Part shown: positions 1 to 64,000 of the stretch, piece by piece
Numbering within the stretch: the first letter of the stretch is position 1
Layout of the letters: each line of letters begins with the position of its first letter
Virus record (IMG/VR): IMGVR_UViG_3300037245_002365
Length of the DNA stretch: 64,000 bases
Origin: a virus
Taxonomy: Duplodnaviria; Heunggongvirae; Uroviricota; Caudoviricetes
Strand: one strand, 5' to 3'
The notes under the pieces: generated by a model
Seen by the model: only the letters and a program-made list of their open reading frames with translations
Database searches by the model: none
What the model was told of the DNA's origin: nothing
Position numbers and translations under genes: made by a program

Positions 1-711
1 AGTAACGGAGTACAAAGTAGAAGTATTACTGAGGTAATAGATGATGCTGTTCATGCAGAAGCTTATGCTTATTTTGGAAATTACCAAGAATTGATTGAAG
101 CCTATTTGGAATCAAATGAATCCATACTTATTTTACAAGGCGCTCCCGGATTAGGGAAAACTAGATTTATACGCCAGATTATAAAAGAAGCACATTTTTA
201 TTTAAATAAAGAAGAGGGTAAACTGGTGGGTGTTGGTTATACAACAGACCCCATGATGCTACATGAAGATCAACTATTTATGGACCTGATGCAGGATGAC
301 TTAGATATGTTGGTAATCGAAGATGTAGATAAACAAATAGGATCAAGAAGTAATGGAAATGATACCATGATCAGGCTATTAAATGCTTCAGATGGGTTAG
401 TATCCAATATGAATAAAAAGATCATCTTATCAACAAATTTACCAAATGTTAATTCTGTTGACGAAGCTTTGCTTCGTCCCGGACGTTGTCACAGAATATT
501 AGAGTTTAAGAACTTAAGTGGAGAGCAAGCACTGGCTTTAGCTAGTAAAATAACAGATACTCCAGAAGATGAAATTACTTGCGACATAGACGAAATGACA
601 TTAGCAGACGTTTATAGAAGCTGCAATAAAGTAAATAAGCAAAATGACACTTATGTACTAGAAGAGCACAAAGCAACTTTACCGAATGGTGGCTTTGGCT
701 TTAATAATTAA
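1..711 (+). CDS. AAA+ ATPase (5'-partial; frame open from base 1)
   Basis: Walker A GAPGLGKT, Walker B-like VIEDVD, LLNASDG, STN sensor, DEALLRPGR arginine-finger motif. Confidence 0.85.
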   Translation, partial: SNGVQSRSITEVIDDAVHAEAYAYFGNYQELIEAYLESNESILILQGAPGLGKTRFIRQIIKEAHFYLNKEEGKLVGVGYTTDPMMLHEDQLFMDLMQDDLDMLVIEDVDKQIGSRSNGNDTMIRLLNASDGLVSNMNKKIILSTNLPNVNSVDEALLRPGRCHRILEFKNLSGEQALALASKITDTPEDEITCDIDEMTLADVYRSCNKVNKQNDTYVLEEHKATLPNGGFGFNN

Positions 712-716
712 AATTA

Positions 717-746
717 AAGGGTTCGATGTTGGTGCATCGGACCCTT
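717..746 (+). terminator. Stem-loop after ATPase gene (terminator or processing hairpin)
   Basis: aagggttcgatg / catcggaccctt 12-bp stem with one G-U. Confidence 0.5.
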
Positions 747-777
747 ATATTAACACTTTTTGCTTACCATAAAAAAT

Positions 778-849
778 GCCTAGTTGGGAGAATTGGTTAT
801 CCAGGGGACTGCAAATCCTCGCATGCGAGTTCAAGTCTCGCACTGGGCT
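778..849 (+). tRNA. tRNA-Cys(GCA)
   Basis: Acceptor gcctagt/actgggc, anticodon arm gggga-ctGCAaa-tcctc, T-loop ttcaagt. Confidence 0.93.
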
Positions 850-868
850 CAAGTTAAATATTCTATTT

Positions 869-879
869 TGGTATAAGAA
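869..879 (+). promoter_or_regulatory. TGGTATAAGAA motif (putative promoter), copy 1
   Basis: Identical 11-mer at 4342, 27557, 36351, 46868 and variant at 58853, always intergenic and upstream of + strand genes. Confidence 0.6.
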
Positions 880-906
880 GGTTACGGCCATTTGGCTGTT
901 AAGTTT

Positions 907-982
907 GGGTGCATAGCTCAGCCTGGTTTAGAGCAGGACCCTTTTAAGGTCTTGGCCGGGGGTTCAAATCCCTCTGCGCCCA
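907..982 (+). tRNA. tRNA-Lys(UUU)
   Basis: Full cloverleaf; ggacc-ctTTTaa-ggtct. Confidence 0.95.
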
Positions 983-1007
983 CAATTAATTATAGAAAAG
1001 GAATCAA

Positions 1008-1736
1008 ATGATAAGAGCAAAGGATCTTGTTAAAAGATACAATTTAAAGGTATGTAACCTCAGAACGGTTGCTCCTCTAATTTCAGATATTTATGCAGAA
1101 TTTACTGCAATGTTTGTTGGTGAACAAGTTACTATACATAATTTAGAAGAAATTACTGATAGAAATTGGAATGCAATTACAAAAATGATTTGTGAAGTAA
1201 AAGAGATTGGTAGATTTAAATGTCTTCCTCTAAACATTCATGAAGTTCTAAAAGCAAAAGTAATGCTTCCTATTTATAGTGTTAAATTTGCGAATCTTTC
1301 GGACGAACAGGAAGAATATGCTAAGGTTATGAATAAGGGTAGGCCACCAGCAAAAGTTTACCAAAAACCGAGGCGTCCTGTCGAGGCAATAAATAATCCT
1401 GAGCAAAAAGGAACCTACGACCCAATAAAGCGTGTTGCCAATATACATACTGATGAAGATTTCTTTAGCACAGTTCCAGGTTTTGGAGAAGATATTAAAC
1501 CGGCTCCTATAGAGCTTCCCGGCGGTTTCGGGCTGCTTGGTTTGGATGAAGGTATTTTAGACCTAAGTAATGAAGATGCAAGACAAGCAGTTAAGGATAA
1601 CTTCAGAACACGAATTAAAGTTGCGCATCCAGATAAGGGTGGCAGCAAAAGAATGTCTGAGATGTTATACGATGCTAAGAAACAATGTCTTGACTATCTT
1701 GGTGAAGAAGAAATGCCAGTAAGTGCAACAGAGTAA
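1008..1736 (+). CDS. Protein with C-terminal J-domain-like (DnaJ HPD) segment
   Basis: FRTRIKVAHPDKGGS...L motif near C-terminus. Confidence 0.6.
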   Translation: MIRAKDLVKRYNLKVCNLRTVAPLISDIYAEFTAMFVGEQVTIHNLEEITDRNWNAITKMICEVKEIGRFKCLPLNIHEVLKAKVMLPIYSVKFANLSDEQEEYAKVMNKGRPPAKVYQKPRRPVEAINNPEQKGTYDPIKRVANIHTDEDFFSTVPGFGEDIKPAPIELPGGFGLLGLDEGILDLSNEDARQAVKDNFRTRIKVAHPDKGGSKRMSEMLYDAKKQCLDYLGEEEMPVSATE

Positions 1737-1742
1737 GTAATC

Positions 1743-1817
1743 GGGCCTTTAGCTTAGCCAGGTTAAAGCGTCTAACTCATAATTAGAGGAGCGCTGGTTC
1801 GAATCCAGCAAGGCCCA
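1743..1817 (+). tRNA. tRNA with CAU anticodon (elongator Met or lysidine-type Ile2)
   Basis: Cloverleaf; tctaa-ctCATaa-ttaga; G1-C72 so not an initiator. Confidence 0.9.
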
Positions 1818-1825
1818 CGAATTTT

Positions 1826-2007
1826 AAGGTAAGGTCAGTGTGATATATTTGAATAAGCACAAGATGACTCACTTCTTAACCATAGCTACCCATAGTATAT
1901 GCGTACCTTTTCGGGGATGAAAGCTGAAAGAAAAGGATCAAATGCAGTATATACGATAAGGGATAATAGCCTGTGAGTCGGGACTGATTTGGTATTACCT
2001 TACCCTT
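1826..2007 (+). ncRNA. Unassigned rod-shaped structured RNA candidate
   Basis: Nested pairings ggtaaggt/accttacc, tcagt/actga, gactcac/gtgagtc, gcta/tagc, ccttttc/gaaaagg; no ORF. Confidence 0.5.
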
Positions 2008-2065
2008 TATAAAAATAACATGAGGAATTGTGTTATTTTTAGGTTAAATTTAAAAGAGAGAAAAA

Positions 2066-2551
2066 ATGTTATCAGAACGAATGACTAAGAAGCAGGCTGA
2101 CCTGCTCGAAATAGCTATTGGGATAGCTGTAAAAGCCCACAACGGTGTCATGGATAAATCAGGAACACCTTATATACTGCATCCACTAACTGTCATGCAT
2201 AATGTAGAGGACCCATATAAGAAAATGGCGGCAGTTATGCACGATGTTGTTGAGGATACAGATATGGAACTCAAGGATTTGAAAGAACTTGGATTCCCAC
2301 AAAATGTGATAGATATGGTAGATTCTGTTAGTAGAAAACCTGATGGTGAAACATACTGGGAATTTATTGCCAGATGCGCAAAGAATCCAGACGCCATTGA
2401 GATCAAAGAACAGGACATTTACCACAATACTTCTTGGGACAGAGTAATGCTTTTAGACGACCCAGAAAAGTATTTAAGTCTGCAGAAAAAGTATGGTAAA
2501 GCACTAATAATATTAAGAGCCGCAAAGAAAGAATTGATTGAAGGCAAATAA
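2066..2551 (+). CDS. HD-domain (p)ppGpp hydrolase-like protein (SpoT/Mesh1-type small alarmone hydrolase)
   Basis: AH..V.DKSGTPYILHP, AAVMHDVVEDT, K..D..HN motifs. Confidence 0.85.
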   Translation: MLSERMTKKQADLLEIAIGIAVKAHNGVMDKSGTPYILHPLTVMHNVEDPYKKMAAVMHDVVEDTDMELKDLKELGFPQNVIDMVDSVSRKPDGETYWEFIARCAKNPDAIEIKEQDIYHNTSWDRVMLLDDPEKYLSLQKKYGKALIILRAAKKELIEGK

Positions 2552-2564
2552 CCAAGAGTAAATA

Positions 2565-2861
2565 ATGACTGAAGATGTAACAAAACTAAAGATTGAAACA
2601 GAGCACATTGAGTATATTGTGAATGCCTGCAACGCAGAAGAGGCTTTTACTGAAATACTCGATTCCGATAAACGGGATAAAGCGGAATTAGCCGAACTAG
2701 ACGCATTAGAAGATACATTACGTGTATCTCTAGAGCAACTAGTTGGTTATACCGGCGATTTCTTTGCAGGACTAAGACACACCCATGCTTGGATACAAGG
2801 CAGGATTGAGTACTTAGAAAATGAATTCTCTTCCGAGGAAGAAGAGGTAGAAGGGGCGTAA
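2565..2861 (+). CDS. Hypothetical acidic protein
   Basis: ORF with upstream purine-rich RBS. Confidence 0.6.
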   Translation: MTEDVTKLKIETEHIEYIVNACNAEEAFTEILDSDKRDKAELAELDALEDTLRVSLEQLVGYTGDFFAGLRHTHAWIQGRIEYLENEFSSEEEEVEGA

Positions 2862-2922
2862 TGAAGGGCTTGTTTGAAACTCCAGAATGTTATCGATTAA
2901 TAACAAAAAAGGAGAAATAAAA

Positions 2923-3168
2923 ATGAGTAACCCATATTACAGCCCAGAGGCATATAACCTAGAAATATTTTGTGAAATTGATAATTATCAAGATGATTAT
3001 GGATTTGATCTAGAAGTTGTTTGGAAGCAGATAGATGCAGAAATGTACTATTACGCTGCTGACAGCGGATGTTCATGCCCATCACCATTTGAGGATTTTG
3101 GTGGACCAGAAACATTAGAGGGAATATGTAAGAAAGACGCTGAAAGGCGTCAACGTGAATGGAGATAA
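2923..3168 (+). CDS. Hypothetical protein (DSGCSCPSPFE motif)
   Basis: RBS aaggag precedes ATG 2923 within ORF 2887..3168. Confidence 0.6.
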   Translation: MSNPYYSPEAYNLEIFCEIDNYQDDYGFDLEVVWKQIDAEMYYYAADSGCSCPSPFEDFGGPETLEGICKKDAERRQREWR

Positions 3169-3232
3169 CACTCCATATCTCATGTGCCTAGTGTACAAAG
3201 AGTTGGGTACCCGTTCTGCGGGTACCTTCTTC

Positions 3233-3323
3233 GGAAGGTTGGCGGAGTCTGGTTTATCGCGGTGCTCTTGAAAAGCACTAGCCCGAGTGATCGGGCTCGT
3301 GGGTTCAAATCCCACACCTTCCT
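3233..3323 (+). tRNA. tRNA-Ser(UGA)
   Basis: gtgct-ctTGAaa-agcac, long variable arm gcccga/cgggc, T-arm gtggg-ttcaaat-cccac. Confidence 0.93.
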
Positions 3324-3346
3324 CAAAACAATAACCAAAAATAAGA

Positions 3347-3808
3347 ATGAAATTTACAATTTATTATAATGTGACTAACGGCGGAGATGGCAGTGCTTAT
3401 CCTAGTTTCTATGAAAGCATGGAATTAGCAGACTGGGTTGAAGACCATGAAGATGAGGGCTGGGGAGAATCTTCCACAGGCAGCATAGTGGTTAAAAGCA
3501 ATAGTCCCATTACTTGTAGCGAAAAAATGACAACTAAAGAAGCCTTTCTAATAGACAGGTACTTTGATACATATGACTATGACCGTAAAGAAGACGAACG
3601 AAATGAATTTATGGAAAAATTCTTTCCAGACGGATTGCCTACATTCACTGTGATTACGGAAGAAATTAATGATGATCCTGAATATATGTATTTAAGAAAC
3701 AATATATTTGCGGATGGAGAGAAAATTGCTAGTGAATGGCAGAACAGAGAAAAATCCGGAAAAGTTTTTGAAGATTTTCTGAACACAGGAAACCGAGAAG
3801 AGAAATGA
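3347..3808 (+). CDS. Hypothetical protein
   Basis: 153-aa ORF in + strand gene run. Confidence 0.65.
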   Translation: MKFTIYYNVTNGGDGSAYPSFYESMELADWVEDHEDEGWGESSTGSIVVKSNSPITCSEKMTTKEAFLIDRYFDTYDYDRKEDERNEFMEKFFPDGLPTFTVITEEINDDPEYMYLRNNIFADGEKIASEWQNREKSGKVFEDFLNTGNREEK

Positions 3809-3833
3809 AATGGAAAAGATGGGTTGATTAATC

Positions 3834-4133
3834 ATGGGAACATTTGGAAACAGACAGACTCTTCATGAACATGAGGAAGAAATAAAAAGACTCAGCGAAT
3901 CAGGCCACGAAGGGCGTAGACAGCCCCCACAGCCTCCGATACTGCCTTACGAAGAGTGTTGGGCAAAACATGAACCAGCGTTTGAACATATGGACATAAT
4001 GGAACTAGCTATGCTAATTTCAGCATCTTCAAAATCAAAAGACCCAAGTGATATTACCTTTAACAGGGCTATCCATTGGGAAATAAAATTGAGGAGCCAA
4101 AAACGCGGAAAGTATGCGGAGGAGAAGCAGTGA
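3834..4133 (+). CDS. Hypothetical protein
   Basis: 99-aa ORF. Confidence 0.55.
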   Translation: MGTFGNRQTLHEHEEEIKRLSESGHEGRRQPPQPPILPYEECWAKHEPAFEHMDIMELAMLISASSKSKDPSDITFNRAIHWEIKLRSQKRGKYAEEKQ

Positions 4134-4388
4134 GTAGACATGAAATATGCGACTGTATGTGCCATTCAAGTGAATATGTAAAACACGTAATGCCTTGTTG
4201 CACTACATGTCCGGTTTGTAAGCAACATATTCATTATATGTATGCAAAAGAACATAAAAAAATACATGAAGATACATTACAAATGTTCAACACAAAAAGC
4301 GAAAACGACGACGACAACTAAACTGACAAATTACTGGATTTTGGTATAAGAACAATAGTCAAGTTGACGTAAATTTGCGAGGTGTTCC

Positions 4389-4655
4389 ATGGAAGTTATA
4401 TTTATGGCACTTTTATATTTAGGATTAATGGGGACGTTAATCGCAGCAGCAGTGTGGCGTATCACACGTAAGAACAAAAAATTATTGGTAAGTGAAAAGG
4501 AACGGTGGAACGGTGGAAAGTGTTTAAACTGTGGCGAATCTATTACGGTGAAGAAATTTTACCCAAATAGAAATGTCAAATATAAATGCATTCGCTGTTA
4601 TACAACGGCCCTATTCACTTTACCTATAAAATTACTTAAAGATAAAGATAAATAA
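4389..4655 (+). CDS. Membrane-anchored Zn-ribbon-like protein
   Basis: N-terminal TM segment, CxxC...CxxC; downstream of TGGTATAAGAA at 4342. Confidence 0.55.
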   Translation: MEVIFMALLYLGLMGTLIAAAVWRITRKNKKLLVSEKERWNGGKCLNCGESITVKKFYPNRNVKYKCIRCYTTALFTLPIKLLKDKDK

Positions 4656-4907
4656 ATGAACGATAAATTAAAAACAGCTATAGGCCTACTAATCATAATT
4701 TGTGGGGTACTATATAGCATATACTTAGGATTCTGGGTATGTATCGCTGGTGGCGCTTGGACCATCATTCAGGTATTAACTGGTGCACTCACAGGATCGC
4801 TTAAATTAATTGGTTGGGCTCTTGCTAAGATATTATTTGGTGGAATGGTCGGAAGCATTCTTGGCTGGACCAGTGTCTTCGCAGGCAAATATATCATGGA
4901 CGCTTAA
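4656..4907 (+). CDS. Small membrane protein
   Basis: 2-3 hydrophobic helices. Confidence 0.6.
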   Translation: MNDKLKTAIGLLIIICGVLYSIYLGFWVCIAGGAWTIIQVLTGALTGSLKLIGWALAKILFGGMVGSILGWTSVFAGKYIMDA

Positions 4908-4954
4908 CTAAAAGCATTTCGCCCTTGTAGTTCAATAGGATAGAACCCAAGTCT

Positions 4955-5449
4955 TTGAAGAAACAAGTTAAAAAACAAAAGGAGCCCTCTAAGTGGAAGG
5001 TTCAAAAGATTATCAAAAAAGGTGATTATAATTATGTGTTATTACCAGAACATCCCAATGCTACAAACAATGGTTATGTTTTGGAACACAGGGTTGTAAT
5101 GGAAAAGCATCTTAATAGGCTTTTGAACTCAAAGGAAGTTGTACATCATAAAAACGGCAATAAGAAGCAAAATGGTGTAGCAAATTTAGAAATTTTAGAT
5201 AAAGTAGAACATACAAAAAATCACCAAAAGCACAGAACTACTTCAATGATAAAATTGCAGTGCCCAAGTTGTAAAAAGGAATTTGATAGAAGAAAAGGAC
5301 AAACCCATCTACAGAAACCCCAAACTTGGACAGCTTGTTCTAGAAGTTGCAGAGGAAAGTTTTCTAGATTAATACAACTTCAAGGAAAAACCTTAGAGGT
5401 GGACAGGGCTATATCGGGGAACGTCCTCCAAGAATATGTCTTGGGATAA
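4955..5449 (+). CDS. Intron-encoded HNH homing endonuclease
   Basis: GYVLEHRVVME...VVHHKNGNK..N...NL HNH core plus C-terminal CxxC...CSxxC; start codon uncertain. Confidence 0.85.
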   Translation: MKKQVKKQKEPSKWKVQKIIKKGDYNYVLLPEHPNATNNGYVLEHRVVMEKHLNRLLNSKEVVHHKNGNKKQNGVANLEILDKVEHTKNHQKHRTTSMIKLQCPSCKKEFDRRKGQTHLQKPQTWTACSRSCRGKFSRLIQLQGKTLEVDRAISGNVLQEYVLG

Positions 5450-5574
5450 TCCCGAGCAAACTATGATAATAGGATGCGTAGAGGCCATACGCCCTGCAGC
5501 TGAAACGCTGAAGAGATGGTCCAGACCACAATACTTTAAAAGTAGTTAGTAAATGGAAAATCTAATGTGGTAGG
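4956..5574 (+). mobile_element. Group I intron with HNH ORF
   Basis: 5' exon ends in U, intron ends in G; P3 cagggc(5404)/gccctg(5491), P4 tcggg/cccga, P7 ggcca(5483)/tggtc(5517), P8 cagc/gctg, P9 accaca/tgtggt. Confidence 0.85.
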
Positions 5575-5728
5575 CTAAACTTGTAATCCCGGTTCGAGTC
5601 CGGGTAAGGGTACAAAAATAGGAAAAATAAAATGGACGTTTCATCAGCACTCGTATGTGTAATGCTATGGATAGCATTCATAACGATCGTAATGTTGGTA
5701 ATACCAACAACTAAACGGAAAGGTTATA

Positions 5729-6031
5729 ATGGCTAAAGAAAATAAAGTAGTTTGTCCTTCACAAGAGGAACTGCCTAATAACGAGGTAATTTGGCAGGGA
5801 ACTGTTGACGGAATACCTTGCAGAATAGTTTTAGGATTTAGATGGAGATTGCTACACGGCGCAGACGCGTATGAAGCCACGCCATTTTATACTTTTGAGT
5901 TGGCGAAAGAGCGGGACGCAATGCTGGAGTTGAGGTATACCGAAGCACCTAAAAGCGATATACCGGCTGAATTTATTCAAGAAGCTGCTGAAGCTTTACG
6001 AATTCAAAAAAGAAAGGTAAATGATGGCTAG
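5729..6031 (+). CDS. Hypothetical protein
   Basis: 100-aa ORF with RBS. Confidence 0.6.
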   Translation: MAKENKVVCPSQEELPNNEVIWQGTVDGIPCRIVLGFRWRLLHGADAYEATPFYTFELAKERDAMLELRYTEAPKSDIPAEFIQEAAEALRIQKRKVNDG

Positions 6032-6182
6032 ACAAAACAGACCAATGAAATACAATAAACCGTCTCCAAAGACAACCACAAGTGGTTGTGGTCACGGCGG
6101 TTCCAAAGAGGGCAAAACCAACAAAAAAGGTAGCCTTAAAAAGTATTGCGGTGGTGGCGGACCAAAAAGAAGAAAACACTAA
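6021..6182 (+). CDS. Small basic Lys/Gly-rich protein (53 aa, not in ORF track)
   Basis: RBS aaaggt; MMARQNRPMKYNKP...KKYCGGGGPKRRKH*. Confidence 0.55.
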   Translation: MMARQNRPMKYNKPSPKTTTSGCGHGGSKEGKTNKKGSLKKYCGGGGPKRRKH

Positions 6183-6188
6183 GTTTTC

Positions 6189-6274
6189 GGTGAGGTGGCC
6201 GAGTGGTCGATGGCAGCGGACTGTAAATCCGCCGGGTGTAATGCCCCTCGTAAGTTCGAATCTTACTCTCACCA
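6189..6274 (+). tRNA. tRNA-Tyr(GUA)
   Basis: gcgga-ctGTAaa-tccgc, long variable arm, acceptor ggtgagg/tctcacc. Confidence 0.95.
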
Positions 6275-6359
6275 CAAACGCAATTTTCCCGGCGTGTATT
6301 GCTATACGCAAAATACAAAGAACTTGCTTCAGGGATAAAACATTAAACCAGAAAAAACA

Positions 6360-6890
6360 ATGAAAGTTATAAACTTATTTGCAGGGCCTGGAATTGGCAA
6401 GTCTACAACAGCGGCCGGGGTTTTCTGGAAAATGAAAACACTTGGTTTTAAAGTTGAGCTTGTTACAGAATTCGCTAAGGGTCTTGTATACGCTAATGAT
6501 ATAAAATTACGTGATCAGTTATACGTATTCGCTAAACAAAATTGGAGATTATCAGTATTAGAGGGACAGGTTGATTATGCAATCACCGACTCACCACTTA
6601 TACTGAGCAATATCTATTTTGATAAACTAGACACTATGTATTCTGAAGAGTATTTTAAACCATTAGTTAAAGATACATTTGACCATTATTGGAATATCAA
6701 TTTCTTTATGAATAGAGATACTGAGACACACCCATATCAAAAGTATGGTAGAACTCAGACTTTAGAAGAAGCAAAAGAGATTGATGACAAAATAATGGAA
6801 TACTTGACCACTGAAGACATCATGTGGCATGACATAACGGTTGCAACTGCCGTCGATAATATTATCGAGGTAGTGCATCCACCGACGTAA
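6360..6890 (+). CDS. P-loop kinase/ATPase (NadR-kinase-like AAA_28 type)
   Basis: NLFAGPGIGKSTTAA, E+VTEFAK, ITDSPL, RxQT..EA motifs. Confidence 0.75.
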   Translation: MKVINLFAGPGIGKSTTAAGVFWKMKTLGFKVELVTEFAKGLVYANDIKLRDQLYVFAKQNWRLSVLEGQVDYAITDSPLILSNIYFDKLDTMYSEEYFKPLVKDTFDHYWNINFFMNRDTETHPYQKYGRTQTLEEAKEIDDKIMEYLTTEDIMWHDITVATAVDNIIEVVHPPT

Positions 6891-6906
6891 ACGAAAGGAA
6901 ACAAAA

Positions 6907-7578
6907 ATGCGTAATACTCGCTTATTTGTTTTTGCAATGATTGCTATGTTGTTCGCAACACTGGCATTTCCAACTGAACTCGATGCACAACGCCGTGGCG
7001 GTAGCAGATCACGCTCCACCAGAACACGGGTTTCACGACCCAAGACTGTAAAAGCCCCAAAGGTTACAGCAAAGAAAGCTACGACCAAAAAAGCTACCTC
7101 TGCAACAAGAGGAAGTAAAGCAACGGTGAAACGTAGCGCAACCGATCAAAAGTCTTTTAATAAGGCCAAAGCGAATGGTACTGCTTACAAGAGCAAAGCC
7201 GAAGCAACTTCAGCCTTTAAGACAAAAAACGCAGCGAAATATCCAGCAAAATACACCAGTAAACCAGCTACACGACCAGACCATATACCACAATCAACCT
7301 CTGTTGGTGGAAACACATATAATGTGTCATACAATCAAGGGATGGGTGGATACGGTTACATGGGAATATCGGGCTCGTGGATGATGTATAGTGCGATGAC
7401 TGATGTAATAATGCTAAGTACACTAATGTCCAGGAATAATTACTATTATGATCCAGTGGTCGCAGGAGCACCTGTAGCCGTGGTTCGTACCAGTAATGGG
7501 CCCGCTACACTTTTTGGTATTATTGTGATATTGGTTGTTATACTCTATTGCGTCAAATTCTTGAAAGACGACCTTTAA
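6907..7578 (+). CDS. Exported/membrane protein with Lys/Thr/Ala-rich low-complexity region
   Basis: Signal peptide-like N-terminus, C-terminal TM helix; first gene of PspA/channel cluster. Confidence 0.65.
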   Translation: MRNTRLFVFAMIAMLFATLAFPTELDAQRRGGSRSRSTRTRVSRPKTVKAPKVTAKKATTKKATSATRGSKATVKRSATDQKSFNKAKANGTAYKSKAEATSAFKTKNAAKYPAKYTSKPATRPDHIPQSTSVGGNTYNVSYNQGMGGYGYMGISGSWMMYSAMTDVIMLSTLMSRNNYYYDPVVAGAPVAVVRTSNGPATLFGIIVILVVILYCVKFLKDDL

Positions 7579-7580
7579 TC

Positions 7581-8174
7581 ATGAGCAATGATAAAGTAAC
7601 CGACTTTACAAGTATCAAGCCTGGGCAAACGATTACTTTATCAGACCAAGGGACCCTCTCTACAGCAATGGAGAGGGGCCTTGGTGCTAGTCCACAGGAT
7701 TATGAAGTAGTTGAAGTCACTACAGTCATTTTTGCTCGTGGGTTACAGTACACGCTTATTGATATAACCAATGCTAATGAAAATTTATTAGTAGTAATCA
7801 AGCAAACGGATGGAATTTTTGATTTATATGTCTATTTTCAGCCGGTAGATTTTGATCCGGGCAATAGGGTAGACATGTATAAATACGGTACTGATTTCAT
7901 GTTTGTAGAGGAAGATCTGGGAGACGATCCTGATGGATTGACGTATGCAGAAGTGATTGAGGTAGATGGTGTAGATCTTACACAAAAATCACCAATGTCC
8001 TTCACGACTAATATGACATCAACAGTGTTTGACGATCCATTAATAGTGGGTATCATTGAGTATAACACAGCGGAAGAAATGGATTACCAAAATATGTTAA
8101 TAACAGAATTTGGTGAACTGTTGTGTGTATATCAGGGTTCTGGTATCAACGCTGAAGAAATTGAAATCCTTTAA
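7581..8174 (+). CDS. Acidic protein, possibly DUF4178/YjfK-like PspA partner
   Basis: ATG 7581 within ORF 7548..8174; position directly before PspA-like gene; family call is contextual. Confidence 0.4.
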   Translation: MSNDKVTDFTSIKPGQTITLSDQGTLSTAMERGLGASPQDYEVVEVTTVIFARGLQYTLIDITNANENLLVVIKQTDGIFDLYVYFQPVDFDPGNRVDMYKYGTDFMFVEEDLGDDPDGLTYAEVIEVDGVDLTQKSPMSFTTNMTSTVFDDPLIVGIIEYNTAEEMDYQNMLITEFGELLCVYQGSGINAEEIEIL

Positions 8175-8193
8175 TAAATAGGAAGAAATACAA

Positions 8194-8862
8194 ATGAGTT
8201 TCTGGAAAACAGTAAAGAATCTCGGCCGAAAAGCGGCCAAAGAAGCTGACAAAGCTTTGAAAGACCCGGCACTTGACATGGAATTTGCTATTGAAGATAG
8301 TAAAAAGAAAGTCGAAGAGTTTCGGGGACAAGTATCAAAACTGAACGCTCATAAGAACGTTCAAACCAAGCACCTTCATGCTAAAGAGAGTAAACAAGCT
8401 TCTTTGGAAGTCTTGCTACTCAAGGCGGATGAAGCTGGTAACGAAGACGACGTAGCAACTATTGTTGCACAAATCGAAGTACTCGAAACGGACATTGAAC
8501 AGTTGAAACAACAAATTTCAACTACTGAAAAAGATGTGGATGCCGCAAGGGGCCATATCAGGCGTATTCAGCAATCTATTGATGATGCTGAAAACAATAA
8601 AGAGCGCTTGGAAGTTCGTAAAGAGAGTGCAGAAATGCGACAGGATTTGGCAAAATCGGCAGCCGGTATTGCCTCGGAAAACCCTCTTGCATCTCTTGGC
8701 AACTTGGAAAAAGAGGTGGAAGAGCAAGAAGCCCTTGCTGAATCTTTGGAAGAGGAAGGCTCCCTTACAGACGCTAGCAAGGTTGAAACCTTGGAAGAGA
8801 AGTATGCGGAAAAAACCTCAGCTTCTGACAGAATTGCCAAACTTAAGGCAAAACAAAAGTAA
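8194..8862 (+). CDS. pspA: PspA/IM30 (Vipp1) family protein
   Basis: MSFWK..., DP...+E.AIED, long coiled coil, 222 aa, LEEKY...RIAKLK C-terminus. Confidence 0.75.
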   Translation: MSFWKTVKNLGRKAAKEADKALKDPALDMEFAIEDSKKKVEEFRGQVSKLNAHKNVQTKHLHAKESKQASLEVLLLKADEAGNEDDVATIVAQIEVLETDIEQLKQQISTTEKDVDAARGHIRRIQQSIDDAENNKERLEVRKESAEMRQDLAKSAAGIASENPLASLGNLEKEVEEQEALAESLEEEGSLTDASKVETLEEKYAEKTSASDRIAKLKAKQK

Positions 8863-8884
8863 CTAAACTAACGATTGGAGTATA

Positions 8885-9907
8885 ATGAGAAAACTCATAA
8901 TAGCACTATCGCTATTCTTAGTTCCTCTAACTGCCTCGGATACTTTAAGGGTTGCACTGAAACTCAGTGCGCCCTTTGCTGTTGAAACAACAGACGGGTA
9001 TTCTGGGTTTACCGTAGAGTATTTGGAAAGAATGTTCGATAAAACCAACATAGCTTTGTCCTTTACAGGACACACTCAAGTAGATGGCACATTAACTGCC
9101 GTCAAAGTTGGAGAGGCTGATTTTGCTGCTGGATCAATATCCGTTACAAGAGAAAGAGAAGGAGCAGGCATTGACTTTGCGCTCCCTTACTTTGACTCTG
9201 GAATGGGATTGCTTGTTAAAGCGGAAGAATCTGGTGGATTCTTAGCATTCTTAATGAACAATTGGCAAACAATAGGAAGCCTGTTGTTATTTATGGCTGT
9301 AGTTGGCGTAGTTATTTGGCTCATTGAGCGAGATGGCAACCATACTAATGCTGAAGGCTCATTTAGTGACAATCCTTTAGAGGGTATTACTGCTGGATTT
9401 TGGTGGGTTTGGGTAACTATGACTACAATTGGATATGGCGATTATACTCCAAAGAAGTGGTCAGGTAGAGTAATTACTATCATTGTGTTTACATTTGGTG
9501 TTTATCTATTTGGATCAGCACTAAGTAACATGGTTGATAATAAATTGCACCAAACATCATCCATTGCTGAACTCGTAGATGTATACAAACTAAGTGTTGC
9601 AGGTATAACTGGAACAACTAGTGAAGATATAGTTACAGAGATTTGTAAAAATCCGGTTTTATATGGCTCACTAGAGGAAGCTAAAGCGGCTCTTGATGCA
9701 GGTAAAGTTGATGCCGTCGTTTACGACTGGCCTATACTGCATTTGCAACAAGATGAAAGTACGTTACTATTGCCTATTAGATTTAATAAGCAATATTATA
9801 GCATTGCATTCCCGGATAACAGTATGTTAATTGAATTGTTTAATCTATTTCAATTAGACATGTTGGAATCTGGTGAGTATAATAAGCTATATAATAAATA
9901 CTTCTAA
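8885..9907 (+). CDS. Ligand-gated K+ channel (GluR0-like: split solute-binding domain around a 2-TM pore)
   Basis: Signal peptide, SBP S1 (..ISVTRERE..IDFALPYFDSG), TM1, WW.WVTMTTIGYGD filter, TM2, SBP S2 (GKVDAVVYD, YSIAFP). Confidence 0.85.
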   Translation: MRKLIIALSLFLVPLTASDTLRVALKLSAPFAVETTDGYSGFTVEYLERMFDKTNIALSFTGHTQVDGTLTAVKVGEADFAAGSISVTREREGAGIDFALPYFDSGMGLLVKAEESGGFLAFLMNNWQTIGSLLLFMAVVGVVIWLIERDGNHTNAEGSFSDNPLEGITAGFWWVWVTMTTIGYGDYTPKKWSGRVITIIVFTFGVYLFGSALSNMVDNKLHQTSSIAELVDVYKLSVAGITGTTSEDIVTEICKNPVLYGSLEEAKAALDAGKVDAVVYDWPILHLQQDESTLLLPIRFNKQYYSIAFPDNSMLIELFNLFQLDMLESGEYNKLYNKYF

Positions 9908-9915
9908 AGTATTAA

Positions 9916-9999
9916 AGGCCCGTCGCATAGTCTGGTTTATTGCACCGGTCTCCAAAACCGGTCCGTAAGGAATCCTGGGTTCAAATCCTAGCGGGTCTG
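9916..9999 (+). tRNA. tRNA-Trp(CCA) with 13-nt variable arm
   Basis: aggcccg/cgggtct acceptor; ccggt-ctCCAaa-accgg; variable tccgtaaggaatc. Confidence 0.88.
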
Positions 10000-10024
10000 C
10001 TACAACAAAAAACAACAAGGTAAA

Positions 10025-10234
10025 ATGCTACATATTACACAAGACGATGAAACAGGGATAGGAACAATTTATGTTAGCGATAACATAGATACTCCTATAG
10101 GAGAATCTCGCGATTCTGAGTTCGGGGAGTTTATATTTAATTACAGCGATTCAGGTGAATTAATAAGCATCAACTATTTAAGTATAGACGATTTAATAGA
10201 GTTCATAACTGTTTACGCAGTACCAAAACAATAA
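10025..10234 (+). CDS. Small acidic protein (DUF2283-like)
   Basis: YV.D.....ES......I.NYSDSGELISI pattern. Confidence 0.45.
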   Translation: MLHITQDDETGIGTIYVSDNIDTPIGESRDSEFGEFIFNYSDSGELISINYLSIDDLIEFITVYAVPKQ

Positions 10235-10240
10235 CGCTAA

Positions 10241-10380
10241 GCGGCCATGGCGGAACTGGTAGACGCACAAGACTTTTTAAAACATGGACTGTTTATAGAA
10301 ACCTTGATCAGAGCGATTCTGATAGTCCAGCAAAATCTTGCGCCCGAGAGGGCATCCCGGTTCGAGTCCGGGTGGCCGTA
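10241..10380 (+). tRNA. tRNA-Leu (probably UAA) with ~56-nt insertion in the anticodon loop
   Basis: Leu-type D-loop gcggaactggtagacgc, anticodon stem caaga/tcttg, variable arm gccc-gaga-gggc, A73; insert about 10276..10331. Confidence 0.8.
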
Positions 10381-10386
10381 CAAAAT

Positions 10387-10463
10387 ACTCACATAACTCA
10401 GTCTGGTAGAGTGCAACGCTGATAACGTTGTGGCCGGTGGTTCGAATCCATCTGTGAGTACCA
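10387..10463 (+). tRNA. tRNA-Ile(GAU), CCA encoded
   Basis: caacg-ctGATaa-cgttg; actcaca/tgtgagt + aCCA. Confidence 0.95.
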
Positions 10464-10494
10464 ACAATTAACATAAATAAAGTCTGGAGAGTAA

Positions 10495-10815
10495 ATGAGT
10501 TCAGGATTAAATCTTGATCTGTACAAACAAGTACAGGAAGAAAGAGAAAAGCTTGGATTAACAGTTATTCCAAATAACCATGTTGTCAAGATAAAAGGAC
10601 ACGAACTTTTAAAAAAGCAGGCTTATAACACCAACAACGAAAGAATTTATCACATTGTAGGTGTACATAAGCAATGGTGTGATGGCTGGTTCCTAGTCCT
10701 ATCTCTAGAAAAGAATGGGACGCTTAGACAATGTTTTATAGATAACATTAGCTGCCAGAACAAATCAATCTTACTTACTATTAATTCTCATAGAGAAATA
10801 TTTGAGGTTTTATAA
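10495..10815 (+). CDS. Hypothetical protein
   Basis: 106-aa ORF coupled to pncB. Confidence 0.55.
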   Translation: MSSGLNLDLYKQVQEEREKLGLTVIPNNHVVKIKGHELLKKQAYNTNNERIYHIVGVHKQWCDGWFLVLSLEKNGTLRQCFIDNISCQNKSILLTINSHREIFEVL

Positions 10816-11996
10816 TGGAACACTTTCTTGATAATGACATGTATAAGCTGTCTATGCAGAATTTGGCAGTACGGCAATTTCCAGATGATTACGCTAGATA
10901 TGAGTTCTTTAATCGTGGTGGCACACCAATTCCAAAGGAAATTGGAGAGTCTATACACACTGATATACAGAGCTTTGCCGATTTTAATCTTGAGGCACTG
11001 CCTTTATCGTGGCTTAGAGAAGCCTTACCATTTTTGTCACCGATGTATCTTGACTTCCTTAAAGGGTATAGGTTTGATGCATCTGAAGTCAAAATGGGAT
11101 ATCCAGACGGGGATGATGATCTGAAAATACATATTGAGGGACCATGGTATCGTACCATTTTATGGGAAGTACCTCTGATGGCTTTAATTTCAGAAAATTA
11201 TTTTAAGTACACTGGACAAACTCCTTTCGGAATAAGAAAGGGTGATTGGCCTGCTGTTTGGATGGAGATTAAAAAGAAGAGTGTTGAAAAGGCAAAGTTG
11301 ATTGATGGGTACGATCTTACTGTCGCTGACTTTGGTACGCGACGTAGATACTCGCCTAGAGTTCATGATGCAATGATGGAATCATTAGGCAACCATTTGG
11401 TTGGATCTAGTAATGTTTGGCAGGCTATGACCTACAGAACAAAGCCTATTGGTACTCATGCTCATGAATGGTTTCAATTTCACGCTGCAAAGTATGGATA
11501 TGTTTCAGCAAACAGAATGGCACTGGAAAATTGGTCAAGGGGTTATCGAGGCAATCTCGGTATTGCTCTTACAGACACATTCACTACGGATGTTTTTCTG
11601 CGGGACTTTGATGCCTATTATGCCAAACTATTTGATGGAGTACGGCACGATAGTGGTGATCCTTATGAATTTGCTAACAAAATCATAGGTCATTATGACA
11701 ATTTAGGCATTGATCCAAAATCAAAGACAATTGTCTTTTCAGATAATTTAACTGTTGAAAAAGCAGTAAAAATATCTGAAACACATAAGGACCACATTAA
11801 ATGTTCCTTTGGTATTGGCACACACTTAACAAACGATGTTGGAGTTAAACCTCTAAACATGGTTATTAAGTTAACCGGTGTTAGAGCGGCTGACGGCAGT
11901 TGGAAAGAAGCAATCAAACTATCAGACGATGTTGGAAAGCATACTGGTAGTGAGGAAGAAATTAAACTATGTAAGGAAACATTGGATGTCAAGTAA
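10815..11996 (+). CDS. pncB: Nicotinate phosphoribosyltransferase
   Basis: DNDMYKLSMQ, DFGTRRRYS, GTHAHEW, TDTFTT, GVRHDSGDP, VFSDNL, FGIGTHLTND, KLSDD.GKHTG. Confidence 0.92.
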   Translation: MEHFLDNDMYKLSMQNLAVRQFPDDYARYEFFNRGGTPIPKEIGESIHTDIQSFADFNLEALPLSWLREALPFLSPMYLDFLKGYRFDASEVKMGYPDGDDDLKIHIEGPWYRTILWEVPLMALISENYFKYTGQTPFGIRKGDWPAVWMEIKKKSVEKAKLIDGYDLTVADFGTRRRYSPRVHDAMMESLGNHLVGSSNVWQAMTYRTKPIGTHAHEWFQFHAAKYGYVSANRMALENWSRGYRGNLGIALTDTFTTDVFLRDFDAYYAKLFDGVRHDSGDPYEFANKIIGHYDNLGIDPKSKTIVFSDNLTVEKAVKISETHKDHIKCSFGIGTHLTNDVGVKPLNMVIKLTGVRAADGSWKEAIKLSDDVGKHTGSEEEIKLCKETLDVK

Positions 11997-12774
11997 TTTA
12001 CGAGTGGAAATGAATCAAGTAACAGCTTGGATCAAGGAAACCGTTGAGAAAGCCGGAGCACACGGAGTTGTACTAGGACTGAGTGGTGGAATTGATTCCG
12101 CTGTTGTAGGAGCACTATGCGTAGAAGCATTGGGTTCTGACCACGTACTTCCGGTAGCTATGCCAGCAATTAACACTGGAGCACCGCTGAAAGATCACGT
12201 TGTAGATATGTTTGAATATCTTAACTGTGATAAATTCATACTGCCTGTTAGTGTTTCTGTTTTTACTGAAAGCGCAATAAGAGGAACACACGGATCTCAA
12301 AAACTTCGTATGGGTAATACAGCAGCAAGAATGCGAATGATTCATTTGTATAATCTTGCTAGTGCTTACGGGTATTTGGTTATCGGTACGGAAAATCTGA
12401 CTGAGAAATGGTTAGGTTACGCCACTAAGCACGGCGACGCAGCAAGTGACATGGAGCCACTTACTAGCTTTGATAAACTCGAAGTTAGAGAAATGGCTAC
12501 ATTATTTGATCCACCAATTCCAATGAGTGTGCAAGAAAGGGCACCAAGTGCTGAGTTATGGCCTGGACAAACGGATGAAGACGAGATTGGCGCTAAGTTT
12601 GAAGACATGGTCGCTTATCATAGGCATTGTGAGCATCCTATCGAAGATAGGAGTGAGTGTCCAGTAACTGACGAAATTCGTCAATTATTAGACGCCAGAG
12701 TATTAGCGAACATGCATAAGTCATTGCCAAAACCTGAGTTTGAAAGGACTTGTTCCATTCTCTCATTATCATAA
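11986..12774 (+). CDS. nadE: NH3-dependent NAD+ synthetase
   Basis: LGLSGGIDSAVV, GNTAARMRM, VIGTEN, GYATKHGD, PSAELWPGQTDEDE; likely ATG at 11986. Confidence 0.92.
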   Translation: MSSNLRVEMNQVTAWIKETVEKAGAHGVVLGLSGGIDSAVVGALCVEALGSDHVLPVAMPAINTGAPLKDHVVDMFEYLNCDKFILPVSVSVFTESAIRGTHGSQKLRMGNTAARMRMIHLYNLASAYGYLVIGTENLTEKWLGYATKHGDAASDMEPLTSFDKLEVREMATLFDPPIPMSVQERAPSAELWPGQTDEDEIGAKFEDMVAYHRHCEHPIEDRSECPVTDEIRQLLDARVLANMHKSLPKPEFERTCSILSLS

Positions 12775-12782
12775 GGGTATAA

Positions 12783-13010
12783 GTAATCAAAATAAGAACA
12801 AAAACAATAGGGTGGATAGCAACAGCATTTTCTGTTACAGCAGCCGTATTGGTTGCTTACAAGATTATCTGGTGCTGGCCTCTGTTTATTGTATCAGCAA
12901 TAATACAAATCTATTTGAATGTAAAGTCGAGACTACCATCACAGGTTTTCCTGTGGACGGTATTCTTACTGACTAACATATTAGGTTGGTATAACTGGGC
13001 AACAATGTAG
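12783..13010 (+). CDS. PnuC-like nicotinamide riboside transporter-like small membrane protein; no ATG/GTG/TTG start near the 5' end
   Basis: Stop-to-stop frame translates IGWIATAFSVTAAVLVAYKIIWCWPLFIVS...QVFLWTVFLLTNILGWYNW; directly after nadE. Confidence 0.55.
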   Translation, partial: VIKIRTKTIGWIATAFSVTAAVLVAYKIIWCWPLFIVSAIIQIYLNVKSRLPSQVFLWTVFLLTNILGWYNWATM

Positions 13011-13065
13011 AAGAAAAGATTTGGCGGTACCATTCGGTGCCGCCAATAATATAATAAGGAGTTTT

Positions 13066-13395
13066 ATGAGTAATGCATGCGAAGGTTGTGGCGTTTGTTG
13101 TAAAGCTTTTATTACAAAAAATAGAAATAATTGGGCTAAAAAGCATTTGATAAAATTAAGTAAGAAACAAGTTCTTTCTTTAAATATAATACAGGAAGAA
13201 ATGATATCAGTAGTTTTTGACAATAATAGTTTCTATCAGACGTGTGATTTATATGATGAAGTAACTGGAAAATGCACAGATTATGATAATAGGCCATACA
13301 TGTGTACCTCTTTTCCTCATAATGAGGGAGCCCCACATGGTTATAAAGTTGCTTGTAAATTAAGTGTAGAAAAATTTAGTAAAGAACACAAATAA
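13066..13395 (+). CDS. YkgJ-family Cys-cluster (Zn/Fe-chelating) protein
   Basis: CEGCGVCC...C.LYD...GKC.DY.NRP.MC..FP; RBS aaggag before ATG 13066. Confidence 0.8.
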   Translation: MSNACEGCGVCCKAFITKNRNNWAKKHLIKLSKKQVLSLNIIQEEMISVVFDNNSFYQTCDLYDEVTGKCTDYDNRPYMCTSFPHNEGAPHGYKVACKLSVEKFSKEHK

Positions 13396-14027
13396 TGAAA
13401 GGAAATATAAAAAACGAAAATAAAATGAATACATTTTTTACAGCTGACCTACATTTAGGTCATGCAAATATTATTAAATACTGCAATAGACCTTTTAGGT
13501 CTGTTGAAGAGATGGATAGTACCATCATAAACAATTGGAATAGTGTGGTAACACCAGATGACTATGTGTATATATTGGGAGATTTATCTTTCAACGATCA
13601 TTTAAACTACTTACATAGACTAAATGGTAAGAAAGCCTTAATTATAGGCAATCATGATAAGCTATCTATAGGAGCTAGACAAACATATACATTTATAACC
13701 CCGCTAACTGATATTAGGCACGAAGGCCAAAGAATAACACTTTGTCATTACCCGATGCTAGCGTGGAACGGATCGTTTCATGGATCATGGCATTTATATG
13801 GGCATGTGCATGGAAACTCGATAGAACAGGAATATAAATATTCCTGCGATGTTGGAACTGATATTTGGAATTACTTCCCAGTATCATTTGAAACCATTAA
13901 AAAGAAAATGGCTACAAAAGTACAAGAATTTGATTTCAATAGTCAAGAAGCACAAGCTGCTAGAAATGACATAAGAGATACAAGAAGAAGTACGCAATCT
14001 GATGAAAATCAAACCTATTTGGATTAA
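13395..14027 (+). CDS. Calcineurin-like metallophosphoesterase
   Basis: ADLHLGH, LGD, GNHD, CHYP, HLYGHVH. Confidence 0.88.
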   Translation: MKGNIKNENKMNTFFTADLHLGHANIIKYCNRPFRSVEEMDSTIINNWNSVVTPDDYVYILGDLSFNDHLNYLHRLNGKKALIIGNHDKLSIGARQTYTFITPLTDIRHEGQRITLCHYPMLAWNGSFHGSWHLYGHVHGNSIEQEYKYSCDVGTDIWNYFPVSFETIKKKMATKVQEFDFNSQEAQAARNDIRDTRRSTQSDENQTYLD

Positions 14028-14042
14028 CCATCCAAATACTAT

Positions 14043-14115
14043 GCTCGATTAGCTCAGTTGGTAGAGCACTCGGCTTACATCCGAGTTGTCGGCAGTTCGA
14101 GCCTGTCATCGAGTA
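14043..14115 (+). tRNA. tRNA-Val(UAC)
   Basis: ctcgg-ctTACat-ccgag; full cloverleaf. Confidence 0.95.
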
Positions 14116-14135
14116 CAAAATAAATTGGTAAACGC

Positions 14136-14164
14136 TTGACATACTCGTTATTTGTGCGTATATT
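14136..14164 (+). promoter_or_regulatory. Sigma70-type promoter giving a leaderless HNH mRNA
   Basis: TTGACA-17-TATATT then 5 nt to ATG 14170. Confidence 0.75.
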
Positions 14165-14169
14165 AGAGT

Positions 14170-14616
14170 ATGAATAAATATCGTACACAAGAATGGGAAA
14201 CCAAAATTATTGAAGCCTGTAAAGACGCACATAGTATGGCACATGCTTGCGCTTCAATAGGCATGAACCATAACACGTTTATAGTACATGCCAAACGTTT
14301 AGGAGTTTACACCACTAACCAAGGAGGTAAAGGAACTAACAAACCCAAACCTTCAATACCACTTAGTGAAATTATATATAAAGGAATTCAACCACAATAT
14401 AGAAGCAGTAACTTAAGAGTACGTCTTATTAAAGAAGGCATAAAGGAATATAAATGTGAAAAATGTGAAAAAGTTGAGTGGATGGGTAAACCAATACCAC
14501 TAGAACTACATCATTTGGACGGTAACAGTCATAACCATTTATTAGAAAACTTACAGTTACTTTGTCCCAATTGTCATACACTTACCGACAATTACGGATC
14601 TAAAAACAAAAAATAG
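14170..14616 (+). CDS. HNH endonuclease
   Basis: CEKC...LELHHLDGNSHNH.LENLQLLCPNCH. Confidence 0.9.
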   Translation: MNKYRTQEWETKIIEACKDAHSMAHACASIGMNHNTFIVHAKRLGVYTTNQGGKGTNKPKPSIPLSEIIYKGIQPQYRSSNLRVRLIKEGIKEYKCEKCEKVEWMGKPIPLELHHLDGNSHNHLLENLQLLCPNCHTLTDNYGSKNKK

Positions 14617-14622
14617 ATTTAA

Positions 14623-14761
14623 GCTCCCCTGGGGGAATTGGTAGACCCGCCAGATTTAATTGCATGGACTGCTTTAATGAAAAGTTTAATTGGAGCAATA
14701 CCAACAGTTCAACGGATCTGGTGCCCGAAAGGGCGTGTCGGTTCGAGTCCGACGGGGAGTA
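14623..14761 (+). tRNA. tRNA-Leu (probably UAG) with ~55-nt insertion in the anticodon loop
   Basis: D-loop gggaattggtagaccc, anticodon stem ccaga/tctgg, variable arm gccc-gaaa-gggc, A73; insert about 14659..14713. Confidence 0.8.
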
Positions 14762-14817
14762 CGAGAATAGCAATAACAATACTCAAAAACGTAAAATTAA
14801 AACAAGGAACACAAGCT

Positions 14818-15060
14818 ATGACCAAAGTAGGAGATACTTTCACGAACACGGCTTTCAAGGAAAAGATGACAGTTACGAAAGTCACCGAAGAAGAAATAAA
14901 CTTAACATCTGTTCCAGGTTCAGAGGAATTCGTGGATATAATGGTTAAGCCAGCATACCTAAAAAAACTTCTTGAAAAAGGAGCATGGGTTGCTGAGGTT
15001 GTGGAAGCACCGAAAAAGAAGAAAAGAAAACGTCGGCGTAAGAAAAAGAAGAAAGAGTAA
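14818..15060 (+). CDS. Small protein with poly-Lys/Arg tail
   Basis: ATG 14818 within ORF 14638..15060 (upstream part overlaps the tRNA). Confidence 0.55.
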   Translation: MTKVGDTFTNTAFKEKMTVTKVTEEEINLTSVPGSEEFVDIMVKPAYLKKLLEKGAWVAEVVEAPKKKKRKRRRKKKKKE

Positions 15061-15062
15061 AC

Positions 15063-15293
15063 ATGGATATCAAAGAACAAATACTTTTAGATTTTGAAAA
15101 TTTTGGACTAAGTGCAATATTTAATCACGAACAAGCAGAGATTGCCTTAGACATGGCTAACGAAGACCCTAATTTATCAATAGAAAGATCACTTACCGGG
15201 TTGGCTGACTGGGTTATTGTAAATAGATTTAAAAAGAAGAGAGTAGAGGCGATTCTATTTAGATCTGAGTTTGGCTTATATGGACATCCATGA
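15063..15293 (+). CDS. Hypothetical protein
   Basis: 76-aa ORF. Confidence 0.5.
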   Translation: MDIKEQILLDFENFGLSAIFNHEQAEIALDMANEDPNLSIERSLTGLADWVIVNRFKKKRVEAILFRSEFGLYGHP

Positions 15294-15648
15294 GTTCATA
15301 GGTGACTACGACTTCTTAAGTAATGATTATGAATCACCAATTACGTATGGTAGTAGAAATTTTTCTACCGTTAGTGAGGCTTTCCAGTCATCTAGTAGCC
15401 TTCTTAGGAGGCCGGAGACTTGGGAGACTCGTCAAGTAATTGTAATGAGAGCAATAGTCTTTAGAAAATTTTTGCAAAATGCTAACTTGGCAACCAAGTT
15501 AGTATCAACAGACACAACCCCATTGATTAATGGTGGAGCATGGCAAGACCCTTTTTGGGGCTATGACACCATACAAAAATTTGGGGAAGACCATTTAGGA
15601 GTAATCCTAATGAAAATAAGAGCATTTTTAATGTGGACAGGAGTATAA
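15271..15648 (+). CDS. NADAR (YbiA-like) family protein, short form
   Basis: FLSN.Y.SPI, KF.QN..L...L..T, W.DPFWG, G..HLG.ILM.IR. Confidence 0.75.
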   Translation: MAYMDIHEFIGDYDFLSNDYESPITYGSRNFSTVSEAFQSSSSLLRRPETWETRQVIVMRAIVFRKFLQNANLATKLVSTDTTPLINGGAWQDPFWGYDTIQKFGEDHLGVILMKIRAFLMWTGV

Positions 15649-15649
15649 T

Positions 15650-15937
15650 ATGACTTTAATGGAATATTTTGACGAGGCAATTATAAAAAAATACATATCA
15701 GAGGACCTTTTCTGGGTAAGTCTTTGTAGAAGTTTATTTAGAATGGCATTCTTTGTATTTGTGGTATTTTTAACAGCTTGTTTTGCTGCATTTCCAGTAA
15801 AATGGTTATGGAATTGGGTAATGCCTATTATATTTGACTTACCTACTATAACTGCTGCGCAAGGCTGGGGACTAACATTCCTTGGTTCCTTTTTAACTAA
15901 AGGTGGCGGAGACTATACTAAAGCTGAAGTTAAATAG
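15650..15937 (+). CDS. Membrane protein
   Basis: WLWNWVMP.IF.LP.IT..Q.WGL hydrophobic pattern. Confidence 0.6.
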   Translation: MTLMEYFDEAIIKKYISEDLFWVSLCRSLFRMAFFVFVVFLTACFAAFPVKWLWNWVMPIIFDLPTITAAQGWGLTFLGSFLTKGGGDYTKAEVK

Positions 15938-15945
15938 TAAGAATC

Positions 15946-16035
15946 GGAGAGTTGGCTGAGTGGTTTAAAGCGGCAGATTGCTAATCTGTTTATCGCCTTC
16001 GGGCGGTACGGTGGGTTCAAATCCCCCACTCTCCT
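15946..16035 (+). tRNA. tRNA-Ser(GCU)
   Basis: gcaga-ttGCTaa-tctgt, long variable arm, one T-stem mismatch. Confidence 0.9.
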
Positions 16036-16053
16036 CAAATAAAGGAAATTATA

Positions 16054-16365
16054 ATGAGATGGAATACTTACGGCGACTTTAAGGCATCAGCCCTATTGGC
16101 TGAGATATTAACTAAACTTGATAACAAACAGCAAATTAAAAAAATTGGAAGATTTTTTACTGGATATTTTGGAAACATTAAGCAATTACGTGGCTTCCAT
16201 AATAATAAGTTAAAAAAACACCTTATTATTGCAACAAAAGAAGATTACTTACGCAGGGCGTCTGAATCAAAACATATTTCTGGTCAAAAAGAAATAGAAA
16301 ACTTTGTAAGAAACATAATTATGGCTCGATGTAGAGAAGAGCTAAGAAGGGCAAATAAAAAATGA
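16054..16365 (+). CDS. Hypothetical basic protein
   Basis: 103-aa ORF with RBS. Confidence 0.55.
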   Translation: MRWNTYGDFKASALLAEILTKLDNKQQIKKIGRFFTGYFGNIKQLRGFHNNKLKKHLIIATKEDYLRRASESKHISGQKEIENFVRNIIMARCREELRRANKK

Positions 16366-16559
16366 GCACAGGAAGCGGTTGTGATTGGCGACGCGGTTTA
16401 GGGCTAGAACAAAAAACCGTTGTCACACGAGATGATATCGAAGAAGCCCATAATAGGCTATCAAAAGAAGCAAATAAATTAGAAGGTACACAGCATTATG
16501 GAATGCACGTAGCTCTATCAACCTTCTTAGCTTTAGCTAGAGCAGAGGTTCCAGAATAA
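16362..16559 (+). CDS. Hypothetical protein
   Basis: 65-aa ORF translationally coupled to neighbours. Confidence 0.5.
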   Translation: MSTGSGCDWRRGLGLEQKTVVTRDDIEEAHNRLSKEANKLEGTQHYGMHVALSTFLALARAEVPE

Positions 16560-16939
16560 TGGAATTTAACTCAAGAAAATTAATAAAGCCAGCAGATCTT
16601 AACCCAAGAGAAACTCTCTTTGGTGGACAACTTCTGGCTTGGATCGACGAAGAGGCCGCGATCTTTGTAACAGAGTATTTGGAAACGCCTCTAATAGTTA
16701 CTAAATACATAGATGAAATTGATTTTGTAGCTCCTGCATTTAAAGGAGATATAATAGAAATTGGTATTGAACTTGTTTCCGTCGGAAACACGTCGGTAAC
16801 AGTTAAATGTGTAGTAAGAAACCTTACTACTAAAAACAATATTATAGAAGTTAACAAACTAACTTTTGTAAGAATTGGTGCTGATGGACATTCTAAACCG
16901 CATGGTAAAGATCAGTTTCAGACTAGAGATATATTATAA
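16559..16939 (+). CDS. Acyl-CoA thioesterase (HotDog fold)
   Basis: P.DLN...LFGGQLLAWIDE.A, IDFVAPA..GDII, VGNTS. Confidence 0.85.
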   Translation: MEFNSRKLIKPADLNPRETLFGGQLLAWIDEEAAIFVTEYLETPLIVTKYIDEIDFVAPAFKGDIIEIGIELVSVGNTSVTVKCVVRNLTTKNNIIEVNKLTFVRIGADGHSKPHGKDQFQTRDIL

Positions 16940-16956
16940 TATAACCAAAATAAAAA

Positions 16957-17352
16957 ATGAATGACCCACAAGTCACAGTAACGCTTAGTATAGACGTTGG
17001 ATTCGGAGAACCGGCACACGTTTCAGTTAGCGCACACCCATATGAAATAAAAGACGCAGTATTAAAAGCAAGAGAAGCAGCTATATATGGATTACTTGGA
17101 AAAATACAAGTAGATAAAAATAAAGCAAAGTATGCAGCTAAAAAACTTGAAGAAGCTAAAGCAGAACTAGATGAAAAAGTACGTTATGCAACAGCAGATG
17201 AAGTAGAATTCATAACAGAGCGATATTTGAGAGACTACGGTATGTATGTGGATGGCAATTTACATGTCACAGGAGAAGTTACTTGTGAAAATAACGTAAC
17301 AACCTTCACAAGCGGTCCACACAACACTCTAAAATGTTGTATTAACAGATAA
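16957..17352 (+). CDS. Hypothetical protein
   Basis: 131-aa ORF. Confidence 0.55.
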   Translation: MNDPQVTVTLSIDVGFGEPAHVSVSAHPYEIKDAVLKAREAAIYGLLGKIQVDKNKAKYAAKKLEEAKAELDEKVRYATADEVEFITERYLRDYGMYVDGNLHVTGEVTCENNVTTFTSGPHNTLKCCINR

Positions 17353-17364
17353 GAGTTCTTTAAA

Positions 17365-17404
17365 GGCAGGACATATTTAAACTAAAGTATGTCTTGCCTT
17401 TTGA
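17365..17404 (+). terminator. Intrinsic terminator overlapping the -35 box of the next promoter
   Basis: ggcaggacata/tatgtcttgcc stem followed by tttt; TTGCCT(17394)-17-TATATT(17417), 5 nt to ATG 17428. Confidence 0.7.
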
Positions 17405-17427
17405 TTTAAGAATGTTTATATTTAAAC

Positions 17428-17925
17428 ATGAGACAAAGAACAAGCCCAATATGGGCAATATCAAAAGAAGAACTAACTAAAGTTGTTAATGAAGAAACAT
17501 CACTTACTGGCGTATTAAGACATTTTGGTTTAGTTAATAAGGGCCGCAATAGCCATACACTAAAAAAACGTTTAGAAGAAGACAATATAGATTATTCACA
17601 CATTAAATTAGGCCTAGCTTCTAATAAAGGAAGAGGTTTTCCAAATAGAATAAAAACCCCATTAGAAGAAATATTGGTAAAAAAGTCATCATTTAATAGA
17701 TGTCATCTAAAAAAACGTCTTCTATCAGACAAACTGTTAAAAAATATATGTTATAAATGTGGTCAATTGCCTATTTGGGATAATGCCCTATTAGTGCTTC
17801 AGTTAGACCATATAAATGGTATTCCTGATGATAATAGAATAGAAAATTTACAAATGTTGTGTCCCAATTGTCACTCACAAACATCCACTTTTGCTGGTAA
17901 AAATACTAGATCAGGGATCGTCTAA
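17428..17925 (+). CDS. HNH endonuclease (stop codon lies inside tRNA-Gln)
   Basis: CYKC...LQLDHINGI..DNRIENLQMLCPNCHSQT. Confidence 0.9.
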   Translation: MRQRTSPIWAISKEELTKVVNEETSLTGVLRHFGLVNKGRNSHTLKKRLEEDNIDYSHIKLGLASNKGRGFPNRIKTPLEEILVKKSSFNRCHLKKRLLSDKLLKNICYKCGQLPIWDNALLVLQLDHINGIPDDNRIENLQMLCPNCHSQTSTFAGKNTRSGIV

Positions 17926-17981
17926 CGGCAGGACATCACGCTTTGACCGTGACGATGGTGGTTCGAATCCGCCTCCCTGAA
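17911..17981 (+). tRNA. tRNA-Gln(UUG)
   Basis: U1-A72, tcacg-ctTTGac-cgtga, T-loop ttcgaat. Confidence 0.92.
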
Positions 17982-18085
17982 CGAGGAAAAAATAAATGGA
18001 AAAACTAAACCCAGGACTGGAACGATCCTTTTTTTACAATATGGGACATGCTAACAGGCCAGACCTAAAAAATAAAGAGAATACT

Positions 18086-18499
18086 ATGATAATAACAAAA
18101 ATGAAAGCAGATCGCATACAAGCGATGAAAGACGGCGACAAGACTGCCAAAAACTTGTTATCTACCTTAATAGGTATGTTAGAGAACAAGGCAAAAACTA
18201 CTGGAACAGGTATAACTGATATTATGGCTGTTCAAGCGTGCAAGAAAATACAAAACGCTAATAAGCTTACTATTGATAGTAATGCTCTCATCAATAATAG
18301 GGTGTTCCTTGAACTAGAAAATGAAATATTAGAAAAGTACATACCGTACCAATTACCTGAAGAAAAAATTCGTGAAATCATAACAACATTCGATGACACC
18401 AACATAGGTGTTGTAATGAAATATTTTAAGGAGAATTATGATGGCCAAGTCGATAATAAACTGGTTTCTCAAATCGCACAAGAAACTATAACCAAATAA
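18086..18499 (+). CDS. GatB/YqeY domain protein
   Basis: K.D.I.AMK.GDK....LL..L, E.EIL.KY+P.QL.EE.I; likely ATG 18086. Confidence 0.8.
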   Translation: MIITKMKADRIQAMKDGDKTAKNLLSTLIGMLENKAKTTGTGITDIMAVQACKKIQNANKLTIDSNALINNRVFLELENEILEKYIPYQLPEEKIREIITTFDDTNIGVVMKYFKENYDGQVDNKLVSQIAQETITK

Positions 18500-18503
18500 A
18501 AAA

Positions 18504-18746
18504 ATGAACGAACATGTAAGTGTCATTGGCACTTGTCTTGACCCCTACTCAGCTATCATCTATAACTATAAGATTGACCACGGTCAGGATCTTTTAATGT
18601 TTATGAATGGGCAACTAATTAATCCAAAAGCTTTTTCTGGAATTAATGCAGACCAAGGACTTGTAATTAGGCTAGATGTAAAAGACATCCTTCTTGAACC
18701 AGATGATGAATTAGTATTTTGGGGTCCTTTACAAAGCACTTTATAG
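18504..18746 (+). CDS. Hypothetical protein
   Basis: 80-aa ORF. Confidence 0.5.
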   Translation: MNEHVSVIGTCLDPYSAIIYNYKIDHGQDLLMFMNGQLINPKAFSGINADQGLVIRLDVKDILLEPDDELVFWGPLQSTL

Positions 18747-18751
18747 ACTTT

Positions 18752-18995
18752 GGGCGGCACCGCATTCGGTGGTACTGGTGATAGACAACATCGCTGAAGG
18801 GAGTTAACACCCCTCAGCCTAGTATGTCAGTTAGTGGAGCTTTTGACGACACAATATGGTGTGCCAAATCTGGTAAAACTAGCGGTAGTGAAAATTTGCT
18901 GTGAGTTGTATGTGGGTCTACCATATGTTGCATACATCAGCAGACTTGATGAAGCTGCTAAATAGAGGATGGGGGCTCGATACCTCCTCCGCCCG
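18752..18995 (+). ncRNA. tRNA-ended multi-hairpin RNA candidate (244 nt)
   Basis: gggcgg/ccgccc acceptor-like stem, T-arm ggggg-ctcgata-cctcc, at least 7 internal hairpins, followed by CAA like the tRNAs. Confidence 0.6.
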
Positions 18996-19000
18996 CAAAA

Positions 19001-19369
19001 TTGGAGACAGAAATGAAAAAAAAGAAACTATATGGACTATTTACTTATGATACTAATGGCTTTTTAGTAGGCTTTGTAGAAAATAGTTTTTCTATGTCTT
19101 GGAGAAAAGATAGAGTATGCGTTTTTAGTTCACAATCCGCAGAATATTATTTGAAAAAATATGTTAAACAAGGCGCTTTTATAGTCAGGTTAACTAAACA
19201 AAATAAATCGATACCTATTAAAGTATTCATTAAAGAATGGGCTGGTCAACATAAACCGCCTTATGGAAAAAAGTTTGATAGACGAAATATACGCTTTGCA
19301 TTAATTAAACAGAAAGATCATAATGGAAAAACCCCCGACAGCAGCACAGTTTCTCAAGAAACTAAGTGA
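19001..19369 (+). CDS. Hypothetical basic protein
   Basis: 122-aa ORF (ATG probably 19013). Confidence 0.55.
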   Translation: METEMKKKKLYGLFTYDTNGFLVGFVENSFSMSWRKDRVCVFSSQSAEYYLKKYVKQGAFIVRLTKQNKSIPIKVFIKEWAGQHKPPYGKKFDRRNIRFALIKQKDHNGKTPDSSTVSQETK

Positions 19370-19553
19370 TCATTGTGGTGGCTTTAGGAGTCGTGAACGG
19401 TCAGGAATCGTCACTAATTCTGAATTAAAACGTTGGTGCGAGCGTCGTTCTGTAATAATGAATGGCGAACCCGTTGAACCGAGAGAATTGATTGATTTTG
19501 AAATTTGGTCACTAGTACTCTTCCCGAAGGGAAGAAGAGTGACATTAATTTAA
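19323..19553 (+). CDS. Hypothetical protein (S4-like RNA-binding resemblance)
   Basis: SNSELKRWCE..SV.MNGE.V pattern. Confidence 0.4.
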   Translation: MEKPPTAAQFLKKLSDHCGGFRSRERSGIVTNSELKRWCERRSVIMNGEPVEPRELIDFEIWSLVLFPKGRRVTLI

Positions 19554-19565
19554 GAAAGAAAAAAC

Positions 19566-19883
19566 ATGAAAAAGTTATTGATACTATTAATAATAGTATT
19601 ACTTATTAGTTGTTGTGGAACTCAGGAAATTCTGGTAGAAGCTAGAATAACTGAAACAAGACAACTACATAAGGAGCCCCATTCAGATGGTGCATGTGCA
19701 CACTACAGATATTTTTATGAGTTAGTGGAGTTTCCTCTACATAATGGTCGTAAGGATCGAAATCACGTTTACCATTCCGTAAAATCAGAGGGCGACACAA
19801 TACTCGTTAAAATATATAAAAACGAGTTAGAAGATTTAATAAACTTGTATGCAAAAAAGAACTCAGAGGAACATTACGAATGA
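19566..19883 (+). CDS. Lipoprotein-like protein, paralog A
   Basis: Hydrophobic leader ending LISCC; ILVEARIT...YFYELV shared with next gene. Confidence 0.65.
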   Translation: MKKLLILLIIVLLISCCGTQEILVEARITETRQLHKEPHSDGACAHYRYFYELVEFPLHNGRKDRNHVYHSVKSEGDTILVKIYKNELEDLINLYAKKNSEEHYE

Positions 19884-20164
19884 GATATCCGATAATAGCT
19901 TTGTTTCTACTAGTGTTATTGAGTTGTTGTGATAGCACCATTTTGGTAGAGGCACGGATAACAAGAATAGAAAAGAAAATACATACTGGGAATTGCCCAC
20001 ATGCTAACTATTTTTATGAACTTGTAAAATATCCAACCTACATTGGTTTTGAAAAACTCATAGTAGAGAATAATCTAACACTTGCAGTTAATGATACAAC
20101 GCTTATGAGAATACAGAAATGGAAAATAGAAGATTTAATGAATCTATATCCAGAAAAGGAATAA
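19880..20164 (+). CDS. Lipoprotein-like protein, paralog B
   Basis: LLSCC, ILVEARIT, YFYELV, EDL.NLY shared with previous gene. Confidence 0.65.
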   Translation: MRYPIIALFLLVLLSCCDSTILVEARITRIEKKIHTGNCPHANYFYELVKYPTYIGFEKLIVENNLTLAVNDTTLMRIQKWKIEDLMNLYPEKE

Positions 20165-20165
20165 T

Positions 20166-21200
20166 ATGACACATAATTACGCTATCTTTATAGGAAGGTT
20201 TCAACCTTTCCATAATGGACATCTCAAAGTAGTTATTGAAGCATTGAAAATAGCCTCAAAACTATTAATATTTGTAGGTAGCCCAAACCGTGCACGTACT
20301 ATCAAAGACCCATGGACTTACAAAGAGCGGGCTATGCAAATAACCGCAGCACTTTTGGACTTGGATGAAAATATCTTTGATAGAGTCAGAATAGTACCTA
20401 TAAAAGATATTATGTATGACAATAAAGAGTGGTTAAGCAGACTAGAAAATCAAGTTGACCTTGTTGCTGATATAGGAACATCAAAAGTATTAGTCGGGCA
20501 TGACAAGGACGAGAGTTCTTGGTATCTCAAACATTTTCCAACTTGGAAAACCCATGAGGTCGAGAACTTTGATAATATTGACGCAATAAAAATAAGAGAC
20601 TTCTTATTTCATAATGCCCTCAATTGGGAAAAACTGGTACCACCAGTTAATAAGTCTCTTCTTCAAGCCAACGCCAAAAAAGAATGGTTTCGTATATTAA
20701 GTGATGAAAATGAAGAAGTACGTAACTACAAAGATGAATGGAGTGAATCTCCTTATCCACCAACATTAGTTACCGCTGATTCCATAGTCGAATTTAATGA
20801 TAAAGTACTTATTGTTAAAAGAGGCGGAAGCATAGGTAATGGTAAGTTTGCACTTCCTGGGGGCTTTGTTGATGGAAACGAGTTGCTGCTTAATACAGCA
20901 CTTCGTGAACTTTTTGAAGAGACCTCTGTAAATGTCAGCAGTGAGCAACTAATAAATCATTTAGATAGTGTGCATGTTTATGATCATCCATACCGTTCGG
21001 TTCTTGGAAGAGTTATAACTCATGTACATCATTTTTCATTAGTTGGTCTTGAGTCGGATGGAAAAGATGATCTCGAAGTAAGACCGGGGGACGACGCTAT
21101 AGAGTGTGGTTGGTATCCACTGAATGAAATCAGAGATACCTTTGAACCTCTAATGTTTGATGATCATTATTACATCCTTAAACAAACGTTTGGGTGGTAA
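20166..21200 (+). CDS. Bifunctional NMN/NaMN adenylyltransferase - Nudix (ADP-ribose pyrophosphatase), NadM-Nudix type
   Basis: FIGRFQPFHNGH, VGHDKD.SSWYL..FP, ALPGGFVD.NE....ALRELFEET Nudix box, GDDA. Confidence 0.92.
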   Translation: MTHNYAIFIGRFQPFHNGHLKVVIEALKIASKLLIFVGSPNRARTIKDPWTYKERAMQITAALLDLDENIFDRVRIVPIKDIMYDNKEWLSRLENQVDLVADIGTSKVLVGHDKDESSWYLKHFPTWKTHEVENFDNIDAIKIRDFLFHNALNWEKLVPPVNKSLLQANAKKEWFRILSDENEEVRNYKDEWSESPYPPTLVTADSIVEFNDKVLIVKRGGSIGNGKFALPGGFVDGNELLLNTALRELFEETSVNVSSEQLINHLDSVHVYDHPYRSVLGRVITHVHHFSLVGLESDGKDDLEVRPGDDAIECGWYPLNEIRDTFEPLMFDDHYYILKQTFGW

Positions 21201-21201
21201 T

Positions 21202-21822
21202 ATGTTTACTAGCGGAACAGTATTTGAGGAAATAGGTGATTTACACCAATTATCTGACGATGTAATAAAAAATGAACCAATGTTAGACGCAGCAAGCAGG
21301 GCTTTCGTATTAAAGTACGGAGGCCCTGTGGTCAAAAACTTTTTAAAGGCTCTGCCCGAAGACTGGATTGACACACCAATCATAGTTGATACCAGGGTTC
21401 AGTACCTGAAGCCTGGAATGTACCCAAAAGTACCCGGCTGGCATTTAACAGACGTGCCTCGCACGTCTAAGTATGGACAACCTGAAGTTCTTGAGCCACG
21501 TTACAAAAGTGAGCACGTAATTTGTGTTACAGGGGCAACGTCTTTTCCAGAATTTTTGGTACAAGAAGTAAACATAGAGTTACCACCTTACAGTATAAAT
21601 ATTTATGATTCGTTCGACGAACAATTAAACTCTCTTGACGACAAGAGAGTTCAAATAGCTATGGATGGTCGTATATACAGATATGATTGGAATACAGTAT
21701 GTAGAAGCGTCCCTGCCAACGCAAGCGGGTGGAGACTGTATTTACACGCCAGTAGATACACCGAGAGAGATATTATAAATAATACTAAGAAGCAAGTACA
21801 AGTTTATTTGCCAATTAAATAA
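21202..21822 (+). CDS. Hypothetical protein, possibly a degenerate 2OG-Fe(II) oxygenase-like fold
   Basis: VDTRV..L.PG.YP..PGWH..DVPR motif; metal ligands look altered. Confidence 0.35.
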   Translation: MFTSGTVFEEIGDLHQLSDDVIKNEPMLDAASRAFVLKYGGPVVKNFLKALPEDWIDTPIIVDTRVQYLKPGMYPKVPGWHLTDVPRTSKYGQPEVLEPRYKSEHVICVTGATSFPEFLVQEVNIELPPYSINIYDSFDEQLNSLDDKRVQIAMDGRIYRYDWNTVCRSVPANASGWRLYLHASRYTERDIINNTKKQVQVYLPIK

Positions 21823-21836
21823 CGGATAAAAGAAAG

Positions 21837-22883
21837 ATGCAGTTTACTAAATATAGTGGCATTGAGAATTCATACAGAGAGAAATTTTTACAATTCATTC
21901 AGTATAGAGGTTTGGCTGATCCAGCAATTCTTTGGCACGCTACAGAAAAGGTTCACGGAGCAAACTTTGCTCTATACTACGATGGTGAAACGCTAGAAGC
22001 GGCAAAACGTAGTGGCTTCATTAGAGGCCAAGAAATAGAAAACTTCTTTCATTCTGATGTTATTATTGATGATATTAGAGATAGAATTATCGAATTAGCT
22101 AACGAGGTACTCGCTGACAACGAAGGTGTTGTTACGGTTGCAGTATGTGGAGAACTGTTTGGTGGGATTTACCCACACAAGGACGTTCCAAACAATAACG
22201 CTGCGAAAAAAGTACAAAAGGAAGTTTTTTATAGCCCTAATTTACATTTTTATGGATTTGACATCAGACTGTTTACAGAAGATGGCGAGTCTACATTTAT
22301 GGAACTGAACAAGGCATATGCCTTGTTTGAAAAATACGATATTTTTTACTCAATGCCGAAACTTTCTGGCACTTTAAAAGAGTGTTTAGAATGTGGCTGT
22401 GAGTTTCAGACAACAATCCCAGCGAGACTCGGACTGCCTGAAATAGAGGACAACATCTGCGAAGGTCTTGTTCTGTCACCAAACTTACCAATGTTCCTGC
22501 CAAGCGGATCAAGAGTTATTCTTAAGAATAAGAATGCGAAACACTCTGAGAAAGCTAGCGGGAAAAGCGGTGAAAAGAAAGAACTAGTACAAATCTCAAT
22601 GAGTGACGAAGGCAAAGCAATTTACGAAGAGCTTGAAGCCTGTGTCACAGAAAATAGGTTACGCAATGTGTTATCACATATTGGCGAAGTAACCTTCAGA
22701 GATTTTGGCAAAATTCTTGGTGCCTTCTCACAAGACGTTAGAGAAGAAATTTTAAAAGATAAAAAAGAAGAATACGATGCTCTGGAGAAACCAGAGCAAA
22801 AGATCATCAACAAATGGGTTAATGGTAAATGCTCTGAATTAATCAGAGATAACTTAGCAAATATTGTTGATGGCATGTTTTAA
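21837..22883 (+). CDS. RNA ligase, Rnl2 family
   Basis: YSGIENSY, EKVHGANF (motif I), GELFGG, FYGFDI, EGLVL, LKNKN. Confidence 0.88.
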   Translation: MQFTKYSGIENSYREKFLQFIQYRGLADPAILWHATEKVHGANFALYYDGETLEAAKRSGFIRGQEIENFFHSDVIIDDIRDRIIELANEVLADNEGVVTVAVCGELFGGIYPHKDVPNNNAAKKVQKEVFYSPNLHFYGFDIRLFTEDGESTFMELNKAYALFEKYDIFYSMPKLSGTLKECLECGCEFQTTIPARLGLPEIEDNICEGLVLSPNLPMFLPSGSRVILKNKNAKHSEKASGKSGEKKELVQISMSDEGKAIYEELEACVTENRLRNVLSHIGEVTFRDFGKILGAFSQDVREEILKDKKEEYDALEKPEQKIINKWVNGKCSELIRDNLANIVDGMF

Positions 22884-22900
22884 CTAAAAGGACAAGGATA

Positions 22901-23185
22901 ATGTACGCGTATAGATACAAACACTATAGGAGTAACCACGAAAGGTTCACAGATTTATTAGATGACCTAGCAGCCACTGGTGCCACACTTCCAAATAAAA
23001 TTCAAGCAATAACTGTTTGTGTTATGGAAGAAGTAGGTACTCAGCGTCAGCTTGGTGTAGGAGCTGCTTTCTGCAGCGATAAAGATCAGTTTAGCAAGCG
23101 AAAAGGACGGCAACTAGCCAGAGATAGAGCTATGCATAACAGAGCATTTCGAGAGATGGTTGCAGAAACAACCGAAAATGAATAA
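22901..23185 (+). CDS. Hypothetical phage protein
   Basis: G.AFCS.KDQFSKR.GR.LA..RA motif. Confidence 0.6.
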   Translation: MYAYRYKHYRSNHERFTDLLDDLAATGATLPNKIQAITVCVMEEVGTQRQLGVGAAFCSDKDQFSKRKGRQLARDRAMHNRAFREMVAETTENE

Positions 23186-24107
23186 ACTTTATATATATTC
23201 TGGTATACCAGCTAGCGGCAAAAGTACCGCAGCAATAAAATTGCAAAATACACAGCGTGGAAAGTTGAAAAGAGTAAATAGGGATTCCCTTAGACTCATG
23301 CTCGATGCGAATGAATGGTCGCCAAAAAACGAGAAACTCGTTAAATCGACCAGAGATTTTATAATCGAGCAAAGCCTCAAAAGAGGTTATGATGTCGTCT
23401 GTGATGACACCAACTTGAGCGCGAAAAATAATAATGGTCTTCTTGCGATAGCGAGGAGAGTAGGGGATATACAAGTTATAAACAAGTTCTTCCCCATCGA
23501 TCTCAAAACCGCTCTTAAGCGGAATGAAGATCGTGAAGATAAAGTAGGTAAAGACGTAGTTACAAATTTCTATAACAAGTACATTAAAGGTGGAAAATTT
23601 AAACCATTTGACACCCAATACTTCCCAATAGTTGTGAATACGTCTGACACTTTATTGCCATATGATCCCGATTTGCCAGACTGTATCATCTGTGATATAG
23701 ACGGCACTTTAGCACATATGACGGACAGAAGTCCGTATGACGGAGAAGCGTGTGCATCTGATGTATTAGATATGGCGGTATCAAATGTACTGCAAACATA
23801 CAAGATGGCATATGCTGATTTGACAGAGGAACTTAGACCAAAGATATTTTTATTCTCTGGTCGTAACGGTGAGTCTGAACCACAAACGCGGAATTGGCTG
23901 AAAGCCAACCATGTTCCGTTCGATGAATTGCATATGAGGAAGCCAGGAGATATGAGAAAAGACAGCGTCATTAAAGGTGAACTGCTTGATAAACATATTA
24001 TTGGTAAATATAATGTGATATTTTGTCTAGATGATAGAGACCAAATGATACATTATTACCGTGATAAGGGATTAAAGGTTTTTCAAGTTGCTTATGGCGA
24101 CTTTTAG
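23178..24107 (+). CDS. Polynucleotide 5'-kinase/3'-phosphatase (T4 PseT-like)
   Basis: GIPASGKST, VNRDSLR, DDTN, then HAD DIDGT, FSGR, DDR.Q. Confidence 0.92.
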   Translation: MNKLYIYSGIPASGKSTAAIKLQNTQRGKLKRVNRDSLRLMLDANEWSPKNEKLVKSTRDFIIEQSLKRGYDVVCDDTNLSAKNNNGLLAIARRVGDIQVINKFFPIDLKTALKRNEDREDKVGKDVVTNFYNKYIKGGKFKPFDTQYFPIVVNTSDTLLPYDPDLPDCIICDIDGTLAHMTDRSPYDGEACASDVLDMAVSNVLQTYKMAYADLTEELRPKIFLFSGRNGESEPQTRNWLKANHVPFDELHMRKPGDMRKDSVIKGELLDKHIIGKYNVIFCLDDRDQMIHYYRDKGLKVFQVAYGDF

Positions 24108-24157
24108 CCAATAAATATTTTACTTGACTATCATCTAAACAAACCATATATTCAAAT

Positions 24158-24853
24158 ATGAATGATAAACAAAAAGATGATATTAGAAAATATAATTCAG
24201 AAGGACACACCAATAGGGACATTGCCAGAAGACTTGGAGTGCATCATAACACTATTGCATATCAAATGAAAAAAATGGGGATATCTTCACCATTCTGTAA
24301 TCAACCAATTGATTTAGTTGGCGAGGATAAAGCCCGTTGTAGTAAGTGTAAAGAAATAAAAAATATAGATGAGTTCCAATTTGGTAGAAAAGGACAAAAA
24401 TATGAGTATAAGTTTTCATATTGCAATAAATGCCGAAAAACCCAAACATATAAAGCTTTAAATCAAAGCATTAAACAGTTTTTAAGAGACAAGTTTACTC
24501 GATTAAAAGCAAGAGCTAAAAAAAATAATATAGAAATCACAGTAGATGCTCAATATTTATTTGATTTGTATGACATACAAAACGGCTTATGTTTCTATAC
24601 TAATAGAGAAATGAAATGGGGTGTAGGTAAAGGGCGGCAAAAAAACCAAACTATTTCAATTGATAAAGTTATTCCCGTGTTAGGGTACATACCTGGGAAT
24701 ATTGTTCTTTGTGTAAATCAAGTTAATACAGTTAAAAACAACTTAACCCTAGAAGAAATAGAACAATGGTTACCGCCTTGGTATGAAAAGATAAAGAATC
24801 TTCCAGAGTTTGAACTATTAAAAGAGGCAAGCAATAATGAGAATGATAGCTAA
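24158..24853 (+). CDS. HTH plus Zn-finger homing-endonuclease-like protein, leaderless
   Basis: N-terminal HTH, CSKC...CNKC, Q.G.C.YT, SIDK..P..GY.PGNIVLC...N; TTGACT(24124)-17-TATATT(24147), 5 nt to ATG. Confidence 0.7.
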   Translation: MNDKQKDDIRKYNSEGHTNRDIARRLGVHHNTIAYQMKKMGISSPFCNQPIDLVGEDKARCSKCKEIKNIDEFQFGRKGQKYEYKFSYCNKCRKTQTYKALNQSIKQFLRDKFTRLKARAKKNNIEITVDAQYLFDLYDIQNGLCFYTNREMKWGVGKGRQKNQTISIDKVIPVLGYIPGNIVLCVNQVNTVKNNLTLEEIEQWLPPWYEKIKNLPEFELLKEASNNENDS

Positions 24854-25802
24854 AATATTGTTTGGGTCCCGCTTATATGGAACAAGCACGCCAGAATCGG
24901 ATACAGACTATAAAGCGATCTATTTACCTAGTATAGAAGATTGTATTCTACAAAAAGTAAAAAGATCAATAAACGAAGACACTAATAAAACCAGCGAACG
25001 TAATACTAAAGAAGATACTGACTTTGAGACTTGGTCACTACAGTACTTTTTAAAAATGGGTTTTGTTGGTGAAACGGCAATCTTAGATTTGATACATGCT
25101 CCAGATTCCTCCATTATTATATCTTCTCCTGAGTGGGAATTTATAAGGAAGAATCGAGCACGATTTTATTCAAAGAACGCAAGATCATATATTGGGTACG
25201 TTCGTAAGCAAGCCGCAAAATATGGGGTTAAAGGCTCAAGATTAGAAGAGGGTGAAAAAGTCCTCGCTTTTCTAAAAAACAATGAACCCTATATCAAACT
25301 AGCTGAACTCTGGGATGATTTGCCAACAGGTGAGCATATTAAAAAATATGACAATGAGGCAATTCAGGCAGATGACAAGCGAATTTACGACGTGTGTGGC
25401 ATCAAAATGATGGCTACACAAAAAGTAAGTTATATAGAAGGCTTGACTAACTTCGTAGAACGATATGGTCACAGAGCAAAATTAGCAAGAGATAACGAGG
25501 GGATCGATTGGAAAGCTGTTTCGCATGCATATAGGGCAAGCTATCAGTTGAAGGAAATCTATGAAACAGGAGATTTGATCTACCCCTTGAAGGACGCAGA
25601 GTTTCTTTTAAAGATGAAACTTGGAGGATTCCATTATAAAGATGATGGAATTGGAGAAAGATTAGACGAGCTAGTATCCGAGATGGAAGCACTAGCCGAC
25701 GCCAGTCCGTACCCAGACGAAGCCGATATGGACTTCTGGTATGACTGGTTATTACAATTATATGTGCCACTTAAGAGCAAAAAGCGCTGGTACATATTTT
25801 AA
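24837..25802 (+). CDS. Pol-beta superfamily nucleotidyltransferase
   Basis: LFGSRLYGTSTPESDTDY, QAAKYG.KG.R, DWKA.SHA.R. Confidence 0.8.
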   Translation: MRMIAKILFGSRLYGTSTPESDTDYKAIYLPSIEDCILQKVKRSINEDTNKTSERNTKEDTDFETWSLQYFLKMGFVGETAILDLIHAPDSSIIISSPEWEFIRKNRARFYSKNARSYIGYVRKQAAKYGVKGSRLEEGEKVLAFLKNNEPYIKLAELWDDLPTGEHIKKYDNEAIQADDKRIYDVCGIKMMATQKVSYIEGLTNFVERYGHRAKLARDNEGIDWKAVSHAYRASYQLKEIYETGDLIYPLKDAEFLLKMKLGGFHYKDDGIGERLDELVSEMEALADASPYPDEADMDFWYDWLLQLYVPLKSKKRWYIF

Positions 25803-25834
25803 ACAAAAACAAAAACAAGGAAATAATATATATT

Positions 25835-26185
25835 ATGAGAGTTACACATAACGAGGTAAAGACCTTCCCATCAGCACCGCAAACAATCACAGAAACAGAC
25901 GATACTTATGTTATCGAAGTTTCGGTAGCCGGTTATCAGCAAGAAGACATCTCCGTAGATGTTAAAGCAACCGAGCTACGGGTTAGCGGTAAACAACGTA
26001 AAGACGTTGCTAAGGGTGCTTTCACTCCTGGATTCACAAATACCTATGGTATTGACCCAGAAAATCCAGACATGGAAGTTGCAAATGCAGACGGCCGTTC
26101 TCTTTCACTAGAAAATGGTATTCTGACATTGGTTATGCCTAAACACGCTAGCTGTGTTGCTGAATCTATCGCATTTGATGCATAA
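25835..26185 (+). CDS. Hsp20/alpha-crystallin small heat-shock protein
   Basis: ETDD.Y.IE...AGY...DI.V, L...G, LENGILTL.MPK. Confidence 0.85.
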   Translation: MRVTHNEVKTFPSAPQTITETDDTYVIEVSVAGYQQEDISVDVKATELRVSGKQRKDVAKGAFTPGFTNTYGIDPENPDMEVANADGRSLSLENGILTLVMPKHASCVAESIAFDA

Positions 26186-26200
26186 ATTCGGTTAAGAATA

Positions 26201-26240
26201 TAGGACGGGCAGGCATCCATATGGGTGCCTGTCTTCTTAC
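26201..26240 (+). terminator. Intrinsic terminator
   Basis: ggcaggcatcc/gggtgcctgtc stem followed by ttctt. Confidence 0.65.
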
Positions 26241-26244
26241 TTTT

Positions 26245-26751
26245 ATGGCTATAATATCATTAATAGCAACCATAGACTCCGAGCGCGGAATAAGTAAAGA
26301 TGGAAAACCACCATGGGGATTACCCCAAACGATGGCAGGGATAAGAGACTTTGTCGTTGGCCAATCAATATTAATGGGTAGAAAAACTTACGAACTCTTC
26401 GGCGCTATTCCGGCATGTCGAAACTTTGTGTTATGTAGCAATGGTTTTTACCTTGCAACAGATGCAACAATTATTACATCGCCAGACCAAATTACTGATT
26501 TAATTGGTACTGATGACGATACAGAGATTTTTATTATCGGTGGTGCGACGCTGTACGCCCAAGCGATAGAAATGGCTGACAAACTATATTTAAATTGTAT
26601 AAATGGTACTTTCGATGCTGATCTATTCTTTCCTCAGATTAAGAGGGATGATTGGAGAACAGTAGAAAACATAGAGTGCCCAGCAAAAAATGAAGCAAAC
26701 TTCAGCAACACCTATATGACACTAGTTCATAATAGAGTGGATTTTATTTAA
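26245..26751 (+). CDS. Dihydrofolate reductase-like protein (divergent)
   Basis: GI.KDGK.PW, MGRKTYE, RNFVL, IIGGA.LY.Q, AD.FFP; start likely ATG 26245. Confidence 0.8.
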   Translation: MAIISLIATIDSERGISKDGKPPWGLPQTMAGIRDFVVGQSILMGRKTYELFGAIPACRNFVLCSNGFYLATDATIITSPDQITDLIGTDDDTEIFIIGGATLYAQAIEMADKLYLNCINGTFDADLFFPQIKRDDWRTVENIECPAKNEANFSNTYMTLVHNRVDFI

Positions 26752-26776
26752 TACAGCAAAATTGTAAAGAAAACAA

Positions 26777-27226
26777 ATGTTAACAGGTCCAGAAAAAGGC
26801 AAATTAGATACACTACAAAAAGTTCTTAACCTTATAACCTCCTATAGTAAACCTATACTTGGAGAAGGTGAGCGTTTTGCAGTAATACATGCAGACACTA
26901 ACAGTAAAAGTTCTACAAAGAATTTAATAGGCATTTACACAACAGAAAGGGCGGCTATTTTTATAGCAAGTATATATAGGCGTTACGAGGGTTTATCAGA
27001 CCCGCCTATTATCAATAGAACTACCAACGAATGTTACCCTGTAACATCTGGTAACGTCGAATTGTTTGTAGACAAGTTAGAAAAAGAACTGAATATTTTA
27101 GTGGAGAAAAGTAAACAGGTGGAGGTTGAACACAAGTATGGCAAAGAGAATAATAGTGGTAGAGGGTCTTCCAGGAAGCGGAAGGACTACTCTAATAGCG
27201 GAGTACCTAGAACAACACGACGATGA
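26777..27226 (+). CDS. Hypothetical protein
   Basis: 149-aa ORF. Confidence 0.5.
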   Translation: MLTGPEKGKLDTLQKVLNLITSYSKPILGEGERFAVIHADTNSKSSTKNLIGIYTTERAAIFIASIYRRYEGLSDPPIINRTTNECYPVTSGNVELFVDKLEKELNILVEKSKQVEVEHKYGKENNSGRGSSRKRKDYSNSGVPRTTRR

Positions 27227-27545
27227 GTTTGGCGACGCAACTCACATAGACATTGATACATACTTGAAGTATAAATCAGTGACTAAGGAATCCATAGAGA
27301 AGGCACAAGAAAAGATGTTACGAGAATGTAACAGACATATTAAGGCTGAAACTGATTGGATAATTCTTGAAACGGTAGTAAATTGGTTGGATAAGAAAAT
27401 AGAGACAATTGCCAAAGAGAATGGGTATGCCTATTCAAAAGAAATATTGGTCTCCATCTCCACAACGACAGAAGCTATGGCCAAAAGGTCTCGCACAAAA
27501 ATCTCACCCAAAGAGATAGAAACTTTAAAGTCGATAAAGCTTTAA
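27138..27545 (+). CDS. Divergent P-loop kinase-like protein
   Basis: IIVVEGLPGSGRTT. Confidence 0.6.
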   Translation: MAKRIIVVEGLPGSGRTTLIAEYLEQHDDEFGDATHIDIDTYLKYKSVTKESIEKAQEKMLRECNRHIKAETDWIILETVVNWLDKKIETIAKENGYAYSKEILVSISTTTEAMAKRSRTKISPKEIETLKSIKL

Positions 27546-27572
27546 ATTCTATAATTTGGTATAAGAACATTA

Positions 27573-27810
27573 TCATTTCGGAGCACTGGGATTAGGTTCT
27601 TAAGCCCGATTTGGTATGATTATTATTTTAACTGAGCGATTTAAAAAGTCGTTACTGGCATCACCGCCGGTCCCAACTGAAGGCTACGCCTCACTTGGAA
27701 ACGACACCCTAATTACGCGTAATGACTACAAATGACATTTCGGGCTAGGGGGTCCTTAATCAGGAGTTGACAAGGTTTGCAAACTTTGTGGTGGGTTCGA
27801 TTCCCACAAA
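27573..27810 (+). ncRNA. Structured leader/ncRNA ending in a tRNA T-arm-like hairpin
   Basis: agcccga/tcgggct and gattagg/ccttaatc long-range stems; gtggg-ttcgatt-cccac; follows TGGTATAAGAA at 27557. Confidence 0.5.
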
Positions 27811-27859
27811 ATAATATTTCATCATCAGCTTTAAATTAAACGAAAAAAAGGAAAATAGA

Positions 27860-28618
27860 ATGGCAAAAGGCAAATTTCATGAGTTACTAGCGGTAGTCAA
27901 TGACCGGGTATCTCAATTCACAAAAATTTCGGAAGAGGCTAAGTCCACCTTCCAAAAGAAAGATGCGCACTTCGACGGACAAGTTCGTACGTATCAACCA
28001 TTATTCGAAGACGGTGTGAAATTACCACCAGAGAGCAGAAAAGTTGTTACAACTGTAGCACAAAAGCTCGGCTTCGTACGCAAGATCGCTGTAACAGCGA
28101 TTGACGCTGTAGTTAGTAAGGAAGAGACAAATTCCTCTGGCGCAGCAAACGCAGAATTGACAGTAAAAGGTCAATCACTAGGCAACTTCAGCGCGACCGC
28201 ACTATTGTCGCTCGAAAACAATTTTACGAAGATTCGTAACATGTACAATGCTATCCCAACGAGGGATGCAGACAAAGCCTGGGATGCAGACCCTGAGTCT
28301 GACGCAGACATTTACCGCACCGAAACAGTCGAGACCACGCGTGTCGAGAGAATTCGGAAACCAATTACATTGCATGCGGGCAATGAGCACCACGCACCAC
28401 AGGTACAACTGTCTGAGGAACCAACCGCTGTTGGTACTTGGAGTGTTTACCAGCTATCTGGCAAACTAACGTCAGGACAAAAAGCAGAGCTATTGTCCAA
28501 TATTGACGATGTCCTAGCGGCTATCAAGCGCGCTCGTGCCAGAGCAAATAGTGTAGAAGCCAAGCAAGTTAAGGTGGCAAACTCACTGTTTGATATTATT
28601 CACGGCGACGTGGTATAA
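27860..28618 (+). CDS. Conserved coiled-coil protein (DUF7873-like)
   Basis: F.GQ.RTYQP..EDG..LPPE..KV, A.DAV..KE.TN, H.PQV.L..E...VG.W....LSG...K.ELL; resemblance recalled, not searched. Confidence 0.55.
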   Translation: MAKGKFHELLAVVNDRVSQFTKISEEAKSTFQKKDAHFDGQVRTYQPLFEDGVKLPPESRKVVTTVAQKLGFVRKIAVTAIDAVVSKEETNSSGAANAELTVKGQSLGNFSATALLSLENNFTKIRNMYNAIPTRDADKAWDADPESDADIYRTETVETTRVERIRKPITLHAGNEHHAPQVQLSEEPTAVGTWSVYQLSGKLTSGQKAELLSNIDDVLAAIKRARARANSVEAKQVKVANSLFDIIHGDVV

Positions 28619-28694
28619 AAAGATTTATTAGAGAAGACTCAGTATTAAATTCAGTTTTAGTATTAAACGCCGCCCCTTAATGGGCTCGGCAATT

Positions 28695-28945
28695 TAGTCT
28701 TTCGCTCTATAGTCTTATAAGTCCTAGTTAGCATCTAGAAAAAGTAAACGGATTTTATCATACACTTTCGCGCGCGAGTTCGAACCTCGTCTCGGCCTCA
28801 AATTTAAACCCCGTTACCTCACAGTGCTTGCGAGCCCGAGGTAACGTATACTTATGGCCGGGTAGCTCAGTGGTAGAGCAGAAAGATTAGCCAGATATAA
28901 ATCGCGATTGAAAAACTAAGAGCAATAGGCGACAAATACAAAGAT
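28695..28945 (+). ncRNA. Circularly permuted tRNA-like domain at the tip of a long stem
   Basis: 3' half ctttc-gcgc-gcgag/ttcgaac/ctcgt-ctcggcc-t (28765..28798) precedes 5' half ggccggg-ta-gctc/agtggta/gagc-a-gaaag (28856..28885); all stems complementary. Confidence 0.7.
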
Positions 28946-29134
28946 AACGAGGGCAATGCCCTTTATCGATTACTTAATGTGAATCGGGCCCGGACAACAC
29001 AGGAATAGGTTGACGGGCCACTAAATATTATACCGGGGTGAGGTAAACTGACTTCGCCCCGGCTATAATTAAGTGGAATCGAAAGATAAAAAATTTTTAC
29101 TTGACATCTCCACTTAAGTAACATATATTTATAT

Positions 29135-29614
29135 ATGGATACTTTAATTGAAAAAAAATGTGAATTTTGTGAGAACACTTTTCTCGCAAAAGCTAAAGAG
29201 AGCACACGCGGTGGAGCACGCTTTTGTTCTAGATCTTGCTCTGGAAGCCATTCAAATAAAATAAGACCATATGTTGATCTTTTATGCAAAAAATGTGGAA
29301 AAAGTTTTTCCACAAAATGCAAACAAGCATTATATTGTTCTAAAGAATGTTCTTACAGAAAAAGCACTAGCTATAGATATAGAAACCACCTTAATGCAAA
29401 AATTAAAAAAATAATTAGCACAAGTATTTGTTTTAATTGTGGTTGGGATAAAACTACTTGTGATGTACACCATGTAATACCTCGTAAAAAAGGCGGTACT
29501 GATGAACTTCATAATTTAATAATTGTATGTCCTAATTGTCATAGATTAGCTGATAGGCATTTATTAAATTTAACAACAATTCCAACAGTTGCTAATAAAA
29601 CATTAAACACTTAG
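29135..29614 (+). CDS. HNH endonuclease with Zn-ribbon repeats, leaderless; stop overlaps first base of tmRNA
   Basis: CFNCGW..CDVHHVIPRKKGGTDE..NLIIVCPNCH; TTGACA(29101)-17-TATATT(29124), 5 nt to ATG. Confidence 0.9.
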   Translation: MDTLIEKKCEFCENTFLAKAKESTRGGARFCSRSCSGSHSNKIRPYVDLLCKKCGKSFSTKCKQALYCSKECSYRKSTSYRYRNHLNAKIKKIISTSICFNCGWDKTTCDVHHVIPRKKGGTDELHNLIIVCPNCHRLADRHLLNLTTIPTVANKTLNT

Positions 29615-30011
29615 GGCCTAAACTGGATTCGACGGATTGAGATGAAGATAAGTAAGCAAGCAGACATTGAGCAGATGTCTTAAAAAAGTTCAAAAAACAC
29701 AAATGCTAAAAAAGCAAATATAGTACCTTTCGAGTTACTAGCTTCTCAGAATTCTACAGGTGCCATGCCTGTCGCATTCGCTGCGTAAGTAGAGAAGTAA
29801 TCAAGCCCGCCACCGGGGGTTAATCCGGTATGGACAGTCTTGTACCTTCTCGCAAGTACAGGATTAAATTAGCGGGACTGCACAACGGATGCCCTCGGGC
29901 AAAATGATCACAGACTTGGCTGTTGTGCTAAGACGCCTCGGGTTTTGATCTAAGCTTGTAGAAAACGAATTGGATTTCTTTTCGGACGCGGCTTCGATGC
30001 CGCTAGGTCCA
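29614..30011 (+). ncRNA. ssrA: tmRNA
   Basis: gggccta/taggtcc acceptor with G3-U70, 5' ggattcgac, 3' ggacgcggcttcgatgccgc; tag frame 29705..29788 AKKANIVPFELLASQNSTGAMPVAFAA*. Confidence 0.92.
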
Positions 30012-30012
30012 C

Positions 30013-30048
30013 AAAAAAAGGTTATAGTAAACACTATAGCCTTTTTTT
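30013..30048 (+). terminator. Intrinsic (bidirectional-looking) terminator
   Basis: A-run, ggttatag/ctatagcc stem, T-run. Confidence 0.8.
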
Positions 30049-30224
30049 TATTTTAAAATAAACAAAACAAAGGATCATAAATTATGATGAATCATCAAGA
30101 AGAAACCATTGCAGCAGTAGCCGCAGGAATAACATTCACTATTTTAATGCCAAAACTTGTATTTGCTTTAATACTATCTGCAATAGTAGGTATAGTTTTT
30201 ATTAAAGTTTTAGAAGACTAAAGT

Positions 30225-31550
30225 ATGGAGCGCACAACCCTTAAGCAACCAGCAAGGGATGGTAAAATAAAAATAATGCACATCTGGACAGAAGAAAACG
30301 TTGTCTGGAGAGAGTGGGGTTATGAGGGCATGAAAATGCAAAAATCTCCAGCCGTCACTAAAGGCAGAAACATTGGGCGCTCCAATGAAACTACCCCTGT
30401 AGAACAGGCCGAATTAGAGGCTGCAAGAATAGTAGCCAACGAGTTAACCAGGGGTTATAGTCATGAAGGTACAGATAGGGAAGACACAGAAGACGCTTCA
30501 AATGCTAAACCAGAAGATATGATCTTTAGTTTAGATAGTTTGCCTCGTAGTCTTGCTCCAAGCAAACCTATAAATAAACCTCCCAAAGATTGGGAAGCTG
30601 GAAATGAAATATTTTGTGCTGAACGCAAAAATAACGGTGTAAACTTACTGTGTTTAACAACTCCCGACGGCGTTGTAAAAACATACAGCCGTGGCATGAA
30701 AGAGCTTACTAATATAGTAGTTAATATAACTCCTATTCAGGACTTTAATGCTATCGAATTTCCACATGGATCATTAAGTAGTTATGAATTTATATATTAC
30801 AACGCTGATGGCAAAGAGATGCCAAAAGATTTACGTGGCATATTAAATGAAAAGACTACACCAGAGAAAGCAACGGCACGCTATAACAAATTAATTGAAG
30901 CAGGCGGGTCATTTGCGATTAAGGTCTTCGATATATTAATTCTTAACGGCGATAGAACTATTGCTGGTAGAGAATATAACGATAGGCGACCACTTTTACA
31001 AGAATATATTTTTGATGCGCACCCTGAGTATGCATCCGATTATTACGATGTCCTTACAGAGGAAATCATCGCTGAAGCAAAAGCTGCTGGCTGGGAAGGT
31101 TTTGTATTAAGATATAAGACTGGCGATCTCAGTAAAGTTGAATATACATTAAATGGTAAGCCACGCAGATGTGGAGCATATAAATATGTCTTTACCTTCT
31201 TGGACGATTTTATCATCGACAAAACAACGGTCGGTGAAAAAGGTAGATTACTTGGTTTACCTTCAAAATTCCACCTAAGCCAATATGATCAAAACGAAGA
31301 TTTGGTTGATTGCGGATGGTGTGGACCAGGAAAGCTTACTACCAATGATCTCAAAGAGCTCGTTGAAACACTGGAATTAGAAGACCTCAATGACAAAATT
31401 GGGGACACTATAGATATAACACAAATGTCTGTCGCAATAGAACATAGGGGTAGACAAGAAGATACAAATAGTCTACAGTTTCCTGTGCTCACAGAATTGA
31501 GACCAGACAAACCAACTGAAGAGTGTATTTTAGAGAATGACACTAATTAA
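30225..31550 (+). CDS. ATP-dependent DNA ligase with N-terminal WGR-like region
   Basis: KGRNIGRSNETT..EQA, ERKNNG (motif I Lys), FDIL, EGFVLR, FPV..ELRPDK. Confidence 0.82.
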   Translation: MERTTLKQPARDGKIKIMHIWTEENVVWREWGYEGMKMQKSPAVTKGRNIGRSNETTPVEQAELEAARIVANELTRGYSHEGTDREDTEDASNAKPEDMIFSLDSLPRSLAPSKPINKPPKDWEAGNEIFCAERKNNGVNLLCLTTPDGVVKTYSRGMKELTNIVVNITPIQDFNAIEFPHGSLSSYEFIYYNADGKEMPKDLRGILNEKTTPEKATARYNKLIEAGGSFAIKVFDILILNGDRTIAGREYNDRRPLLQEYIFDAHPEYASDYYDVLTEEIIAEAKAAGWEGFVLRYKTGDLSKVEYTLNGKPRRCGAYKYVFTFLDDFIIDKTTVGEKGRLLGLPSKFHLSQYDQNEDLVDCGWCGPGKLTTNDLKELVETLELEDLNDKIGDTIDITQMSVAIEHRGRQEDTNSLQFPVLTELRPDKPTEECILENDTN

Positions 31551-32196
31551 CGATAGAGAAAAGAAAAAGAAGGATGCGTCAGAAATTGAAATTTTGGATC
31601 AACTAAATCCAGAGGAAGGTTTTAGAATCAGAGCAGTAAATGTAGACCTATTTGATTTACGTTTAAGAGAGATGGAGTTCGGGATAAACGTTGCTAAAAG
31701 AATAGTTTTTCTTGATGGTGGCATAGAACCCGCAACGTTGTTTCGATTAAAACAGCAATTAGATACTATTCTAGATACTTGCAATGAGGAAGACCCAATT
31801 TCAATATACATCAACACCTATGGTGGAGATGCACATGCGATGTTTGGGATTATAGACCTCATTAAAACTTATCCAGTAAAAATAAATACAACAGCCATGG
31901 GTGCTGCTATGTCAGCAGGCGCATGGATTTTAATGAGCGGAACTGGCATAAGAGCCATAACAAAAGGTTCTATAATAATGTTTCATGAAGTACAATCAAG
32001 TCATCATGGCCCCAGTACTAAAATTGAATCTACTGTAGAGCATTCACGCCTTTTACAGGATATGACAAGCGAACTTATATATGATAGAACTAATATAAGT
32101 AAAAAGGCTTGGATAGAGATGCTGAAAGATAAACAAGAAATATTTTTCAATGCAGACGAATGTCTCAAGTATGACATTGTAGACAAAATACTATAA
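31537..32196 (+). CDS. ClpP-like protease subunit
   Basis: IYINTYGG, G.AMSAGA, IMFHEV, F.ADECLKY.IVDKI. Confidence 0.85.
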   Translation: MTLINDREKKKKDASEIEILDQLNPEEGFRIRAVNVDLFDLRLREMEFGINVAKRIVFLDGGIEPATLFRLKQQLDTILDTCNEEDPISIYINTYGGDAHAMFGIIDLIKTYPVKINTTAMGAAMSAGAWILMSGTGIRAITKGSIIMFHEVQSSHHGPSTKIESTVEHSRLLQDMTSELIYDRTNISKKAWIEMLKDKQEIFFNADECLKYDIVDKIL

Positions 32197-32213
32197 ATTA
32201 GAAAGGTGTTGAT

Positions 32214-33071
32214 ATGAAAATATACACGCACCAGAATGTTGATATAGATTGTGCATCGGTGGTATGCTTAGCCCTTATCAATACTGGACAGAGCATAGCA
32301 CTGCCCGGTATGGATACGGCCCACCAAATAGTTTTTGTTCCAGCAGATTGGGAAAAGGATGATACCTTTGTAGAAGGTGATTTAATACTAGATCTGTTTG
32401 CAGGAGACAAGGGAGACTTTGTAGATACTGTTGACGGGATTGTAGTTAGAAGTGCTTTCTCAAAATATTTGAGAGAGCGTTGCTCAAAAGATTTCCTAGC
32501 TGCTTTTAGTAACCTAGCAGACTTTATAGATGCAGAAGATACTACAGGAGACTGGAGAACGGGTTATTATGGAATGGATGCTGTTGAGGAATCAAAGACT
32601 ATCCCTACAGTACATGATGCCTTCTTGAGTATAAAAGCTTTTTGTAGAGACCGCACACCAAACGGAGAAAGAAGTGATCTAACGATTATACAACACTGGT
32701 TTGGTTTTATCAGCGGTACGTTGGCTAGATACTATAAATGGAAACACGCAAAGAAAGTAGCTAACAAATGTCAAGTCCTAGAAGGACTTGTAGGAATACT
32801 AAAATCATCAAATTCAATGGTTAGCAGAGTCTTGTTTGATCAAGGCGCAGAGTTCGTTGTATACGAACATGGTTATAATATCGGAGTGCTTCGGCACCCC
32901 GAATCGAAAGTAAATATAGGCAAAGTATTGTCAGAGCAGTTTCCAGAGTGGTTTCACCATCCTGGAGGATTCTTATCCTGTTGGGGTTCATTGAAAGCGC
33001 CCAAATATACATCATATCCAGCAGATGCTGAATATGTAGCAGAACTGATGTTGAGTGCCACAAGTTTTTAA
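32214..33071 (+). CDS. Hypothetical protein, weak DHH/MYG1-like phosphoesterase resemblance
   Basis: YTH...D.D, D..DTTG, WFHHPGGFL. Confidence 0.35.
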   Translation: MKIYTHQNVDIDCASVVCLALINTGQSIALPGMDTAHQIVFVPADWEKDDTFVEGDLILDLFAGDKGDFVDTVDGIVVRSAFSKYLRERCSKDFLAAFSNLADFIDAEDTTGDWRTGYYGMDAVEESKTIPTVHDAFLSIKAFCRDRTPNGERSDLTIIQHWFGFISGTLARYYKWKHAKKVANKCQVLEGLVGILKSSNSMVSRVLFDQGAEFVVYEHGYNIGVLRHPESKVNIGKVLSEQFPEWFHHPGGFLSCWGSLKAPKYTSYPADAEYVAELMLSATSF

Positions 33072-33084
33072 AGAGTGAAAGTTA

Positions 33085-33984
33085 ATGCAAATAATTGAAG
33101 TAACTAAAACAAAGTCTAGAATAGATAACACTATAAAATATGTGTTTCTTATGAGAGATAAAATAGACCCATACGACCCAGATAAAGAGTTAGATAGAAT
33201 AGTAGAAGCAAGCTATATAGACAAAAATGATGGCAAAGACATTATATGTGTTTCTTGCCAAACTGGTTGTAACTTAGGTTGCTCTTTTTGCCACCTTACA
33301 GGTTCTGGTAAAGAGTCTTTAAACTTAAGCGTAGAGAATATTACTAGAACGGTTAATTATATATTTCAAGATCTTGATTTATCAATCAACTCTAATGATA
33401 AAACCCTTCTAGTATCATATATGGGTATTGGTGAACCACTACATTGCATAAAAAATGTAACTAGGTCAGCCTCTCAAATACTAGATACATATAAAGGACG
33501 GTATGGAATTGTTAGATTCGGTATGTCAACCTCCCTAACAACTCCAGCACTAATGTCTAAATTAATTAGTGCTGTTGGTGAACACGGCTTAAATATGAAG
33601 CTTCATTACTCCTTACATTCCGCTAATAGTAAAATGCGTAAAATGTTAATACCTTCACATTCGACGCCTACTCTAGATGGATTAAATGAGCTATCTAAAT
33701 ATAAACGTGTAACTGGTAATGATGTAGAAATACATTACACTATGATTAAGGGAAAGAATGATTGGCCATCTGATCTAGATTTACTAACAATATTGTTAGC
33801 AGGTCGTGATATGTCAATAAAGTTTCTAAGCTTTAATACTAAAGAAGGTTTAGACTATAAACCAGCAAAAGAAAAGACACGTAATAAATTTATGGCACAT
33901 TTAAACGACCGTGGAATTGAAACAGAATACTACGAAGCACCCGGCGCAGATGTCGGAGCAAGTTGTGGAATGTTTACGGTATGA
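33085..33984 (+). CDS. RlmN/Cfr-family radical SAM methyltransferase-like protein
   Basis: CVSCQTGCNLGCSFC, MGIGEPL, SLHS, C-terminal GADVGASCG. Confidence 0.82.
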   Translation: MQIIEVTKTKSRIDNTIKYVFLMRDKIDPYDPDKELDRIVEASYIDKNDGKDIICVSCQTGCNLGCSFCHLTGSGKESLNLSVENITRTVNYIFQDLDLSINSNDKTLLVSYMGIGEPLHCIKNVTRSASQILDTYKGRYGIVRFGMSTSLTTPALMSKLISAVGEHGLNMKLHYSLHSANSKMRKMLIPSHSTPTLDGLNELSKYKRVTGNDVEIHYTMIKGKNDWPSDLDLLTILLAGRDMSIKFLSFNTKEGLDYKPAKEKTRNKFMAHLNDRGIETEYYEAPGADVGASCGMFTV

Positions 33985-34157
33985 AATTTGTTTTAATATC
34001 AGTATCTTTGGTTATAATAAGCGCTTTACTGGCTGTTCTCTATCCAAACCCAATAACAGTATTAGGGATTTTAATACCTATACTTTTTTATTTCAGGTAT
34101 TAAAAGACAAGATTAACAACAAGGCGAAAGCCTAAAGAGAAAAATATAAAAATATAA

Positions 34158-34496
34158 ATGAATCAATATTATTTTGAGACCTCGTTTTTTGGCGAGGGTA
34201 ATACAGAAGAAGAAGCTTGGGCAAATGCCATAGCGCAGTTTAGTTTAGATCCTGGAACATCCTACGCAGTGTTTAATGCACATGATGGATGTACACACGG
34301 TCTTGAGTTAAACAAATTAGAAGAAAATAATGATAGTCTAAAATTAGTAGAGCCAAATGGAATATTTTGGAGATGTACAATTTGTGGAAAGACATTACAT
34401 CATGCAGAAATCGGTGGAACCTATTTGTTAGAAAATGATCCAAAAGTTTTCGACCAAGAAGGTAAAGAAATCACTGCTGCGATTTATCAAGTATAG
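34158..34496 (+). CDS. Hypothetical protein
   Basis: 112-aa ORF with CxxC. Confidence 0.55.
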   Translation: MNQYYFETSFFGEGNTEEEAWANAIAQFSLDPGTSYAVFNAHDGCTHGLELNKLEENNDSLKLVEPNGIFWRCTICGKTLHHAEIGGTYLLENDPKVFDQEGKEITAAIYQV

Positions 34497-34635
34497 TAAA
34501 ACAATGGCGAAAGTCGAAAGGAAACATAGAATGAGTAAAAAAAAGACAGAATCTGTTGCAGGCAGTATCTACATCAATTCCAACGGGACTAAAGTAGTTA
34601 TACCACCCTATAAAAGAAAACCAAGAGAAAAATAA

Positions 34636-35019
34636 ATGAGAAAACTAATATTAGCAACTGTGTTGTTTTTTTTGATTGGGTGTGGTAATCAGATTACACC
34701 TATAGATAACGCATATAGCCCAGCTCTTGCTGCTAAGGCAGATTCAATATCTAAAGCCTATGGCGTTAGAACATACAAACCAAATAAGGTTTATATTGTC
34801 TTAGGCGAATCATCCACATCTTATGCAAATTTATGGAAAGACGCTGATTTAACACCTCCACCAATAAAACGCGTTTATTCCGGTACAAAAGTTGAGATAC
34901 TTATGTATACTAAACATGATATGTATATGGTAAAGACATTTAGTGGTGAAAGGGGCTATATTCAGGGATTCTTTTTTGATGGACAAGATGATATAGACAG
35001 GAGTGATTGGTTTAAATGA
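34636..35019 (+). CDS. Lipoprotein with SH3-like C-terminus
   Basis: LIGC lipobox; GTKVEIL...Y.VK...GE.GYI. Confidence 0.6.
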   Translation: MRKLILATVLFFLIGCGNQITPIDNAYSPALAAKADSISKAYGVRTYKPNKVYIVLGESSTSYANLWKDADLTPPPIKRVYSGTKVEILMYTKHDMYMVKTFSGERGYIQGFFFDGQDDIDRSDWFK

Positions 35020-35231
35020 AAAAATTATTAATACTTCTACTATTATTTAGTAGTTTAACATTTACTACATACTCGTGTGAGAGCAGTGTCACGGGACCTA
35101 GTTATGGCGGACAATCTACAACGAGCACATCAGATTCAAACTGCGTTTGGGTAAATGGGTATACTCGTTCTAATGGTACTTATGTTAGTGGACATTGGCG
35201 AAGCAAACCTGGAAAAACCTGCAATAAATAA
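35016..35231 (+). CDS. Small exported protein (V.GY.R.NGTYV.GH.RS motif)
   Basis: Signal peptide plus WVNGYTRSNGTYVSGHWRS. Confidence 0.65.
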   Translation: MKKLLILLLLFSSLTFTTYSCESSVTGPSYGGQSTTSTSDSNCVWVNGYTRSNGTYVSGHWRSKPGKTCNK

Positions 35232-35351
35232 ACAATGGAGAAAGCCTAAAGGAAATTAAATGAAAAAAATATTAATTTTATTGTTTTTATTATCTCCATT
35301 GCTTTCGCAAACATCTTTAGATAAAAAAATAGATGGTATGGCGAAGATAGT

Positions 35352-35798
35352 ATGGAAGTACTTAACCCAAAGGTTATAGGTAAAATTTCTATAGGAGATT
35401 CTGTTAGAGTAAAATCTATATCTGGACATGTTTCTTGGACTAGAGTAGTTAAAGAATATAATCCTGAAAAATATCCGATCTGGCCATATAGGGCAGAAGG
35501 TTTTTTTGATGTTCGTGGTACAGAGCCTCCATTGAAGAGAAGACCAATAAGTCGTAAAGAACATAGAGCACGTATGGTTAAAAAATATGGTCCAGAGGTT
35601 AGATATAATTATTCAAAACTGCCAAAAAGGTCTGGAAAATACTGGCTAGGAATGACTGAGTCCGTGGCTCGTGAAAATCTTGGCCCTCCTAAACGTATAA
35701 ACAGAAGTGTAGGAAGTTGGGGCACTCATGAACAATGGGTGTATTCTAATAAAAATTTATATTTTAGAAACGGCATTTTGAGTTCATATCAAAACTAA
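35352..35798 (+). CDS. SmpA/BamE-like repeat protein; signal peptide lies in another frame (35260..)
   Basis: LGMTESVARENLGPP..INR.....EQWVY....LYF.NG.L..Y. Confidence 0.55.
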   Translation: MEVLNPKVIGKISIGDSVRVKSISGHVSWTRVVKEYNPEKYPIWPYRAEGFFDVRGTEPPLKRRPISRKEHRARMVKKYGPEVRYNYSKLPKRSGKYWLGMTESVARENLGPPKRINRSVGSWGTHEQWVYSNKNLYFRNGILSSYQN

Positions 35799-35801
35799 AC
35801 A

Positions 35802-36302
35802 ATGGCGAAAGCCGAAAGGAAAATACAAATGAAGAAAATACTAATTATATTATTTTTATTAATGGTTCCAATAACCTCCTATTGTCAATCAGCAGGTTGG
35901 CATATTTGGTACCCATCTAGTGCCTTTACATCAAAAGGAACACTTTCAATAAATAGTATTGTTAAAATATCGACCTGTTGTAATAACTATCCGTTATTAG
36001 GTCGCATAGAAAAAATTGACTATAGTCCAAATGTTATTGAAAGATACAAAGTTGTAATAGTCAACATCCCCAAACATAACACTAAGTGTAGTAGTTACAA
36101 AGGGGCTGTACGAACTACAGTAGGAGTAAAAAATAATACTAGTCGTCCATATGTTAAGAAATCTAATACCTCTTATAGCAAGAAATCTAATACCGGTTAT
36201 ACTAGAAGAACAAGTTCTATAAGGTGTTCAGGTACTACCAAAAAAGGTAATAGGTGTAAAAGAGTAACAAAAAATAGCAGCGGACGTTGTTACCAACATT
36301 AA
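35802..36302 (+). CDS. Exported basic protein with C-terminal CxGxTKKGxRC motif
   Basis: MKKILIILFLL leader (ATG 35829); CSGTTKKGNRCKR......CYQH. Confidence 0.6.
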   Translation: MAKAERKIQMKKILIILFLLMVPITSYCQSAGWHIWYPSSAFTSKGTLSINSIVKISTCCNNYPLLGRIEKIDYSPNVIERYKVVIVNIPKHNTKCSSYKGAVRTTVGVKNNTSRPYVKKSNTSYSKKSNTGYTRRTSSIRCSGTTKKGNRCKRVTKNSSGRCYQH

Positions 36303-36309
36303 AACTACA

Positions 36310-36339
36310 AAAGAGGATCACAAGTGACCCTCTTTTTTT
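36310..36339 (+). terminator. Intrinsic terminator
   Basis: aaaagaggatca/tgaccctctttt stem with T-run. Confidence 0.75.
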
Positions 36340-36399
36340 ACCTTAAGAATTGGTATAAGAATGATGTAACTAACAATAACATAAAGAGGTTAAAATATT

Positions 36400-36624
36400 A
36401 TGAATTACGTAGTATTAAAAGAAGAGTCCCAACAACAGGGCAATCACACGTCTTGCACATATTGTGGAGAAAAAACGGGAGAGGCCCACAGTGAGGGCTG
36501 CAATAAACCGTTCAACACCGCTTGTGACAAATTGTATGATATGACATTTGGGCGTATAGGGAGGGCGGTTGATTATATGAGCGATGTATTTGATGCAGCC
36601 CTAATCAAATTAATGGGTAGATGA
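36400..36624 (+). CDS. Hypothetical protein
   Basis: 74-aa ORF after TGGTATAAGAA (36351). Confidence 0.55.
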   Translation: MNYVVLKEESQQQGNHTSCTYCGEKTGEAHSEGCNKPFNTACDKLYDMTFGRIGRAVDYMSDVFDAALIKLMGR

Positions 36625-36833
36625 AACTACTAAGTAACCGATAATAATATAAAGAGGTTAAATATGCTGAATTTTATTACTTACTATGGAGTTCCATTTA
36701 TATGGGCTGTTGCCATATCCATTGGAATACCATCTGCCATTTACTGGTTGGTATCGCGTAAGCCCAAAAAGTATATTGGGCACAAGGGTTCTTACGCAAT
36801 CCCTACTTCACATTTTTATATAAGGTGAAAGTT

Positions 36834-36866
36834 AAAAAAGGGCTAATTACTTAGCCCTTTTTTTAC
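36834..36866. terminator. Bidirectional terminator at convergent gene junction
   Basis: aaaaaagggctaa/ttagcccttttttt. Confidence 0.8.
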
Positions 36867-36896
36867 GTTAAGAATTGAATTCGACAAGTCGAATTT

Positions 36897-37283
36897 TTAA
36901 AATGCTCTTTTAGGACTAGTACCGCTAAACTCCCTAGGTAAAATGTTAGTTTTACTCAAATTAGGCAGGGTAAGGGTACCCCCAGATTTGTTTGCTAAGT
37001 TTACAATAACTGGCTCTGGTGCTGAAATCTTCGTTTCAGATACCTCATTCCTTATGAGGTATTTTCCGTAGCAATCTTCTGGAACTAACACAGTGCCACT
37101 TGGAATACTTGTAAAGTATTTCACGGGTGTAGACCCTTTTAGAATATCATGAGTATTTGAGTCTACCATGTGGCAGATAGCCTTTGAATCTATTTGCTTA
37201 ATCTTACCAGACATGGCATCCTCATTAATCTCAAACTTGTTGCTAACGACTATATAGTCGTTCGTGTCCATAAAATAAAACAT
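36897..37283 (-). CDS. Hypothetical protein
   Basis: 128-aa ORF coupled to phoH. Confidence 0.55.
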   Translation of the reverse strand: MFYFMDTNDYIVVSNKFEINEDAMSGKIKQIDSKAICHMVDSNTHDILKGSTPVKYFTSIPSGTVLVPEDCYGKYLIRNEVSETKISAPEPVIVNLANKSGGTLTLPNLSKTNILPREFSGTSPKRAF

Positions 37284-38038
37284 TATAATATCTCAGCCAC
37301 CGGCTTCTCATATCTCTCAAGTATCTTTGAAATCAAGCCATGACGAACAATATCTTCACGCATGAATTCTGTGAAGCCTACCTCTTCAAGATCGGAAAGT
37401 CTGGCGATGGCATCTTCTAAACCGCTCATACCTTTTCTATCCGTTTGCATAAGATCACCAAGAATTATCATTTTGGAATTATCTCCAATTCTTGTTAAAA
37501 AAGATTTCATACTGGAGGTTGTTGAGTTTTGTGCTTCATCATAAATAACAATTTTGTTTTCTAGAGTCATGCCTCGTAGGAAGGCTGTAGGAAGAACCTC
37601 TATAACACCAGCGTTCTTCAAGACTTCTAATTTATCTCTACCCATTATCTTTTCTATAATTTGAAAGTACGCGGCCATGTAAGGGTCTGTCTTCTCTGCT
37701 ATGCTTCCTGGGAGGAAACCAATTGGTTCGTGATCAATAGTTATGAGGGGACGACAGAGGATAATTCCATCGATGTGGTTATTTTTTTCAGCTAGTTGTT
37801 CTAAAGCGTAATGAATTGATAAGTGAGTTTTTCCAGTACCTGCAGGGCCAATAGCGAAGGTAATGTCGTGATCTATCATTTCATTATAAAAATCTTCTTG
37901 ATGGTCTGTCTTGAATTCAAGATCCCAGTCCATACGCTTTAGCTGGCTTAATGCTTGTCGTTTGTTTGTTATCTCCTGCTGTCCTTTTTGTTTGTTATTT
38001 TTTTTATCATTTTTGGTGCTGTCTTTTTTTGAAGGCAT
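37283..38038 (-). CDS. phoH: PhoH-like ATPase
   Basis: GPAGTGKT, GFLPGS, AFLRGMTL, DEAQN, LTRIG.NSKMII.GD..Q.D. Confidence 0.92.
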   Translation of the reverse strand: MPSKKDSTKNDKKNNKQKGQQEITNKRQALSQLKRMDWDLEFKTDHQEDFYNEMIDHDITFAIGPAGTGKTHLSIHYALEQLAEKNNHIDGIILCRPLITIDHEPIGFLPGSIAEKTDPYMAAYFQIIEKIMGRDKLEVLKNAGVIEVLPTAFLRGMTLENKIVIYDEAQNSTTSSMKSFLTRIGDNSKMIILGDLMQTDRKGMSGLEDAIARLSDLEEVGFTEFMREDIVRHGLISKILERYEKPVAEIL

Positions 38039-38053
38039 ATTAAAGTCCTCTTA

Positions 38054-38701
38054 TTAAATATTATAGAATTCATTTGGCATCTTGTTATTCTTTCTTAAGT
38101 TCTCTGTTGCAGAAATAACTCTTAGATTACTTTCAATATGTAGTCCTCCCTTTGATAATGGTTGTACGTGGTCGACATGCATGGGTATTCCGAGGCATTT
38201 TGATACTCGGTGTGCACTCTTGTAAAATTCTTGGATGACTTTTAAGTCGGCATCTGGTGGGGTTGCGTTTAGTTTCATAGCGTGACGTCTGGCATTACGA
38301 GCCGCATATCTTGCAGAATGTTTTTTGTAATAAGCACTCATTTTTTCTTTATTTTCTGACCACCATTCTTTACGTTGTGCAGCTATTTGTTTTGCATTTT
38401 TTGCATTATATATTTTTCTTTGGGCAGCTATCTTTTCTTTATTTTCTATTTTGTATTTTTTTCTTCTTATTCTTACTTTCTCTTTGTTTTCTTTACGGTA
38501 AAGCTTTCCTCTAGCAGCTATTTTCTCTTTGTTTTCTGCCCCATATATTTTGCTATAAGCAGCTATTTTTTCTTTATTTTCTGCCCTATATATTTTATTA
38601 CAAACTTTACATTCTGCTAGTCGCCCGTGCTTCCCCCTTTTATGCGCATAGAACTCTTCGAGCACCTTTTCAACTTTACATTTAGTACAAACTTTATTCA
38701 C
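38054..38701 (-). CDS. HNH endonuclease with internal ENKEKIAA repeats
   Basis: CTKC...CKVC; MHVDHVQPLSKGGLH...NLRV....ENLRKNN. Confidence 0.88.
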   Translation of the reverse strand: MNKVCTKCKVEKVLEEFYAHKRGKHGRLAECKVCNKIYRAENKEKIAAYSKIYGAENKEKIAARGKLYRKENKEKVRIRRKKYKIENKEKIAAQRKIYNAKNAKQIAAQRKEWWSENKEKMSAYYKKHSARYAARNARRHAMKLNATPPDADLKVIQEFYKSAHRVSKCLGIPMHVDHVQPLSKGGLHIESNLRVISATENLRKNNKMPNEFYNI

Positions 38702-40068
38702 TACTCGCTTCCTACCTCCTTAAGCGCTGTTAAAAATTGTTGAGTTAATCGGTGTTTCCTTTCGCTTAATTGCGTCATGTATTCATCGGTTGAGCCATGT
38801 TGCTTTTTCAAAAATCTAGTTGGACGTGTTTTAGATATAAAAGTCTGAATCCTAACTTTCCGTTGTTCCTTTGGTAGACCAGCATGAGATTTGTATCGAA
38901 TTCCGCGAGCTTTAATTTGTTCTATGGCCGGTTTGTGCCACGCTGGTTCGGTGATTTGGATCAGTTTCGTTTTTTTCAAATCTAAACCTTCCGCTCCTGC
39001 ACCACTGACCAGAAGGTGCTTTATTGCTCCGGTGTTATATTTTTTAACAACATCGGCTTTTTCTACACTAGTCATCTCTCCAGTGAATCTCGAATGAGAA
39101 ATTCCAGCCTTAGTAAGCCTTTTTGATAGAGGGTTAATACCTGATCCGAGGTACGTAGAATAAGTAAATCCCCTATAATTTTTATCTTTCTTCATATGTT
39201 CTTGTATTTCTGATACAATTCTATTCAGTTTTGGTGCATCTTTTGGTTTTGCCTTTAGATTAAACCCTTTTGGAGTATTCGAGATTTGTCTTGCAGCCGA
39301 CAGAAAAGCATTCATATTTTTTGACTCTTTCCTTGATGGAGGTAAACCCTGCCGTATCTTATACCTAATGCTGGGTCTGCCCTTAAGGAATGTGTCGTAC
39401 GTTTTTTGTTGTAAGGCTGACATTTCAACTGAAATATTTTCCTTTGTAATCGTTGGGTAATCTGAAGCATATTTTGGCATGTGGTAGTCAATCTTACCTC
39501 GAAATTTGGCTTTAAGAATATCTAAGTTCTTGGCGTGCCTCGTTTCTCCGGGCTTAATCCCTCTAAGCCTACCAAGCAATCCTGGCTTATGCTTTCTAAT
39601 CTCAATATATTTCTCCTGAAAAGCTTTTACATCTCTTGGTGTTTTAATACCCAATCCGCGCATTATCGGAATTAACTCCGACGGTCTATTACGTATTGGA
39701 GTACCTGTTAATAGTAGTTTTTTCTTGGCTCTATAAACTTCAGGATACACAGATCTTTTTGAAGTTAACTGGCCGGTGCGATGTACCTCGTCAAATACTA
39801 ACAGCTCGTGCTGTATTTTTTCAGGCGGTTTAGCATAGCTAAACGACTCAATGTCAACTTTGACTTTGTGTTTTTTTCTCTCTTGTGCAAAGGTCTTCTT
39901 CAAAGAAGCAGGTCCAATAGTAGTCAACTTCATTCCTAAGTCCTCAGCAGCAGCAAGCGCAGACAAGGTTTTGCCTGACCCCATTCCATGATATACAAGG
40001 AGAGCGTCCGTCTTCTTTAATTTTTCTGCAACACGCTTTTGGTGTTCTAATCTTTTGTCCTCAGCCAT
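38701..40068 (-). CDS. SF2 (SNF2-like) helicase
   Basis: HGMGSGKT, FDEVH, LTGTP, SGAGAEGLDLK, EQ..ARGIR..SH. Confidence 0.88.
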   Translation of the reverse strand: MAEDKRLEHQKRVAEKLKKTDALLVYHGMGSGKTLSALAAAEDLGMKLTTIGPASLKKTFAQERKKHKVKVDIESFSYAKPPEKIQHELLVFDEVHRTGQLTSKRSVYPEVYRAKKKLLLTGTPIRNRPSELIPIMRGLGIKTPRDVKAFQEKYIEIRKHKPGLLGRLRGIKPGETRHAKNLDILKAKFRGKIDYHMPKYASDYPTITKENISVEMSALQQKTYDTFLKGRPSIRYKIRQGLPPSRKESKNMNAFLSAARQISNTPKGFNLKAKPKDAPKLNRIVSEIQEHMKKDKNYRGFTYSTYLGSGINPLSKRLTKAGISHSRFTGEMTSVEKADVVKKYNTGAIKHLLVSGAGAEGLDLKKTKLIQITEPAWHKPAIEQIKARGIRYKSHAGLPKEQRKVRIQTFISKTRPTRFLKKQHGSTDEYMTQLSERKHRLTQQFLTALKEVGSE

Positions 40069-40361
40069 TACTTTATCCTTTTATCCTGTCTGTGTTTCCA
40101 TAAAACCCATAAACCACCAAATGTTATAATCACATTTAGCATTCCGTATAATTCAGCATATAGAGCCTTCAAAAAAATAGTTGTACTATTGATGCTTTGT
40201 AAAGCTTGGTCTTGCACACTATCAATAAGTCCCGGATTCCAAACACGTAACCCTATAAATATGCCAATTATTAATGCATAACGAATTTCATGTTTACGTT
40301 TCTTTGTCCACTTTACAAATTTTTGCCATGATGTAAGCGGCTTTCTTTTTTTACGTACCAT
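40068..40361 (-). CDS. Small 2-TM membrane protein
   Basis: Basic N-terminus, two hydrophobic helices. Confidence 0.55.
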   Translation of the reverse strand: MVRKKRKPLTSWQKFVKWTKKRKHEIRYALIIGIFIGLRVWNPGLIDSVQDQALQSINSTTIFLKALYAELYGMLNVIITFGGLWVLWKHRQDKRIK

Positions 40362-40365
40362 TAAT

Positions 40366-40770
40366 CTATACCTTACTTTTTGCTTTTAAGTACTGATAAA
40401 TTTGCTCATCAAATATTAATGGTTTTTTGGAACGGGGCACCGTTGCAGGCACAAATCTAGGATTTTTAATTCCCACTGCCTTTTGTTTTTTAGCGGCATA
40501 GCCTAATGCTTCTCGCTCTACAGTACGCCCCTTCTCTACTATTTGTTTTGCTTTGCTTCGTTCTGAAGCTGCTCTTACTCTAGTAGATTTAGCGATAGAA
40601 CCTAAGGACGTCTCTTTTGGAACTGCTGTAAACTTGCTTTTAAATCCTTTCTGAATGTAATCAAAATATTCACCAGCAGCATAGTCTCCTCTATGTACTT
40701 TACTTGGTGATGTACCATAAATTCTCTTAACTAACTCTTTTCCAATTCTTCTTAGTGCTGTCTTATCCAT
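40366..40770 (-). CDS. Hypothetical basic protein
   Basis: 134-aa ORF coupled to RNAP gene. Confidence 0.55.
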   Translation of the reverse strand: MDKTALRRIGKELVKRIYGTSPSKVHRGDYAAGEYFDYIQKGFKSKFTAVPKETSLGSIAKSTRVRAASERSKAKQIVEKGRTVEREALGYAAKKQKAVGIKNPRFVPATVPRSKKPLIFDEQIYQYLKAKSKV

Positions 40771-43700
40771 TAATAAAATGCTCCTTCGTCCTCATCAATT
40801 GCTTTACCAAAGTTATCTCCATATAGGTATGCTGGAATCGGATCTTTTCCTTTTAAGTTTGCGTACTGCCCTCTGGCTGCGCCAGTTGTTAGGGCCATTT
40901 TTAATCTGTTAGAAGTGATTCTAGTGAACCAGTCTTCTGAATCAGTGTTCAATGTTTCAATAGATTTGAAGTATGGATTATACTTTATAAGTTCCAAACC
41001 TTCTTTCTTTCTATCTTTGTTTATGTCGTCAATATAACTAATAGTTGTTTTATCGCCACGTAAGAATTTGCTGCCCCTTGGTGCGCTGGTGATTTGTGCA
41101 TTGTCACTCAATCCACGTATAACCGTTTCAAACGTCTTCCTATAGAATTTATTCTGGAATATAGCTGAGGCTTCATCAACTAGATAGTTTTGTGCATCTA
41201 AGTGACTCTTCAGTGCGCTTAATTCCTGAGGTTTAATAACACCATCAGATAAAGGATCACCGGGACTAACCTTATCACCAATAGAAACAATAGGTTTTCT
41301 ACCTGCTGGTATGACAAAGTCTTTGTCATTCTTTGTGCCATAACCTTCTATCCTTAGAGTGAACCCGCCCGTTAAGTTCTTATTGATTTTTTTGACAATT
41401 CCTTTCACTGTAGATAAGGTTGCCTTACCACTTAATTTCTCAGGTACTTTCAGAATCTGAGTAAGTCTTGGGAAACCTGCAGTAATTCCACCACCGCCAC
41501 CTAATGTAGTTCCTCCAGTATGGAATGTCTGCATCTGTAGCTGAGTACTTCTTTCAGTTAGGGCCTGTCCTTCAAGTATTCCAACATTAGTTCCTACAGG
41601 AGCCATCTCTCCGTTTGGAAGTAATCCATAACATAGTTGACATACACCATTTGGTGCTGTACAAGTAAGAGGGCTTCTAACTTCTATTACATCTACTTTT
41701 ACTTTTTTAAGTTTAAGTAATGCTTGAGTATCAATAAGATCATTTCTTTTGATAACGCCTGGAATAGTTTCTAATGCGAATCTATCCATTACGTTTTTAT
41801 CATTAACTGGGAATTCAATGCCTTTGCGTGTTCCACAATCATTCTCTGTAATAATCAATCTACGTGTAACCGTTAGCAGCGATTTATTTAATGCACCAGT
41901 ATCCTGTGTATTAACTGATCTATCCACAGTACCGCTTCGTACACCATAAAGTGTAGTAAAGTAACCTGGAGTATCAAGACCTTCTGCATATGACTTGGTA
42001 ACAGGAATATCAATTGAATCACCATGGACGTCTTTCAAAACTCCAGGCATCGAAAGAACCTGTCTGATTGAATCCGCCTTGGTGAAAGATTTAGCTTTAA
42101 GCATTTTATACATATTGTTTGTTCCGCTTTGTGCCTTATCTTGTGCTCTTTGAACCTCTTTGGTTAATTCATTTAAAGCATCTATTTTTGCTTTACCTTT
42201 TAATTTGTTTATTTCTGGCAACTTGCTTTTAAGAAGATCATATTTATATGATCTATCGATTGCAAGATCTCTTAATGAGAATGTGTTACCAGACATAGAG
42301 GCATATGTAGAACCTAAATCCTTCCAAGAGTTAATAACCTCAGAGAAATAATTTTGGTACTTCATACCAATTTCAGTAAGTAAGTCTTTAACAACTTTTC
42401 CATCTAACATTCTTTTGTAATCACGAAGCTCCTTCGGGAGCTTGGCATTAATCATATACTGTCCAATAGTCATAGGCTTGTCTCCAAGCATAAATTGATG
42501 CGTCCATGGCATTTTTGCCTTTCTAGCCGCCTCAATAGTAGAAAATCTCTTATCAGTTTTCTTGTCAATTAAACTAAGTTTATGTAAACCATATAAGTAC
42601 TCTTGACTAATTTGTGGCATTAAAGCGTTATCGCCGTGCTTAAATAATATCTTATCCGGCATCATTTGCTTTGCTTCTTCAACGGCTGCATAACCAATTG
42701 GTGCCATGATTGACATCGTGTCACCGTCAAGGTCAGCGTTGAACCCGTTGAATACTACTGGGTTTAAACGAATAGATTTACCACTAACTAAAACAGGATT
42801 AAATGCCTGTATAGAGTGCTTATGTAATGAGGGCGCTCTGTTCAGAATTACCGGTCTGGACTTCATAACATTCGCCAACGAGTTCATAGCCATAGGCGAT
42901 TCGTCTTTATATTCTCTAAGCGCATTACTTGCTTTTAAACCACTTTCCTTCAAATCTTTGATAACAAACGGCTTCATCATTTTGTATGCCATGTCTTTAG
43001 GAATACCAACTTGATTGATACCTAATGATGGCTCTACAGTAATTGTGCTACGAGCACTAATATCTTGTCTTTTTGCCCACGCTGCGTTTTGAATCAGCGC
43101 TCGTTTACCAGAAATCTCTTGTAAAATACCTTTGTATTTTTCACCAGAGTAATTTACTGGGTCAGTAAATCCTTGTAATGCCCTAACGCTATTATATAAT
43201 GCGTTTGTTGCTTCTATCTGTTCCTTTTCTGTAAGAGATTTTTTAGCTTTCTTCAAAGAAATATTGATAGCACCAACATCTCTATAGTGCTTATTGATGT
43301 CACTAACCATTAAGTCACCAGTTTGCAATGGATAAATAGGTCTGAATACTGGTGGCAACACAGGAAGATTCTTCATAGTATAAGCTTCTTCCGGTTTAAG
43401 GCCCAGTTCAGTCAGCGTTTCTAAGTATCTAATACGCCTGTTTAACTTATTAACATTGGTAGGTGGAGCAGTTCTTAACTCCTCTTTTAATTCTTTAGTG
43501 TCTTTTTTAACATTAAGTTTTTTAAGTGCTGACAAAATAGCTTCAGAACCTGTGACTCCATCTATACTATAATTACCAGCCAAAGTATCCATATATGATT
43601 TCTCTGTTAGATTTAACACTTTCATGATGGCATCAGCGTACATCGGATTAGGAATACGGTTAGTTAATTTAATGTGTGACCAATGTGTACCACGAGTACC

Positions 43701-46700
43701 ACCAGTAACTGTCACATCAAACAGACCATTCTTTCTTGCTCCAAGGTTCTTACCAACTAACAATGCTGCTGGATCAGTAATTTCACCGTTAGACATATCT
43801 AAAGTTTCTTTATCAGTTAAAGGCATAATTCTTAATCTGTTACCTTCTTTCTTGACATTAACACCAGCACCTTTTAAGTAACCAAGCAATTTATCAAAAA
43901 CAAAGTTTTTATTAGTTGGTACAGGAGGTAAACCTAATTGTAAGTTTCTCCAGTATTCCTCATTCTCACGACCCTTAACATTTGTAATCTCATTAAGATT
44001 TGCCTTGGCTCCATGAGCTAGATACGAATACGTATCTAACACTCCAACTTTTTGTGCACCCTTACCTACTGGTAGATCGTCAATATCATAACTACCATAG
44101 CTGTGGACACCTTGTTTTTTCTTAATGATGTGACGTAATTTAATAAAATATTGATCACCAGTGAATATCTTTTCAGGGAACTCTTCACCATTCTTACCAT
44201 TTCTTAATACTTCGTCTGGTTCAAGACCTAACTTTTGCATCTTATCTAATATTTCTTTAGACATATCTTTATCAGGATCTTCAAAGTTATCTGTGATAAA
44301 AGTTTTACCTGTTTTTTTAGCTATTTTACTAGCAGCGGTTTCAAGTATCTGTCCAAGATTCATACGTGATGGAACACCATGAGGGTTAAGAATAATCTCT
44401 ACTGGTGTGCCGTCCTTTCTATGAGGAGCCTCTGAATCAGGAATAATTTTAGTAACGATAGATTTGTTTCCATATCTCGCACTAACTTTATCTCCTTCTT
44501 TGAATGGGTGTACAGATTTTATATAAATATCTATGTTTCTCCCAACTACCTGTACGTCCGTGACGATGCCGGGTTCGTCTTCATCCCATTCTGAAATCTT
44601 TTTATTATACTGACTAAACGTATGTTTATCCAGTTTCTTTAATGCACGATCTGTGTCGTCCATTTCCTTCTCAACTAAATACGCCGCAAGTATTTCTCCC
44701 GGAAGGAATTTTTGTCCAACTTTTGGAAGACCTTTTTCATCCAACTTGTTCAAATTGCTTGGACTAATATCATTAGGATACCAAGCGATAAATCTACTTT
44801 TATCCATAACACTAATTTTTGGACTAAAGAAGATATTAACTTTATGCATTGTCTGGTGAGACAGTTTCTTTGCTGCGCTCTCTGTAATAACGGCACCATC
44901 TTCATAGTTATAACCTTTCCATGGCATGTAAGCTACGGTTAAGTTTTTTCCCAAAGACAGGGTGCTGTCTTTGGTATAGTTATTGTCTGCAAGTTGTGTA
45001 TCTGTAGTAACTTTATCTCCCTCTTTTACTAGAGGAATTGAGTTAAGAAATCCATCTTGGTTCAGAGGAAAGTTTCTGTATAGACCCCTTTTAATCTCTT
45101 TGCCGTCAGGAGTCTTCATATATACGTAATCACTAGTTACTTTTGTAACTACTGCTTCTTTAATTTTTTTGCCATCGTCACCAATACCTAAAACTGGATT
45201 TAGATAACTACCGATGAACTTCTCATAAGTACCTTTGTCACTTCTTCTAGTTTGTACAAGCGGCTCTTCTCTGTCTACCAAAGACATAGCCTGTGTAATC
45301 ATTCGTGCGCCGGTTGATGCACGGTTACCCTGTGTGTTCTGTAAGAATGGAACAAGGTTAGTAGAGAATGAAAACATACTTTTTGGTGATCTAATATAAT
45401 AGTCTATTTTAGATGCATCTACTTTAACTAGTTTGCCCTTCTTCATGGCACTTACTTTATCTTTTTTTGCCTTAGGTTTACCATCAACCAGATCGTACTG
45501 ATCTGGATAACCAACGATAGCTTCAAAAAACTCAATAGGTTTAATATATGATTTCTCGCCTGTTTTAGATACCACAGGAGTAGCCATATCATTATCAAGT
45601 TTAATAACTTCAGAACCCAATCCTACGGTAACTCCAACTTTTCCTGACTCAGGAGTTGAAGTAGGATCTAAAAATCCTAAATGTGATGGCTGCACGTCTC
45701 TTGTCTCCATTGTGATGGAGTGCCTACTTTGGATACCGCCTGTACCCATTGGAGTAGTTCTACGCCAAGCCTCAACAATAGTAACTGGGTTAGTTTGTGG
45801 AGGAGTAGCTGAAAGATCGCCAGAGGTGAAAAACGTTTTAATAGGTTTACCAAATGTACTAGAGCCTAATATATCACCAACATTATTTTTTAGTTGCATT
45901 GTGCGGGCAAGTTTTCTCTCTATACCAATTTTTTGCTTATCTAAATGCGATACTAATAGATCATCAATAGCGTAAAGTCTCTTGAAAATAAGACTGTCAC
46001 GTTCATCGGGAACGTCGTTACCTTTATTGATCGCTAATAGTTTTTTGGAGGTTGACAAAAGAGCAGCCCCAGTAACACTTTCGAAACTTTCTCCCAATGT
46101 CATTTTTGTAGTATCTGGATCTACTTTAGTGTATTCAGTAAAATACTTTCTAAGACCTTCTTGAGCAGCGTCAAAATCTGCTGGCTCTTTATTGTAAACT
46201 TTTTTATAGATAGAGGTGATTTCAGAGACTTCTGTATTTAACGCACCCTTCTTGTTAACCTCTAATAGTCGGTGTCCCCATTCTTTCGCAATTTCGGAAT
46301 CTAAAACGCCCAATAGGTTTAATAGTGTCCATAAACGATATTTACGATTGTCCATAATCAGAACGAATAGCTGCGTTTCTGGATCAAGCATCATCTTAAA
46401 GTTGTAACCTTTTTCAAGGTTAAACTCACTTTCTAATTCACCATTTTTCTTAACCCTTGAATATATTCCAGATTTTCTACGTAATTGGTTTATAGTCTGG
46501 TACTCATTACCATCAATAATTGTAGTAAATCTATTTGTTATAGCAGGAATATTACCAAGTTTAGTTTTAGCTTTTTTACTTAAAACTTTTCCGGTTTCTG
46601 TGTCCGTAATAACCACATCACCATATATAGGATTCTGCCAAGACTTGCGTTGCATTTTAAATTTACGCTGTTTTGGGAAATCCCAGTCATCTAGGTTATC

Positions 46701-46838
46701 TTCGGTTCTAAGATTTTCTACAGTCATCGTTTTATCGCCCGAAACTATTGGAAATACATCACCAATTGATGTCAAAATAGTCTCTCGTAACTTTTTGTTC
46801 TGGAGATTGTGCTGTAGTAAATTATCGGTTTTTTGCAT
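40770..46838 (-). CDS. Single-chain multisubunit-type RNA polymerase (fused beta + beta' homologue)
   Basis: beta motifs TPESGKVG, GKNL.VAYMPW.GYNYED, GDK...RYGNK, NPHGVPSRMN; beta' motifs LNRAPSLH, FNADLDGD (42720..42740), RSPLTC...GVCQLCYG, Q.L.ERSTQL.M.TFHTGG, GFPRL..IL. Confidence 0.93.
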   Translation of the reverse strand: MQKTDNLLQHNLQNKKLRETILTSIGDVFPIVSGDKTMTVENLRTEDNLDDWDFPKQRKFKMQRKSWQNPIYGDVVITDTETGKVLSKKAKTKLGNIPAITNRFTTIIDGNEYQTINQLRRKSGIYSRVKKNGELESEFNLEKGYNFKMMLDPETQLFVLIMDNRKYRLWTLLNLLGVLDSEIAKEWGHRLLEVNKKGALNTEVSEITSIYKKVYNKEPADFDAAQEGLRKYFTEYTKVDPDTTKMTLGESFESVTGAALLSTSKKLLAINKGNDVPDERDSLIFKRLYAIDDLLVSHLDKQKIGIERKLARTMQLKNNVGDILGSSTFGKPIKTFFTSGDLSATPPQTNPVTIVEAWRRTTPMGTGGIQSRHSITMETRDVQPSHLGFLDPTSTPESGKVGVTVGLGSEVIKLDNDMATPVVSKTGEKSYIKPIEFFEAIVGYPDQYDLVDGKPKAKKDKVSAMKKGKLVKVDASKIDYYIRSPKSMFSFSTNLVPFLQNTQGNRASTGARMITQAMSLVDREEPLVQTRRSDKGTYEKFIGSYLNPVLGIGDDGKKIKEAVVTKVTSDYVYMKTPDGKEIKRGLYRNFPLNQDGFLNSIPLVKEGDKVTTDTQLADNNYTKDSTLSLGKNLTVAYMPWKGYNYEDGAVITESAAKKLSHQTMHKVNIFFSPKISVMDKSRFIAWYPNDISPSNLNKLDEKGLPKVGQKFLPGEILAAYLVEKEMDDTDRALKKLDKHTFSQYNKKISEWDEDEPGIVTDVQVVGRNIDIYIKSVHPFKEGDKVSARYGNKSIVTKIIPDSEAPHRKDGTPVEIILNPHGVPSRMNLGQILETAASKIAKKTGKTFITDNFEDPDKDMSKEILDKMQKLGLEPDEVLRNGKNGEEFPEKIFTGDQYFIKLRHIIKKKQGVHSYGSYDIDDLPVGKGAQKVGVLDTYSYLAHGAKANLNEITNVKGRENEEYWRNLQLGLPPVPTNKNFVFDKLLGYLKGAGVNVKKEGNRLRIMPLTDKETLDMSNGEITDPAALLVGKNLGARKNGLFDVTVTGGTRGTHWSHIKLTNRIPNPMYADAIMKVLNLTEKSYMDTLAGNYSIDGVTGSEAILSALKKLNVKKDTKELKEELRTAPPTNVNKLNRRIRYLETLTELGLKPEEAYTMKNLPVLPPVFRPIYPLQTGDLMVSDINKHYRDVGAINISLKKAKKSLTEKEQIEATNALYNSVRALQGFTDPVNYSGEKYKGILQEISGKRALIQNAAWAKRQDISARSTITVEPSLGINQVGIPKDMAYKMMKPFVIKDLKESGLKASNALREYKDESPMAMNSLANVMKSRPVILNRAPSLHKHSIQAFNPVLVSGKSIRLNPVVFNGFNADLDGDTMSIMAPIGYAAVEEAKQMMPDKILFKHGDNALMPQISQEYLYGLHKLSLIDKKTDKRFSTIEAARKAKMPWTHQFMLGDKPMTIGQYMINAKLPKELRDYKRMLDGKVVKDLLTEIGMKYQNYFSEVINSWKDLGSTYASMSGNTFSLRDLAIDRSYKYDLLKSKLPEINKLKGKAKIDALNELTKEVQRAQDKAQSGTNNMYKMLKAKSFTKADSIRQVLSMPGVLKDVHGDSIDIPVTKSYAEGLDTPGYFTTLYGVRSGTVDRSVNTQDTGALNKSLLTVTRRLIITENDCGTRKGIEFPVNDKNVMDRFALETIPGVIKRNDLIDTQALLKLKKVKVDVIEVRSPLTCTAPNGVCQLCYGLLPNGEMAPVGTNVGILEGQALTERSTQLQMQTFHTGGTTLGGGGGITAGFPRLTQILKVPEKLSGKATLSTVKGIVKKINKNLTGGFTLRIEGYGTKNDKDFVIPAGRKPIVSIGDKVSPGDPLSDGVIKPQELSALKSHLDAQNYLVDEASAIFQNKFYRKTFETVIRGLSDNAQITSAPRGSKFLRGDKTTISYIDDINKDRKKEGLELIKYNPYFKSIETLNTDSEDWFTRITSNRLKMALTTGAARGQYANLKGKDPIPAYLYGDNFGKAIDEDEGAFY

Positions 46839-47074
46839 ATTACTCTACTTTATAAATTACAATATTGTGGTATAAGAATGGTACATATTGATATGTATGT
46901 TCTTTTTTTAGTGCAGAATCTAATGCACCTATATAAATATAAACAATACTCTATTTATAGTCAAACACTTAATTAATATGAACGACCTTATTTATCGCCT
47001 TCCGACAGGCAAATAATTAAAAGAGAGAAATTTTTTCTCTCTAACCTAAAAATAGCATAAACCAAAGAATCTCA

Positions 47075-47242
47075 ATGGAAGCACAAAGCACAATTATGAA
47101 TAAATTTAGACGGATTGCAGAACTTGTAACCGACGTTTTATTTGACGTACTTGAAAGCAGACAGAAAAAGAATGAGACAACGGAAACAAATGAAAACAAC
47201 GACACCGATACCAGTACCACTGACGAATCAATCGACGACTGA
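47075..47242 (+). CDS. Small acidic protein (55 aa, not in ORF track)
   Basis: MEAQSTIMNKFRRIAELVTDVLFDVLESRQKK...DESIDD*. Confidence 0.5.
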   Translation: MEAQSTIMNKFRRIAELVTDVLFDVLESRQKKNETTETNENNDTDTSTTDESIDD

Positions 47243-47516
47243 GACTGGATCAAAAATAATTAGTAAAATTGATGTGTCCCCAATTAACAACGGATTGGGA
47301 ATGCACTCACATACAAAAATAGTTTTTAGTGGCTTTTCTGACGATGTTGAAGATACAGAAATATTGATATATCCACATGAATATGACTCTATCAAACGGT
47401 TTGGCGAGTTATATAAGCAACGCCGTAATGTGGTAGAAGTCATGATGAAAACTACTATAAGACATGCTGCACTTATGAGAAAACAGTGTGACTTGTTTAT
47501 GTCGACAGAACACTAA
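47142..47516 (+). CDS. Hypothetical protein upstream of RT (start uncertain)
   Basis: Open frame; the N-terminal third overlaps the 47075 ORF and is probably not real. Confidence 0.4.
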   Translation: MTYLKADRKRMRQRKQMKTTTPIPVPLTNQSTTETGSKIISKIDVSPINNGLGMHSHTKIVFSGFSDDVEDTEILIYPHEYDSIKRFGELYKQRRNVVEVMMKTTIRHAALMRKQCDLFMSTEH

Positions 47517-47530
47517 AACCAATAAAAACT

Positions 47531-48433
47531 ATGAATATGTTTGATGTAGCGATGCTTGACAGAGATCAAAGTATTGATCTATCTAAAGCAATATATAGAA
47601 ACTATCATAGTTTCAATATACAGAAATCAAACGGCAAATTAAGAAGCATCGACGCACCCAGCGAAAAGTTAAAGGGAGTACAGAGCCAGATTCTGTATAA
47701 CATGCTGTACAAAATACCTGTGCATGAAAATGCAGTAGGGTTTGTACCGGGAATTAACGTAATCGAGGGTGCTGGTCGGCACTTAAATAAAGAAACATTG
47801 TTATGTATTGACTTAAAAAACTTTTTTCCAACTATCACATTAGCGATGGTTAAAAAAGCTGTAATTAAAATAGACAATATATTACAAAACAAAAATGAAG
47901 ACTATACACTGCTATCAGAATCGGAAGTCCTTGCCATGTCAAGAATACTTACATACAAGGGCGTCGTTCCGCAAGGAGCCCCGACTAGTCCGATGTTAGC
48001 AAACATAATCACATTTGAGTTAGACGAAAAACTAACAGAGTTGGCGGAAGATAATAATATGCTTTACACACGCTATGCGGATGATATATCCTTTAGCCAC
48101 GATGAAAAGAATTATGACATCTTCCAACATATAAACCGTATCAAAGAGTTTATTCAGGAGAGTAAACTTATTATAAATGATACTAAGACGAGAGTTATGA
48201 GACGCCATAAAAGACAAGTAGTCACAGGCGTTGTAGTAAATGACAAACTTAGTGTCCCAAAATGGAAATGGAGAAACTTTAAAGCGCAAGTTCACAACTA
48301 TATAAGAGATAACACCGTACTAAGTACGGAGGAGTATCAGAAAGTACGTGGATACGCTGAATGGCTAAATTGCCTAAACAGCGTTCGTGGAGAAAAAATC
48401 ATTAACATGCTACAACACGTAGCGGTACACTAA
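47531..48433 (+). CDS. Retron-type reverse transcriptase
   Basis: KSNGK.R.I.AP...LK..Q, AVGF, H, IDLKNFFPTI, PQGAPTSPMLAN, YTRYADDISFS, region-Y VTG.VVN. Confidence 0.9.
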   Translation: MNMFDVAMLDRDQSIDLSKAIYRNYHSFNIQKSNGKLRSIDAPSEKLKGVQSQILYNMLYKIPVHENAVGFVPGINVIEGAGRHLNKETLLCIDLKNFFPTITLAMVKKAVIKIDNILQNKNEDYTLLSESEVLAMSRILTYKGVVPQGAPTSPMLANIITFELDEKLTELAEDNNMLYTRYADDISFSHDEKNYDIFQHINRIKEFIQESKLIINDTKTRVMRRHKRQVVTGVVVNDKLSVPKWKWRNFKAQVHNYIRDNTVLSTEEYQKVRGYAEWLNCLNSVRGEKIINMLQHVAVH

Positions 48434-48620
48434 AGAAAGAGGATCAAATGAGGTAAATTAGAATGAGTGACCACTCGGTAGGAAAACTAGTATTAGTTTT
48501 AGCCATTTCTATACTTGGACAAGTATTAGTCCATTGGGCAGAAATAGAGCTATCTAAGAAAATCAGTAGAACCTAACGACAGGAAACCAGGAAAATTTGA
48601 GAACACGGATGAAATAATGA

Positions 48621-48809
48621 ATGAAATATTTTAAACTTTCACTTGAAACAGGAAAAAAACATAGTATAGGAAGGATCGTAGTAGTACGAGCCGGAGATAT
48701 TATCGAAGCATATGGCATCAGCAAAAAGTTCAGAAAGGCAAGATGCATGTCGGTAACACCTATAACACACGAAGAATACATGCAGGGCGTGTCAAAGAAA
48801 TACGATTAA
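48621..48809 (+). CDS. Small basic protein
   Basis: 62-aa ORF in RT operon. Confidence 0.5.
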   Translation: MKYFKLSLETGKKHSIGRIVVVRAGDIIEAYGISKKFRKARCMSVTPITHEEYMQGVSKKYD

Positions 48810-48822
48810 CCAAAATTAAGGT

Positions 48823-49563
48823 TTGCGGAAATTATTTACTGAAAACAGTAAAACTATTTTATCGATTGACATGGATAGAAGAACCACTTGCAAAGCGATA
48901 TGCGAATATTGCTATGTTGCAAATTTAGAAAGAATCTATCCAACCTATCACACCAAAATAGTTAAAAATGCAAACGAGGCAAAAGACAACCCGACAACAT
49001 TCGCTGAAAGATTAAACGAAGAGTATTCTCGTTATAGGAAGAGTTCATTAAAAAAGATGGACAGACTGGATAAGCTACCAGTCCGTTTTTACGGATCGGG
49101 CGACTTTATACCAGAACATCTAACAATATACAAAAACTTAACTTTTAAGCACTACATAATTACTAAAAATTTACTTAGACCGGAATATAGAAAGTATCTG
49201 AAAGAGATAGCAGCCATAGACAACGTGACAAACGTCGTCTTGAGTTTCGACTTTTCTAACATTTCGTGGTATAAGGATTTTACACAGTACCGTGGCATTG
49301 ATAAATATTCATTTGCCTTTACGGGAACGGCTGACGACTTTTCTAGCTTGAAATCAAAAGATTTCCAGTTTGACATATTTTTCAATATCTCAAACAAACA
49401 AGTTGAAAAGGATAAGTCAAAATTACTCAAGGAACAATGTCCTTGTGATAGCGGATCAATGGCACACAACAAAAGCTGCTCTTATTGTAGCAAATGCTGG
49501 CGATCAAACATTACCAAAACTAAAGAATGGAATACATTAAACCCAAAACAAGTGAAGACTTAA
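48823..49563 (+). CDS. GP88-like / radical-SAM-like CxxxCxxC protein
   Basis: TCKAICEYCY, VRFYGSGDF, C-terminal CPC...C..C.KCW. Confidence 0.65.
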   Translation: MRKLFTENSKTILSIDMDRRTTCKAICEYCYVANLERIYPTYHTKIVKNANEAKDNPTTFAERLNEEYSRYRKSSLKKMDRLDKLPVRFYGSGDFIPEHLTIYKNLTFKHYIITKNLLRPEYRKYLKEIAAIDNVTNVVLSFDFSNISWYKDFTQYRGIDKYSFAFTGTADDFSSLKSKDFQFDIFFNISNKQVEKDKSKLLKEQCPCDSGSMAHNKSCSYCSKCWRSNITKTKEWNTLNPKQVKT

Positions 49564-49745
49564 TAAAAGATATTGAAGCACAACTTGCAATAGCGAGAGA
49601 GCATCATGAAAGATTTTATGATTATCACTCAATGGTTCATGGTAGACACGCTAGAAAAGAAATGAAGGCGCTCCGAGCATTGATTTATCAATATTGGAAA
49701 ACCTCAATTAGAGAAGAAAGAGAAGAACGGGAAAGTAACAAATAG
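49527..49745 (+). CDS. Small helical protein
   Basis: 72-aa ORF, last gene before the non-coding element. Confidence 0.5.
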   Translation: MEYIKPKTSEDLIKDIEAQLAIAREHHERFYDYHSMVHGRHARKEMKALRALIYQYWKTSIREEREERESNK

Positions 49746-49759
49746 TTTGTTACTAACCC

Positions 49760-50737
49760 AGACACGTTATAGTTACCTTCGGGTATAACGGGTATGATAC
49801 GTACCCATAGCACTAATAGTTATTTTACGCAGGTTGCCCTCGCTCATGCTCGACGGACCCCAAACGCTCGAATGGGCCTCGCCTGAAATGGCTCGGTCGA
49901 TCCTCGCTTGTGTAGCCGTCGCAAAAACAAACACCGCAAAAACTAAAATCCTTCCCAGTTTCGCCATCGGACAAGTCCTCGACGAAACCGTACAGATATT
50001 AGTTTCTTGCCAGTTTGTTTTCGACGCATCGCGTTGCCAACTCGGACAAACGTAAAATAACTCGGAATTCACGAAAATACACATATATAGCTCAAATAAT
50101 GGTCATTTGACCTGGTTAACCTTAAGTAACCTTACTTAATAGGAGACTGGAGCGGCGGCTATTTGCGACCCCCGGGCAGAGATGTCCGACGCCCCGAACT
50201 TGAGGACCCAGTACCAAGAGCTACTAGCTCTCGGTACCCATGGCACCAAGAACGGTGGCCCACCAGTGTATATTTTCGAGTCCGCAGGTCCCCGGATGAC
50301 GGGGCCCCATGGATATCCGGCTCCGTTTAGCCTGCACCTAGTGCACGCGAAATACGCGTCGCCGGCTCCGGGAGGCAGCCACCGCAGTGGAGCCAATTTT
50401 AGTCTGGTGAGACCAGGCGCTATTCGAAGCCGCTATTCCCAGCTGGGAAACACGGCCGATCTGAAACCCTCAGCAGGATCTAATCGATAAGAATAATTGG
50501 CCCCAATTCCACAAACAGAAAGAAACAGAAAGAAACAGATTTTGAAATCTCGGCACGCTCGAACGACTACGTCGTTCTCTCTCAAGCTCAGCTTTAGTGA
50601 CAACTAAATCTTCGCTTGGCCTATCGTCCGGGCTCACGGCCCGCTCACTAACCTTAGGAAGAGTCGCGTGCCTTTGGGCTCCAGACGATGCTCGTCTGTG
50701 ACTCGCTCGATTTCACTGAGAAAAGTATAACGTGTCT
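49760..50737 (+). ncRNA. ~980-nt non-coding element bounded by a 12-bp inverted repeat (candidate giant retron msr-msd)
   Basis: agacacgttata(49760) / tataacgtgtct(50726); G49772 follows the left repeat; two short stem-loops next; GC-rich hairpin- and palindrome-dense interior; U-rich tract after the right repeat. Confidence 0.55.
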
Positions 50738-50825
50738 CTTTCTTTTTACCTTAAAAATTGTATTGGTTTATGTACGAAAATATGTTTATATTTAAGTATA
50801 GACAACAATAAACCATTAATAAATA

Positions 50826-52226
50826 ATGAGTAAAAAGAAAATACTAGTTTGGAGTGACTTTAATGTTCCTACAGGCTTCTCTAATGTTTCCATGAATTTG
50901 ATGGATGAGATGCACAAGGACTTCGATGTCTCTGTACTAGGAATTAATTATTTTGGGGACACCAAGTATGATACTTCAAAGTATTTTGTTTACAGTGTAG
51001 ACAGGACAGATATACTGGGACTCAAAAGATTAAATAGGATTATCAACGAAGTTGAGCCTGACGTCCTATTTTTATTCCAAGATATTTTTCATATCGGCGG
51101 GATAATTAAGGACCTTAAAGAAAAAGTATTAGAGGGAAGAAAGACTAAAATAGTTATTTATTTCCCTGTCGACGGCGGGCCATTCTCAGTTGCTTGGAAT
51201 AATGCTTTTAAATACGCTGATGCGGTAATCACTTACAGTGATTATGCCATACAAACAATTAAAGATACCATCCCTAATATTGAAAAGACAATACATAAAT
51301 TATACCACGGTGTAGATACTGATGTTTTTAGACGCTTACCAGATAAGAAAATAGCTGCGCTACGTGCAAATGCTGGATTAGACAGACTCGTACCAAAAGA
51401 TATTCCTAAGGAAAAAGCGGATACTCTGGCTAAAACATTAAGTTGGGAAAATAAGTTTGTAGTTTCAAATGTGAATAGGTTCCAACAAAGAAAAGCGATA
51501 CCTCTGACATTACGAGCATTCAGTATTTTTGCAAAGGGTTACAAAGAATGTGCTTGTGGAAACATTATGCCTTTAAATAGAGCGAGTTGCGACCTTAATA
51601 TGTGCCCTCCAGAAGACATCGTTAAGACAATAACTGAGGAAAAGAAAGATGTATTTTTATATCTGCATATGATGCCACAAGAACCTGGAATGGGTAGTGG
51701 TTTAGCGGACACATTACAAAACCATTTAGTAAATGCTGGATTTGTTAATAGCGATGTGCCTACTCATGAACATGGTGGAATTATTGGAATCAACGATAAG
51801 ATGATTTATAAAGGCGAAGTATCTCCACAGGAAGTAAACGAAATCTATAACGCAAGCAACATTAATATAAGTTCAACTCTTGGAGAGGGTTGTGGCCTAT
51901 CTTTAATAGAAGCTGCGGCTGCTGGTACTCCTAGTATCGCTCCAAAGAACTCCGCAATACCAGAAATGCTTAAAGATACGGGGCACCTAGTACCAAATAG
52001 CGGTTTAGCAAATATGCCTTATGATTGTGGATTTTTGAGACCATTAGTCTCAGTGCCTGACATGGTAATAGCTCTAGAAAAAGAGTATGCCAGATGGAAG
52101 GAATTGGGAACTGGTGGAAAAGAAGTTAGAGAGGAATGTATCGAAAACGTTCAAGAGAACTTTTTGTGGGACGATAAAAGAACAATGTTAAAAAATATAT
52201 TTGAATCGGTATTAAAAATGCCTTAA
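50826..52226 (+). CDS. GT-B (GT4-like) glycosyltransferase
   Basis: ILVWSD...PTGF.NV, YHGVDT..F, NVNRFQQRK, YNAS....S.TLGEG.GL..IEA.A.G.P. Confidence 0.88.
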   Translation: MSKKKILVWSDFNVPTGFSNVSMNLMDEMHKDFDVSVLGINYFGDTKYDTSKYFVYSVDRTDILGLKRLNRIINEVEPDVLFLFQDIFHIGGIIKDLKEKVLEGRKTKIVIYFPVDGGPFSVAWNNAFKYADAVITYSDYAIQTIKDTIPNIEKTIHKLYHGVDTDVFRRLPDKKIAALRANAGLDRLVPKDIPKEKADTLAKTLSWENKFVVSNVNRFQQRKAIPLTLRAFSIFAKGYKECACGNIMPLNRASCDLNMCPPEDIVKTITEEKKDVFLYLHMMPQEPGMGSGLADTLQNHLVNAGFVNSDVPTHEHGGIIGINDKMIYKGEVSPQEVNEIYNASNINISSTLGEGCGLSLIEAAAAGTPSIAPKNSAIPEMLKDTGHLVPNSGLANMPYDCGFLRPLVSVPDMVIALEKEYARWKELGTGGKEVREECIENVQENFLWDDKRTMLKNIFESVLKMP

Positions 52227-52408
52227 TCTTCTTCATCTTCGCTATAAAACCAGATTGTAATTATAGCACGACCTGCTTTGTCATAAGTAAAATTTTCATT
52301 ATACACTAGACATTCCGGGTCGTTTATAATTGCCTCATATGCTTCACGATCTGAATCGTCGTCGAGCATAAACTTCCTAACATTTTTCTTTCTAGTAATA
52401 CTAAACAT
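52223..52408 (-). CDS. Small acidic protein
   Basis: 61-aa ORF at end of - strand operon. Confidence 0.5.
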   Translation of the reverse strand: MFSITRKKNVRKFMLDDDSDREAYEAIINDPECLVYNENFTYDKAGRAIITIWFYSEDEED

Positions 52409-52564
52409 CTTCGTCGTCTGGATCAGACTCTAATTTTTTCCATTCGTTGCTTGCTGCTATTTTTTGCATTTCTTTTTCAGTATCACCGTTGTGTGGTACT
52501 CTTTTTATTTCTTTTGTTATAACGTTTTCAAAAACGTCATATGTTGCATATTTTTCCATAATTG

Positions 52565-55552
52565 TTAAGCCTGTCCTTTAGTCGGACCTTTTTGCTTCTC
52601 TCCTGTTACTTTTATTTTGTCTTGTTCTCTTGTGCCAGCTTTCTTTTGGTTAGGGGCTGCATTTACAGTTGGAGCTATCTGCTCTTCTACCATAGCTTGC
52701 ATCATCATCATGTCTTTTATCTTTTCAGTAACTAACATATGAGTCCTTGGCATTTTTTTGGCCAACTGTGCCATTTCTTTTTGAGCCATACCAACCGGCA
52801 TTGAAAGGAATTGTTGTGCATACTTCTCAATAATCATTAGAGGGTCTTCTGGTATTCCGCCTAACTCAACTGCCAGTTCGTCTTGCCATAACTCCATTCT
52901 TATTTTGAACAATTCATCTTCCTGCGCTTTCTGTGCCCTTGCTTGGTATTGGGCCAGTATTACTGAAGCCTTACCTTGTGCAACAGCAGCCGCTGTTTGT
53001 GTTTTAACCTGCATATTTAGAGAGTCTAAATATGTTTTTTGCATTAATTCTGTTTCTTTCGCTGGATCGAAACCGAACTTATCTAACAATGTTTGGTCAG
53101 AAATCTTACCGCCTGCATTTAACTGTATAGCAAGCTGTTTAGTCTCGGTATCATCAGTCATTCTAAGTTCTTTGAACTTTAATTTGATTTCCGGAAACTT
53201 ATATAAACTGCTTAATTTCGGAACAACAAAATAGTTTAAGAAGTCTTCTATTTGCTCTCTATAAACCATAAAGTGGTTTTCAACTATTCTCAATGAAATA
53301 GAAGAGCCTGTCCAAGTCGTGCCACCTTTAATGAATTCTATAGGTACACCTAAACTATTGATGATAGACTCTTCAATGAATTTCATCTCTGGAGTTAGGA
53401 GTAAAGCGCGAGCGTTTCCTCCAAGCTCCTGATAACCAATAGGTATCGGGAACACGCCAATATAGTTTGGATCGCGTCTCCATTTCTTTAACTGCTCTGT
53501 AATCTGTGACTTCCATTTACCAATATTTAATTGAGTATTTTTGTTTATGTAACCCAATGATAGGTAAGAATGTGTTGCGTCTTTTACCTCAATAGATAAC
53601 AAAGTATTGTCATTAATCTCTTCTATTTTCTTTACTTTTGAATACACAAAACCGTTGTCAAAGAAATATTTTTTATCGGTATTTGTTTTTTCTGGGTAAA
53701 AATTATTAACTTTATAGCCAAGTTTGGTAGCTAATGACTCTGCTTGACTCCCATTTAGTTTTAAAGACCAAGCCCTATTAACAGATGAATCGTCTTTACA
53801 AATAGTTGGGTAATACCCAAGACTTAATAATATATCTCTTAATTCATAAATAAGTGGAAGGTTACTCAATTTCAGATTTAATCTGGGATATTTTCCTTTC
53901 TCATAAAAGAAAGTTCCATCTCCGTCATAAATACCGGATAATAAACTAATTACATTTTCTTTAGTTAGTAGATTTTTTATATTACGAATAGATTTAGTTT
54001 GACATTTTTTTCCAATTAAGTTAATTAAAAAATTCTCTAGTACAACAGAATGCTTTCTAACATCACAACAATTCTCTCTAATATAAATTTCTGTTTCGTT
54101 TCCTTTTGGAATTAAGTTATCTAAATAATTTTTAATAAATTCTTGATATTCTGTTTCTTTGGCGTGCAAAGCAAACCCAACAGTACTATTATTAACAGAA
54201 CCTTCAGAAATATAAAATCCTAAAAATCGAAGGAAATCATTAGATACTTCTATAGTTTTTGGAAGTTTTTTTGTCCCTGCTCTCCAACTTTGCGTAACCC
54301 ATTCTTTAGTAATAAGTTCTTTATGATCAGATTCATCGGGTAACTCAGAAACAGGATAAGCTGTATAATCGTCTAAAGTAAGATCTTTTGCTTTTTTCCA
54401 TTCGTGTGTTTTAGTTTCTTTATTCCAAACCCTAAATGGATGGACACTATTAACTTTAGTGTCTATACCATAAAGACCAAAAGAAGTTAGAGATAACATA
54501 TAATCCCATTCTTCTAGTTCTCTTAATTTCCAATTAACAACACTAGTTTCAGAACCATCATATGTAATAAGCTTTTCATTCTTAAAATCAACTTCTTGTA
54601 ATTCTTTGATGCCGTTATTAGTATGCACTAGTGTGTCTGGTGACATACTAAAGGGGTCCATAGTAGTTGTATTCGCAGGGAATACCGCTTTCTTTGGAAC
54701 GATATGTTCTTGAGCAATTGCTTCGTTTCCACGACGCAATGTCTGCAAGTAATAAATTTCTTTAAGGGCTGGCAGAATTAATGGTTTACCCCAGCCCATG
54801 TCTTCCTCTGCAAGAGTAGGACGCTTCATGTGATAAAGGTTATTTGACTCCATCTCTATTTTCTTTTGCTCTTTAAGAGCTTGTAAGAAGATGTATGGTA
54901 TGTCTTTTAACAGCGTTTTATTGCCAGCTAGTATCTGTGCCTTAGTTTTATTTGGAATACTATAAAAATACGCAGATGAACCTGATATTGGATTATACTC
55001 GATATCTATATTTTCCGGTGCCCATCTAACTATGCTTAAAGCATCTAAAGTTTTTAGAGGCACATCAATTACGCCAGCGATGACATCACTGGATTCACAT
55101 TTAGGACAACGTTTAATTCTAAATTCATATTTTTTTATATCAAATACAATACTGTCAATTAAATGTTCTTCACCACAGATAGGGCATTTCAGATATCTCT
55201 TAAATTTTTGAAAGAATGACAAGAATACATTACCCATAGTATGATAATCTAAGCCCATTTCTATTAATAGTTTTTTAAGCTTTATTTGACTATACAATAC
55301 CGTATCAAATTTACCTCTAGTTTCCTCGTCAAATTCACCATAATATAAAATATCTGTTATTGGATATTCAGTAAGTTTGGTAACAACGTTTCTTAGAAAA
55401 CCATTAGTATAGAAAAAGGATTTGCAATACTTAAACAATGTTTTTATATTTCTTGGAATATAGTTATTCGCAAGATCAAAGAACGGGTCTGGATACTTTT
55501 TACTCCCTATCGTTACTAGATCGGCTTCTGTTAATGGTCTAGTGTTAGCCAC
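52565..55552 (-). CDS. Portal-like virion protein containing an intein (mature about 624 aa)
   Basis: GWGKPLILPALKEIY, IGYQELGG, IINSLGVP.EFI.GG portal-like motifs flanking the intein; portal call is by resemblance. Confidence 0.55.
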   Translation of the reverse strand: MANTRPLTEADLVTIGSKKYPDPFFDLANNYIPRNIKTLFKYCKSFFYTNGFLRNVVTKLTEYPITDILYYGEFDEETRGKFDTVLYSQIKLKKLLIEMGLDYHTMGNVFLSFFQKFKRYLKCPICGEEHLIDSIVFDIKKYEFRIKRCPKCESSDVIAGVIDVPLKTLDALSIVRWAPENIDIEYNPISGSSAYFYSIPNKTKAQILAGNKTLLKDIPYIFLQALKEQKKIEMESNNLYHMKRPTLAEEDMGWGKPLILPALKEIYYLQTLRRGNEAIAQEHIVPKKAVFPANTTTMDPFSMSPDTLVHTNNGIKELQEVDFKNEKLITYDGSETSVVNWKLRELEEWDYMLSLTSFGLYGIDTKVNSVHPFRVWNKETKTHEWKKAKDLTLDDYTAYPVSELPDESDHKELITKEWVTQSWRAGTKKLPKTIEVSNDFLRFLGFYISEGSVNNSTVGFALHAKETEYQEFIKNYLDNLIPKGNETEIYIRENCCDVRKHSVVLENFLINLIGKKCQTKSIRNIKNLLTKENVISLLSGIYDGDGTFFYEKGKYPRLNLKLSNLPLIYELRDILLSLGYYPTICKDDSSVNRAWSLKLNGSQAESLATKLGYKVNNFYPEKTNTDKKYFFDNGFVYSKVKKIEEINDNTLLSIEVKDATHSYLSLGYINKNTQLNIGKWKSQITEQLKKWRRDPNYIGVFPIPIGYQELGGNARALLLTPEMKFIEESIINSLGVPIEFIKGGTTWTGSSISLRIVENHFMVYREQIEDFLNYFVVPKLSSLYKFPEIKLKFKELRMTDDTETKQLAIQLNAGGKISDQTLLDKFGFDPAKETELMQKTYLDSLNMQVKTQTAAAVAQGKASVILAQYQARAQKAQEDELFKIRMELWQDELAVELGGIPEDPLMIIEKYAQQFLSMPVGMAQKEMAQLAKKMPRTHMLVTEKIKDMMMMQAMVEEQIAPTVNAAPNQKKAGTREQDKIKVTGEKQKGPTKGQA
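53537..54649 (-). mobile_element. Intein with LAGLIDADG homing endonuclease (371 aa)
   Basis: Block A SMSPDTLVHT..G, block B VNSVHPF, FLGFYISEG and LSGIYDGDG motifs, end THSYL..G.INKN|T. Confidence 0.85.
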
Positions 55553-55554
55553 TC

Positions 55555-56046
55555 TTAATTACTCTCCATAGATGCATAGTCTGTTATTCTTTTATATCTG
55601 TTTGCCTGTATTCCACGTTCATCATCTTTAAGCGGAAATGGGCCTGTCTTAGCGACCAACTTAAGTTGATCCATGTTCTCTTTATCGTTCAAGCCAATGC
55701 CGGGTGGATAAAATTTGTAGCCATTTGAATCAAAAATATATTTGATATACTCTAGAACCTCATGTGAAAGTTCTACGTCTGGGCGTAAATCTTTTATAAC
55801 CTTTATTGTAACCCAAATGTACTCCGGTAGAGTACCTTCAGTCTTGTTAATGTCTGGGTCAATATTATTTAGTACGAGGCTTACTTTCTCAAAGACTTCA
55901 AAGTCTTCATAAGCCCCTCTACGATTATTTAACAACCACAGAACTTGTATTTTTTGACGATCAATAGAAGACAAAGTCGGAAACAGCATTCGTATTGTTT
56001 CCGGCTCTATAAAATCACTATTGTTTATAAGATCACTTATTTTCAT
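55555..56046 (-). CDS. Hypothetical protein (virion module)
   Basis: 163-aa ORF coupled to portal-like gene. Confidence 0.6.
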   Translation of the reverse strand: MKISDLINNSDFIEPETIRMLFPTLSSIDRQKIQVLWLLNNRRGAYEDFEVFEKVSLVLNNIDPDINKTEGTLPEYIWVTIKVIKDLRPDVELSHEVLEYIKYIFDSNGYKFYPPGIGLNDKENMDQLKLVAKTGPFPLKDDERGIQANRYKRITDYASMESN

Positions 56047-56439
56047 TTATTTTGCTTTTGGTGTTTTAAATCTTTTATCAAGCATTTTTTTAAATGTTGG
56101 TTGTAATCCAAACCCTATTGCCATGGAAGGAACTGTTTTTAAAGCACGATAACTACTGCCTGCCCAATATTTTTTTATAAATCTACCAGCCTTCAAAGCT
56201 TTAAGTTTATATGGGCGTTTTCTAAATTTCATTTTGCTTTCTAGAGGTTTTTTTGCTTTAAAAGTGTCCTTGATTCCAGCTTTTGCTCTAACTTCTAAAA
56301 CATCTAATGGATTAACAATAGGAATTCCAATAAGTCCTGCTGCAGCTCCAGCTATTGCATGTTTTGCTTTTTCGCCCATATAGCGCTCTTTCTTTTTAGC
56401 AGCGTATTTATCCATTAACATATCAAAGTCTTTTTCCAT
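56047..56439 (-). CDS. Protein resembling one mitochondrial-carrier (Solcar) repeat
   Basis: IAGAAAGLIGIPIVNPLDVLEVR...YWAG....LKTVPSMAIGFG....KKML. Confidence 0.6.
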   Translation of the reverse strand: MEKDFDMLMDKYAAKKKERYMGEKAKHAIAGAAAGLIGIPIVNPLDVLEVRAKAGIKDTFKAKKPLESKMKFRKRPYKLKALKAGRFIKKYWAGSSYRALKTVPSMAIGFGLQPTFKKMLDKRFKTPKAK

Positions 56440-56447
56440 GGTGCTCC

Positions 56448-57527
56448 TTAGTCCATTAAACTAATAACGTCATCTATAACTGGATTAGGCATTGAGGCTA
56501 AAACCTCTAAACCTTCGTCTCCCTTAATAGCACTAATGTTATCGTTACCAACAATACCAGTTAAGTCTTCGTTAGATAGACTACGTAATTTTTCAGGTGT
56601 TACCTGCACGCCTCTGAGCATTATGAATGCAACCTTAGGCATCGATAAACAACTCATTACAGGGCATTCTACACCCTTTCCATACGCGTGTGTAATGCCG
56701 GATAACTTGTCTATCCGATACAACACCTGGGCAGTTTTTATTACTCCAAGCTCTTCAGAACTATCTCTGAGGTCATTGTAAAGTTCAGTGAAATCTTCAT
56801 CATTATCAGCCAGATAGCTCTTACGTACATTGATGTGTGATCCAAAATCTTTATTTAGCCTGGAATTATCTAGGTGAGCATACTTGCTTACAAGTGTGTC
56901 GTCTAATGATACTCCTTCGTCTTTTGCTGCGCTTGATACGTTTAGTACAAACTCTAGCTTTTTAGCCATGTCCATACCATAGTGCTCTCTTTCAAAGTAA
57001 CTCGCAGCTTTCTCGATTCCTTCTTGGTCACTAATATCATACTTCTGTTCTTCTTCCCATGCAAACCTGACTTTCGGTTCTTCAATTACACCAGCTTGTT
57101 TCTTCATGAAACTAACTTCATTGATTTTTGCTATGTCAACCATGTTGTCAACATACACTTTTGATTTGTAGGGTTCAAGCTCACTGGGAACAGGTACTCC
57201 ATACCTGTTCGCTGCACAAGTTAAATTTGCACCGGCCACTTTTACCAGTTCTTCTGGCAAGTCTCTTATGTTGTTCACTAGGAACGCCATATTAATTTCT
57301 GTCAACGCTGCTGTGTGATTTGCGTATTTCTTGAGCATACCCTGATGTGGATTCCACAAAATTAAAGCACAATCTGAATCGTCGCCTTCGTGCTGCTCTT
57401 CATAACTAGGAATATAAGCTTCCTTCGCCTCGTCAGATAGTGTCTCAACTAGTTCAGCCAGCTTTTCTATTTCCTCGTTCAACACCGCGTCTACAACGTC
57501 AAGTGTTTTACTAGCTATTTTTAGCAT
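56448..57527 (-). CDS. Hypothetical acidic protein (virion module)
   Basis: 359-aa ORF with RBS aggag. Confidence 0.65.
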   Translation of the reverse strand: MLKIASKTLDVVDAVLNEEIEKLAELVETLSDEAKEAYIPSYEEQHEGDDSDCALILWNPHQGMLKKYANHTAALTEINMAFLVNNIRDLPEELVKVAGANLTCAANRYGVPVPSELEPYKSKVYVDNMVDIAKINEVSFMKKQAGVIEEPKVRFAWEEEQKYDISDQEGIEKAASYFEREHYGMDMAKKLEFVLNVSSAAKDEGVSLDDTLVSKYAHLDNSRLNKDFGSHINVRKSYLADNDEDFTELYNDLRDSSEELGVIKTAQVLYRIDKLSGITHAYGKGVECPVMSCLSMPKVAFIMLRGVQVTPEKLRSLSNEDLTGIVGNDNISAIKGDEGLEVLASMPNPVIDDVISLMD

Positions 57528-57539
57528 TGGTTTTTCTCC

Positions 57540-57713
57540 TTATGCATTTATCATTTTTATACAATCGCTAATAGCCTCTAGTGCATCATCGATGGAATCA
57601 AAGATTTCATCTAGGTTGTACACTAAATCAGTATTGTGATTTATTATTTCTACTCTAAATTTATTTTCGTCTCTCAAGGAAGAATCAATGTTTATTTTGT
57701 ATTTTTCTCCCAT
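57540..57713 (-). CDS. Small leaderless protein (57 aa, not in ORF track)
   Basis: TTGCTT-17-TATATT then 5 nt to ATG 57713; MGEKYKINIDSS...CIKMINA*. Confidence 0.55.
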   Translation of the reverse strand: MGEKYKINIDSSLRDENKFRVEIINHNTDLVYNLDEIFDSIDDALEAISDCIKMINA

Positions 57714-57750
57714 GACTAAATATAGACGTTTTGCTCAATAAAAGCAAATA

Positions 57751-58338
57751 TTATTTGTTGAATATATGCTGGTACTGGAAGAGGGTTGTACCGTCGCCAT
57801 ACCCTGCACTTATAAAGTGGTTTTTGTAGATACTACCAACGCTCAGTCCCACAGAATTTCCATAGTTAAATGCACCTGCCGTGAAGTAGAATGTTCTTGT
57901 AAATTTCTTTGGAAGAATAAGTCTAACGTTGTTTAGTTTACCAGACATCTTCATTAGATTCACAGGTTTGTGATAGTATGTAGATGCTACCCAAACGTCC
58001 ATATCCATATGTATACCGTTTTCGTCGTCGGCAGCAAAATTAAATACTGTGTCAGCCGATGCAGTTTCTACATAAATTGTTTCGCCTTTTACGTATAAAG
58101 TATCTATAAGTGTATCGTGTACAGTGTTTGTAAATTCAAACTCAACTGTATCTATTCTAGCGGGCAACCAGCGTGTGGTTGTAACTGTCTCTATCCAAGG
58201 TTTCCCTTCAATGACGACAGGCTCTGGTATACTTGAATAAAAGTAGATAGCCAGAGCCATAACGCCCGGAAGTACGTAAGGACTTAATTTTTGATATGCG
58301 CTAGCGAAAAAACTAGCTATTTTTTTCATGATTAGCAT
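57751..58338 (-). CDS. Membrane-anchored protein
   Basis: N-terminal TM, Thr/Val/Asp-rich repeats (TVHDTLIDT), beta-rich C-terminus. Confidence 0.55.
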   Translation of the reverse strand: MLIMKKIASFFASAYQKLSPYVLPGVMALAIYFYSSIPEPVVIEGKPWIETVTTTRWLPARIDTVEFEFTNTVHDTLIDTLYVKGETIYVETASADTVFNFAADDENGIHMDMDVWVASTYYHKPVNLMKMSGKLNNVRLILPKKFTRTFYFTAGAFNYGNSVGLSVGSIYKNHFISAGYGDGTTLFQYQHIFNK

Positions 58339-58479
58339 GATATGTTCCCTTATTTAAGCTATCCCAAAATAATCGTCCAAAACGTAATTTAACTTTTTCA
58401 AGCATCTTGTCTAACTTGCGTCTCAACTTATACTCTTCATAGCTTTCGCTTTCTTTTCGTTTTGCTGGCCCTATATTCA

Positions 58480-58764
58480 TTATGATCCTTCTTCGGTTTC
58501 TTCTTCCTCTTCCGCCTCTTCGTCTTCCCCAACGACGTCAACTAATGCTTGTACATAACCTTGTTGCATGTCAAATTGTACTTTTAGTTTAGCCTGTGCG
58601 TCTGTAATTTGTTGAACCTGTGCTTGTAATTCTTGCTTACGCATTTCAAGTTCTTTGTTTTGTTCAACAGTTTGTGCTACAGCAGCCTTTGCTTTATCCA
58701 TGGTATCTTTGATACCCGCTACTGCTATCGTAGGTTCTTCCGATTTTTTCTTAATTTTTGCCAT
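58480..58764 (-). CDS. Coiled-coil protein
   Basis: Heptad-rich, acidic tail; preceded by TTGATT-17-TATATT promoter. Confidence 0.6.
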   Translation of the reverse strand: MAKIKKKSEEPTIAVAGIKDTMDKAKAAVAQTVEQNKELEMRKQELQAQVQQITDAQAKLKVQFDMQQGYVQALVDVVGEDEEAEEEEETEEGS

Positions 58765-58896
58765 TTTTAATAAATTGGTTTTTGGTTATACTTAAATATA
58801 AATATATTTTGAGGGATAATCAATTAAAAACATTGATTATTTCGCTTATTTTAGGTATAAGAATAGTGTAATAAACAATAATAAAGGAACAATATC

Positions 58897-59304
58897 ATGA
58901 AGCATTTAATTATGTTGTTGGTTGTTGGTTTGAGTATGTTTTGTGAAAATCCAGTATCTAGTAATCTAGACACAATACCTATTTCAGACTTTACAGTATC
59001 TCACGACTTATTGCCTTTTTATAATTGGAGTCGAAATGAGGAAGCCGAGATTACAGTTATAAATACTGGGAATTTTGAAGTGGATAGTGTATATATCTAT
59101 GTCGTATTGCTTGAGCAAGTTAAATCGGAAGTTAGATATACTATAAACGAAACTTGGAAGTTGGTAGCTATCCCTTATAATGGAACATGGGGCAAGATGG
59201 AGCATGGAACCGCTTGGTTTAAGTATCCAGATCTGGGTGAAATATTATATTCCGGAGATCCCGACTACCGCTATTCATGGGGAATCATTATTGAGATTAG
59301 ATAA
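58897..59304 (+). CDS. Exported/lipoprotein-like protein, lone + strand insertion
   Basis: Leader ending in Cys (FCENP); own AGGTATAAGAA motif (58853) and terminator. Confidence 0.6.
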   Translation: MKHLIMLLVVGLSMFCENPVSSNLDTIPISDFTVSHDLLPFYNWSRNEEAEITVINTGNFEVDSVYIYVVLLEQVKSEVRYTINETWKLVAIPYNGTWGKMEHGTAWFKYPDLGEILYSGDPDYRYSWGIIIEIR

Positions 59305-59309
59305 CCAAT

Positions 59310-59345
59310 AAAAAAGAAAGGCTGAAAACCCAGCCTTTCTTTTTA
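59310..59345. terminator. Bidirectional terminator
   Basis: aaaaagaaaggctg/cagcctttcttttt. Confidence 0.8.
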
Positions 59346-59347
59346 CC

Positions 59348-61999
59348 TTAAGTATCAAATACTACTTCAAAATAACCTGTTATATCATCAACTGTTATGT
59401 CTGGGCTGCCGGGCCCCGTTTCAGTGTAATATATTGAAAGTATATCGCCTGCAACAAAGGTATCTGTTCCGCGTGGCTGGGTGGCTGAGCTTGAGTAATC
59501 TGCATCACTTGTTACGGCTTCTGAAGAGTAGAACCCCGTAGCTACTCCATTCTTATATATTTCAAATCTAGCTACAGGGAGTGAACCAGATACATAATCA
59601 GCAGAAAACGTGACTCCCATTCCCACCATACTTCCTGGCCTAGCCATACAGTATCCTCTAGTAGCACTGCTTGTAATACCAGCCCAACAATCAATATATC
59701 CGCTGGTAGTGTGTTGTGTTGTATCACCAAACATAAATGTTGCTCGTTGGCCCATTAACTCACCATTTTCTACAATAACATCTCCGTCATTAAAATATGC
59801 TGCATAAGCTCCTCCGGACCCACTATTAGTAGCACTACCATATATACCCACATTATCGGTCGAGTCATTATCACTATGTGAGCTACCACGAATAGCAACG
59901 TTATTTGTAAATGAGTCTCCTACGTTATTCGCTACCCTTAGATCCCCGGCGTACATATATACATCCCCCCTTGTGTCACTAAACATATAAATTATAGAGT
60001 CATCGCCAATAAGCTGTATTCCTGGAATCTTCCCACCTGTAAGAAGATCATCAATTCGTACTATTTCATTATCACCAGCATCATAGAATACAAATGAATT
60101 GAGGGAAGCCCCATTAGTTCCCATTTGTATTCTTTGTCCAGTAGTGGCAGTTTGGAAATTACCACCAGAGATTGTGGCAACAGATGTAATTGATCCATCA
60201 GTCGCTATTTTAAATTTAGACGTACCAGAGGTTGATCCAGCAAAATATGCAGAACCATCACTATTTAAAGCGAATCCTCCACTATTGATTAGAGTTCCTG
60301 ATGTATTTAATTCTATGTTCGCGGCTTTCCAACTTAATACATTAGCATTAAACCTAATATAGGCTGCATCAGAAGCACTACCAACCGCGAAAGTTGTTTG
60401 GTCTAGCCAAAATCCAGCAGCATTACTAGCCGCGCTTGTTTTGCCGCTTGATATGTTTCCACCAGAACCAACGGTCATTGCATTCCCTAAACTAAAATCA
60501 GTATTGATTGTTAGGTTGTCAGCAGTTATATCGCCCTTAATACCTAATGTACTTGCCGTAACATTCCACTTTAAGTAACTAGTACTATCTCCAATAAACA
60601 ATTTAGGATCAGCGGGGTCCCAAACTTCAAAACCTGTTGTAATTATTGAAGCGTCGGTCGTGTTTAAACTTATGCCTGTACCTGACAATTGGTTATATAA
60701 TCCATCTTCGATGATTGTCCAACCACCAATAAAGTTATATTCTTCACCAATTTGAAATACTAATTTATTGTCTGCATCCCAGCCTTTTAAACCAAACTGA
60801 TTAGAACCCAAGTCACCAAGTTGAACTCTAGTCTGCCCTGTTGCACTGCCTGCACCGTCTCCAAAAGTTTGTGAGAAAAGTATATTTTGTGTGGAACCTT
60901 GAATCTCTATCCAACCGTGATCTCCATCATATACGGCTATTTTATAAACCACAGCTTTTGAATTATATTCTTCTGCAGGCGAACTTACAGTATTCCAGGT
61001 AAATGATCGTGTTATTGAATGTGTATATGTACCATCTAAATTATCTACAGGATCATTAGTAACTCTAATTGTTTCAGTTCCAGATCCATTGCCTTGTGAA
61101 GCTATCCTTATTAAGTCATCTTCTGAAAAGACATTGTTATCTACAGTCATTGATAATCCGCCAGTGGTTAAAACTTGAGTTAATTTTGCACCATCCGTGA
61201 TAGCCAAATCACCATTAATAATGTTAACCTCGTTCATCGCAAAGATATTACTTTGTAATGTTCCAGAAAAGGTTCCATCTACAGCATGTATGTGCCCGTC
61301 AAAATCAAATTTAAAACCAGCAGGAGTTAAGAACGCAGGATCATAGTTAGATGACTTAATATAGGGAGCTGAAGGGTTAGAACCATCTATTACGATATGA
61401 TTCCCAGTAGAAGCGCCAACTCTAATTTGAGGTATAAGGCTGTTTAGTGATATTCCTGCATCGGCTTCTGTAGCATCACTTGCTAAAGTTTGTGTACCAA
61501 TCTCCCAACCACCAATACTTCCTGTAGTTGCTGATATGTTTCCACTAATATTTAAGTTTTGGCCATCCCAATGGATATAATTACCATCTTCTTTGCCTGC
61601 AAAGAATTCATAATAAGTTGCGCCTTTTCCTAGAAGTACTCCAGCGTCACTGTTTGACCTTAAGAAGTCAGTAACAGCACCAAGCTGAATTAACTCATCA
61701 GTCGATTTAATATGTACATTGCCTTTCCAAATCTTTTCGCTGGTAATCTCCCATCCACCGATTTCTCCTACATTAACGAATAAGTATGATTCAGCGTTTA
61801 GGTGATCATGTGGTTCTCCTTCGGTTCCAGGAATTGGGCGATGCCCGATCATGAATCCGCTAGTACCTCCAGGAAACCATGTATTATCAAAAATTGCAGG
61901 AAAATAATTCCTATTCCACGTACTCTCGTCTTCTGCAGCGGCTTCCGAATTTTCACCAATTACATTTATTATTACTGCTGGTTCTAAAGGTGTTGCCAT
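59348..61999 (-). CDS. Tail/tail-fibre-like structural protein
   Basis: 883 aa Gly/Thr/Ser-rich; repeated G.IGGW.I, I.G.I.A motifs; GGNFQTATTGQRI. Confidence 0.65.
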   Translation of the reverse strand: MATPLEPAVIINVIGENSEAAAEDESTWNRNYFPAIFDNTWFPGGTSGFMIGHRPIPGTEGEPHDHLNAESYLFVNVGEIGGWEITSEKIWKGNVHIKSTDELIQLGAVTDFLRSNSDAGVLLGKGATYYEFFAGKEDGNYIHWDGQNLNISGNISATTGSIGGWEIGTQTLASDATEADAGISLNSLIPQIRVGASTGNHIVIDGSNPSAPYIKSSNYDPAFLTPAGFKFDFDGHIHAVDGTFSGTLQSNIFAMNEVNIINGDLAITDGAKLTQVLTTGGLSMTVDNNVFSEDDLIRIASQGNGSGTETIRVTNDPVDNLDGTYTHSITRSFTWNTVSSPAEEYNSKAVVYKIAVYDGDHGWIEIQGSTQNILFSQTFGDGAGSATGQTRVQLGDLGSNQFGLKGWDADNKLVFQIGEEYNFIGGWTIIEDGLYNQLSGTGISLNTTDASIITTGFEVWDPADPKLFIGDSTSYLKWNVTASTLGIKGDITADNLTINTDFSLGNAMTVGSGGNISSGKTSAASNAAGFWLDQTTFAVGSASDAAYIRFNANVLSWKAANIELNTSGTLINSGGFALNSDGSAYFAGSTSGTSKFKIATDGSITSVATISGGNFQTATTGQRIQMGTNGASLNSFVFYDAGDNEIVRIDDLLTGGKIPGIQLIGDDSIIYMFSDTRGDVYMYAGDLRVANNVGDSFTNNVAIRGSSHSDNDSTDNVGIYGSATNSGSGGAYAAYFNDGDVIVENGELMGQRATFMFGDTTQHTTSGYIDCWAGITSSATRGYCMARPGSMVGMGVTFSADYVSGSLPVARFEIYKNGVATGFYSSEAVTSDADYSSSATQPRGTDTFVAGDILSIYYTETGPGSPDITVDDITGYFEVVFDT

Positions 62000-62376
62000 T
62001 AGATATCGTAGTCCTCTCCATAGAAACCTGAATCCTTAAATACTAAAAAATTAAATATTTTCGCGCTTCTAGTTATTGCTGTAGGGTTAAATAACTCTAC
62101 ATCATATTCCCACGGTGTGAGCGGATCTTCAGCCAATACCGTTGTCCCATCAGTAGCAAATACAGTTGCAACTATACCATCTCCGTAGTATTCAAGACGA
62201 TAAGTATCGTCTGTAAATGTAGAGGTGTCTATATCAAATTTGCCAAACTTATCAGTGGAACCTTCCCACATATCTCTATCGTCTAGTTCCCTAATAATCT
62301 TTACTAAAACAGCTACTCTTGGAAGACCTTCTTCACCAATAAGTGTTCTAGTTACATGTTTTACTGATACAGTCAT
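61999..62376 (-). CDS. Putative structural protein
   Basis: 125-aa ORF coupled to tail-like gene. Confidence 0.5.
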   Translation of the reverse strand: MTVSVKHVTRTLIGEEGLPRVAVLVKIIRELDDRDMWEGSTDKFGKFDIDTSTFTDDTYRLEYYGDGIVATVFATDGTTVLAEDPLTPWEYDVELFNPTAITRSAKIFNFLVFKDSGFYGEDYDI

Positions 62377-63482
62377 TAAATAATTTCTCCAAAATCTTGA
62401 GTGAATTGTCTATACCATATTGTTAAAGTCCCATTAATAGTGCAGTCATTGTTCGGGCTGCTAACAGCCGGGTCCCAAACGTCTACACCCAAACTAAGAT
62501 TACCATGATTGGTAATAACTGAGAAGTCTAGTGGAAAGCTATAAGTTGATATAGTATTCACAGATAAAATATCATAAAAATCGTCTTTACCTTCTGAAGT
62601 ATTTTGGAATACTCTTATTTTACCAGTATCCCCCACAGCGGTGCCCTCTATAGTAGCAGCAACAAATTCAGCTTCTACACCTTGTATAGATAAGGGTAAT
62701 ACGTTGTCTACATACACCATTCTTCCAATCGGACCAGTATTTATTGTAGCCACTGTAGCCAATTGCGGACTGGACCCTGCTACCAAGTGAAGTATAACTT
62801 TTGATCCAGCTTCGTAAGCGGAAGAAATTAAAAATTCACTCCCATTACTGTCTTCAAGATAAAACGGATAAGGAGAGTTATTGACTGCTCCTACTAACGC
62901 TAAGTTATTAATGTCATCATTAGCTAAACTACCATTAGAGGGCGAAAATATATCATCATTCCCACCAAAATCATACCAATCTGTTATGCGCCCAGTTGTT
63001 GTTGATGCTATTAAGTCACCAGTACTTTTAAACGTTTTCTTAACTACTGGAATAATCAATGATGTATCTGTCGGTTTAATGCCACCACCACCTGAACTTG
63101 GTACTAGATCTGTGATTGCTGTACCTACAACTTGTTGATTTTGTATTGGTCTAACTCCTATAATATATGACCTACTCCTATTAGAACTGAAGTTAATAAT
63201 ACGTTGTAATTGTTGTAGAGTTCCAGTTGAATCTTGGTCATTCCAATCTAGAGCGGCTGCAGTAGTCCAACCAAACTCAAATTTATGTGCATGGTTTGAA
63301 GCATCAGCACCAACTTCCCATCCTGTTACTCTCGCATCCCAACCGAACTCAGTTGCTCCCACTGTAATTGCAGCCCCAGTGGCATCTATATCTGGTAATA
63401 CATTATAATATGGACTTTGGTAGTCAGTTTCTACTTGTGCTCCAGCGCCATCCGGATCATATGAACCCGCTTCCATTACCAC
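62376..63482 (-). CDS. Putative structural protein (FnIII-like N-terminus)
   Basis: 368 aa, acidic, beta-rich; structural gene context. Confidence 0.5.
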   Translation of the reverse strand: MVMEAGSYDPDGAGAQVETDYQSPYYNVLPDIDATGAAITVGATEFGWDARVTGWEVGADASNHAHKFEFGWTTAAALDWNDQDSTGTLQQLQRIINFSSNRSRSYIIGVRPIQNQQVVGTAITDLVPSSGGGGIKPTDTSLIIPVVKKTFKSTGDLIASTTTGRITDWYDFGGNDDIFSPSNGSLANDDINNLALVGAVNNSPYPFYLEDSNGSEFLISSAYEAGSKVILHLVAGSSPQLATVATINTGPIGRMVYVDNVLPLSIQGVEAEFVAATIEGTAVGDTGKIRVFQNTSEGKDDFYDILSVNTISTYSFPLDFSVITNHGNLSLGVDVWDPAVSSPNNDCTINGTLTIWYRQFTQDFGEII

Positions 63483-64000
63483 AAAAGCAGAGTAATTAGT
63501 ACCTAAAACAGTTTGTAGACTTAGCTCCCATGTACTCTCTAAAGGAAGATCTACAGTATATTTTTGTGTTGAGTTATAAGTATAGTCTAAAACACTAAAT
63601 CTAGCTTTGTCTAGTTGTAATGCAGAGTCTTCAAAAGGAACGCTCTTAAATGTAAAACCACTCCCATTAGTTCTTACTTCTGCAGGATCTATTCCATCAG
63701 GATCTTCTCCGGCAGAAATTCCAGTAATTTCAAGTGTTGTTGCGCCACCACCAGTTGTTGCTGTATTGCTTATAATGGTATATTTATTATCTGCTGTAAC
63801 AAAGTTAGGACAATAAAGGTCATAACCAGCTAATTCATCTTCGGCTACATCTAATCCATCTTCCCCGGTAACTACATCATGAATTAGTAGTGTGTCTGTT
63901 CCTGAAGTTCCTATCAGTCCAACCCAATTCCATTTTAGTTCCAGTTCAGAAAGTTTTACATTATGATCTTTATCGTATGGATTATTATCAGATATTCTGA
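63476..64000 (-). CDS. 3' end of a structural gene starting beyond the window
   Basis: Minus frame appears open from window end to stop near 63476; not checked codon by codon. Confidence 0.45.

Follow-up and report, generated by a model that had tools for sequence, protein, structure and literature searches.

Short Inserts in the Anticodon Loops of Both tRNA-Leu Genes of a Giant Marine-Sediment Phage: Candidate Protein-Spliced Mini-Introns

Introns of bacterial tRNA genes are, according to the textbook rule, self-splicing group I introns, and tRNA splicing that depends on proteins is a feature of archaea and eukaryotes. The group I rule cannot hold for a 56-nt insert in a phage tRNA gene that is evidently maintained, yet the setting of this insert is bacterial. 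Such an insert was predicted from sequence in a tRNA-Leu gene of the window analyzed here, a 64,000-nt stretch of a phage-like marine-sediment contig of 228 kb. What kind of element is this insert, and how could the tRNA gene that carries it be of use to the phage? The window is rich in tRNA genes and also contains one tmRNA gene (29614-30014, 107.5 bits), a phage tmRNA with a 27-residue tag ending in AFAA. The phage is a giant one, and both of its tRNA-Leu genes were found to be interrupted in the anticodon loop by an insert of 55-56 nt (Table 1).

A class II tRNA-Leu gene can be read at 10241-10380, with 63 bases in the anticodon loop versus the normal 7. Default ARAGORN and the Rfam gathering scan both miss this interrupted gene. 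When ARAGORN was run in intron mode, it reported a tRNA-Leu at 10241-10381 with an insert of 56 nt, and the Rfam tRNA model, which scored 39.8 bits against a cut-off of 29, extended over 10241-10380 and placed an insertion of 59 nt in the anticodon loop. These results confirm the original prediction of an intact tRNA-Leu with a discrete 56-nt insert in its anticodon loop. An identical copy of the interrupted tRNA-Leu(UAA) gene was present in a second sample. The stretch had no blastn match among cultured phages, and the two small ORFs flanking the gene belonged to no family and had near-identical relatives only.

Table 1. Positions of the interrupted tRNA-Leu genes, their inserts and associated genes in the window, with the loci of HNH homologues (L numbers) in other phage sequences
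Feature	Position	Strand	Evidence	Remarks
tRNA-Arg(UCU)	4921..5613	+	ARAGORN	same phage; 610-nt group I intron after U34
HNH_3 ORF within tRNA-Arg(UCU) intron	4955-5449		Pfam HNH_3	
5' exon, tRNA-Leu(UAA)	10241..10275	+	intron-mode ARAGORN, Rfam tRNA model; related-phage contigs align to 10275	acceptor 5' strand, D arm, anticodon stem 5' strand, C32 U33 U34
Insert copy 1	10276..10331	+	sequence; structure common to copy 2	56 nt
Copy 1 leader	10276-10284	+		9 nt, A/U-rich
Copy 1 P1	10285-10290 with 10324-10329	+		
Copy 1 hairpin A	10291-10302	+		
Copy 1 joiner	10303-10306			
Copy 1 hairpin B	10307-10323	+		loop GCGAU
Copy 1 tail	10330-10331	+		GC, 2 nt
3' exon, tRNA-Leu(UAA)	10332..10380	+	ARAGORN, Rfam; L308 blastn match begins exactly at 10332	A35 A36 A37 A38, anticodon stem 3' strand, long variable arm, T arm, acceptor 3' strand, discriminator A
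Promoter-like TTGACA / TATATT pair	14135-14164			upstream of HNH gene
Free-standing HNH endonuclease gene	14170..14616	+		ends 6 nt before tRNA-Leu(UAG)
5' exon, tRNA-Leu(UAG)	14623..14658	+	intron-mode ARAGORN, sequence	
Insert copy 2	14659..14713	+	copy-1 covariance model, ARAGORN	55 nt
Copy 2 P1	14665-14671 with 14705-14711	+		preceded by 6-nt leader
Copy 2 hairpin A	14672-14684	+		
Copy 2 hairpin B	14690-14704	+		loop includes GCAAU; tail AC
3' exon, tRNA-Leu(UAG)	14714..14761	+	ARAGORN, sequence	
HNH homologue inside group I intron of tRNA-Leu(UAA) or tRNA-Leu(UAG)	L298, L300, L304, L307, L309			
HNH homologue, free-standing, adjoining uninterrupted tRNA-Leu	L299, L305, cultured Edwardsiella phage PEi20, 642-kb phage LR756502			
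HNH homologue, free-standing, directly upstream of tRNA-Leu(UAA)	L035/L070			53% identical; tRNA carries an unrelated 62-nt mini-insert

The borders of the insert and the anticodon had been left as alternatives in the original prediction, in which removal of 10276-10331 gave UAA and removal of 10275-10330 gave CAA; both statements are arithmetically correct. Bacterial tRNA-Leu genes sharing the D arm and anticodon stem have UAA in 99 cases and CAA in 21 (21 of 122), which favors UAA but leaves the CAA reading compatible with the sequence alone. U34, found in most other tRNAs of this phage, also favors UAA. A related phage (helicase 53% identical) with a similar tRNA cluster has an uninterrupted tRNA-Leu(UAA) with the loop CUUAAAA as well as a tRNA-Leu(UAG). 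Two related-phage contigs from a marine metagenome of another study matched the upstream ORF and 5' exon with approximately 80% identity; in both, the match ended exactly at 10275 and was followed by AAAA, the 3' strand of the anticodon stem and the variable arm. These two contigs represent the insert-less allele, which fixes the insert as 10276-10331 and the anticodon as UAA and excludes the CAA reading.

A third relative, L308, in which the neighboring ORF is 81% identical, has the orthologous tRNA-Leu(UAA) gene split by a 773-nt insert between U33 and U34, one base away from the mini-insert site. An HNH_3 ORF lies within that insert, and R and S elements of group I type can be recognized in it; the insert has no Rfam match and is probably a group I intron. 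The exons of the spliced tRNA-Leu(UAA) and of the L308 orthologue are 88% identical. Together with the insert-less contigs, L308 and the gene described here demonstrate that one orthologous tRNA-Leu(UAA) gene exists in three states: empty, with a probable group I intron, and with a mini-insert.

A covariance-model search for the insert, which had been suggested along with the original prediction, recovered a second copy: a model built solely from copy 1 found copy 2 with E = 0.002 in 105 kb, and nothing else. Copy 2 interrupts the tRNA-Leu(UAG) gene, and its removal leaves the loop UUUAGGA with U33 and G37. The inserts are 64% identical and the exons 74%. Both inserts have CAUGGACUG on the 5' side of the closing helix (P1), AGUYCARC on the 3' side and a GCRAU loop, and the stems of both hairpins differ in sequence between the copies with their pairing retained. 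In a model-fitted alignment of the 2 copies, 95% of cells paired, and pairing fell to 26-50% when the partners were slid out of register. Four pairs were altered on both sides, 3 of them within the insert, and one G-C pair became G-U. RNAalifold run on the 2 copies gave the same three-way junction, so the junction proposed for copy 1 is borne out by copy 2 and by compensatory pair changes, although the covariation, coming from two sequences, is statistically weak (35 of 500 shuffles equaled it). The junction is also not the minimum-energy fold: for the copy 1 insert alone it has -11.3 kcal/mol versus -14.2 for the minimum, and it lies approximately 3 kcal/mol above the minimum in each copy. 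In copy 1, P1 and hairpin B have 6 bp each with no spacer, and in copy 2 they have 7 and 4 (or 5) bp; hairpin B thus abuts the 3' strand of the closing helix to give approximately 12 stacked pairs, like the stack of acceptor and T arms. Retained pairing in 95% of cells at only 64% identity, with 3 two-sided pair changes and the change from G-C to G-U, indicates that the insert is under structural selection.

Both copies have an equivalent 3' border, directly after the RC tail. The 5' border lies 9 nt before P1 and at position 34/35 of the tRNA in copy 1 versus 6 nt before P1 and at 35/36 in copy 2, and one structural ruler for both 5' cuts was rejected on these grounds. A pseudoknot between loop B and the leader was also rejected, having five complementary bases in copy 2 and none in copy 1. 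With covariance models R1 and R2, neither the window nor the 45 kb of genome upstream nor approximately 1.2 Mb of other loci yielded a third copy. One hit, at L005 (E = 0.14), was not within a tRNA. Exact and degenerate scans of IMG/VR for the insert motif gave no match, and the 20 hits from a scan of a single metagenome were all due to chance (ordinary tRNA-His genes or coding DNA). L001, a PncB relative, was without tRNAs.

Approximately 110 kb of the phage genome encodes tRNAs for all 20 amino acids, and the only tRNA-Leu genes in that set are the 2 interrupted ones, UAA and UAG, which together would cover all six Leu codons. The phage uses TTA, the codon read by UAA, more often than any other Leu codon. 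Between the spliced tRNA-Leu(UAA) and the L308 orthologue, 10 of 84 positions differ with no stem broken, and the differences include two full compensatory pairs (3:70 in the acceptor and 11:24 in the D stem). A73, the D loop, the T loop and the long variable arm of tRNA-Leu(UAA) are all intact, and the restored loops (CUUAAAA and UUUAGGA) have U33 and a purine at 37. Leu encoded nowhere else in a complete tRNA set, the TTA usage, the compensatory pairs and the canonical loops argue that both interrupted genes are maintained. Maintenance of the genes does not by itself show splicing.

We compared the inserts with the elements known to interrupt RNA genes. Group I introns have a catalytic core (P3-P9) and a length of roughly 200 nt or more, with a 5' exon ending in U and an intron ending in G. 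At 56 and 55 nt, the inserts are far too short for a group I or group II intron, as had been stated for copy 1. The 5' exon of copy 1 does end in U, but the insert ends in C and not G; in copy 2, under the UAG reading, A precedes the insert and the insert ends in C. The group I model RF00028 had no match at either insert locus at E up to 10, and the same model detected the introns of L298, L300 and tRNA-Arg. Over 10200-10420 and 14590-14800, no Rfam family matched either insert at E up to 10.

In a bulge-helix-bulge, a 4-bp helix separates two bulges of 3 nt that lie on opposite strands and each contain a splice site. In agreement with the original prediction, no canonical motif of this kind could be drawn by inspection at either locus. 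The 3' border lies at a 2-nt bulge (GC or AC) beside a 3-4-bp extension of the anticodon stem by U:A or U:G pairs; the strand opposite has a 7-nt loop, and the bulges are located 5' of the central helix strands rather than 3'. Cleavage by RNase P and RNase Z at the ends of the inner helix, a mode of removal proposed for tRNA-shaped inserts, was rejected because the remaining loops would have 17 and 14 nt. RNase III was also discarded because the borders would give a 2-3-nt 5' overhang instead of a 2-nt 3' overhang, and also because the helix is only 3-4 bp. The 6-7-bp arms of P1 could count as inverted repeats; however, a miniature inverted-repeat transposable element was rejected, since no direct repeat flanks both copies and no further copies were present in approximately 1.3 Mb.

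The free-standing gene beside copy 2 has an HNH motif visible in its translation, with a Pfam HNH score of 18.8 bits that is below the cut-off, and 1939 homologues were found. In every context examined, the homologues lay in or beside a tRNA-Leu gene: inside group I introns (46-68% identity; RF00028 confirmed the introns of L298 and L300), or free-standing next to uninterrupted tRNA-Leu genes, including one in a cultured phage. At L035, the free-standing homologue is directly upstream of a tRNA-Leu gene with an insert that is unrelated to ours, 62 nt in length, so the pairing of a free-standing HNH gene with a tRNA-Leu mini-insert recurs independently. No HNH gene adjoins copy 1. From the gene neighborhoods, we infer that the HNH enzyme would cut the uninterrupted tRNA-Leu gene. 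The HNH_3 of the L308 intron is unrelated to the HNH of the window, so several nuclease families converge on this loop. The tRNA-Arg(UCU) intron scored 40 bits with RF00028 (E = 1.4e-8), below the gathering score; counting this intron and the two tRNA-Leu inserts, three tRNA genes of the phage carry inserts in the anticodon loop.

Other features of these HNH loci were observed. A conserved block, GGTAAAC-R-CTTGAC ... GTATATTA, lies just upstream of the HNH genes of the window (block at 14118-14169), L304, L305 and L307; it has the look of a portable promoter carried along with the HNH gene inside and outside introns. The HNH ORF at L035 (8270-8782) is without a stop codon of its own and runs through the 5' exon of the tRNA-Leu to a TGA inside the insert. 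At L300 (2702-3483), the HNH homologue is on the strand opposite the tRNA-Leu and its group I intron, and the same locus has a match to the manA RNA motif at 3869-4042 (49.3 bits, just below the cut-off).

The original prediction had also referred to Rnl2 and PNKP of the phage. The 228-kb record does encode an RNA-ligase kit, composed of a ligase domain of the T4 Rnl1 type (PF09511, 387 aa) and an Rnl2-type RNA ligase domain (PF09414, 219 aa), both approximately 25 kb upstream and accompanied by a SpoU methylase, two Nudix proteins and a metallophosphoesterase. No phage PNKP was seen, only the Rnl1-like and Rnl2-type ligase domains and metallophosphoesterases. No candidate splicing endonuclease was found in the phage sequence examined.

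Taken together, a discrete insert that is too small, without a bulge-helix-bulge or ribozyme match, in a phage that encodes ligases, makes a protein-dependent mini-intron the leading reading. Since the insert is too small to self-splice, the same place in relatives is empty or has a self-splicing intron, and an HNH gene linked to tRNA-Leu is beside one copy, the insert is probably an intron of a little-known kind that shields the gene as well. We therefore tentatively favor a mini-intron that is spliced by proteins and also destroys the target of homing endonucleases, an explanation to which we give close to an even chance. Removal of the insert from the RNA, and the identity of the proteins responsible, are inferred parts of this explanation.

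At the DNA level, the insert would occupy the region of the anticodon loop where group I introns enter and to which the HNH family is tied. By breaking the target, it could keep the phage tRNA-Leu genes safe from the phage's own HNH (14170-14616) and from those of co-infecting relatives, in an arrangement resembling collaborative homing. At the RNA level, there would be no self-splicing; the three-way junction, with its sequence-conserved closing helix of CAUGGACUG paired with AGUYCARC, may mark the insert for protein enzymes. The 5' cut of a putative endonuclease would follow U34 in copy 1 and A35 in copy 2, and its 3' cut would follow the conserved RC tail; the exon halves, held by the anticodon stem, could be sealed by the phage Rnl1-like or Rnl2-type ligase to give products with the canonical loops CUUAAAA and UUUAGGA. 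Such a pathway, protein-cut and Rnl1/Rnl2-sealed, would be a third route of phage tRNA splicing that is neither ribozyme nor bulge-helix-bulge, with its introns selected as immunity introns among co-infecting phages; we regard this broader proposal as possible, at somewhat less than an even chance. A shield had been proposed originally as well, against host anticodon nucleases. Nothing points there; the context is instead that of a DNA-level shield against tRNA-Leu homing endonucleases.

The DNA-level part of this explanation could also hold if the insert were never removed. The insert could be an unspliced scar of intron and endonuclease traffic, perhaps a collapsed group I intron, kept because it makes the DNA immune to homing endonucleases; both tRNA-Leu genes would then be dead, with host tRNA-Leu used in their place. 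The site is certainly a hot spot, with empty, group I and mini-insert alleles of one gene all in existence, and the lack of any identified splicing machinery agrees with a scar. A decamer, GAUAGUCCAG, is shared by P1 and the 3' flank with the P7/S element of a tRNA-Leu group I intron, and the helix-hairpin-helix order of the insert recalls P7-P8-P7'. However, local alignments against five such introns were no better than shuffles (best p approximately 0.1), so descent from a group I intron was rejected as a finding; a collapsed group I intron is an attractive origin that we leave as a lead. Dead genes are also difficult to reconcile with 2 exon sets that are perfect cloverleaves with compensatory changes relative to the orthologue, with loop remnants that still yield canonical UAA and UAG loops, and with inserts that have diverged to 64% identity while keeping their helices. 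Leu would, moreover, be the sole amino acid absent from an otherwise complete tRNA set. We consider the scar, together with the death of both genes, unlikely.

Alternatively, the genes could be alive without splicing. A stable 141-nt tRNA-like RNA that does not decode could be the end product, serving as decoy, sensor or leucine donor. LeuRS does not read the anticodon, so charging or binding of the 141-nt RNA would still be possible; the RNA keeps an intact class II body with A73, the Leu identity element, and the structure of the insert is conserved. The same genome has other tRNA-like genes: two at L297 (5608-5785 and 5857-5978), located approximately 12-13 kb ahead of the window, in which the acceptor, D and T arms are normal and the middles, of 98 and approximately 50 nt, are abnormal. 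They are unrelated in sequence to the insert. Many such genes are found in IMG/VR, where L002-L118 include more than 70 distinct phage genes with a tRNA-Leu-type D loop and T arm, a paired acceptor stem and 70-100 nt between D loop and T arm, most without a recognizable anticodon stem; by sequence, these form a large, heterogeneous set of tRNA-like RNAs. A non-decoding RNA leaves unexplained, however, why exact deletions of 56 and 55 nt restore two complementary canonical Leu loops, why relatives have an ordinary tRNA-Leu(UAA) at the same place, and why no other tRNA-Leu is encoded. This makes it quite unlikely in our estimation.

A splicing route that dispenses with a protein endonuclease could be a new small ribozyme, in which the three-way junction cleaves itself at one or both borders and a ligase or the reverse reaction joins the exons. 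Conservation does occur where structure alone would not need it, in the sequence of P1, in the flanking CA and RC and in loop B (CA...G and RC flanks, GCRAU loop); the size and three-helix layout are within the range of small self-cleaving ribozymes, and the encoded ligases could seal the products. The hammerhead, twister, twister-sister, pistol, hatchet, hairpin and HDV-like models were, nevertheless, unmatched at both loci at E up to 10. The junction strands of 0-1, 4-5 and 0-1 nt do not fit a hammerhead core, the two 5' borders are structurally non-equivalent, and with two examples only the conservation may reflect recent common descent. A new ribozyme is therefore improbable.

Least probable is a group I remnant, a P7-P8-like piece spliced in trans by a ribozyme elsewhere such as the tRNA-Arg intron. 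In its favor, a P7-like helix and the S-element decamer are shared, the tRNA cluster itself includes a complete group I intron, and this very site is occupied by group I introns in relatives. Against it, the insert, at borders set by the insert-less allele, ends in C rather than G, no orphan group I 5' half (P3-P6) was found in approximately 110 kb, the similarity is not significant, and we know of no natural precedent for a group I remnant completed in trans.

A protein-spliced mini-intron has to be compared with several described systems. "New class," the term used in the original prediction, is too strong, although its protein-dependent part stands as the leading reading. Small introns in the tRNAs of Lak megaphages were reported as "enigmatic" and left unexplained (Devoto et al. 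2019, PMC6784885), and other phage tRNA-Leu(UAA) genes in IMG/VR have inserts of 49-62 nt (L044, L117, L035). These are likewise short anticodon-loop inserts of phage tRNAs in a bacterial setting, too small for group I, with borders set by insert-less alleles and a closing helix with a hairpin stacked by its 3' strand; the inserts described here belong to the same range (approximately 40-70 nt), restore a canonical 7-nt loop when removed and are absent in some alleles. The corresponding hairpin of L044 closely resembles hairpin B of copy 2. In contrast, the inserts of L044, L117 and L035 begin at the first base of the closing helix, end in a 4-nt ACCA/CCUA tail and resemble a miniature tRNA, whereas the present inserts have a 6-9-nt leader, a 2-nt RC tail and a sequence-conserved closing helix. 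No tRNA-like match to the insert was found in Rfam at E up to 10. The present insert is a distinct structural variant among small phage tRNA introns.

Group I introns of bacterial and phage tRNA-Leu (L298, L300, L304, L309 and, probably, L308) are alike in gene and site (33/34 or 34/35), in having the same HNH family nearby and in being present or absent among relatives. They are 670-770 nt in length compared to 56 nt here, and the insert has no catalytic core, RF00028 match or terminal G, with the HNH gene outside the tRNA. In collaborative homing, an ORF-less intron occupies the target of a free-standing neighboring endonuclease (PMC3984707; T4 mobE, PMC2790892). Copy 2 is similar in that a free-standing HNH, of a family tied to tRNA-Leu and 6 nt from tRNA-Leu(UAG), adjoins a gene whose presumed target holds an ORF-less insert, as recurs in L035; unlike copy 2, for which size excludes self-splicing, the introns described are self-splicing group I ribozymes.

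The ligases invite comparison with two systems in which proteins act on the anticodon loop. T4 Pnkp and Rnl1 repair tRNA that a host defense nuclease has cut in the anticodon loop, with no sequence removed. The tRNA genes of the present phage likewise have genes for an Rnl1-type and a second ligase among them, and Rnl1 seals nicked anticodon loops; the differences are that no polynucleotide kinase was seen and that the proposed route removes sequence. The introns of archaeal and eukaryal tRNAs (EndA/TSEN with RtcB or Trl1) share the protein-dependent logic of cutting and joining that we propose, and their position, too, can shift by one base between genes. In contrast to them, no bulge-helix-bulge and no splicing endonuclease were found here, and the phage tmRNA is a bacterial feature.

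If the inserts are spliced, a previously unrecognized endonuclease-plus-ligase pathway would operate in phage-infected bacteria, and the Rnl1 and Rnl2 ligases of phages would gain a routine job beyond the repair of damage from host defense. The rationale, which could extend to other inserts of this kind, is that the anticodon loop of tRNA-Leu is a battleground of homing endonucleases, where a tiny insert would be the cheapest erasure of a target. The three allelic states and the recurring HNH neighbor make this idea testable with cloned parts.

Several unusual tRNA genes were observed in the course of the analysis. In a related phage (L296, IMG/VR 3300025584_000003), a tRNA at 10868-10944 with the anticodon CUA, which reads amber, adjoins tRNA-Leu(UAG), and ARAGORN reported a tRNA-Asn with a 1492-nt insert at 5421-7006. 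Ordinary tRNA-Trp is class I. An 85-nt tRNA with the anticodon CCA (Trp) and a long variable arm is present in the window at 9916-10000 and in L308 at 1481-1562, conserved at the same place in this related phage.

Follow-up and report, generated by a model that had tools for sequence, protein, structure and literature searches.

The question raised by this locus is whether a phage tRNA-Leu gene whose anticodon loop is interrupted by 55 nt can give a working tRNA and, if so, by which route the insert is removed. To our knowledge, self-splicing (group I, rarely group II) is the sole known route of tRNA intron removal in bacteria and their viruses. An intron of 55 nt that has no catalytic core, and is conserved and covarying in otherwise perfect tRNA genes, points either to an unrecognised splicing route, by proteins or a new ribozyme, or to interrupted tRNAs that are kept for another purpose. 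The window, that is, the whole 64-kb stretch of DNA analysed here, comes from a marine-sediment metagenome, where it belongs to a contig of 228 kb, and its content is jumbo-phage-like, with a tRNA cluster and tmRNA, NAD salvage, several HNH endonucleases, and an RNA-repair block.

The interrupted gene, denoted LeuB, lies at positions 14623–14761 on the + strand and is a class II tRNA-Leu(UAG) with G37, where the 55-nt insert at 14659–14713 is placed between A35 and G36. The 5′ exon (14623–14658), which was delimited using ARAGORN with introns and an alignment with Erwinia phage FBB1, consists of the acceptor strand, the D arm, the stem strand CCAGA, and the loop residues U32 to A35. The 3′ exon (14714–14761, from ARAGORN) consists of G36, G37 and A38, the stem strand UCUGG, the long variable arm, the T arm, the acceptor strand, and the discriminator A, and is followed by a trailer CGA. 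When 14659–14713 is removed, the anticodon arm becomes CCAGA-UUUAGGA-UCUGG; among contiguous deletions, this register is the only one that yields a Leu loop. Over their full length, the exons can be aligned with the tRNA-Leu(UAG) of FBB1, which is intronless and has the anticodon arm CCAGA-UUUAGGU-UCUGG. The string that the earlier note had given for the insert is correct, as is its statement that excision leaves the Leu UAG loop UUUAGGA.

The second gene, LeuA, is a tRNA-Leu(UAA) with A37 on the same strand, where a 56-nt insert (10276–10331) is placed between U34 and A35. Its 5′ exon (10241–10275, from ARAGORN with introns) ends in C32, U33 and U34, and its 3′ exon (10332–10380, from ARAGORN) begins with A35, A36, A37 and A38, both being consistent with the comparison with relatives; the Rfam tRNA model spans LeuA across a 59-nt insertion. 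The default setting of ARAGORN found ten tRNAs in the window, none of which was a tRNA-Leu, and the intron-aware setting added two, a tRNA-Leu(tag) at 14623–14762 with a 55-nt intron and a tRNA-Leu at 10241–10381 with a 56-nt intron. After the in-silico excision, LeuA and LeuB are both called by default ARAGORN as perfect class II tRNA-Leu cloverleaves, with canonical 7-nt loops, U33, and the expected residue at position 37, namely A37 after UAA and G37 after UAG. The two genes are the sole Leu tRNAs in the cluster. This matters for annotation, as default tRNA finders miss both genes and the phage would wrongly seem to be free of tRNA-Leu.

Four related-phage contigs were reached via the proteins flanking LeuA. 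One of them, L278, is a syntenic 84-kb scaffold whose neighbouring proteins are approximately 49% identical, and its LeuA orthologue carries a 56-nt insert at the matching place. In L279, the LeuA orthologue (2899–2980) has no insert, and its anticodon arm is ACAGA-CUUAAAA-UUUGU. This intronless allele, with the loop CUUAAAA, fixes the borders of the LeuA intron at 10276–10331 and the mature product as a tRNA-Leu(UAA) with A37. LeuA is absent from L348, and no recognisable copy of LeuB was found in L278 or L309. A stretch of L278 that follows an HNH gene was considered as a decayed LeuB and was rejected, because 42 of 1000 shuffles align as well as it does, which is not significant. Among the contigs of the likely source DNA run, the source contig only was recovered, and no intronless variant was found. 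The exons of L278 and L279 are identical at 69 of 82 positions, compared with 67/84 between the window and L278 and 61/82 between the window and L279. Since L278 and L279 are the closest pair by their exons, the intron was either precisely lost in the L279 lineage or laterally moved. A separate feature of L278 is a tRNA with a CUA anticodon at 3108–3185, of the amber-suppressor type (labelled Pyl by ARAGORN), which lies just upstream of tRNA-Cys and has no counterpart in the window.

The inserts of LeuA and LeuB are identical at 37 of 58 aligned positions (about 64%). The global alignment score is 28, whereas shuffled sequences give −5.5 ± 6.5 and none of 5000 shuffles reaches 28; the homology of the inserts, which the earlier note had claimed and for which it had proposed an alignment and a covariance model, is thereby supported. 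The resulting covariance model of the mini-intron, R1, scores the LeuA copy at 97.6 bits and the LeuB copy at 76.6 bits. Within the 64 kb, exact matches to the 9-mer CATGGACTG are limited to 10283 and 14663, the equivalent place in both inserts. The features that had been listed as common to the two, i.e., CATGGACTG, AGTYCARC, two hairpins, and a GCRAT loop, were all found in both.

The three copies of the intron (LeuA of the window, LeuA of L278, and LeuB) share one architecture, consisting of a closing helix, a weak hairpin 1, a linker of 5–6 nt, and hairpin 2. In LeuB, for which the borders rest on the sequence, intron-aware ARAGORN, the fold and R1, the 5′ tail (14659–14664) is followed by the 5′ strand UGGACUG of the closing helix (14665–14671), hairpin 1 (14672–14684), the linker (14685–14689), hairpin 2 (14690–14704), the 3′ strand CAGUUCA of the closing helix (14705–14711), and the 3′ tail AC (14712–14713). 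In LeuA, the 5′ tail (10276–10284) is followed by the closing helix (10285–10291 paired with 10323–10329), which encloses hairpin 1 (10292–10301), the linker (10302–10307), and hairpin 2 (10308–10322), and the 3′ tail is GC (10330–10331). The closing helix has 7 bp, U/G-GGACUG with YAGUYC-A/U, and hairpin 2 has 5 bp (in LeuB, 4 bp and an A-A mismatch) and abuts the 3′ strand of the closing helix with zero spacer. A comparison of the LeuA and LeuB copies shows partial conservation of the GCRAU loop motif and the linker. In the closing helix of LeuB (14666–14671 with 14705–14710), the third position is a G-U pair, corresponding to the acceptor G3-U70 position, where the LeuA copies have G-C; this is probably a coincidence.

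The pairing was evaluated over the three sequences. The 18 modelled pairs give 54 cells, each of which is a standard pair, and both sides are changed in five of the pairs; when the partner positions are shifted by 1–3 columns as a control, pairing falls to 23–45%. The observation in the earlier note that the hairpin sequences differ and yet still pair holds in hairpin 2, where C-G is exchanged with U-A and A-U with G-C between the copies, and the compensatory changes extend to the closing helix, where G-C becomes G-U and G-U becomes G-C. RNAalifold, unaided, recovers the anticodon stem, the closing helix, and hairpin 2, and also lengthens the anticodon stem slightly, by pairing the U-run with the bases at the start of the 3′ exon. 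No further helix of at least 4 bp and no pseudoknot common to all three sequences was found. The covariation over three sequences is supportive of the fold, short of proof. The divergence of the LeuB copy from the LeuA copy with the fold being kept argues for long-term selection on what would be an intron RNA.

Between the LeuA genes of the window and L278, 49 of 56 intron positions are identical, compared with 67 of 84 exon positions. The closing helix, hairpin 1, the linker, and the stem of hairpin 2 are identical, and all seven differences are confined to the 5′ tail, the loop of hairpin 2, and the 3′ tail. The exon differences are mainly paired changes, by which the acceptor and anticodon stems are kept, and the flanking bases CUU/AAAA are identical in three lineages. 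The earlier note had spoken of a conserved element rather than decay, and had regarded a lack of further homologues as evidence to the contrary; a homologue does exist in L278, with a core more conserved than the exons, and the precise intronless allele of L279, the covarying pairs, and the intact exons also argue against decay. The mobility and the enzymatic recognition of the element, which the same note had raised, may both apply. The identical core in the window and L278 could also stem from recent lateral transfer, which would weaken the argument that the tRNA was functional with the intron. As judged from the sequences, the structured mini-intron family in two tRNA-Leu isoacceptors, at two anticodon positions and with a natural intronless allele, is real.

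We consider that the inserts of LeuA and LeuB are spliced introns, with a probability of roughly 70%. Splicing is favoured because the bases flanking the inserts are exactly those of a working loop, because an intronless allele exists in L279 and excision restores tRNA-Leu genes, because the exons of the window and L278 keep their stems via paired changes, and because LeuA and LeuB are the sole Leu tRNAs of the cluster. That the removal takes place at the RNA level by a protein-based cut-and-join route is put forward tentatively, as the favoured proposal, with slightly less than even chances. In this proposal, LeuA and LeuB would be transcribed as precursors of about 140 nt, in which the intron would fold unaided, the 7-bp closing helix being stacked on the 5-bp hairpin to give 12 bp, like an acceptor/T-arm stack. 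The minihelix would then be the handle for protein endonucleases. The 3′ cut would fall right after the R-C tail in all three copies, and the 5′ cut would fall in the AU-rich single strand 6–9 nt upstream of the helix. The exons would be sealed by the Rnl2-type ligase of the phage, and the ends would be healed by Pnkp if needed. At the DNA level, the intron is either present or absent as one discrete unit, which the free-standing HNH endonucleases nearby may spread or maintain.

In each of the three copies, exactly 2 nt separate the closing helix from the 3′ splice site, the sequences being G-C^A, A-C^A, and A-C^G. The stack is thus followed by a purine-C that resembles N73-C74 and matches the 3′ ends of the tRNAs of this phage, which suggests that an enzyme processing CCA-less tRNA ends could make the 3′ cut. 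All 12 tRNAs of the window (778–17982) end in N73-C-N-A, mostly with CAA or CGA (also CUA), and CCA is encoded by tRNA-Ile only. Most tRNAs of L278 also end in a discriminator followed by C-N-A, while three calls fit less cleanly. The conserved C74 and A76 with a non-C residue at position 75 imply an unusual route of 3′-end maturation and CCA repair. The 7-bp helix abutting a 5-bp hairpin may resemble an acceptor/T-arm stack in all three copies; however, the loop of hairpin 2 is not a canonical T-loop, and the tRNA model gives no match to the intron. The resemblance to tRNA-like mature ends is confined to the 3′ end of the intron, as a leader of 6–9 nt lies between the 5′ splice site and the helix.

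In LeuA, the 5′ splice site is located 9 nt upstream of the helix and 3 nt from the anticodon stem; in LeuB, the two distances are 6 nt and 4 nt. A simple structural ruler fails for this site because both distances vary. Several candidates for the cuts were tried and rejected. RNase P acting on the minihelix would cut 6–9 nt downstream of the true 5′ splice site. Staggered cuts of the RNase III type would leave overhangs of the wrong polarity, and the geometry is not the same in LeuA and LeuB. An internal guide could pair with the 5′ exon over at most 4 bp, and this pairing is not conserved. An RNase E-like rule of cutting before WUU fits both 5′ sites; however, it also fits neighbouring positions in the U-run, and its precision is insufficient. 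No candidate intron-cutting endonuclease was found in the window. The more general possibility that there are ribozyme-free phage tRNA introns, in which proteins such as end-trimming enzymes of CCA-less tRNAs read a tRNA-like minihelix and a phage RNA-repair ligase rejoins the exons, is regarded as somewhat doubtful. If true, it would mean protein-only tRNA splicing in the bacterial world, independent of the archaeal and eukaryal endonuclease system.

Genes for an Rnl2-type ligase and Pnkp are located 7–9 kb downstream of LeuB. The T4 Rnl2-family RNA ligase (21837–22883, + strand) matches the Pfam models RNA_ligase and T4_Rnl2_C as well as PDB 2hvq (E = 6.6e-29), with the motif I lysine aligned, and may be the candidate for the exon-sealing enzyme. 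The polynucleotide kinase-phosphatase Pnkp (23160–24107, + strand; Pfam HAD_PNKP, E = 2.7e-43; PDB 4xrp and 1ltq) may likewise be the candidate for the end-healing enzyme. Among solved structures, the best relative of this Pnkp is 4xrp, the Pnkp1 in the bacterial RNA repair complex Pnkp1-Rnl-Hen1, and T4 Pnkp comes after it. The RNA-repair genes also include a nucleotidyltransferase of the RlaP family, as found in RNA-repair systems, at 24837–25802 on the + strand (Pfam PF10127, E = 5.7e-12), which is mentioned for context only. T4-type Rnl2 prefers nicks in duplex RNA, which counts against the sealing by Rnl2, and Pnkp and Rnl genes are common in large phages without tRNA introns. In T4, Pnkp and Rnl1 reseal a tRNA cut in the anticodon loop, which is the repair of host-inflicted damage. 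The present phage is similar to T4 in that it encodes Pnkp and an RNA ligase; the differences are that the proposed process would be a constitutive splicing and that the phage ligase belongs to the Rnl2 type instead of Rnl1. As an experimental system, it is small and well defined, with two substrates that differ in splice position, a natural intronless control, and a candidate ligase and Pnkp on the contig.

A free-standing HNH endonuclease gene (14170–14616, + strand) ends 6 nt before LeuB. The Pfam HNH match is weak (E = 0.0018, below the cut-off), and the C-terminal HNH motif was read directly. This endonuclease is a possible DNA-level partner of the intron. Free-standing HNH genes at 14170–14616, 17428–17925, and 29135–29614 end at or within a few bases of the starts of LeuB, tRNA-Gln, and tmRNA, respectively, and the three look like homing endonucleases that target RNA genes. 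In collaborative homing, ORF-less introns are combined with free-standing endonucleases, and the known cases are self-splicing group I introns (reviewed in PMC3984707). The HNH gene 6 nt from LeuB, together with the pattern of presence and absence, would fit such collaborative homing, as the ORF-less LeuB intron lies beside a free-standing HNH gene. The differences are that LeuA has no adjacent HNH gene and that the introns here are not of group I. In addition, tRNA-Arg(UCU) (4921–5612) is split after U34 by an insert of approximately 616 nt, which contains an HNH ORF (4955–5449) and ends in G; with the Rfam group I model, this insert stays below the gathering score. A derivation of the mini-intron from this insert was rejected, as 833 of 1000 and 404 of 1000 shuffles score as well.

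If the intron were a new small ribozyme, it would self-cleave at one or both junctions, or self-splice, and the exons would be joined by a ligase (Rnl2 and Pnkp of the phage, or the host RtcB) or by the reverse reaction. Such a ribozyme is improbable in our estimation. The conservation of the primary sequence beyond pairing agrees with it, since the window and L278 share an unchanged core despite 17 differences over 84 exon positions, as does the partial conservation of the GCRAU loop and the linker between the LeuA and LeuB copies, and Pnkp would suit the 2′,3′-cyclic phosphate and 5′-OH ends that a ribozyme leaves. However, most of the 55 nt are in plain helices and few unpaired positions are conserved between the copies, the extra helix or pseudoknot mentioned above is lacking, and both splice sites are outside the folded core with a spacing that differs between the tRNAs. 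The Rfam ribozymes are also unmatched, even in a search space of 58–60 nt; cmscan of the intron alone with E up to 10 gave no known self-cleaving ribozyme (hammerhead, twister, pistol, hatchet, hairpin, or HDV-like), and none of the Rfam families overall matches the intron, even when it is searched alone. A group I or group II identity was rejected owing to the far too small size, the 3′-terminal C, and the lack of a model match. A degenerate group I remnant, either trans-spliced by another ribozyme core or non-functional, is very improbable for similar reasons: 55–56 nt cannot hold a P3–P8 core (group I introns usually have at least 200 nt), each of the three copies ends in C instead of G, the base before the 5′ splice site of LeuB is A instead of U, the Rfam group I model (RF00028) gives no match at any threshold, and there is no significant similarity to the tRNA-Arg insert. 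What recommends the remnant is the insertion site of LeuA, U34/A35, which we take to be the classical group I site of the cyanobacterial and plastid tRNA-Leu(UAA), and the long HNH-bearing insert after U34 of tRNA-Arg(UCU) in the same phage; the helix GGACUG/UAGUCC also recalls what we assume to be the group I P7 consensus, which is a lead only. The LeuA intron shares with this cyanobacterial and plastid intron the site and the presence/absence polymorphism, but the mini-intron is about five times too small, it has neither a catalytic core nor a terminal G, it matches no model, and the LeuB copy lies one position further on. An association with homing endonucleases in phage genomes is a further shared trait (PMC3984707).

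The insert could also be selfish DNA that is never spliced, for example, one that destroys the target of a neighbouring homing endonuclease and leaves a pseudogene or a tRNA-like RNA, such as a decoy for anticodon nucleases or a non-decoder chargeable by LeuRS. This is judged unlikely. No splicing machinery was identified in the window, HNH genes abut several RNA genes, and the tRNA content varies among the relatives (LeuA is absent from L348, and LeuB from L278 and L309), all of which speak for such an insert. In contrast, the loop residues next to the inserts are exactly what a working tRNA has (CUU/AAAA, shared by three lineages, and UUUA/GGA, as in FBB1), the exon stems are all intact, the covarying RNA helices would be needless for a DNA-only element, there is neither a target-site duplication nor a terminal repeat beyond the RNA helix, and the phage has no other Leu tRNA in the cluster. 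A MITE or transposon was rejected on the same ground, as no duplication flanks either insert and the sole inverted repeat is the covarying RNA helix. The size and the anticodon-loop location are typical of an archaeal- or eukaryal-type bulge-helix-bulge intron cut by an EndA-like endonuclease, but this is hardly to be expected here. Two 3-nt bulges around a 4-bp helix cannot be drawn at the junctions, nor do the MFE folds contain them, and the consensus fold has an asymmetric internal loop of 7–8 nt versus 2 nt from the anticodon stem to the closing helix. The positions are 34/35 and 35/36 instead of 37/38, the phage tmRNA points to a bacterial host, and a scan of about 40 proteins of the window revealed no EndA domain.

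Further copies of the mini-intron were searched for in several data sets. R1 gave no match in 116 phage loci carrying Leu-like tRNAs and, with filters off, only the known copies in the whole window and the 9 kb upstream on the contig. BLAST against INPHARED, for near and distant matches, gave only ordinary matches to tRNA-Leu exons; a match in Ralstonia phage RsoM2USA proved to be an ordinary, unannotated tRNA-Leu. In IMG/VR, the pattern CATGGACTG...AGTYCA gave chance matches only, CATGGACTG combined with the T arm gave no insert-bearing tRNA, an internal-motif pattern gave 10 chance matches in coding DNA, and a pattern of the LeuA junction gave 81 matches, none of which is in a tRNA. The exact 27-nt core had no matches in either IMG/VR or the JGI metagenomes. 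A degenerate pattern gave 29 matches in the JGI metagenomes, none fitting R1, and 36 matches in the GTDB genomes were without significance under R1. Relatives in IMG/VR that were sought via the NAPRTase protein amounted to one locus, which is tRNA-free. The mini-intron family thus looks confined to one jumbo-phage lineage, as far as these searches reach.

Within the literature that could be searched, short non-group-I tRNA introns in phages are described solely for Lak megaphages, where they are called "enigmatic" (Devoto et al. 2019, PMC6784885), and nothing closer was found. The Lak introns are alike in that they interrupt phage tRNA genes, are short and highly conserved and contain no ORF, that they were found by intron-aware re-prediction of over-long tRNAs, and that related genomes differ by their presence or absence (PMC6784885). 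They are unlike in that they belong to gut Prevotella megaphages (PMC6784885), whereas the present phage is a marine-sediment jumbo phage, and in that one family occurs here in two isoacceptors at two anticodon positions. One Lak intron is tRNA-shaped (PMC6784885), while the mini-intron forms a three-way junction and goes unrecognised by the tRNA model.

Two observations were made on other IMG/VR sequences. Among the matches listed, more than 100 phage loci (L151–L266) have genes with Leu-like acceptor, D, and T arms; many of these start with AGTCAGG and end with CCTGACT, and have in the middle a variable stretch of 60–90 nt with no obvious anticodon arm. In L169 (455 kb), a tRNA-Leu(UAA) at 7827–7982 is interrupted by an unrelated insert of 71 nt, placed at the loop site used in LeuA (CUU^...^AAAA) or one base before it. 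The fold of this insert is a cloverleaf of four arms, in which one loop of 7 nt is anticodon-like and another, UGCGAAU, is T-like.

What the first reader, a model, noticed from the sequence alone, without database searches (positions are those of the whole stretch)
28695..28945. Circularly permuted tRNA-like domain capping a long stem, right after a DUF7873-like gene
Seen: the 3' half of a tRNA (anticodon-stem strand ctttc, T-arm gcgag-ttcgaac-ctcgt, acceptor strand ctcggcc, U73, then CAA) at 28765..28801 comes before the 5' half (ggccggg, D-arm gctc-agtggta-gagc, gaaag) at 28856..28885. All stems pair. The 57-nt linker has its own 9-bp hairpin (cgttacctc/gaggtaacg). There is no anticodon loop; the arm continues as an interrupted duplex (gattttatc/gatataaatc, tctta/taaga, tcgctctat/ataggcga, cttt/aaag). 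Established: this topology is that of two-piece tmRNAs and of bacterial YrlA Y RNAs. No tag ORF, G3-U70 or Ro60 gene is evident in this window. Inference: an uncharacterised tRNA-mimic RNA, possibly partnered with the upstream protein.
Basis: partly seen in the sequence, partly recalled or inferred. Interest (0 to 1): 0.8.

Follow-up and report, generated by a model that had tools for sequence, protein, structure and literature searches.

The report
Phage tRNA-mimic RNA partnered with DUF7873
This phage encodes a structured RNA built around a back-to-front tRNA look-alike with no anticodon loop, and this kind of RNA always occurs with one unknown protein (DUF7873) in phages and bacteria, which points to an undescribed RNA-protein pair resembling bacterial Y RNAs.

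Summary
Window 28765-28885 holds a circularly permuted tRNA body: anticodon-stem 3' strand, variable loop, T arm, acceptor 3' strand, a 57-nt linker with a hairpin, acceptor 5' strand, D arm, anticodon-stem 5' strand. It sits on a long interrupted stem. Standard tRNA, tmRNA and Rfam tools do not call it.

A covariance model built from relatives scores it 70 bits (E 3e-18). All four helices covary, and so does the tertiary 15-48 pair. C74 is invariant.

The element is the core of a roughly 440-nt RNA (about 28630-29066). A strong match to the head lies directly after the DUF7873 gene in 43 of 43 phage and metagenome loci. In 81 Cytophagales-order genomes, all 15 with DUF7873 carry such an RNA, sometimes 75-150 kb from the gene. 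None of the other 66 has a convincing one.

Its architecture is that of YrlA Y RNAs. It lacks a Ro60 gene beside it, and three complete phage genomes carrying the pair have no Ro60 at all.

Most likely it is a Ro60-independent tRNA-mimic ribonucleoprotein, probably opened by RNase P to give an NCCA end. No transcript, binding or processing data exist. This scan has already reported the same pair on other DNA (138 notes, at least 107 genomes). I found no paper or Rfam family describing it.

The parts
27860..28618 (+). DUF7873 protein gene (252 aa), the proposed protein partner
   Evidence: Pfam PF25283 matches at E 4.7e-66. The family has 2463 clusters at 50% identity. The AlphaFold2 model has pLDDT 84 and no known fold: Foldseek PDB gives nothing at E<=1e-3, VIA-align best Z is 7.9 to helical bundles only, and AlphaFold DB returns only uncharacterised proteins.
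28630..28692 (+). Conserved 5' leader of the RNA: repeated UCAGU/UUAGU words and a hairpin with a UUAA loop (28669-28690)
   Evidence: Nearly identical in window, L001 and L045, although their proteins are 83% and 60% identical. The hairpin stem differs but stays paired in L001. A similar leader starts the stand-alone RNA units in Bernardetia. The true 5' end is not known.
28693..28724 (+). Conserved 5' motif UUUAGUCUUUCGCUCUAUAGUCUUAUAAGUCC, holding the 5' strands of basal stems P4 (28702-28710) and P3 (28713-28717)
   Evidence: The motif lies about 65-72 nt upstream of the T arm in most one-headed relatives. P4 (CGCU with GGCG) is kept in 4 of 5 near relatives. P3 changes from UCUUA/UAAGA in the window to GCUUC/GAAGC in L046 (read by eye).
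28751..28759 (+). Stem P2, 5' strand (GAUUUUAUC)
   Evidence: Pairs with 28894-28903 with one bulge. The helix is kept with different sequences in L046 (GUUUUUGC/GCAAAAAC), L002 (CGGUUUUG/CAAAAUCG) and L043 (CUUUGGG/CCCAAAG). Family-wide duplex test.
28765..28798 (+). 3' half of the tRNA-like head: anticodon-stem 3' strand, 4-nt variable loop, T arm, acceptor 3' strand, U73
28799..28855 (+). Linker capping the acceptor stem. It starts with CAA (C74 is invariant in the family) and holds a 9-bp hairpin at 28812-28846
   Evidence: Linker length runs from 7 to 142 nt across relatives. The window's hairpin is a 38-nt insertion relative to L001. NCCA is encoded in 15 of 32 b-type heads, and C74 in 30 of 30.
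28856..28885 (+). 5' half of the head: acceptor 5' strand, U8 A9, D arm, A26, anticodon-stem 5' strand
28886..28932 (+). 3' side of the basal stem: internal loop AUUAGCCA (28886-28893), then the 3' strands of P2 (28894-28903), P3 (28917-28921) and P4 (28925-32)
   Evidence: The word WUYAG directly after the anticodon stem recurs in most relatives. Pairings.
28943..29062 (+). 3' domain: three hairpins (28943-28967, 28967-28986, 28987-29019) and a terminal GC-rich hairpin (29033-29062) with no U run
   Evidence: Conserved with L001 up to about 29073, with compensatory changes in two of the hairpins. In relatives this position holds an anticodon-arm-like hairpin plus an intrinsic terminator, or a second head, or a whole tRNA. 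A near-consensus promoter for the next unit lies at 29101-29129.

Best explanation
The element is the core of a roughly 440-nt phage non-coding RNA of the YrlA (Y RNA-like) architectural class. An L-shaped, anticodon-less, circularly permuted tRNA mimic sits on a long interrupted stem, which carries conserved single-stranded and internal-loop motifs.

It is the cognate partner of the DUF7873 protein encoded just upstream. The two most likely form a ribonucleoprotein that does not need Ro60.

Inferred working model:
1. DUF7873 binds the stem side: the 5' motif and the WUYAG internal loop.
2. The tRNA-like elbow and acceptor end are presented to tRNA-recognising machinery.
3. The 7-bp acceptor stem with invariant C74 is probably cut by RNase P at 28855/28856. 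The linker is then trimmed and the end completed to NCCA, giving a two-piece RNA, as shown for Mycobacterium smegmatis YrlA.

The window's context is a tRNA cluster, Rnl2, PNKP, RlaP and a tmRNA. The most likely role is therefore in tRNA or RNA surveillance, repair or protection during infection.

Shown here: the structure, its conservation, and its co-occurrence with DUF7873. Inferred: binding, processing and function.
For: Structure:
- Covariation in all four helices and in the 15-48 tertiary pair.
- Invariant U8, A14, G18, A21, U54, U55, C56, A58.
- R1 scores 70.3 bits in the window.

Partnership with DUF7873:
- An R1 hit of 46 bits or more lies just downstream of the DUF7873 gene in all 43 phage, metagenome and cultured-phage loci. 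These include 14 outside the seed, and proteins down to about 30% identity.
- No other neighbouring gene family recurs.
- Of 59 bacterial loci, 28 have the RNA adjacent.
- In genomes where it is not adjacent it lies elsewhere. Bernardetia has three tandem units 135 kb away.
- In 81 genomes of one order, 15 of 15 DUF7873-positive genomes have a hit of 60 bits or more.
- Only 4 of 66 negative genomes do: one tRNA junction, one Ro60-adjacent RNA, and two arrays with a roughly 100-nt period. Fisher p is about 5e-13, not corrected for relatedness.

Ro60 independence:
- No TROVE in the window.
- None in the complete genomes of phages Ziko, KpLz-2_45 and phiRSL1, which all carry the pair.
- 5 of the 15 DUF7873-positive bacterial genomes lack TROVE.

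Processing:
- 7-bp acceptor stems, C74 in 30 of 30, C75 in 18 and A76 in 22 of 30.
- Linker length is free, from 7 to 142 nt.
- M. smegmatis YrlA, with a 7-bp stem, is cut by RNase P and receives CCA (PMC4201824).

Context:
- Rnl2 at 21837-22883, PNKP at 23160-24107, RlaP at 24837-25802, ten tRNAs and a tmRNA.
- Canonical tRNAs lie within 2.5 kb in about a third of the loci.
Against: - There is no transcript, end-mapping, binding or phenotype datum for any member.
- DUF7873 has a neutral pI (7.0; family median 6.9) and no recognisable RNA-binding fold.
- It carries invariant H, D, E, K and R residues, which would also fit an enzyme that uses the RNA as a substrate rather than as a partner.
- Adjacency fails in about half of the bacterial loci.
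- The co-occurrence statistics ignore shared ancestry.
- In the window, single-sequence folding prefers another pairing that breaks the D arm.
- The window lacks an encoded CCA (it has UCAA) and a canonical terminator.
- The RNA-repair neighbourhood is specific to this phage and is not a conserved feature.
- TROVE is enriched among DUF7873-positive genomes: 10 of 15 against 9 of 66. A link to Ro60 is therefore not excluded.
Confidence: 0.55

Rival explanations
1. It is a true Ro60-dependent Y RNA (a YrlA). The phage RNA binds the host's Ro60/Rsr through its stem, and DUF7873 is the long-sought effector tethered by the tRNA-like domain, or an accessory factor.
For: The architecture is the same as YrlA. 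Sub-threshold RF02553 matches of 24-38 bits fall on relatives' heads. Ro60-adjacent RNAs in the same bacterial order score no better, at 35-40 bits. My model R1 finds Ro60-adjacent RNAs at 48-64 bits. TROVE is enriched in DUF7873-positive genomes, 10 of 15 against 9 of 66, p 8e-5. Phage RHph_Y65 carries both. Some relatives have CCCGAAGG in the 5' motif, which resembles the YrlA motif GNCGAAN0-1G (PMC4201824). The YrlA effector is unknown (10.1101/312249).
Against: Five of 15 DUF7873-positive genomes and three complete phage genomes have no TROVE. Genomes with both keep separate RNA loci beside each protein. The window's motif is GCUCUAUAG, not GNCGAA. The enrichment may only reflect relatedness or genome size.
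Confidence: 0.15
2. It is a cis-acting element of the DUF7873 transcript. A tRNA-like 3' structure is cut by RNase P to set or protect the mRNA 3' end, or to let the protein regulate its own message.
For: In phages the RNA lies immediately downstream on the same strand. No terminator or good promoter is predicted between gene and RNA in the window. RNase P determinants are present. MALAT1/mascRNA and plant-virus tRNA-like structures are precedents (my own knowledge).
Against: In Bernardetia and other genomes the RNA units stand alone, 75-150 kb from the gene or on other contigs. They occur in tandem arrays with their own terminators. The DUF7873 gene there ends in its own terminator.
Confidence: 0.12
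3. It is a two-piece tRNA-like RNA that is charged with an amino acid and acts on the ribosome, like a permuted tmRNA, with DUF7873 playing an SmpB-like role.
For: The gene order is permuted as in two-piece tmRNA. NCCA is frequent and the acceptor stem has 7 bp. There are weak partial matches to beta_tmRNA in relatives, 20-25 bits.
Against: The acceptor has C3-G70, not G3-U70. Acceptor stems and discriminators vary freely, so no single synthetase identity is kept. There is a full 4-bp D stem, unlike tmRNA. No permuted-tmRNA model matches the region. The same phage has a normal one-piece tmRNA 700 nt downstream. I looked for no conserved tag frame and saw none.
Confidence: 0.07
4. It is a circularly permuted tRNA gene that is matured, by circularisation and end processing, into a working tRNA. 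Alternatively it is a decayed tRNA remnant or a chance match.
For: The half order matches permuted tRNA genes. The word after the anticodon stem often reads like U33 plus a Leu-type anticodon (UAG, UAA, CAA).
Against: There is no anticodon loop in any member; the arm continues as a covarying duplex. Conservation and covariation over proteins down to 30% identity exclude a remnant or chance.
Confidence: 0.03

Closest known systems
YrlA (Y RNA-like A; Rfam RF02553), especially Mycobacterium smegmatis YrlA (Chen et al. 2014, PMC4201824; Wang et al. 2018, 10.1101/312249)
   Same: The 5' and 3' ends pair into a stem. The order is variable loop, T arm, capped acceptor stem, D arm, and there is no anticodon loop. 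The tRNA tertiary nucleotides are kept, including a covarying Levitt pair. Like the M. smegmatis RNA, it has a 7-bp acceptor stem and an NCCA-like sequence. Both occur in phages. Both often come in tandem copies and beside tRNA genes.
   Different: The linked gene is DUF7873, not Ro60/TROVE, and complete phage genomes carrying the pair lack Ro60. The RNA is 3-4 times longer, with extra 5' and 3' domains. The window lacks the GNCGAAN0-1G motif. It does not reach the Rfam threshold: no hit in the window, 24-38 bits in relatives against a threshold of 69.
Two-piece (circularly permuted) tmRNA of alpha- and beta-proteobacteria and cyanobacteria (Rfam RF01849, RF01850, RF04321)
   Same: The T arm and acceptor 3' strand with CCA are encoded upstream of the acceptor 5' strand. 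The intervening segment is variable. A long helix replaces the anticodon arm.
   Different: No G3-U70, no tag reading frame or pseudoknots, and a complete D stem. No model matches it. The phage has its own one-piece tmRNA.
Circularly permuted tRNA genes of the red alga Cyanidioschyzon merolae (my own knowledge, not checked here)
   Same: The 3' half of the tRNA is encoded before the 5' half, joined by a linker that RNase P and tRNase Z would remove.
   Different: Those genes yield real tRNAs with an anticodon loop formed by joining the transcript ends. Here no anticodon loop exists.
3' tRNA-like structures of plant RNA viruses and the mascRNA of MALAT1 (my own knowledge; TYMV TLS is discussed in 10.1101/312249)
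   Same: A tRNA mimic attached to a longer transcript and recognised by RNase P or the CCA-adding enzyme.
   Different: Those are in normal, not permuted, order and act in cis. This RNA also exists as stand-alone genes.

Membership tests
YrlA / bacterial Y RNA | tRNA-like domain in the order T arm, capped acceptor stem, D arm, on a stem formed by the RNA's two ends, with tRNA tertiary nucleotides | tested here: met
   The YrlA model aligns end to end with relatives.
YrlA / bacterial Y RNA | Reaches the Rfam RF02553 gathering score (69 bits) | tested here: not met
   No hit in the window at E<=10. Relatives score 24-38 bits. Caveat: Ro60-adjacent RNAs of the same bacterial order also score only 35-40 bits, so this threshold discriminates poorly here.
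YrlA / bacterial Y RNA | Encoded beside, and bound by, a Ro60/Rsr (TROVE) protein | tested here: not met
   Adjacency and presence: no TROVE among the window's ORFs of 300 aa or more. None in three complete phage genomes carrying the pair. Five of 15 DUF7873-positive genomes lack it. Binding itself cannot be tested with these tools.
YrlA / bacterial Y RNA | GNCGAAN0-1G motif on the 5' strand of the Ro60-binding stem | tested here: inconclusive
   The window has UCGCUCUAUAG at the aligned place. Some relatives have CCCGAAGG or GCCGAAUAG. Similar, but not the motif.
Two-piece tmRNA | G3-U70 alanine identity pair, tag reading frame, D loop without a stem | tested here: not met
   The acceptor has C3-G70 and there is a 4-bp D stem. 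No tmRNA model hits 28600-29100.
Canonical or permuted tRNA gene | An anticodon stem closed by a 7-nt loop, directly or after joining the ends | tested here: not met
   ARAGORN and RF00005 make no call. The arm continues into covarying stem P2.
DUF7873 (PF25283) | Pfam model above its gathering score over the full length | tested here: met
   223 bits against a cut-off of 27, covering residues 5-248.

The most novel reading that the evidence does not exclude
DUF7873 and this RNA form a widespread, Ro60-independent ribonucleoprotein. RNase P opens the RNA into a two-piece tRNA mimic with a free NCCA end. DUF7873 uses that mimic as a handle to engage tRNA-processing, repair or targeting enzymes. 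Phages carry the pair to protect or restore their tRNA supply against host tRNA-directed defences. [quoted passage not shown]
Probability: 0.25. Interest if true: 0.8.

Novelty: new variant of a known kind. Interest (0 to 1): 0.7.

Why it matters
Y RNAs are known only as partners of Ro60, and what their tRNA-like domain does is still open. This is a YrlA-type tRNA mimic that travels with a different, large protein family of unknown fold: 2463 clusters at 50% identity. It occurs in jumbo phages, small actinophages and several bacterial phyla.

If the pair is a ribonucleoprotein, it is a second, independent use of the permuted-tRNA scaffold. It would give DUF7873 a first functional handle. It may also reveal a new layer of tRNA-centred conflict between phages and hosts.

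The pair is directly testable in cultured phages: phiRSL1, Klebsiella jumbo phages, Gordonia Ziko and Rhizobium RHph_Y65.

Tried and rejected
- Exact-word and single-protein scans of viral contigs found nothing. An alignment query was needed.
- No whole genome is held for the window.
- Sequencing runs: one DNA holder, a marine sediment metagenome that is probably the source. No RNA holder was listed in either search, so no reads were laid.
- PHROGs gave no family for DUF7873.
- A PDB sequence profile gave nothing. Foldseek PDB, VIA-align wide, AlphaFold DB clusters and the ESM Atlas gave only family members or generic helical bundles.
- RNAalifold on five near relatives misaligned stem P2 and proposed a local hairpin instead. 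I rejected this because the P2 pairing is kept with different sequences in all five.
- I considered that the repeated heptamer YYAGRYU in the 5' region is a repeated protein-binding site. It is only 2.7-fold enriched over coding sequence and is confined to a subfamily, so I left it as an observation.
- I considered that the T-arm-like hairpin upstream of the gene is the first half of a second head split by the gene. I rejected this: it occurs only in the window and L001, and no matching acceptor or D arm follows.
- I considered that the 5' motif is a promoter. This is unlikely, because it keeps a fixed distance to the T arm across very distant phages.
- The paper by Burroughs and Aravind (2016) and the 2020 Ro60 review could not be read here.
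- Full-text searches for DUF7873 and PF25283 found no paper.
- Complex prediction was not used, because it cannot take RNA.

Full report
**What is there.**
- Anticodon-stem 3' strand CUUUC, 28765-28769.
- Four-nucleotide variable loop.
- T arm GCGAG-UUCGAAC-CUCGU, 28774-28790.
- Acceptor 3' strand CUCGGCC, 28791-28797, then U73 and CAA.
- A 57-nt linker with a 9-bp hairpin.
- Acceptor 5' strand GGCCGGG, 28856-28862, then UA.
- D arm GCUC-AGUGGUA-GAGC, then A26.
- Anticodon-stem 5' strand GAAAG, 28881-28885.

ARAGORN finds ten tRNAs and a tmRNA in the window but nothing here. Rfam finds nothing here at its curated thresholds or at E<=10. Energy alone does not mark the region. The z-score is -0.84. 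The cloverleaf-type model scores -42 to -53 kcal/mol, against -59.7 for an alternative that pairs the 5' motif with the D-arm strand.

**Is it more than chance?** The upstream ORF 27860-28618 is a full-length DUF7873 (PF25283, E 4.7e-66). I collected homologues and their loci.

A simple pattern scan found the same permuted arrangement 50-300 nt after the gene in almost every locus. No ARAGORN tRNA overlapped it.

On an alignment of 30 such heads, 93.8% of cells pair against 60% in shuffles and 34-49% in slid controls. Twenty of 21 pairs change on both sides. Three helices had been selected by my pattern, so that part is circular. The following were not selected:
- The anticodon stem: 75% paired, and all five pairs covary.
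- The 15-48 Levitt pair: 26 G-C, 4 A-U, no exception.
- U8, A14, G18 and A21, all invariant.
- C74, present in 30 of 30.

A covariance model (R1) scores the window element at 70.3 bits, E 3.4e-18. The next hit in the 64 kb is 28 bits, at a tRNA junction. On 43 further sequences outside the seed, 94.9% of cells pair against 67% in shuffles (that alignment is fitted to the model).

The long basal duplex is supported across the family: mean z is -1.8, and 17 of 39 have p<=0.05. Stem P2 is kept with different sequences in window, L001, L046, L002 and L043.

**Extent.** The window, L001 (protein 83% identical) and L045 (60%) are conserved from just after the stop codon to about 29073. Several hairpins show compensatory changes. 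The window's linker hairpin is a 38-nt insertion. A near-consensus promoter for the next unit lies at 29101-29129. The RNA therefore spans about 28630-29066. It consists of a leader, a 5' motif, basal stems P4, P3 and P2, the head, and a 3' domain of four hairpins. In relatives the 3' domain varies:
- an anticodon-arm-like hairpin plus a terminator;
- a second permuted head, in 7 of 43 loci;
- a whole tRNA.

**Link to DUF7873.**
- R1 finds a hit of 46 bits or more just downstream of the gene in all 43 phage, metagenome and cultured-phage loci with enough flank.
- Clustering all flanking ORFs shows no other recurrent neighbour.
- In bacterial genomes, only 28 of 59 loci have the RNA adjacent. 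In Bernardetia the gene ends in its own terminator.
- That genome nevertheless carries three tandem RNA units 135 kb away. Each has the leader, a permuted head, a tRNA and a terminator.
- In 81 genomes of that order, all 15 with DUF7873 have an R1 hit of 60 bits or more.
- Of the 66 without it, four do. One is a junction of tandem tRNAs. One lies 1.4 kb from a TROVE gene. Two are arrays with a period of about 100 nt, which I take to be tRNA arrays.
- Fisher p is about 5e-13, uncorrected for relatedness.

**Relation to Y RNAs.** The topology is that of YrlA (PMC4201824; 10.1101/312249).
- RF02553 aligns end to end with relatives but reaches only 24-38 bits against a threshold of 69.
- Ro60-adjacent RNAs of the same bacterial order score the same, 35-40 bits. 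R1 finds them too, at 48-64 bits.
- So the heads are one structural class.

The partner differs.
- The window has no TROVE among ORFs of 300 aa or more.
- Phages Ziko, KpLz-2_45 and phiRSL1 have none in their complete genomes. RHph_Y65 has one.
- Five of 15 DUF7873-positive genomes lack it.
- TROVE is nonetheless enriched among them, 10 of 15 against 9 of 66.

**The protein.** DUF7873 has 2463 clusters at 50% identity. Its model is confident (pLDDT 84): long helices plus beta hairpins. No structural or sequence match to anything named was found. Its pI is neutral.

**Mechanism.** Shown: an L-shaped tRNA mimic without an anticodon loop, conserved together with DUF7873.

Inferred:
- The two form a ribonucleoprotein.
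- RNase P opens the acceptor stem and the end is completed to NCCA. The grounds are the 7-bp stem, invariant C74, CCA encoded in about half of the heads, an unconstrained linker, and the precedent of M. smegmatis YrlA.
- The complex acts in tRNA or RNA surveillance or repair.

The window places the pair among Rnl2, PNKP, RlaP, a tRNA cluster and a tmRNA. This neighbourhood is not conserved elsewhere.

**Novelty.** No Rfam family and no paper in the library mentions DUF7873 or this RNA. This scan has already reported the same pair 138 times, in at least 107 genomes. Those notes describe it as usually two-headed. In my sample the one-headed form, as in this window, is the commoner.

Noticed in passing
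window 29135-30014: A standard one-piece tmRNA (Rfam 107.5 bits; tag AKKANIVPFELLASQNSTGAMPVAFAA) is directly preceded by an HNH endonuclease ORF (29135-29614). The ORF has its own near-consensus promoter at 29101-29129. The close relative L001 has the tmRNA but a different small ORF in place of the HNH gene, so the HNH gene looks like a mobile insertion.
   Followed up: partly
window 20166-27545: An RNA-repair and nucleotide island: NMN adenylyltransferase-NUDIX (20166-21200), T4 Rnl2-type RNA ligase (21837-22883), polynucleotide kinase-phosphatase (23160-24107), RlaP nucleotidyltransferase (24837-25802), Hsp20 (25835-26185), DHFR (26221-26751) and a small P-loop kinase (27126-27545). An ATP-dependent ligase (30225-31550) and ClpP (31537-32196) follow the tmRNA.
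   Followed up: partly
window 27771-27807: About 60 nt upstream of the DUF7873 start lies a long hairpin resembling a class II variable arm (27771-27788), followed by a T-arm-like hairpin GUGGG-UUCGAUU-CCCAC (27791-27807). Both keep pairing through compensatory changes in L001. The pair is found only in the window and L001, and no tRNA tool calls it.
   Followed up: partly
window 10344-10420 and 5576-5672: Weak R1 hits (28 and 22 bits) point to T-arm-like hairpins that belong to no ARAGORN tRNA, for example CCCGG-UUCGAGU-CCGGG just upstream of tRNA-Ile. These may be unannotated or degenerate tRNA-like elements in the tRNA cluster.
   Followed up: no
window 40770-46838, 47531-48433, 52565-55552, 8885-11996: A 2022-aa fused beta/beta-prime multisubunit RNA polymerase. 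A 300-aa reverse transcriptase. A 995-aa ORF holding a LAGLIDADG domain. A ligand-gated potassium-channel-like protein (8885-9907). A nicotinate phosphoribosyltransferase (10815-11996).
   Followed up: no
L110 (Bernardetia sp. chromosome, 2738146-2741245) and L119: Three tandem units of about 520 nt. Each holds a leader, a permuted tRNA-like head, a normal-order tRNA (Rfam 44-67 bits) and a terminator. ARAGORN reads two of the three Bernardetia tRNAs with abnormal anticodon loops (an 8-nt loop 'cgta', and 'tc'). The array lies 135 kb from the single DUF7873 gene.
   Followed up: partly
81 genomes of the order of G002: TROVE (Ro60) genes are enriched in DUF7873-positive genomes, 10 of 15 against 9 of 66. 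Such genomes keep separate YrlA-like RNA loci beside each protein. This could reflect a functional link, or only relatedness and genome size.
   Followed up: partly
window 28694-28710 with 28875-28892: The conserved 5' motif UAGUCUUUCGCUCUAU is nearly complementary to the D-arm 3' strand, the anticodon-stem strand and AUUAG. This gives the single-sequence MFE fold. In L001 a D-stem change is not compensated in the motif, so the pairing is probably not conserved. A structural switch is not excluded.
   Followed up: partly
5' regions of L005, L007, L014, L019, L023-L030, L033; window 28639-28665: Heptamers of the form YYAGRYU (UCAGGCU, UUAGACU; UCAGU and UUAGU in the window) are repeated two to five times upstream of the head. 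The same word recurs directly after the anticodon stem. Enrichment over coding sequence is 2.7-fold.
   Followed up: partly

What the first reader, a model, noticed from the sequence alone, without database searches (positions are those of the whole stretch)
50050..50490. Natural 'polylinker': dense chain of different palindromic restriction-type sites (possible anti-restriction decoy)
Seen: between 50065 and 50488 there are 16 six-base palindromes of 15 different sequences (not counting ATATAT/TATATA): GAATTC 50065, GTTAAC 50115, CTTAAG 50121, CCCGGG 50171, GGTACC 50233, CCATGG 50238 and 50307, GGGCCC 50302, GATATC 50312, GTGCAC 50341, ACGCGT 50354, GCCGGC 50361, TTCGAA 50423, CAGCTG 50440, CGGCCG 50453, ATCGAT 50483. 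About 7 would be expected at 1/64 per position. Several are chained with overlaps of a base or two (GGGCCC-CCATGG-GATATC; GGTACC-CCATGG; GGTTAACC-CTTAAG). All 16 four-base palindromes occur, plus CCWGG, GGWCC, GANTC, CAGCAG, GAGACC, CCTCAGC, CTGGAG and TAGGAG. Established: these are recognition sites of Type II/III R-M, DISARM (CCWGG) and one BREX system (TAGGAG). Inference: selection for maximal site diversity. If copied to multicopy DNA by the RT, this could be a broad-spectrum sponge for host restriction or methyl-sensing defences.
Basis: partly seen in the sequence, partly recalled or inferred. Interest (0 to 1): 0.9.

Follow-up and report, generated by a model that had tools for sequence, protein, structure and literature searches.

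The report
Restriction-site array in phage retron RNA
A family of large marine phages keeps, just after a retron-type reverse transcriptase gene, a transcribed non-coding stretch that selection keeps packed with many different 6-base restriction-type palindromes, probably a template for nucleic acid aimed at the host's restriction enzymes, which no paper I found describes.

Summary
Positions 50050-50490 hold 18 hexamer palindromes, 17 of them distinct, against 7.5±2.6 in dinucleotide shuffles (P≈0.0005). In this window alone that is borderline. The whole 1-kb gap is not enriched, and two other spots reach a similar z.

The comparison with relatives settles it:
- The orthologous GC-rich gap (retron-type RT, then radical-SAM GP88, then gap, then glycosyltransferase) carries a 2.5-4x excess in 19 of 25 independent loci whose gaps do not align.
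- Pooled over 20 loci there are 405 palindromes against 139 expected.
- The excess is specific to 6 bp and more diverse than composition predicts.
- The same sites recur across loci, for example CTGCAG in 16 of 20.
- The rest of this phage window avoids hexamer palindromes (O/E 0.8; 0.5 for GC-rich ones).

The array lies inside a retron-like RNA: an a1/a2 inverted repeat with a G after a1, then a terminator. In an orthologue it is transcribed, and the RNA ends at the terminator.

Best reading: it is the template cargo of a phage retron, probably a decoy or bait for Type II restriction-modification enzymes. The function is untested, and no cDNA has been shown. This scan found the same thing earlier on other phage DNA.

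The parts
46855..46883 (+). Promoter-like box (TG-extended -10, TGGTATAAGA) ahead of the RT operon
   Evidence: Member of a repeat family found at four sites in the window (D4/D8). In L004, L026, L022, L003 and L024 the same box sits directly before the ncRNA units.
47531..48433 (+). Retron-type reverse transcriptase, 300 aa, with YADD and VTG motifs
   Evidence: Pfam RVT_1 at 2e-24. PADLOC retron RT models match, best RT_XIII at 5.7e-77. Motifs read in the translation. Present in every related locus that is long enough.
48621..48809 (+). Conserved 62-aa ORF of unknown function, just before GP88
   Evidence: tblastn finds it at the same position in nearly all related loci, at 41-62% identity. 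No Pfam family.
48823..49563 (+). GP88-family (PF17338) protein with a radical-SAM fold
   Evidence: Invariant CxxxCxxC motif plus four C-terminal Cys. AlphaFold model at pLDDT 88. Best structural matches are QueE (Z 9.1), viperin (8.4), NifB and TYW1. Atlas structure neighbours are Radical_SAM/SPASM clusters.
49760..49772 (+). Left inverted repeat (a1, AGACACGTTATA), followed at once by G 49772, the candidate priming G
   Evidence: Perfect 12-nt complement of 50726-50737. The same layout, a1 then G, is seen in L004/L026, L022, L025 and L034, and imperfectly in L016 and L017.
49773..50062 (+). 5' structured, palindrome-poor domain (msr-like). It holds a UUCG hairpin and a long stem 49818-49829 / 50051-50062 that encloses a 221-nt insert.
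   Evidence: Inverted repeats I7, I2 and I9; fold. One palindrome in 300 nt against 5.2 expected. Same order of parts as in L004/L026, where SL1 and SL2 show compensatory changes.
50063..50490 (+). The 'polylinker': 18 hexamer palindromes, 17 distinct, at 54% GC
   Evidence: Orthologous arrays in 19 of 25 independent loci. The ORFs inside it have no homologues in related loci.
50491..50725 (+). 3' GC-rich domain with no palindromes, lying between the array and a2
   Evidence: No palindromes against 3.6 expected. Local hairpins in the fold. Most relatives lack this domain: there the array ends 12-26 nt before a2.
50726..50747 (+). Right inverted repeat (a2, TATAACGTGTCT) followed by a U-rich run, which together look like a terminator
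   Evidence: In relatives a simple hairpin terminator follows a2. In the orthologue L010 an RNA contig ends 1 nt after the U8 tract.
50743..50760 (+). Recurrent post-terminator box (TTTTTACCTTAAAAATTG), probably a phage promoter for the glycosyltransferase gene 50826-52226
   Evidence: Repeat families D6 and D12. The same box follows the terminator in L001, L002, L004, L023, L025 and L026.

Best explanation
The palindrome cluster is the cargo (template, msd-like) segment of a very large retron-type non-coding RNA. It is encoded at the 3' end of a conserved phage operon: retron-type RT, a 62-aa protein, the radical-SAM protein GP88, then the ncRNA.

Shown:
- Selection keeps this segment GC-rich and filled with many different 6-bp palindromes of the Type II restriction-site kind, while its sequence otherwise drifts freely.
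- The rest of the phage genome avoids the same words.
- The segment is enclosed by an a1/a2 inverted repeat with a G directly after a1, and is followed by a terminator.
- In an orthologue it is transcribed with the RT operon.

Inferred:
- The RT primes from that G and copies the array into RT-DNA. The product could be single-stranded, an RNA:DNA hybrid, or made double-stranded later.
- This abundant nucleic acid presents restriction-type sites to the host's Type II restriction-modification enzymes. It would act either as a sponge that occupies them or as a bait whose cutting or methylation is sensed.

My odds are about 0.8 for the identity (a retron-like RNA carrying a selected site array) and about 0.35 for the restriction-directed function. 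The confidence figure is for the whole statement.
For: 1. The excess is family-wide. The core of the orthologous gap, defined before counting, is enriched 2.5-4x (z 3-8) in 13 of 16 and 6 of 9 independent loci. Pooled: 316 against 119; 405 against 139. The gaps share no alignable sequence apart from promoter and terminator boxes.

2. The unit under selection is exactly 6 bp. 8-mers number a quarter of 6-mers and 10-mers about a quarter of 8-mers. The 4-mer excess (179) is explained by nested hexamers (197). Interrupted dyads reach only 1.1-1.5x. That points to recognition by proteins with 6-bp specificity, not to hairpins or hybridisation.

3. Diversity is higher than composition predicts (282 against 245 distinct, z 6).

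4. Particular sites recur in unalignable arrays: CTGCAG in 16 of 20 (null 6.3), TTCGAA 14 (3.9), GGATCC 14 (6.9), AACGTT, GTTAAC and ATCGAT. Dispersion is 147 against 44±8.

5. The other 62.9 kb of the window under-represents hexamer palindromes: O/E 0.80, and 0.49-0.56 for those with 4-6 G/C. Non-palindromes sit at 1.00.

6. The layout is retron-like. The window has a 12-nt perfect a1/a2 pair plus G. Perfect repeats of at least 10 nt plus G occur in 5 of 22 loci against 0.57 in shuffles, with two more imperfect cases. L004 and L026 are 83% identical genome-wide. They keep the promoter, a1, SL1, a2 and terminator, show compensatory changes in SL1 and SL2, and have unalignable arrays. In five loci the array ends 12-26 nt before a2, where a retron RT would start copying.

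7. The RT is retron-type, with YADD and VTG intact.

8. The array is expressed in an orthologue. In two metatranscriptomes of one study, contigs spanning RT, GP88 and the array have depth 93 (X7) and 28/101 (X8), falling to 0-12 after the predicted terminator. One contig ends 1 nt after the U8 tract.
Against: - No reverse-transcribed DNA has been seen. Two DNA metagenomes show flat contig depth across the array (5-8 and 2-5). This is a weak test, because each contig gives one depth figure and single-stranded DNA is not captured.
- The enclosed RNA is about 980 nt here, and the arrays are 170-770 nt. By my recollection known retron msd segments are under roughly 200 nt, so this is far longer.
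- The RNA lies 1.3 kb downstream of the RT, not just upstream of it.
- A clear a1/a2+G is found in only 5-7 of 22 loci.
- No Rfam family matched the region, even at E up to 10.
- Type II enzymes need duplex DNA. Because each site occurs once, the sites cannot sit in intramolecular stems of a single strand. A hybrid or a second strand has to be assumed.
- Restriction acts on entering DNA before phage genes are expressed.
- Four relatives (L001, L015, L018, L019) keep the RT and GP88 without an enriched array. The array is therefore dispensable.
- The sites in this window's array are no more strongly avoided in the genome than other palindromes (O/E 0.68 against 0.75).
- The genomic copy of the array is itself a restriction target.
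- A sister finding of this scan is flagged 'its bold reading fell' on later check. The reason was not visible to me.
Confidence: 0.4

Rival explanations
1. The array works as RNA only. The many self-complementary hexamers would act as 'stickers' that let copies of the transcript pair with one another (multimers, condensates or scaffolds), and the RT would have nothing to do with it.
For: The RNA is abundant and ends at a terminator in an orthologue. Palindromes are by definition self-complementary between two copies. Parts of some arrays fold better than shuffles (z -2 to -5.6 in 3 of 6 tested, run incomplete).
Against: - Pairing would favour longer palindromes, yet 8- and 10-mers sit exactly at chance extension of 6-mers.
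- Stickers need not differ from one another, yet diversity is above expectation.
- The same specific hexamers recur across unalignable arrays.
- The genome-wide avoidance of the same words points to a DNA-level agent.
- The array lies inside an a1/a2+G unit next to a retron RT.
Confidence: 0.1
2. The array acts in cis as double-stranded genomic DNA. It might be a deliberate cutting or recombination hotspot, a landing pad, or a binding field for dimeric proteins. The RT would at most supply a repair template.
For: In the genome the sites are true duplex restriction sites. The segment turns over completely between phages that are 83% identical, as expected of a recombination-prone cassette. DNA depth is flat, so no extra copies are needed.
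Against: - A cluster of sites that the rest of the genome avoids would be a pure liability in cis.
- The element has its own promoter box in several loci, a terminator, covarying stems and an a1/a2+G frame. These are features of an RNA gene.
- It is highly transcribed.
Confidence: 0.12
3. The palindromes are a by-product with no function. Candidates are a mutational process such as RT snap-back or template switching followed by re-insertion, relaxed avoidance in non-coding DNA, or plain chance or composition in this window.
For: In this window alone the signal is modest and the boundaries were chosen after seeing the data. The arrays evolve fast.
Against: - Dinucleotide-matched shuffles are exceeded at z 18.8 when pooled. 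Relaxed avoidance cannot give a 2.9-fold excess.
- Snap-back would give a range of lengths, not a sharp 6-bp unit.
- The same particular hexamers recur in independent arrays.
- The rest of each gap is at expectation.
Confidence: 0.05

Closest known systems
Bacterial retrons (for example Retron-Eco1/Ec86 and Retron-Sen2/St85), whose msDNA serves as a bait for phage methylases and nucleases
   Same: The RT falls in the retron clade, with YADD and VTG. The non-coding RNA is framed by an a1/a2 inverted repeat with a G right after a1. RT, RNA and accessory proteins share one operon. That retron DNA is read by sequence-specific DNA enzymes is documented for Dam and Dcm triggers; I take this from my own knowledge and from the abstract of bioRxiv 10.64898/2026.10.13.758329 listed.
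   Different: The element is carried as a conserved gene set of a large lytic-type phage, not in a bacterial defence island. The RNA lies downstream of the RT and is about 980 nt. The template is not one hairpin but a non-repeating array of 6-bp palindromes. The accessory protein has a radical-SAM fold. No msDNA has been shown.
Protein DNA mimics that block restriction (T7 Ocr, ArdA)
   Same: If the decoy reading is right, the logic is the same: an abundant look-alike substrate occupies restriction enzymes early in infection.
   Different: Those are proteins aimed at Type I systems. Here the candidate decoy is nucleic acid carrying real Type II-type sites. This comparison rests on my own knowledge and was not tested here.
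Restriction-site (palindrome) avoidance in phage genomes
   Same: The remainder of this window shows the classical avoidance (O/E 0.80 overall; 0.5 for GC-rich palindromes).
   Different: The array is the mirror image: a local 2.4-4x enrichment of the very class of words that is avoided elsewhere.
Viral retron-like RTs catalogued from metagenomes (PMC13681634)
   Same: That survey reports 338 viruses with retron-specific RT domains and suggests they may interfere with host defence.
   Different: In the passages I searched (term 'retron'), the survey gives no template RNA, palindrome array or mechanism.

Membership tests
Retron (RT + msr-msd ncRNA) | RT of the retron clade with a YADD catalytic box and a VTG motif | tested here: met
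   PADLOC retron RT models match, best at 5.7e-77. RYADD and VVTG are read in the translation. The NAxxH box reads NAVGF, so it is not canonical.
Retron (RT + msr-msd ncRNA) | ncRNA framed by inverted repeats a1/a2 | tested here: met
   12-nt perfect repeat at 49760-49771 / 50726-50737. Analogous repeats occur in 5-7 of 22 related loci, against 0.57 expected.
Retron (RT + msr-msd ncRNA) | Conserved priming G directly 3' of a1, forming a 2'-5' branch | tested here: inconclusive
   A G is present at 49772 and after a1 in L004/L026, L022, L025, L034, L016 and L017. The branch itself cannot be tested with these tools.
Retron (RT + msr-msd ncRNA) | Production of multicopy RT-DNA (msDNA) from the msd | not testable with these tools
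   Only contigs were available. DNA contig depth is flat across the orthologous array. Single-stranded DNA would not be captured.
Retron (RT + msr-msd ncRNA) | Compact ncRNA next to (usually upstream of) the RT, with a hairpin msd under about 200 nt | tested here: not met
   The RNA starts 1.3 kb downstream of the RT stop and is about 980 nt. The template is a non-repeating array, not one long hairpin.
Retron (RT + msr-msd ncRNA) | Match to a catalogued retron msr RNA family in Rfam | tested here: inconclusive
   No Rfam family reached E of 10 or better within 49746-50760. The only two hits lie upstream of, or overlap, its 5' edge and look like chance.
Diversity-generating retroelement (DGR) | Template repeat with a near-identical variable repeat in a target gene | tested here: not met
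   No repeat of the region anywhere in the 64-kb window. The RT matches retron models, not DGR models.
Group II intron | Intron RNA domains (for example domain V) around an intron-encoded RT | tested here: not met
   No Rfam intron hit at either threshold. The RT is 300 aa with only the RVT_1 domain detected.
Radical SAM superfamily (for the neighbour GP88) | CxxxCxxC cluster motif on a partial (beta/alpha) barrel | tested here: met
   The motif is invariant in 20 homologues. The model's best matches are QueE, viperin, NifB, TYW1 and PFL-AE at Z 7.7-9.1. The Pfam Radical_SAM model itself does not hit.

The most novel reading that the evidence does not exclude
Large phages use a retron reverse transcriptase to make many copies of a nucleic acid that carries a catalogue of Type II restriction sites. 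This would neutralise or sense the host's restriction-modification enzymes. It would be the first nucleic-acid anti-restriction decoy or bait, and the first retron working for a virus.
Probability: 0.25. Interest if true: 0.92.

Novelty: new variant of a known kind. Interest (0 to 1): 0.8.

Why it matters
Retrons are known as bacterial anti-phage systems whose DNA product is watched for tampering by phage enzymes. Here the same machinery is a conserved part of a phage. Its template has been turned into something that looks purpose-built: a non-repeating array of restriction-type sites, kept by selection in a genome that otherwise purges such sites.

If the product engages restriction-modification enzymes, it would be a new class of counter-defence, made of nucleic acid, broad in spectrum and evolvable by simple site gain and loss. 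It would also be a natural example of very long retron-templated DNA, which matters for retron-based DNA production and genome editing.

Even if the function differs, one signal remains unexplained. The same 6-bp words (CTGCAG, TTCGAA, GGATCC and others) are selected in arrays that cannot be aligned with one another.

Tried and rejected
- Rfam at gathering and at E of 10 or better: nothing in the element.
- blastn of the element against 50,697 phage records: no match.
- Alignment of the window's gap with L001's gap: random-level identity.
- DGR reading: no template/variable repeat pair.
- Coding reading: the 102-, 86- and 103-aa ORFs inside the gap have no homologue in any related locus and no Pfam hit.
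- Cloning-vector or assembly artefact: rejected. Different arrays sit at the same genomic position in contigs from IMG/VR, ENA, NCBI, Logan and JGI.
- RNA duplex search over long flanks: uninterpretable. Replaced by exact and near-exact repeat searches.
- Fold-energy z-scores of the arrays: the run timed out after 6 loci, with mixed results.
- Spacing of the sites: close to random placement.
- Whether the window's array prefers the sites most avoided in its genome: no difference.
- Foldseek against PDB and Swiss-Prot for GP88: only weak TIM-barrel or radical-SAM rows. VIA-align was clearer.
- Sequencing runs for the window itself: one DNA holder that may be the source sample, and no RNA holder listed.
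- Whole-genome search: no genome is held for this window.
- Literature: six searches found no description of palindrome-rich retron templates in phages.

Full report
**What is there.** The window comes from a large AT-rich phage (37% GC). It carries ten tRNAs, a tmRNA and a fused beta/beta' RNA polymerase, and contigs holding its GP88 protein reach 228 kb. The finding lies in an ORF-free, GC-rich gap at 49746-50825. On the same strand upstream are:
- a 300-aa retron-type reverse transcriptase at 47531-48433 (Pfam RVT_1 2e-24; PADLOC retron RT models, best 5.7e-77; YADD and VTG present);
- a conserved 62-aa ORF at 48621-48809;
- a Cys-rich GP88-family protein at 48823-49563.

A glycosyltransferase gene follows at 50826.

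**The observation.** Positions 50050-50490 hold 18 palindromic hexamers, 17 distinct, against 7.5±2.6 in dinucleotide-preserving shuffles, P≈0.0005. The other claims are true but unremarkable. All sixteen 4-mers occur, but 6.6% of shuffles do the same. The asymmetric or interrupted motifs linked to Type III, BREX and DISARM occur once or twice each.

Taken alone the window is a borderline case:
- The boundaries were chosen after seeing the data.
- The whole gap is not enriched (19-23 against 16-21).
- The two flanks of the cluster are depleted (1 palindrome in 555 nt).
- Two other non-coding spots, near 27.7 and 28.7 kb, reach a similar z in a sliding scan.

**Relatives settle it.** The order RNA polymerase, RT, GP88, gap, glycosyltransferase is kept in every related locus I fetched: 44 loci in all, about 25 of them independent, from IMG/VR, JGI, ENA, NCBI and Logan. 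The gaps are 470-2400 nt. They share no alignable sequence beyond promoter and terminator boxes. Each has a GC-rich core (55-68% GC in genomes of 26-42%).

I defined that core by composition before counting anything. Results:
- Hexamer palindromes exceed shuffles 2.5-4 fold, at z 3-8, in 13 of 16 and 6 of 9 independent loci.
- Pooled counts are 316 against 119 (z 18.8) and 405 against 139 over 20 loci.
- Outside the core, the gaps sit at expectation.
- Four relatives (L001, L015, L018, L019) lack the excess.

**The nature of the signal.** Three properties stand out.
1. It is sharply 6 bp. Palindromic 8-mers are one quarter of 6-mers and 10-mers about one quarter of 8-mers. The 4-mer excess is accounted for by nested hexamers. 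Dyads with a spacer of 1-8 nt are only 1.1-1.5x.
2. The sites are more diverse than composition predicts: 282 against 245 distinct, z 6. L008 has 27 of 27 distinct and L020 19 of 19.
3. Site identity is shared among arrays that cannot be aligned. CTGCAG is present in 16 of 20 (null 6.3), TTCGAA in 14 (3.9) and GGATCC in 14 (6.9). AACGTT, GTTAAC and ATCGAT are also over-used. CGCGCG, GCGCGC, CGGCCG, CTATAG, CATATG and CAATTG are under-used. Dispersion is 147 against 44±8.

In the remaining 62.9 kb of the window the opposite holds. Hexamer palindromes are under-represented (O/E 0.80 overall; 0.49-0.56 for those with 4-6 G/C), while non-palindromes are at 1.00. This is the classical signature of restriction-site avoidance.

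Together these results argue for selection by sequence-specific proteins with 6-bp dyad specificity. They argue against RNA hairpins, generic self-pairing, a mutational by-product or chance.

**The array sits in a retron-like RNA gene.** In the window a perfect 12-nt inverted repeat (49760-49771 / 50726-50737) encloses the whole element. The base after the left arm is G, and the right arm runs into a U-rich tract.

L004 and L026 are 83% identical genome-wide and show the plan clearly. The order is:
- a TG-extended -10 box;
- a1 (10 nt), then G;
- a small hairpin, with one compensatory A:U to G:C change between the two phages;
- a long AU-rich stem whose two arms change together;
- the array, which is unalignable between the two;
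- a2, a hairpin terminator, and the next promoter box.

Perfect repeats of at least 10 nt followed by G frame the core in 5 of 22 loci, against 0.57 in shuffled controls. Two more loci have 13-16-bp imperfect versions. In five loci the array ends 12-26 nt before a2, which is where a retron RT begins copying.

The window's element is unusually elaborate. It has a 290-nt 5' domain and a 235-nt 3' domain, both palindrome-poor, on either side of the array.

**Expression.** No RNA data exist for the window's own phage. For the widespread orthologue L010 (identical to L002), two metatranscriptomes from one study hold the RT-GP88-array stretch:
- Contig depths are 93 (X7) and 28/101 (X8), falling to 0-12 downstream.
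- One contig ends 1 nt after the U8 tract of the predicted terminator.
- In X8 the unitig carrying the array is 3.6 times deeper than the RT-GP88 unitig.
- Two DNA metagenomes are flat across the region, at 5-8 and 2-5.

These are contigs from a single study, so this is a hint of transcription and termination, not a measurement. The flat DNA depth gives no sign of extra duplex copies, but it cannot see single-stranded DNA.

**The neighbour GP88.** Twenty homologues share an invariant CxxxCxxC motif and four C-terminal cysteines. The AlphaFold model (pLDDT 88) matches radical-SAM enzymes best: QueE at Z 9.1, viperin at 8.4, then NifB, TYW1 and PFL-AE. Atlas structure neighbours agree. GP88 is therefore a small, divergent radical-SAM enzyme. 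Whether it acts on the RT product is unknown. Conserved adjacency in a strongly syntenic phage family is weak evidence of a link.

**How it most likely works.**

Shown: the selected site array, the genome-wide avoidance of the same words, the retron-type RT, the a1/a2+G frame, and transcription in an orthologue.

Inferred: the RT primes from the G and copies the array into abundant RT-DNA. This product, as a hybrid or after second-strand synthesis, presents Type II-type sites to host restriction-modification enzymes. It would act as a sponge, or as a bait in the manner of bacterial retrons whose msDNA is read by phage methylases.

Difficulties:
- Each site occurs once, so the sites cannot lie in intramolecular stems. 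A duplex partner has to be assumed.
- Restriction acts before phage genes are expressed.
- The template is far longer than any known msd.
- The array is dispensable in some relatives.
- The genomic copy is itself a target.
- No cDNA has been seen.

I put the identity at about 0.8 and the restriction-directed function at about 0.35.

**Known or new.** Six literature searches found no description of such templates. A metagenomic survey lists 338 viruses with retron-type RTs and only speculates that they may interfere with host defence (PMC13681634).

This scan has met the same phenomenon before in other phage genomes. Those notes agree on a retron template carrying a restriction-site array. One of them (e1-1919689) is marked as having had its bold reading fall on later check.

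- the 6-bp specificity test;
- the shared site preferences across arrays;
- the contrast with genome-wide avoidance in the same phage;
- the radical-SAM assignment of GP88;
- the metatranscriptome evidence.

I class the element as a new variant of a known kind (retrons), of high interest, with its function open.

Noticed in passing
window 48621-48809 (+): A 62-aa ORF directly before GP88 is conserved at the same position in nearly all related loci (41-62% identity). It has no Pfam family. A small conserved protein before a radical-SAM enzyme could be its substrate or partner.
   Followed up: partly
window 48823-49563 (+): GP88 (PF17338) is a divergent radical-SAM enzyme, with an invariant CxxxCxxC motif, four C-terminal Cys, and QueE- and viperin-like structural matches. 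Pfam's Radical_SAM model does not detect it.
   Followed up: yes
window 1-49745 and 50826-64000: Hexamer palindromes are under-represented across the phage: O/E 0.80 overall and about 0.5 for GC-rich ones. Seven palindromes are absent altogether (CACGTG, CCCGGG, CCGCGG, CTCGAG, GCCGGC, GGATCC, GGCGCC).
   Followed up: yes
window 27573-27859 and 28619-29134: Two other non-coding structured regions flank gene 27860-28618 and are mildly rich in palindromes (for example 18 against 10.9, P 0.03). The first follows the same TGGTATAAGA promoter box. I did not establish whether they are further RT templates.
   Followed up: partly
window 46855-46883, 27544-27572, 4329-4357, 856-884; also L003 3466, L004 5686, L026 5176: A recurrent TG-extended -10 box (TGGTATAAGA) marks early-type promoters. 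A second box (TTTTTACnTTAAGAAT) follows terminators at 36324, 36849, 50743 and 59314 and in relatives. The two probably belong to two promoter classes of this phage family.
   Followed up: no
L003 2781-4476; L023 5215-7623: Some relatives have gaps of 1.7-2.4 kb with several promoter-started, hairpin-rich units after the array. Many hairpins have CG-UUU-CG or UUCG loops, which suggests more than one non-coding RNA per RT.
   Followed up: no
window 52565-55552 (-): A 995-aa ORF has a weak portal-protein match and an inserted LAGLIDADG/intein region. Inteins also interrupt the RNA polymerase and glycosyltransferase genes of relatives (L004, L002).
   Followed up: no
L010 5889-5918: A 30-nt stretch just before the orthologous array is shared with an unrelated 946-nt contig in one metatranscriptome. 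This creates an assembly branch there. I did not determine what the other sequence is.
   Followed up: no
window 49527-49745 (+): The 72-aa ORF overlapping the end of GP88 is conserved only in L023 and L035 (37-41% identity) and not in L001. It may be a lineage-specific small gene.
   Followed up: partly
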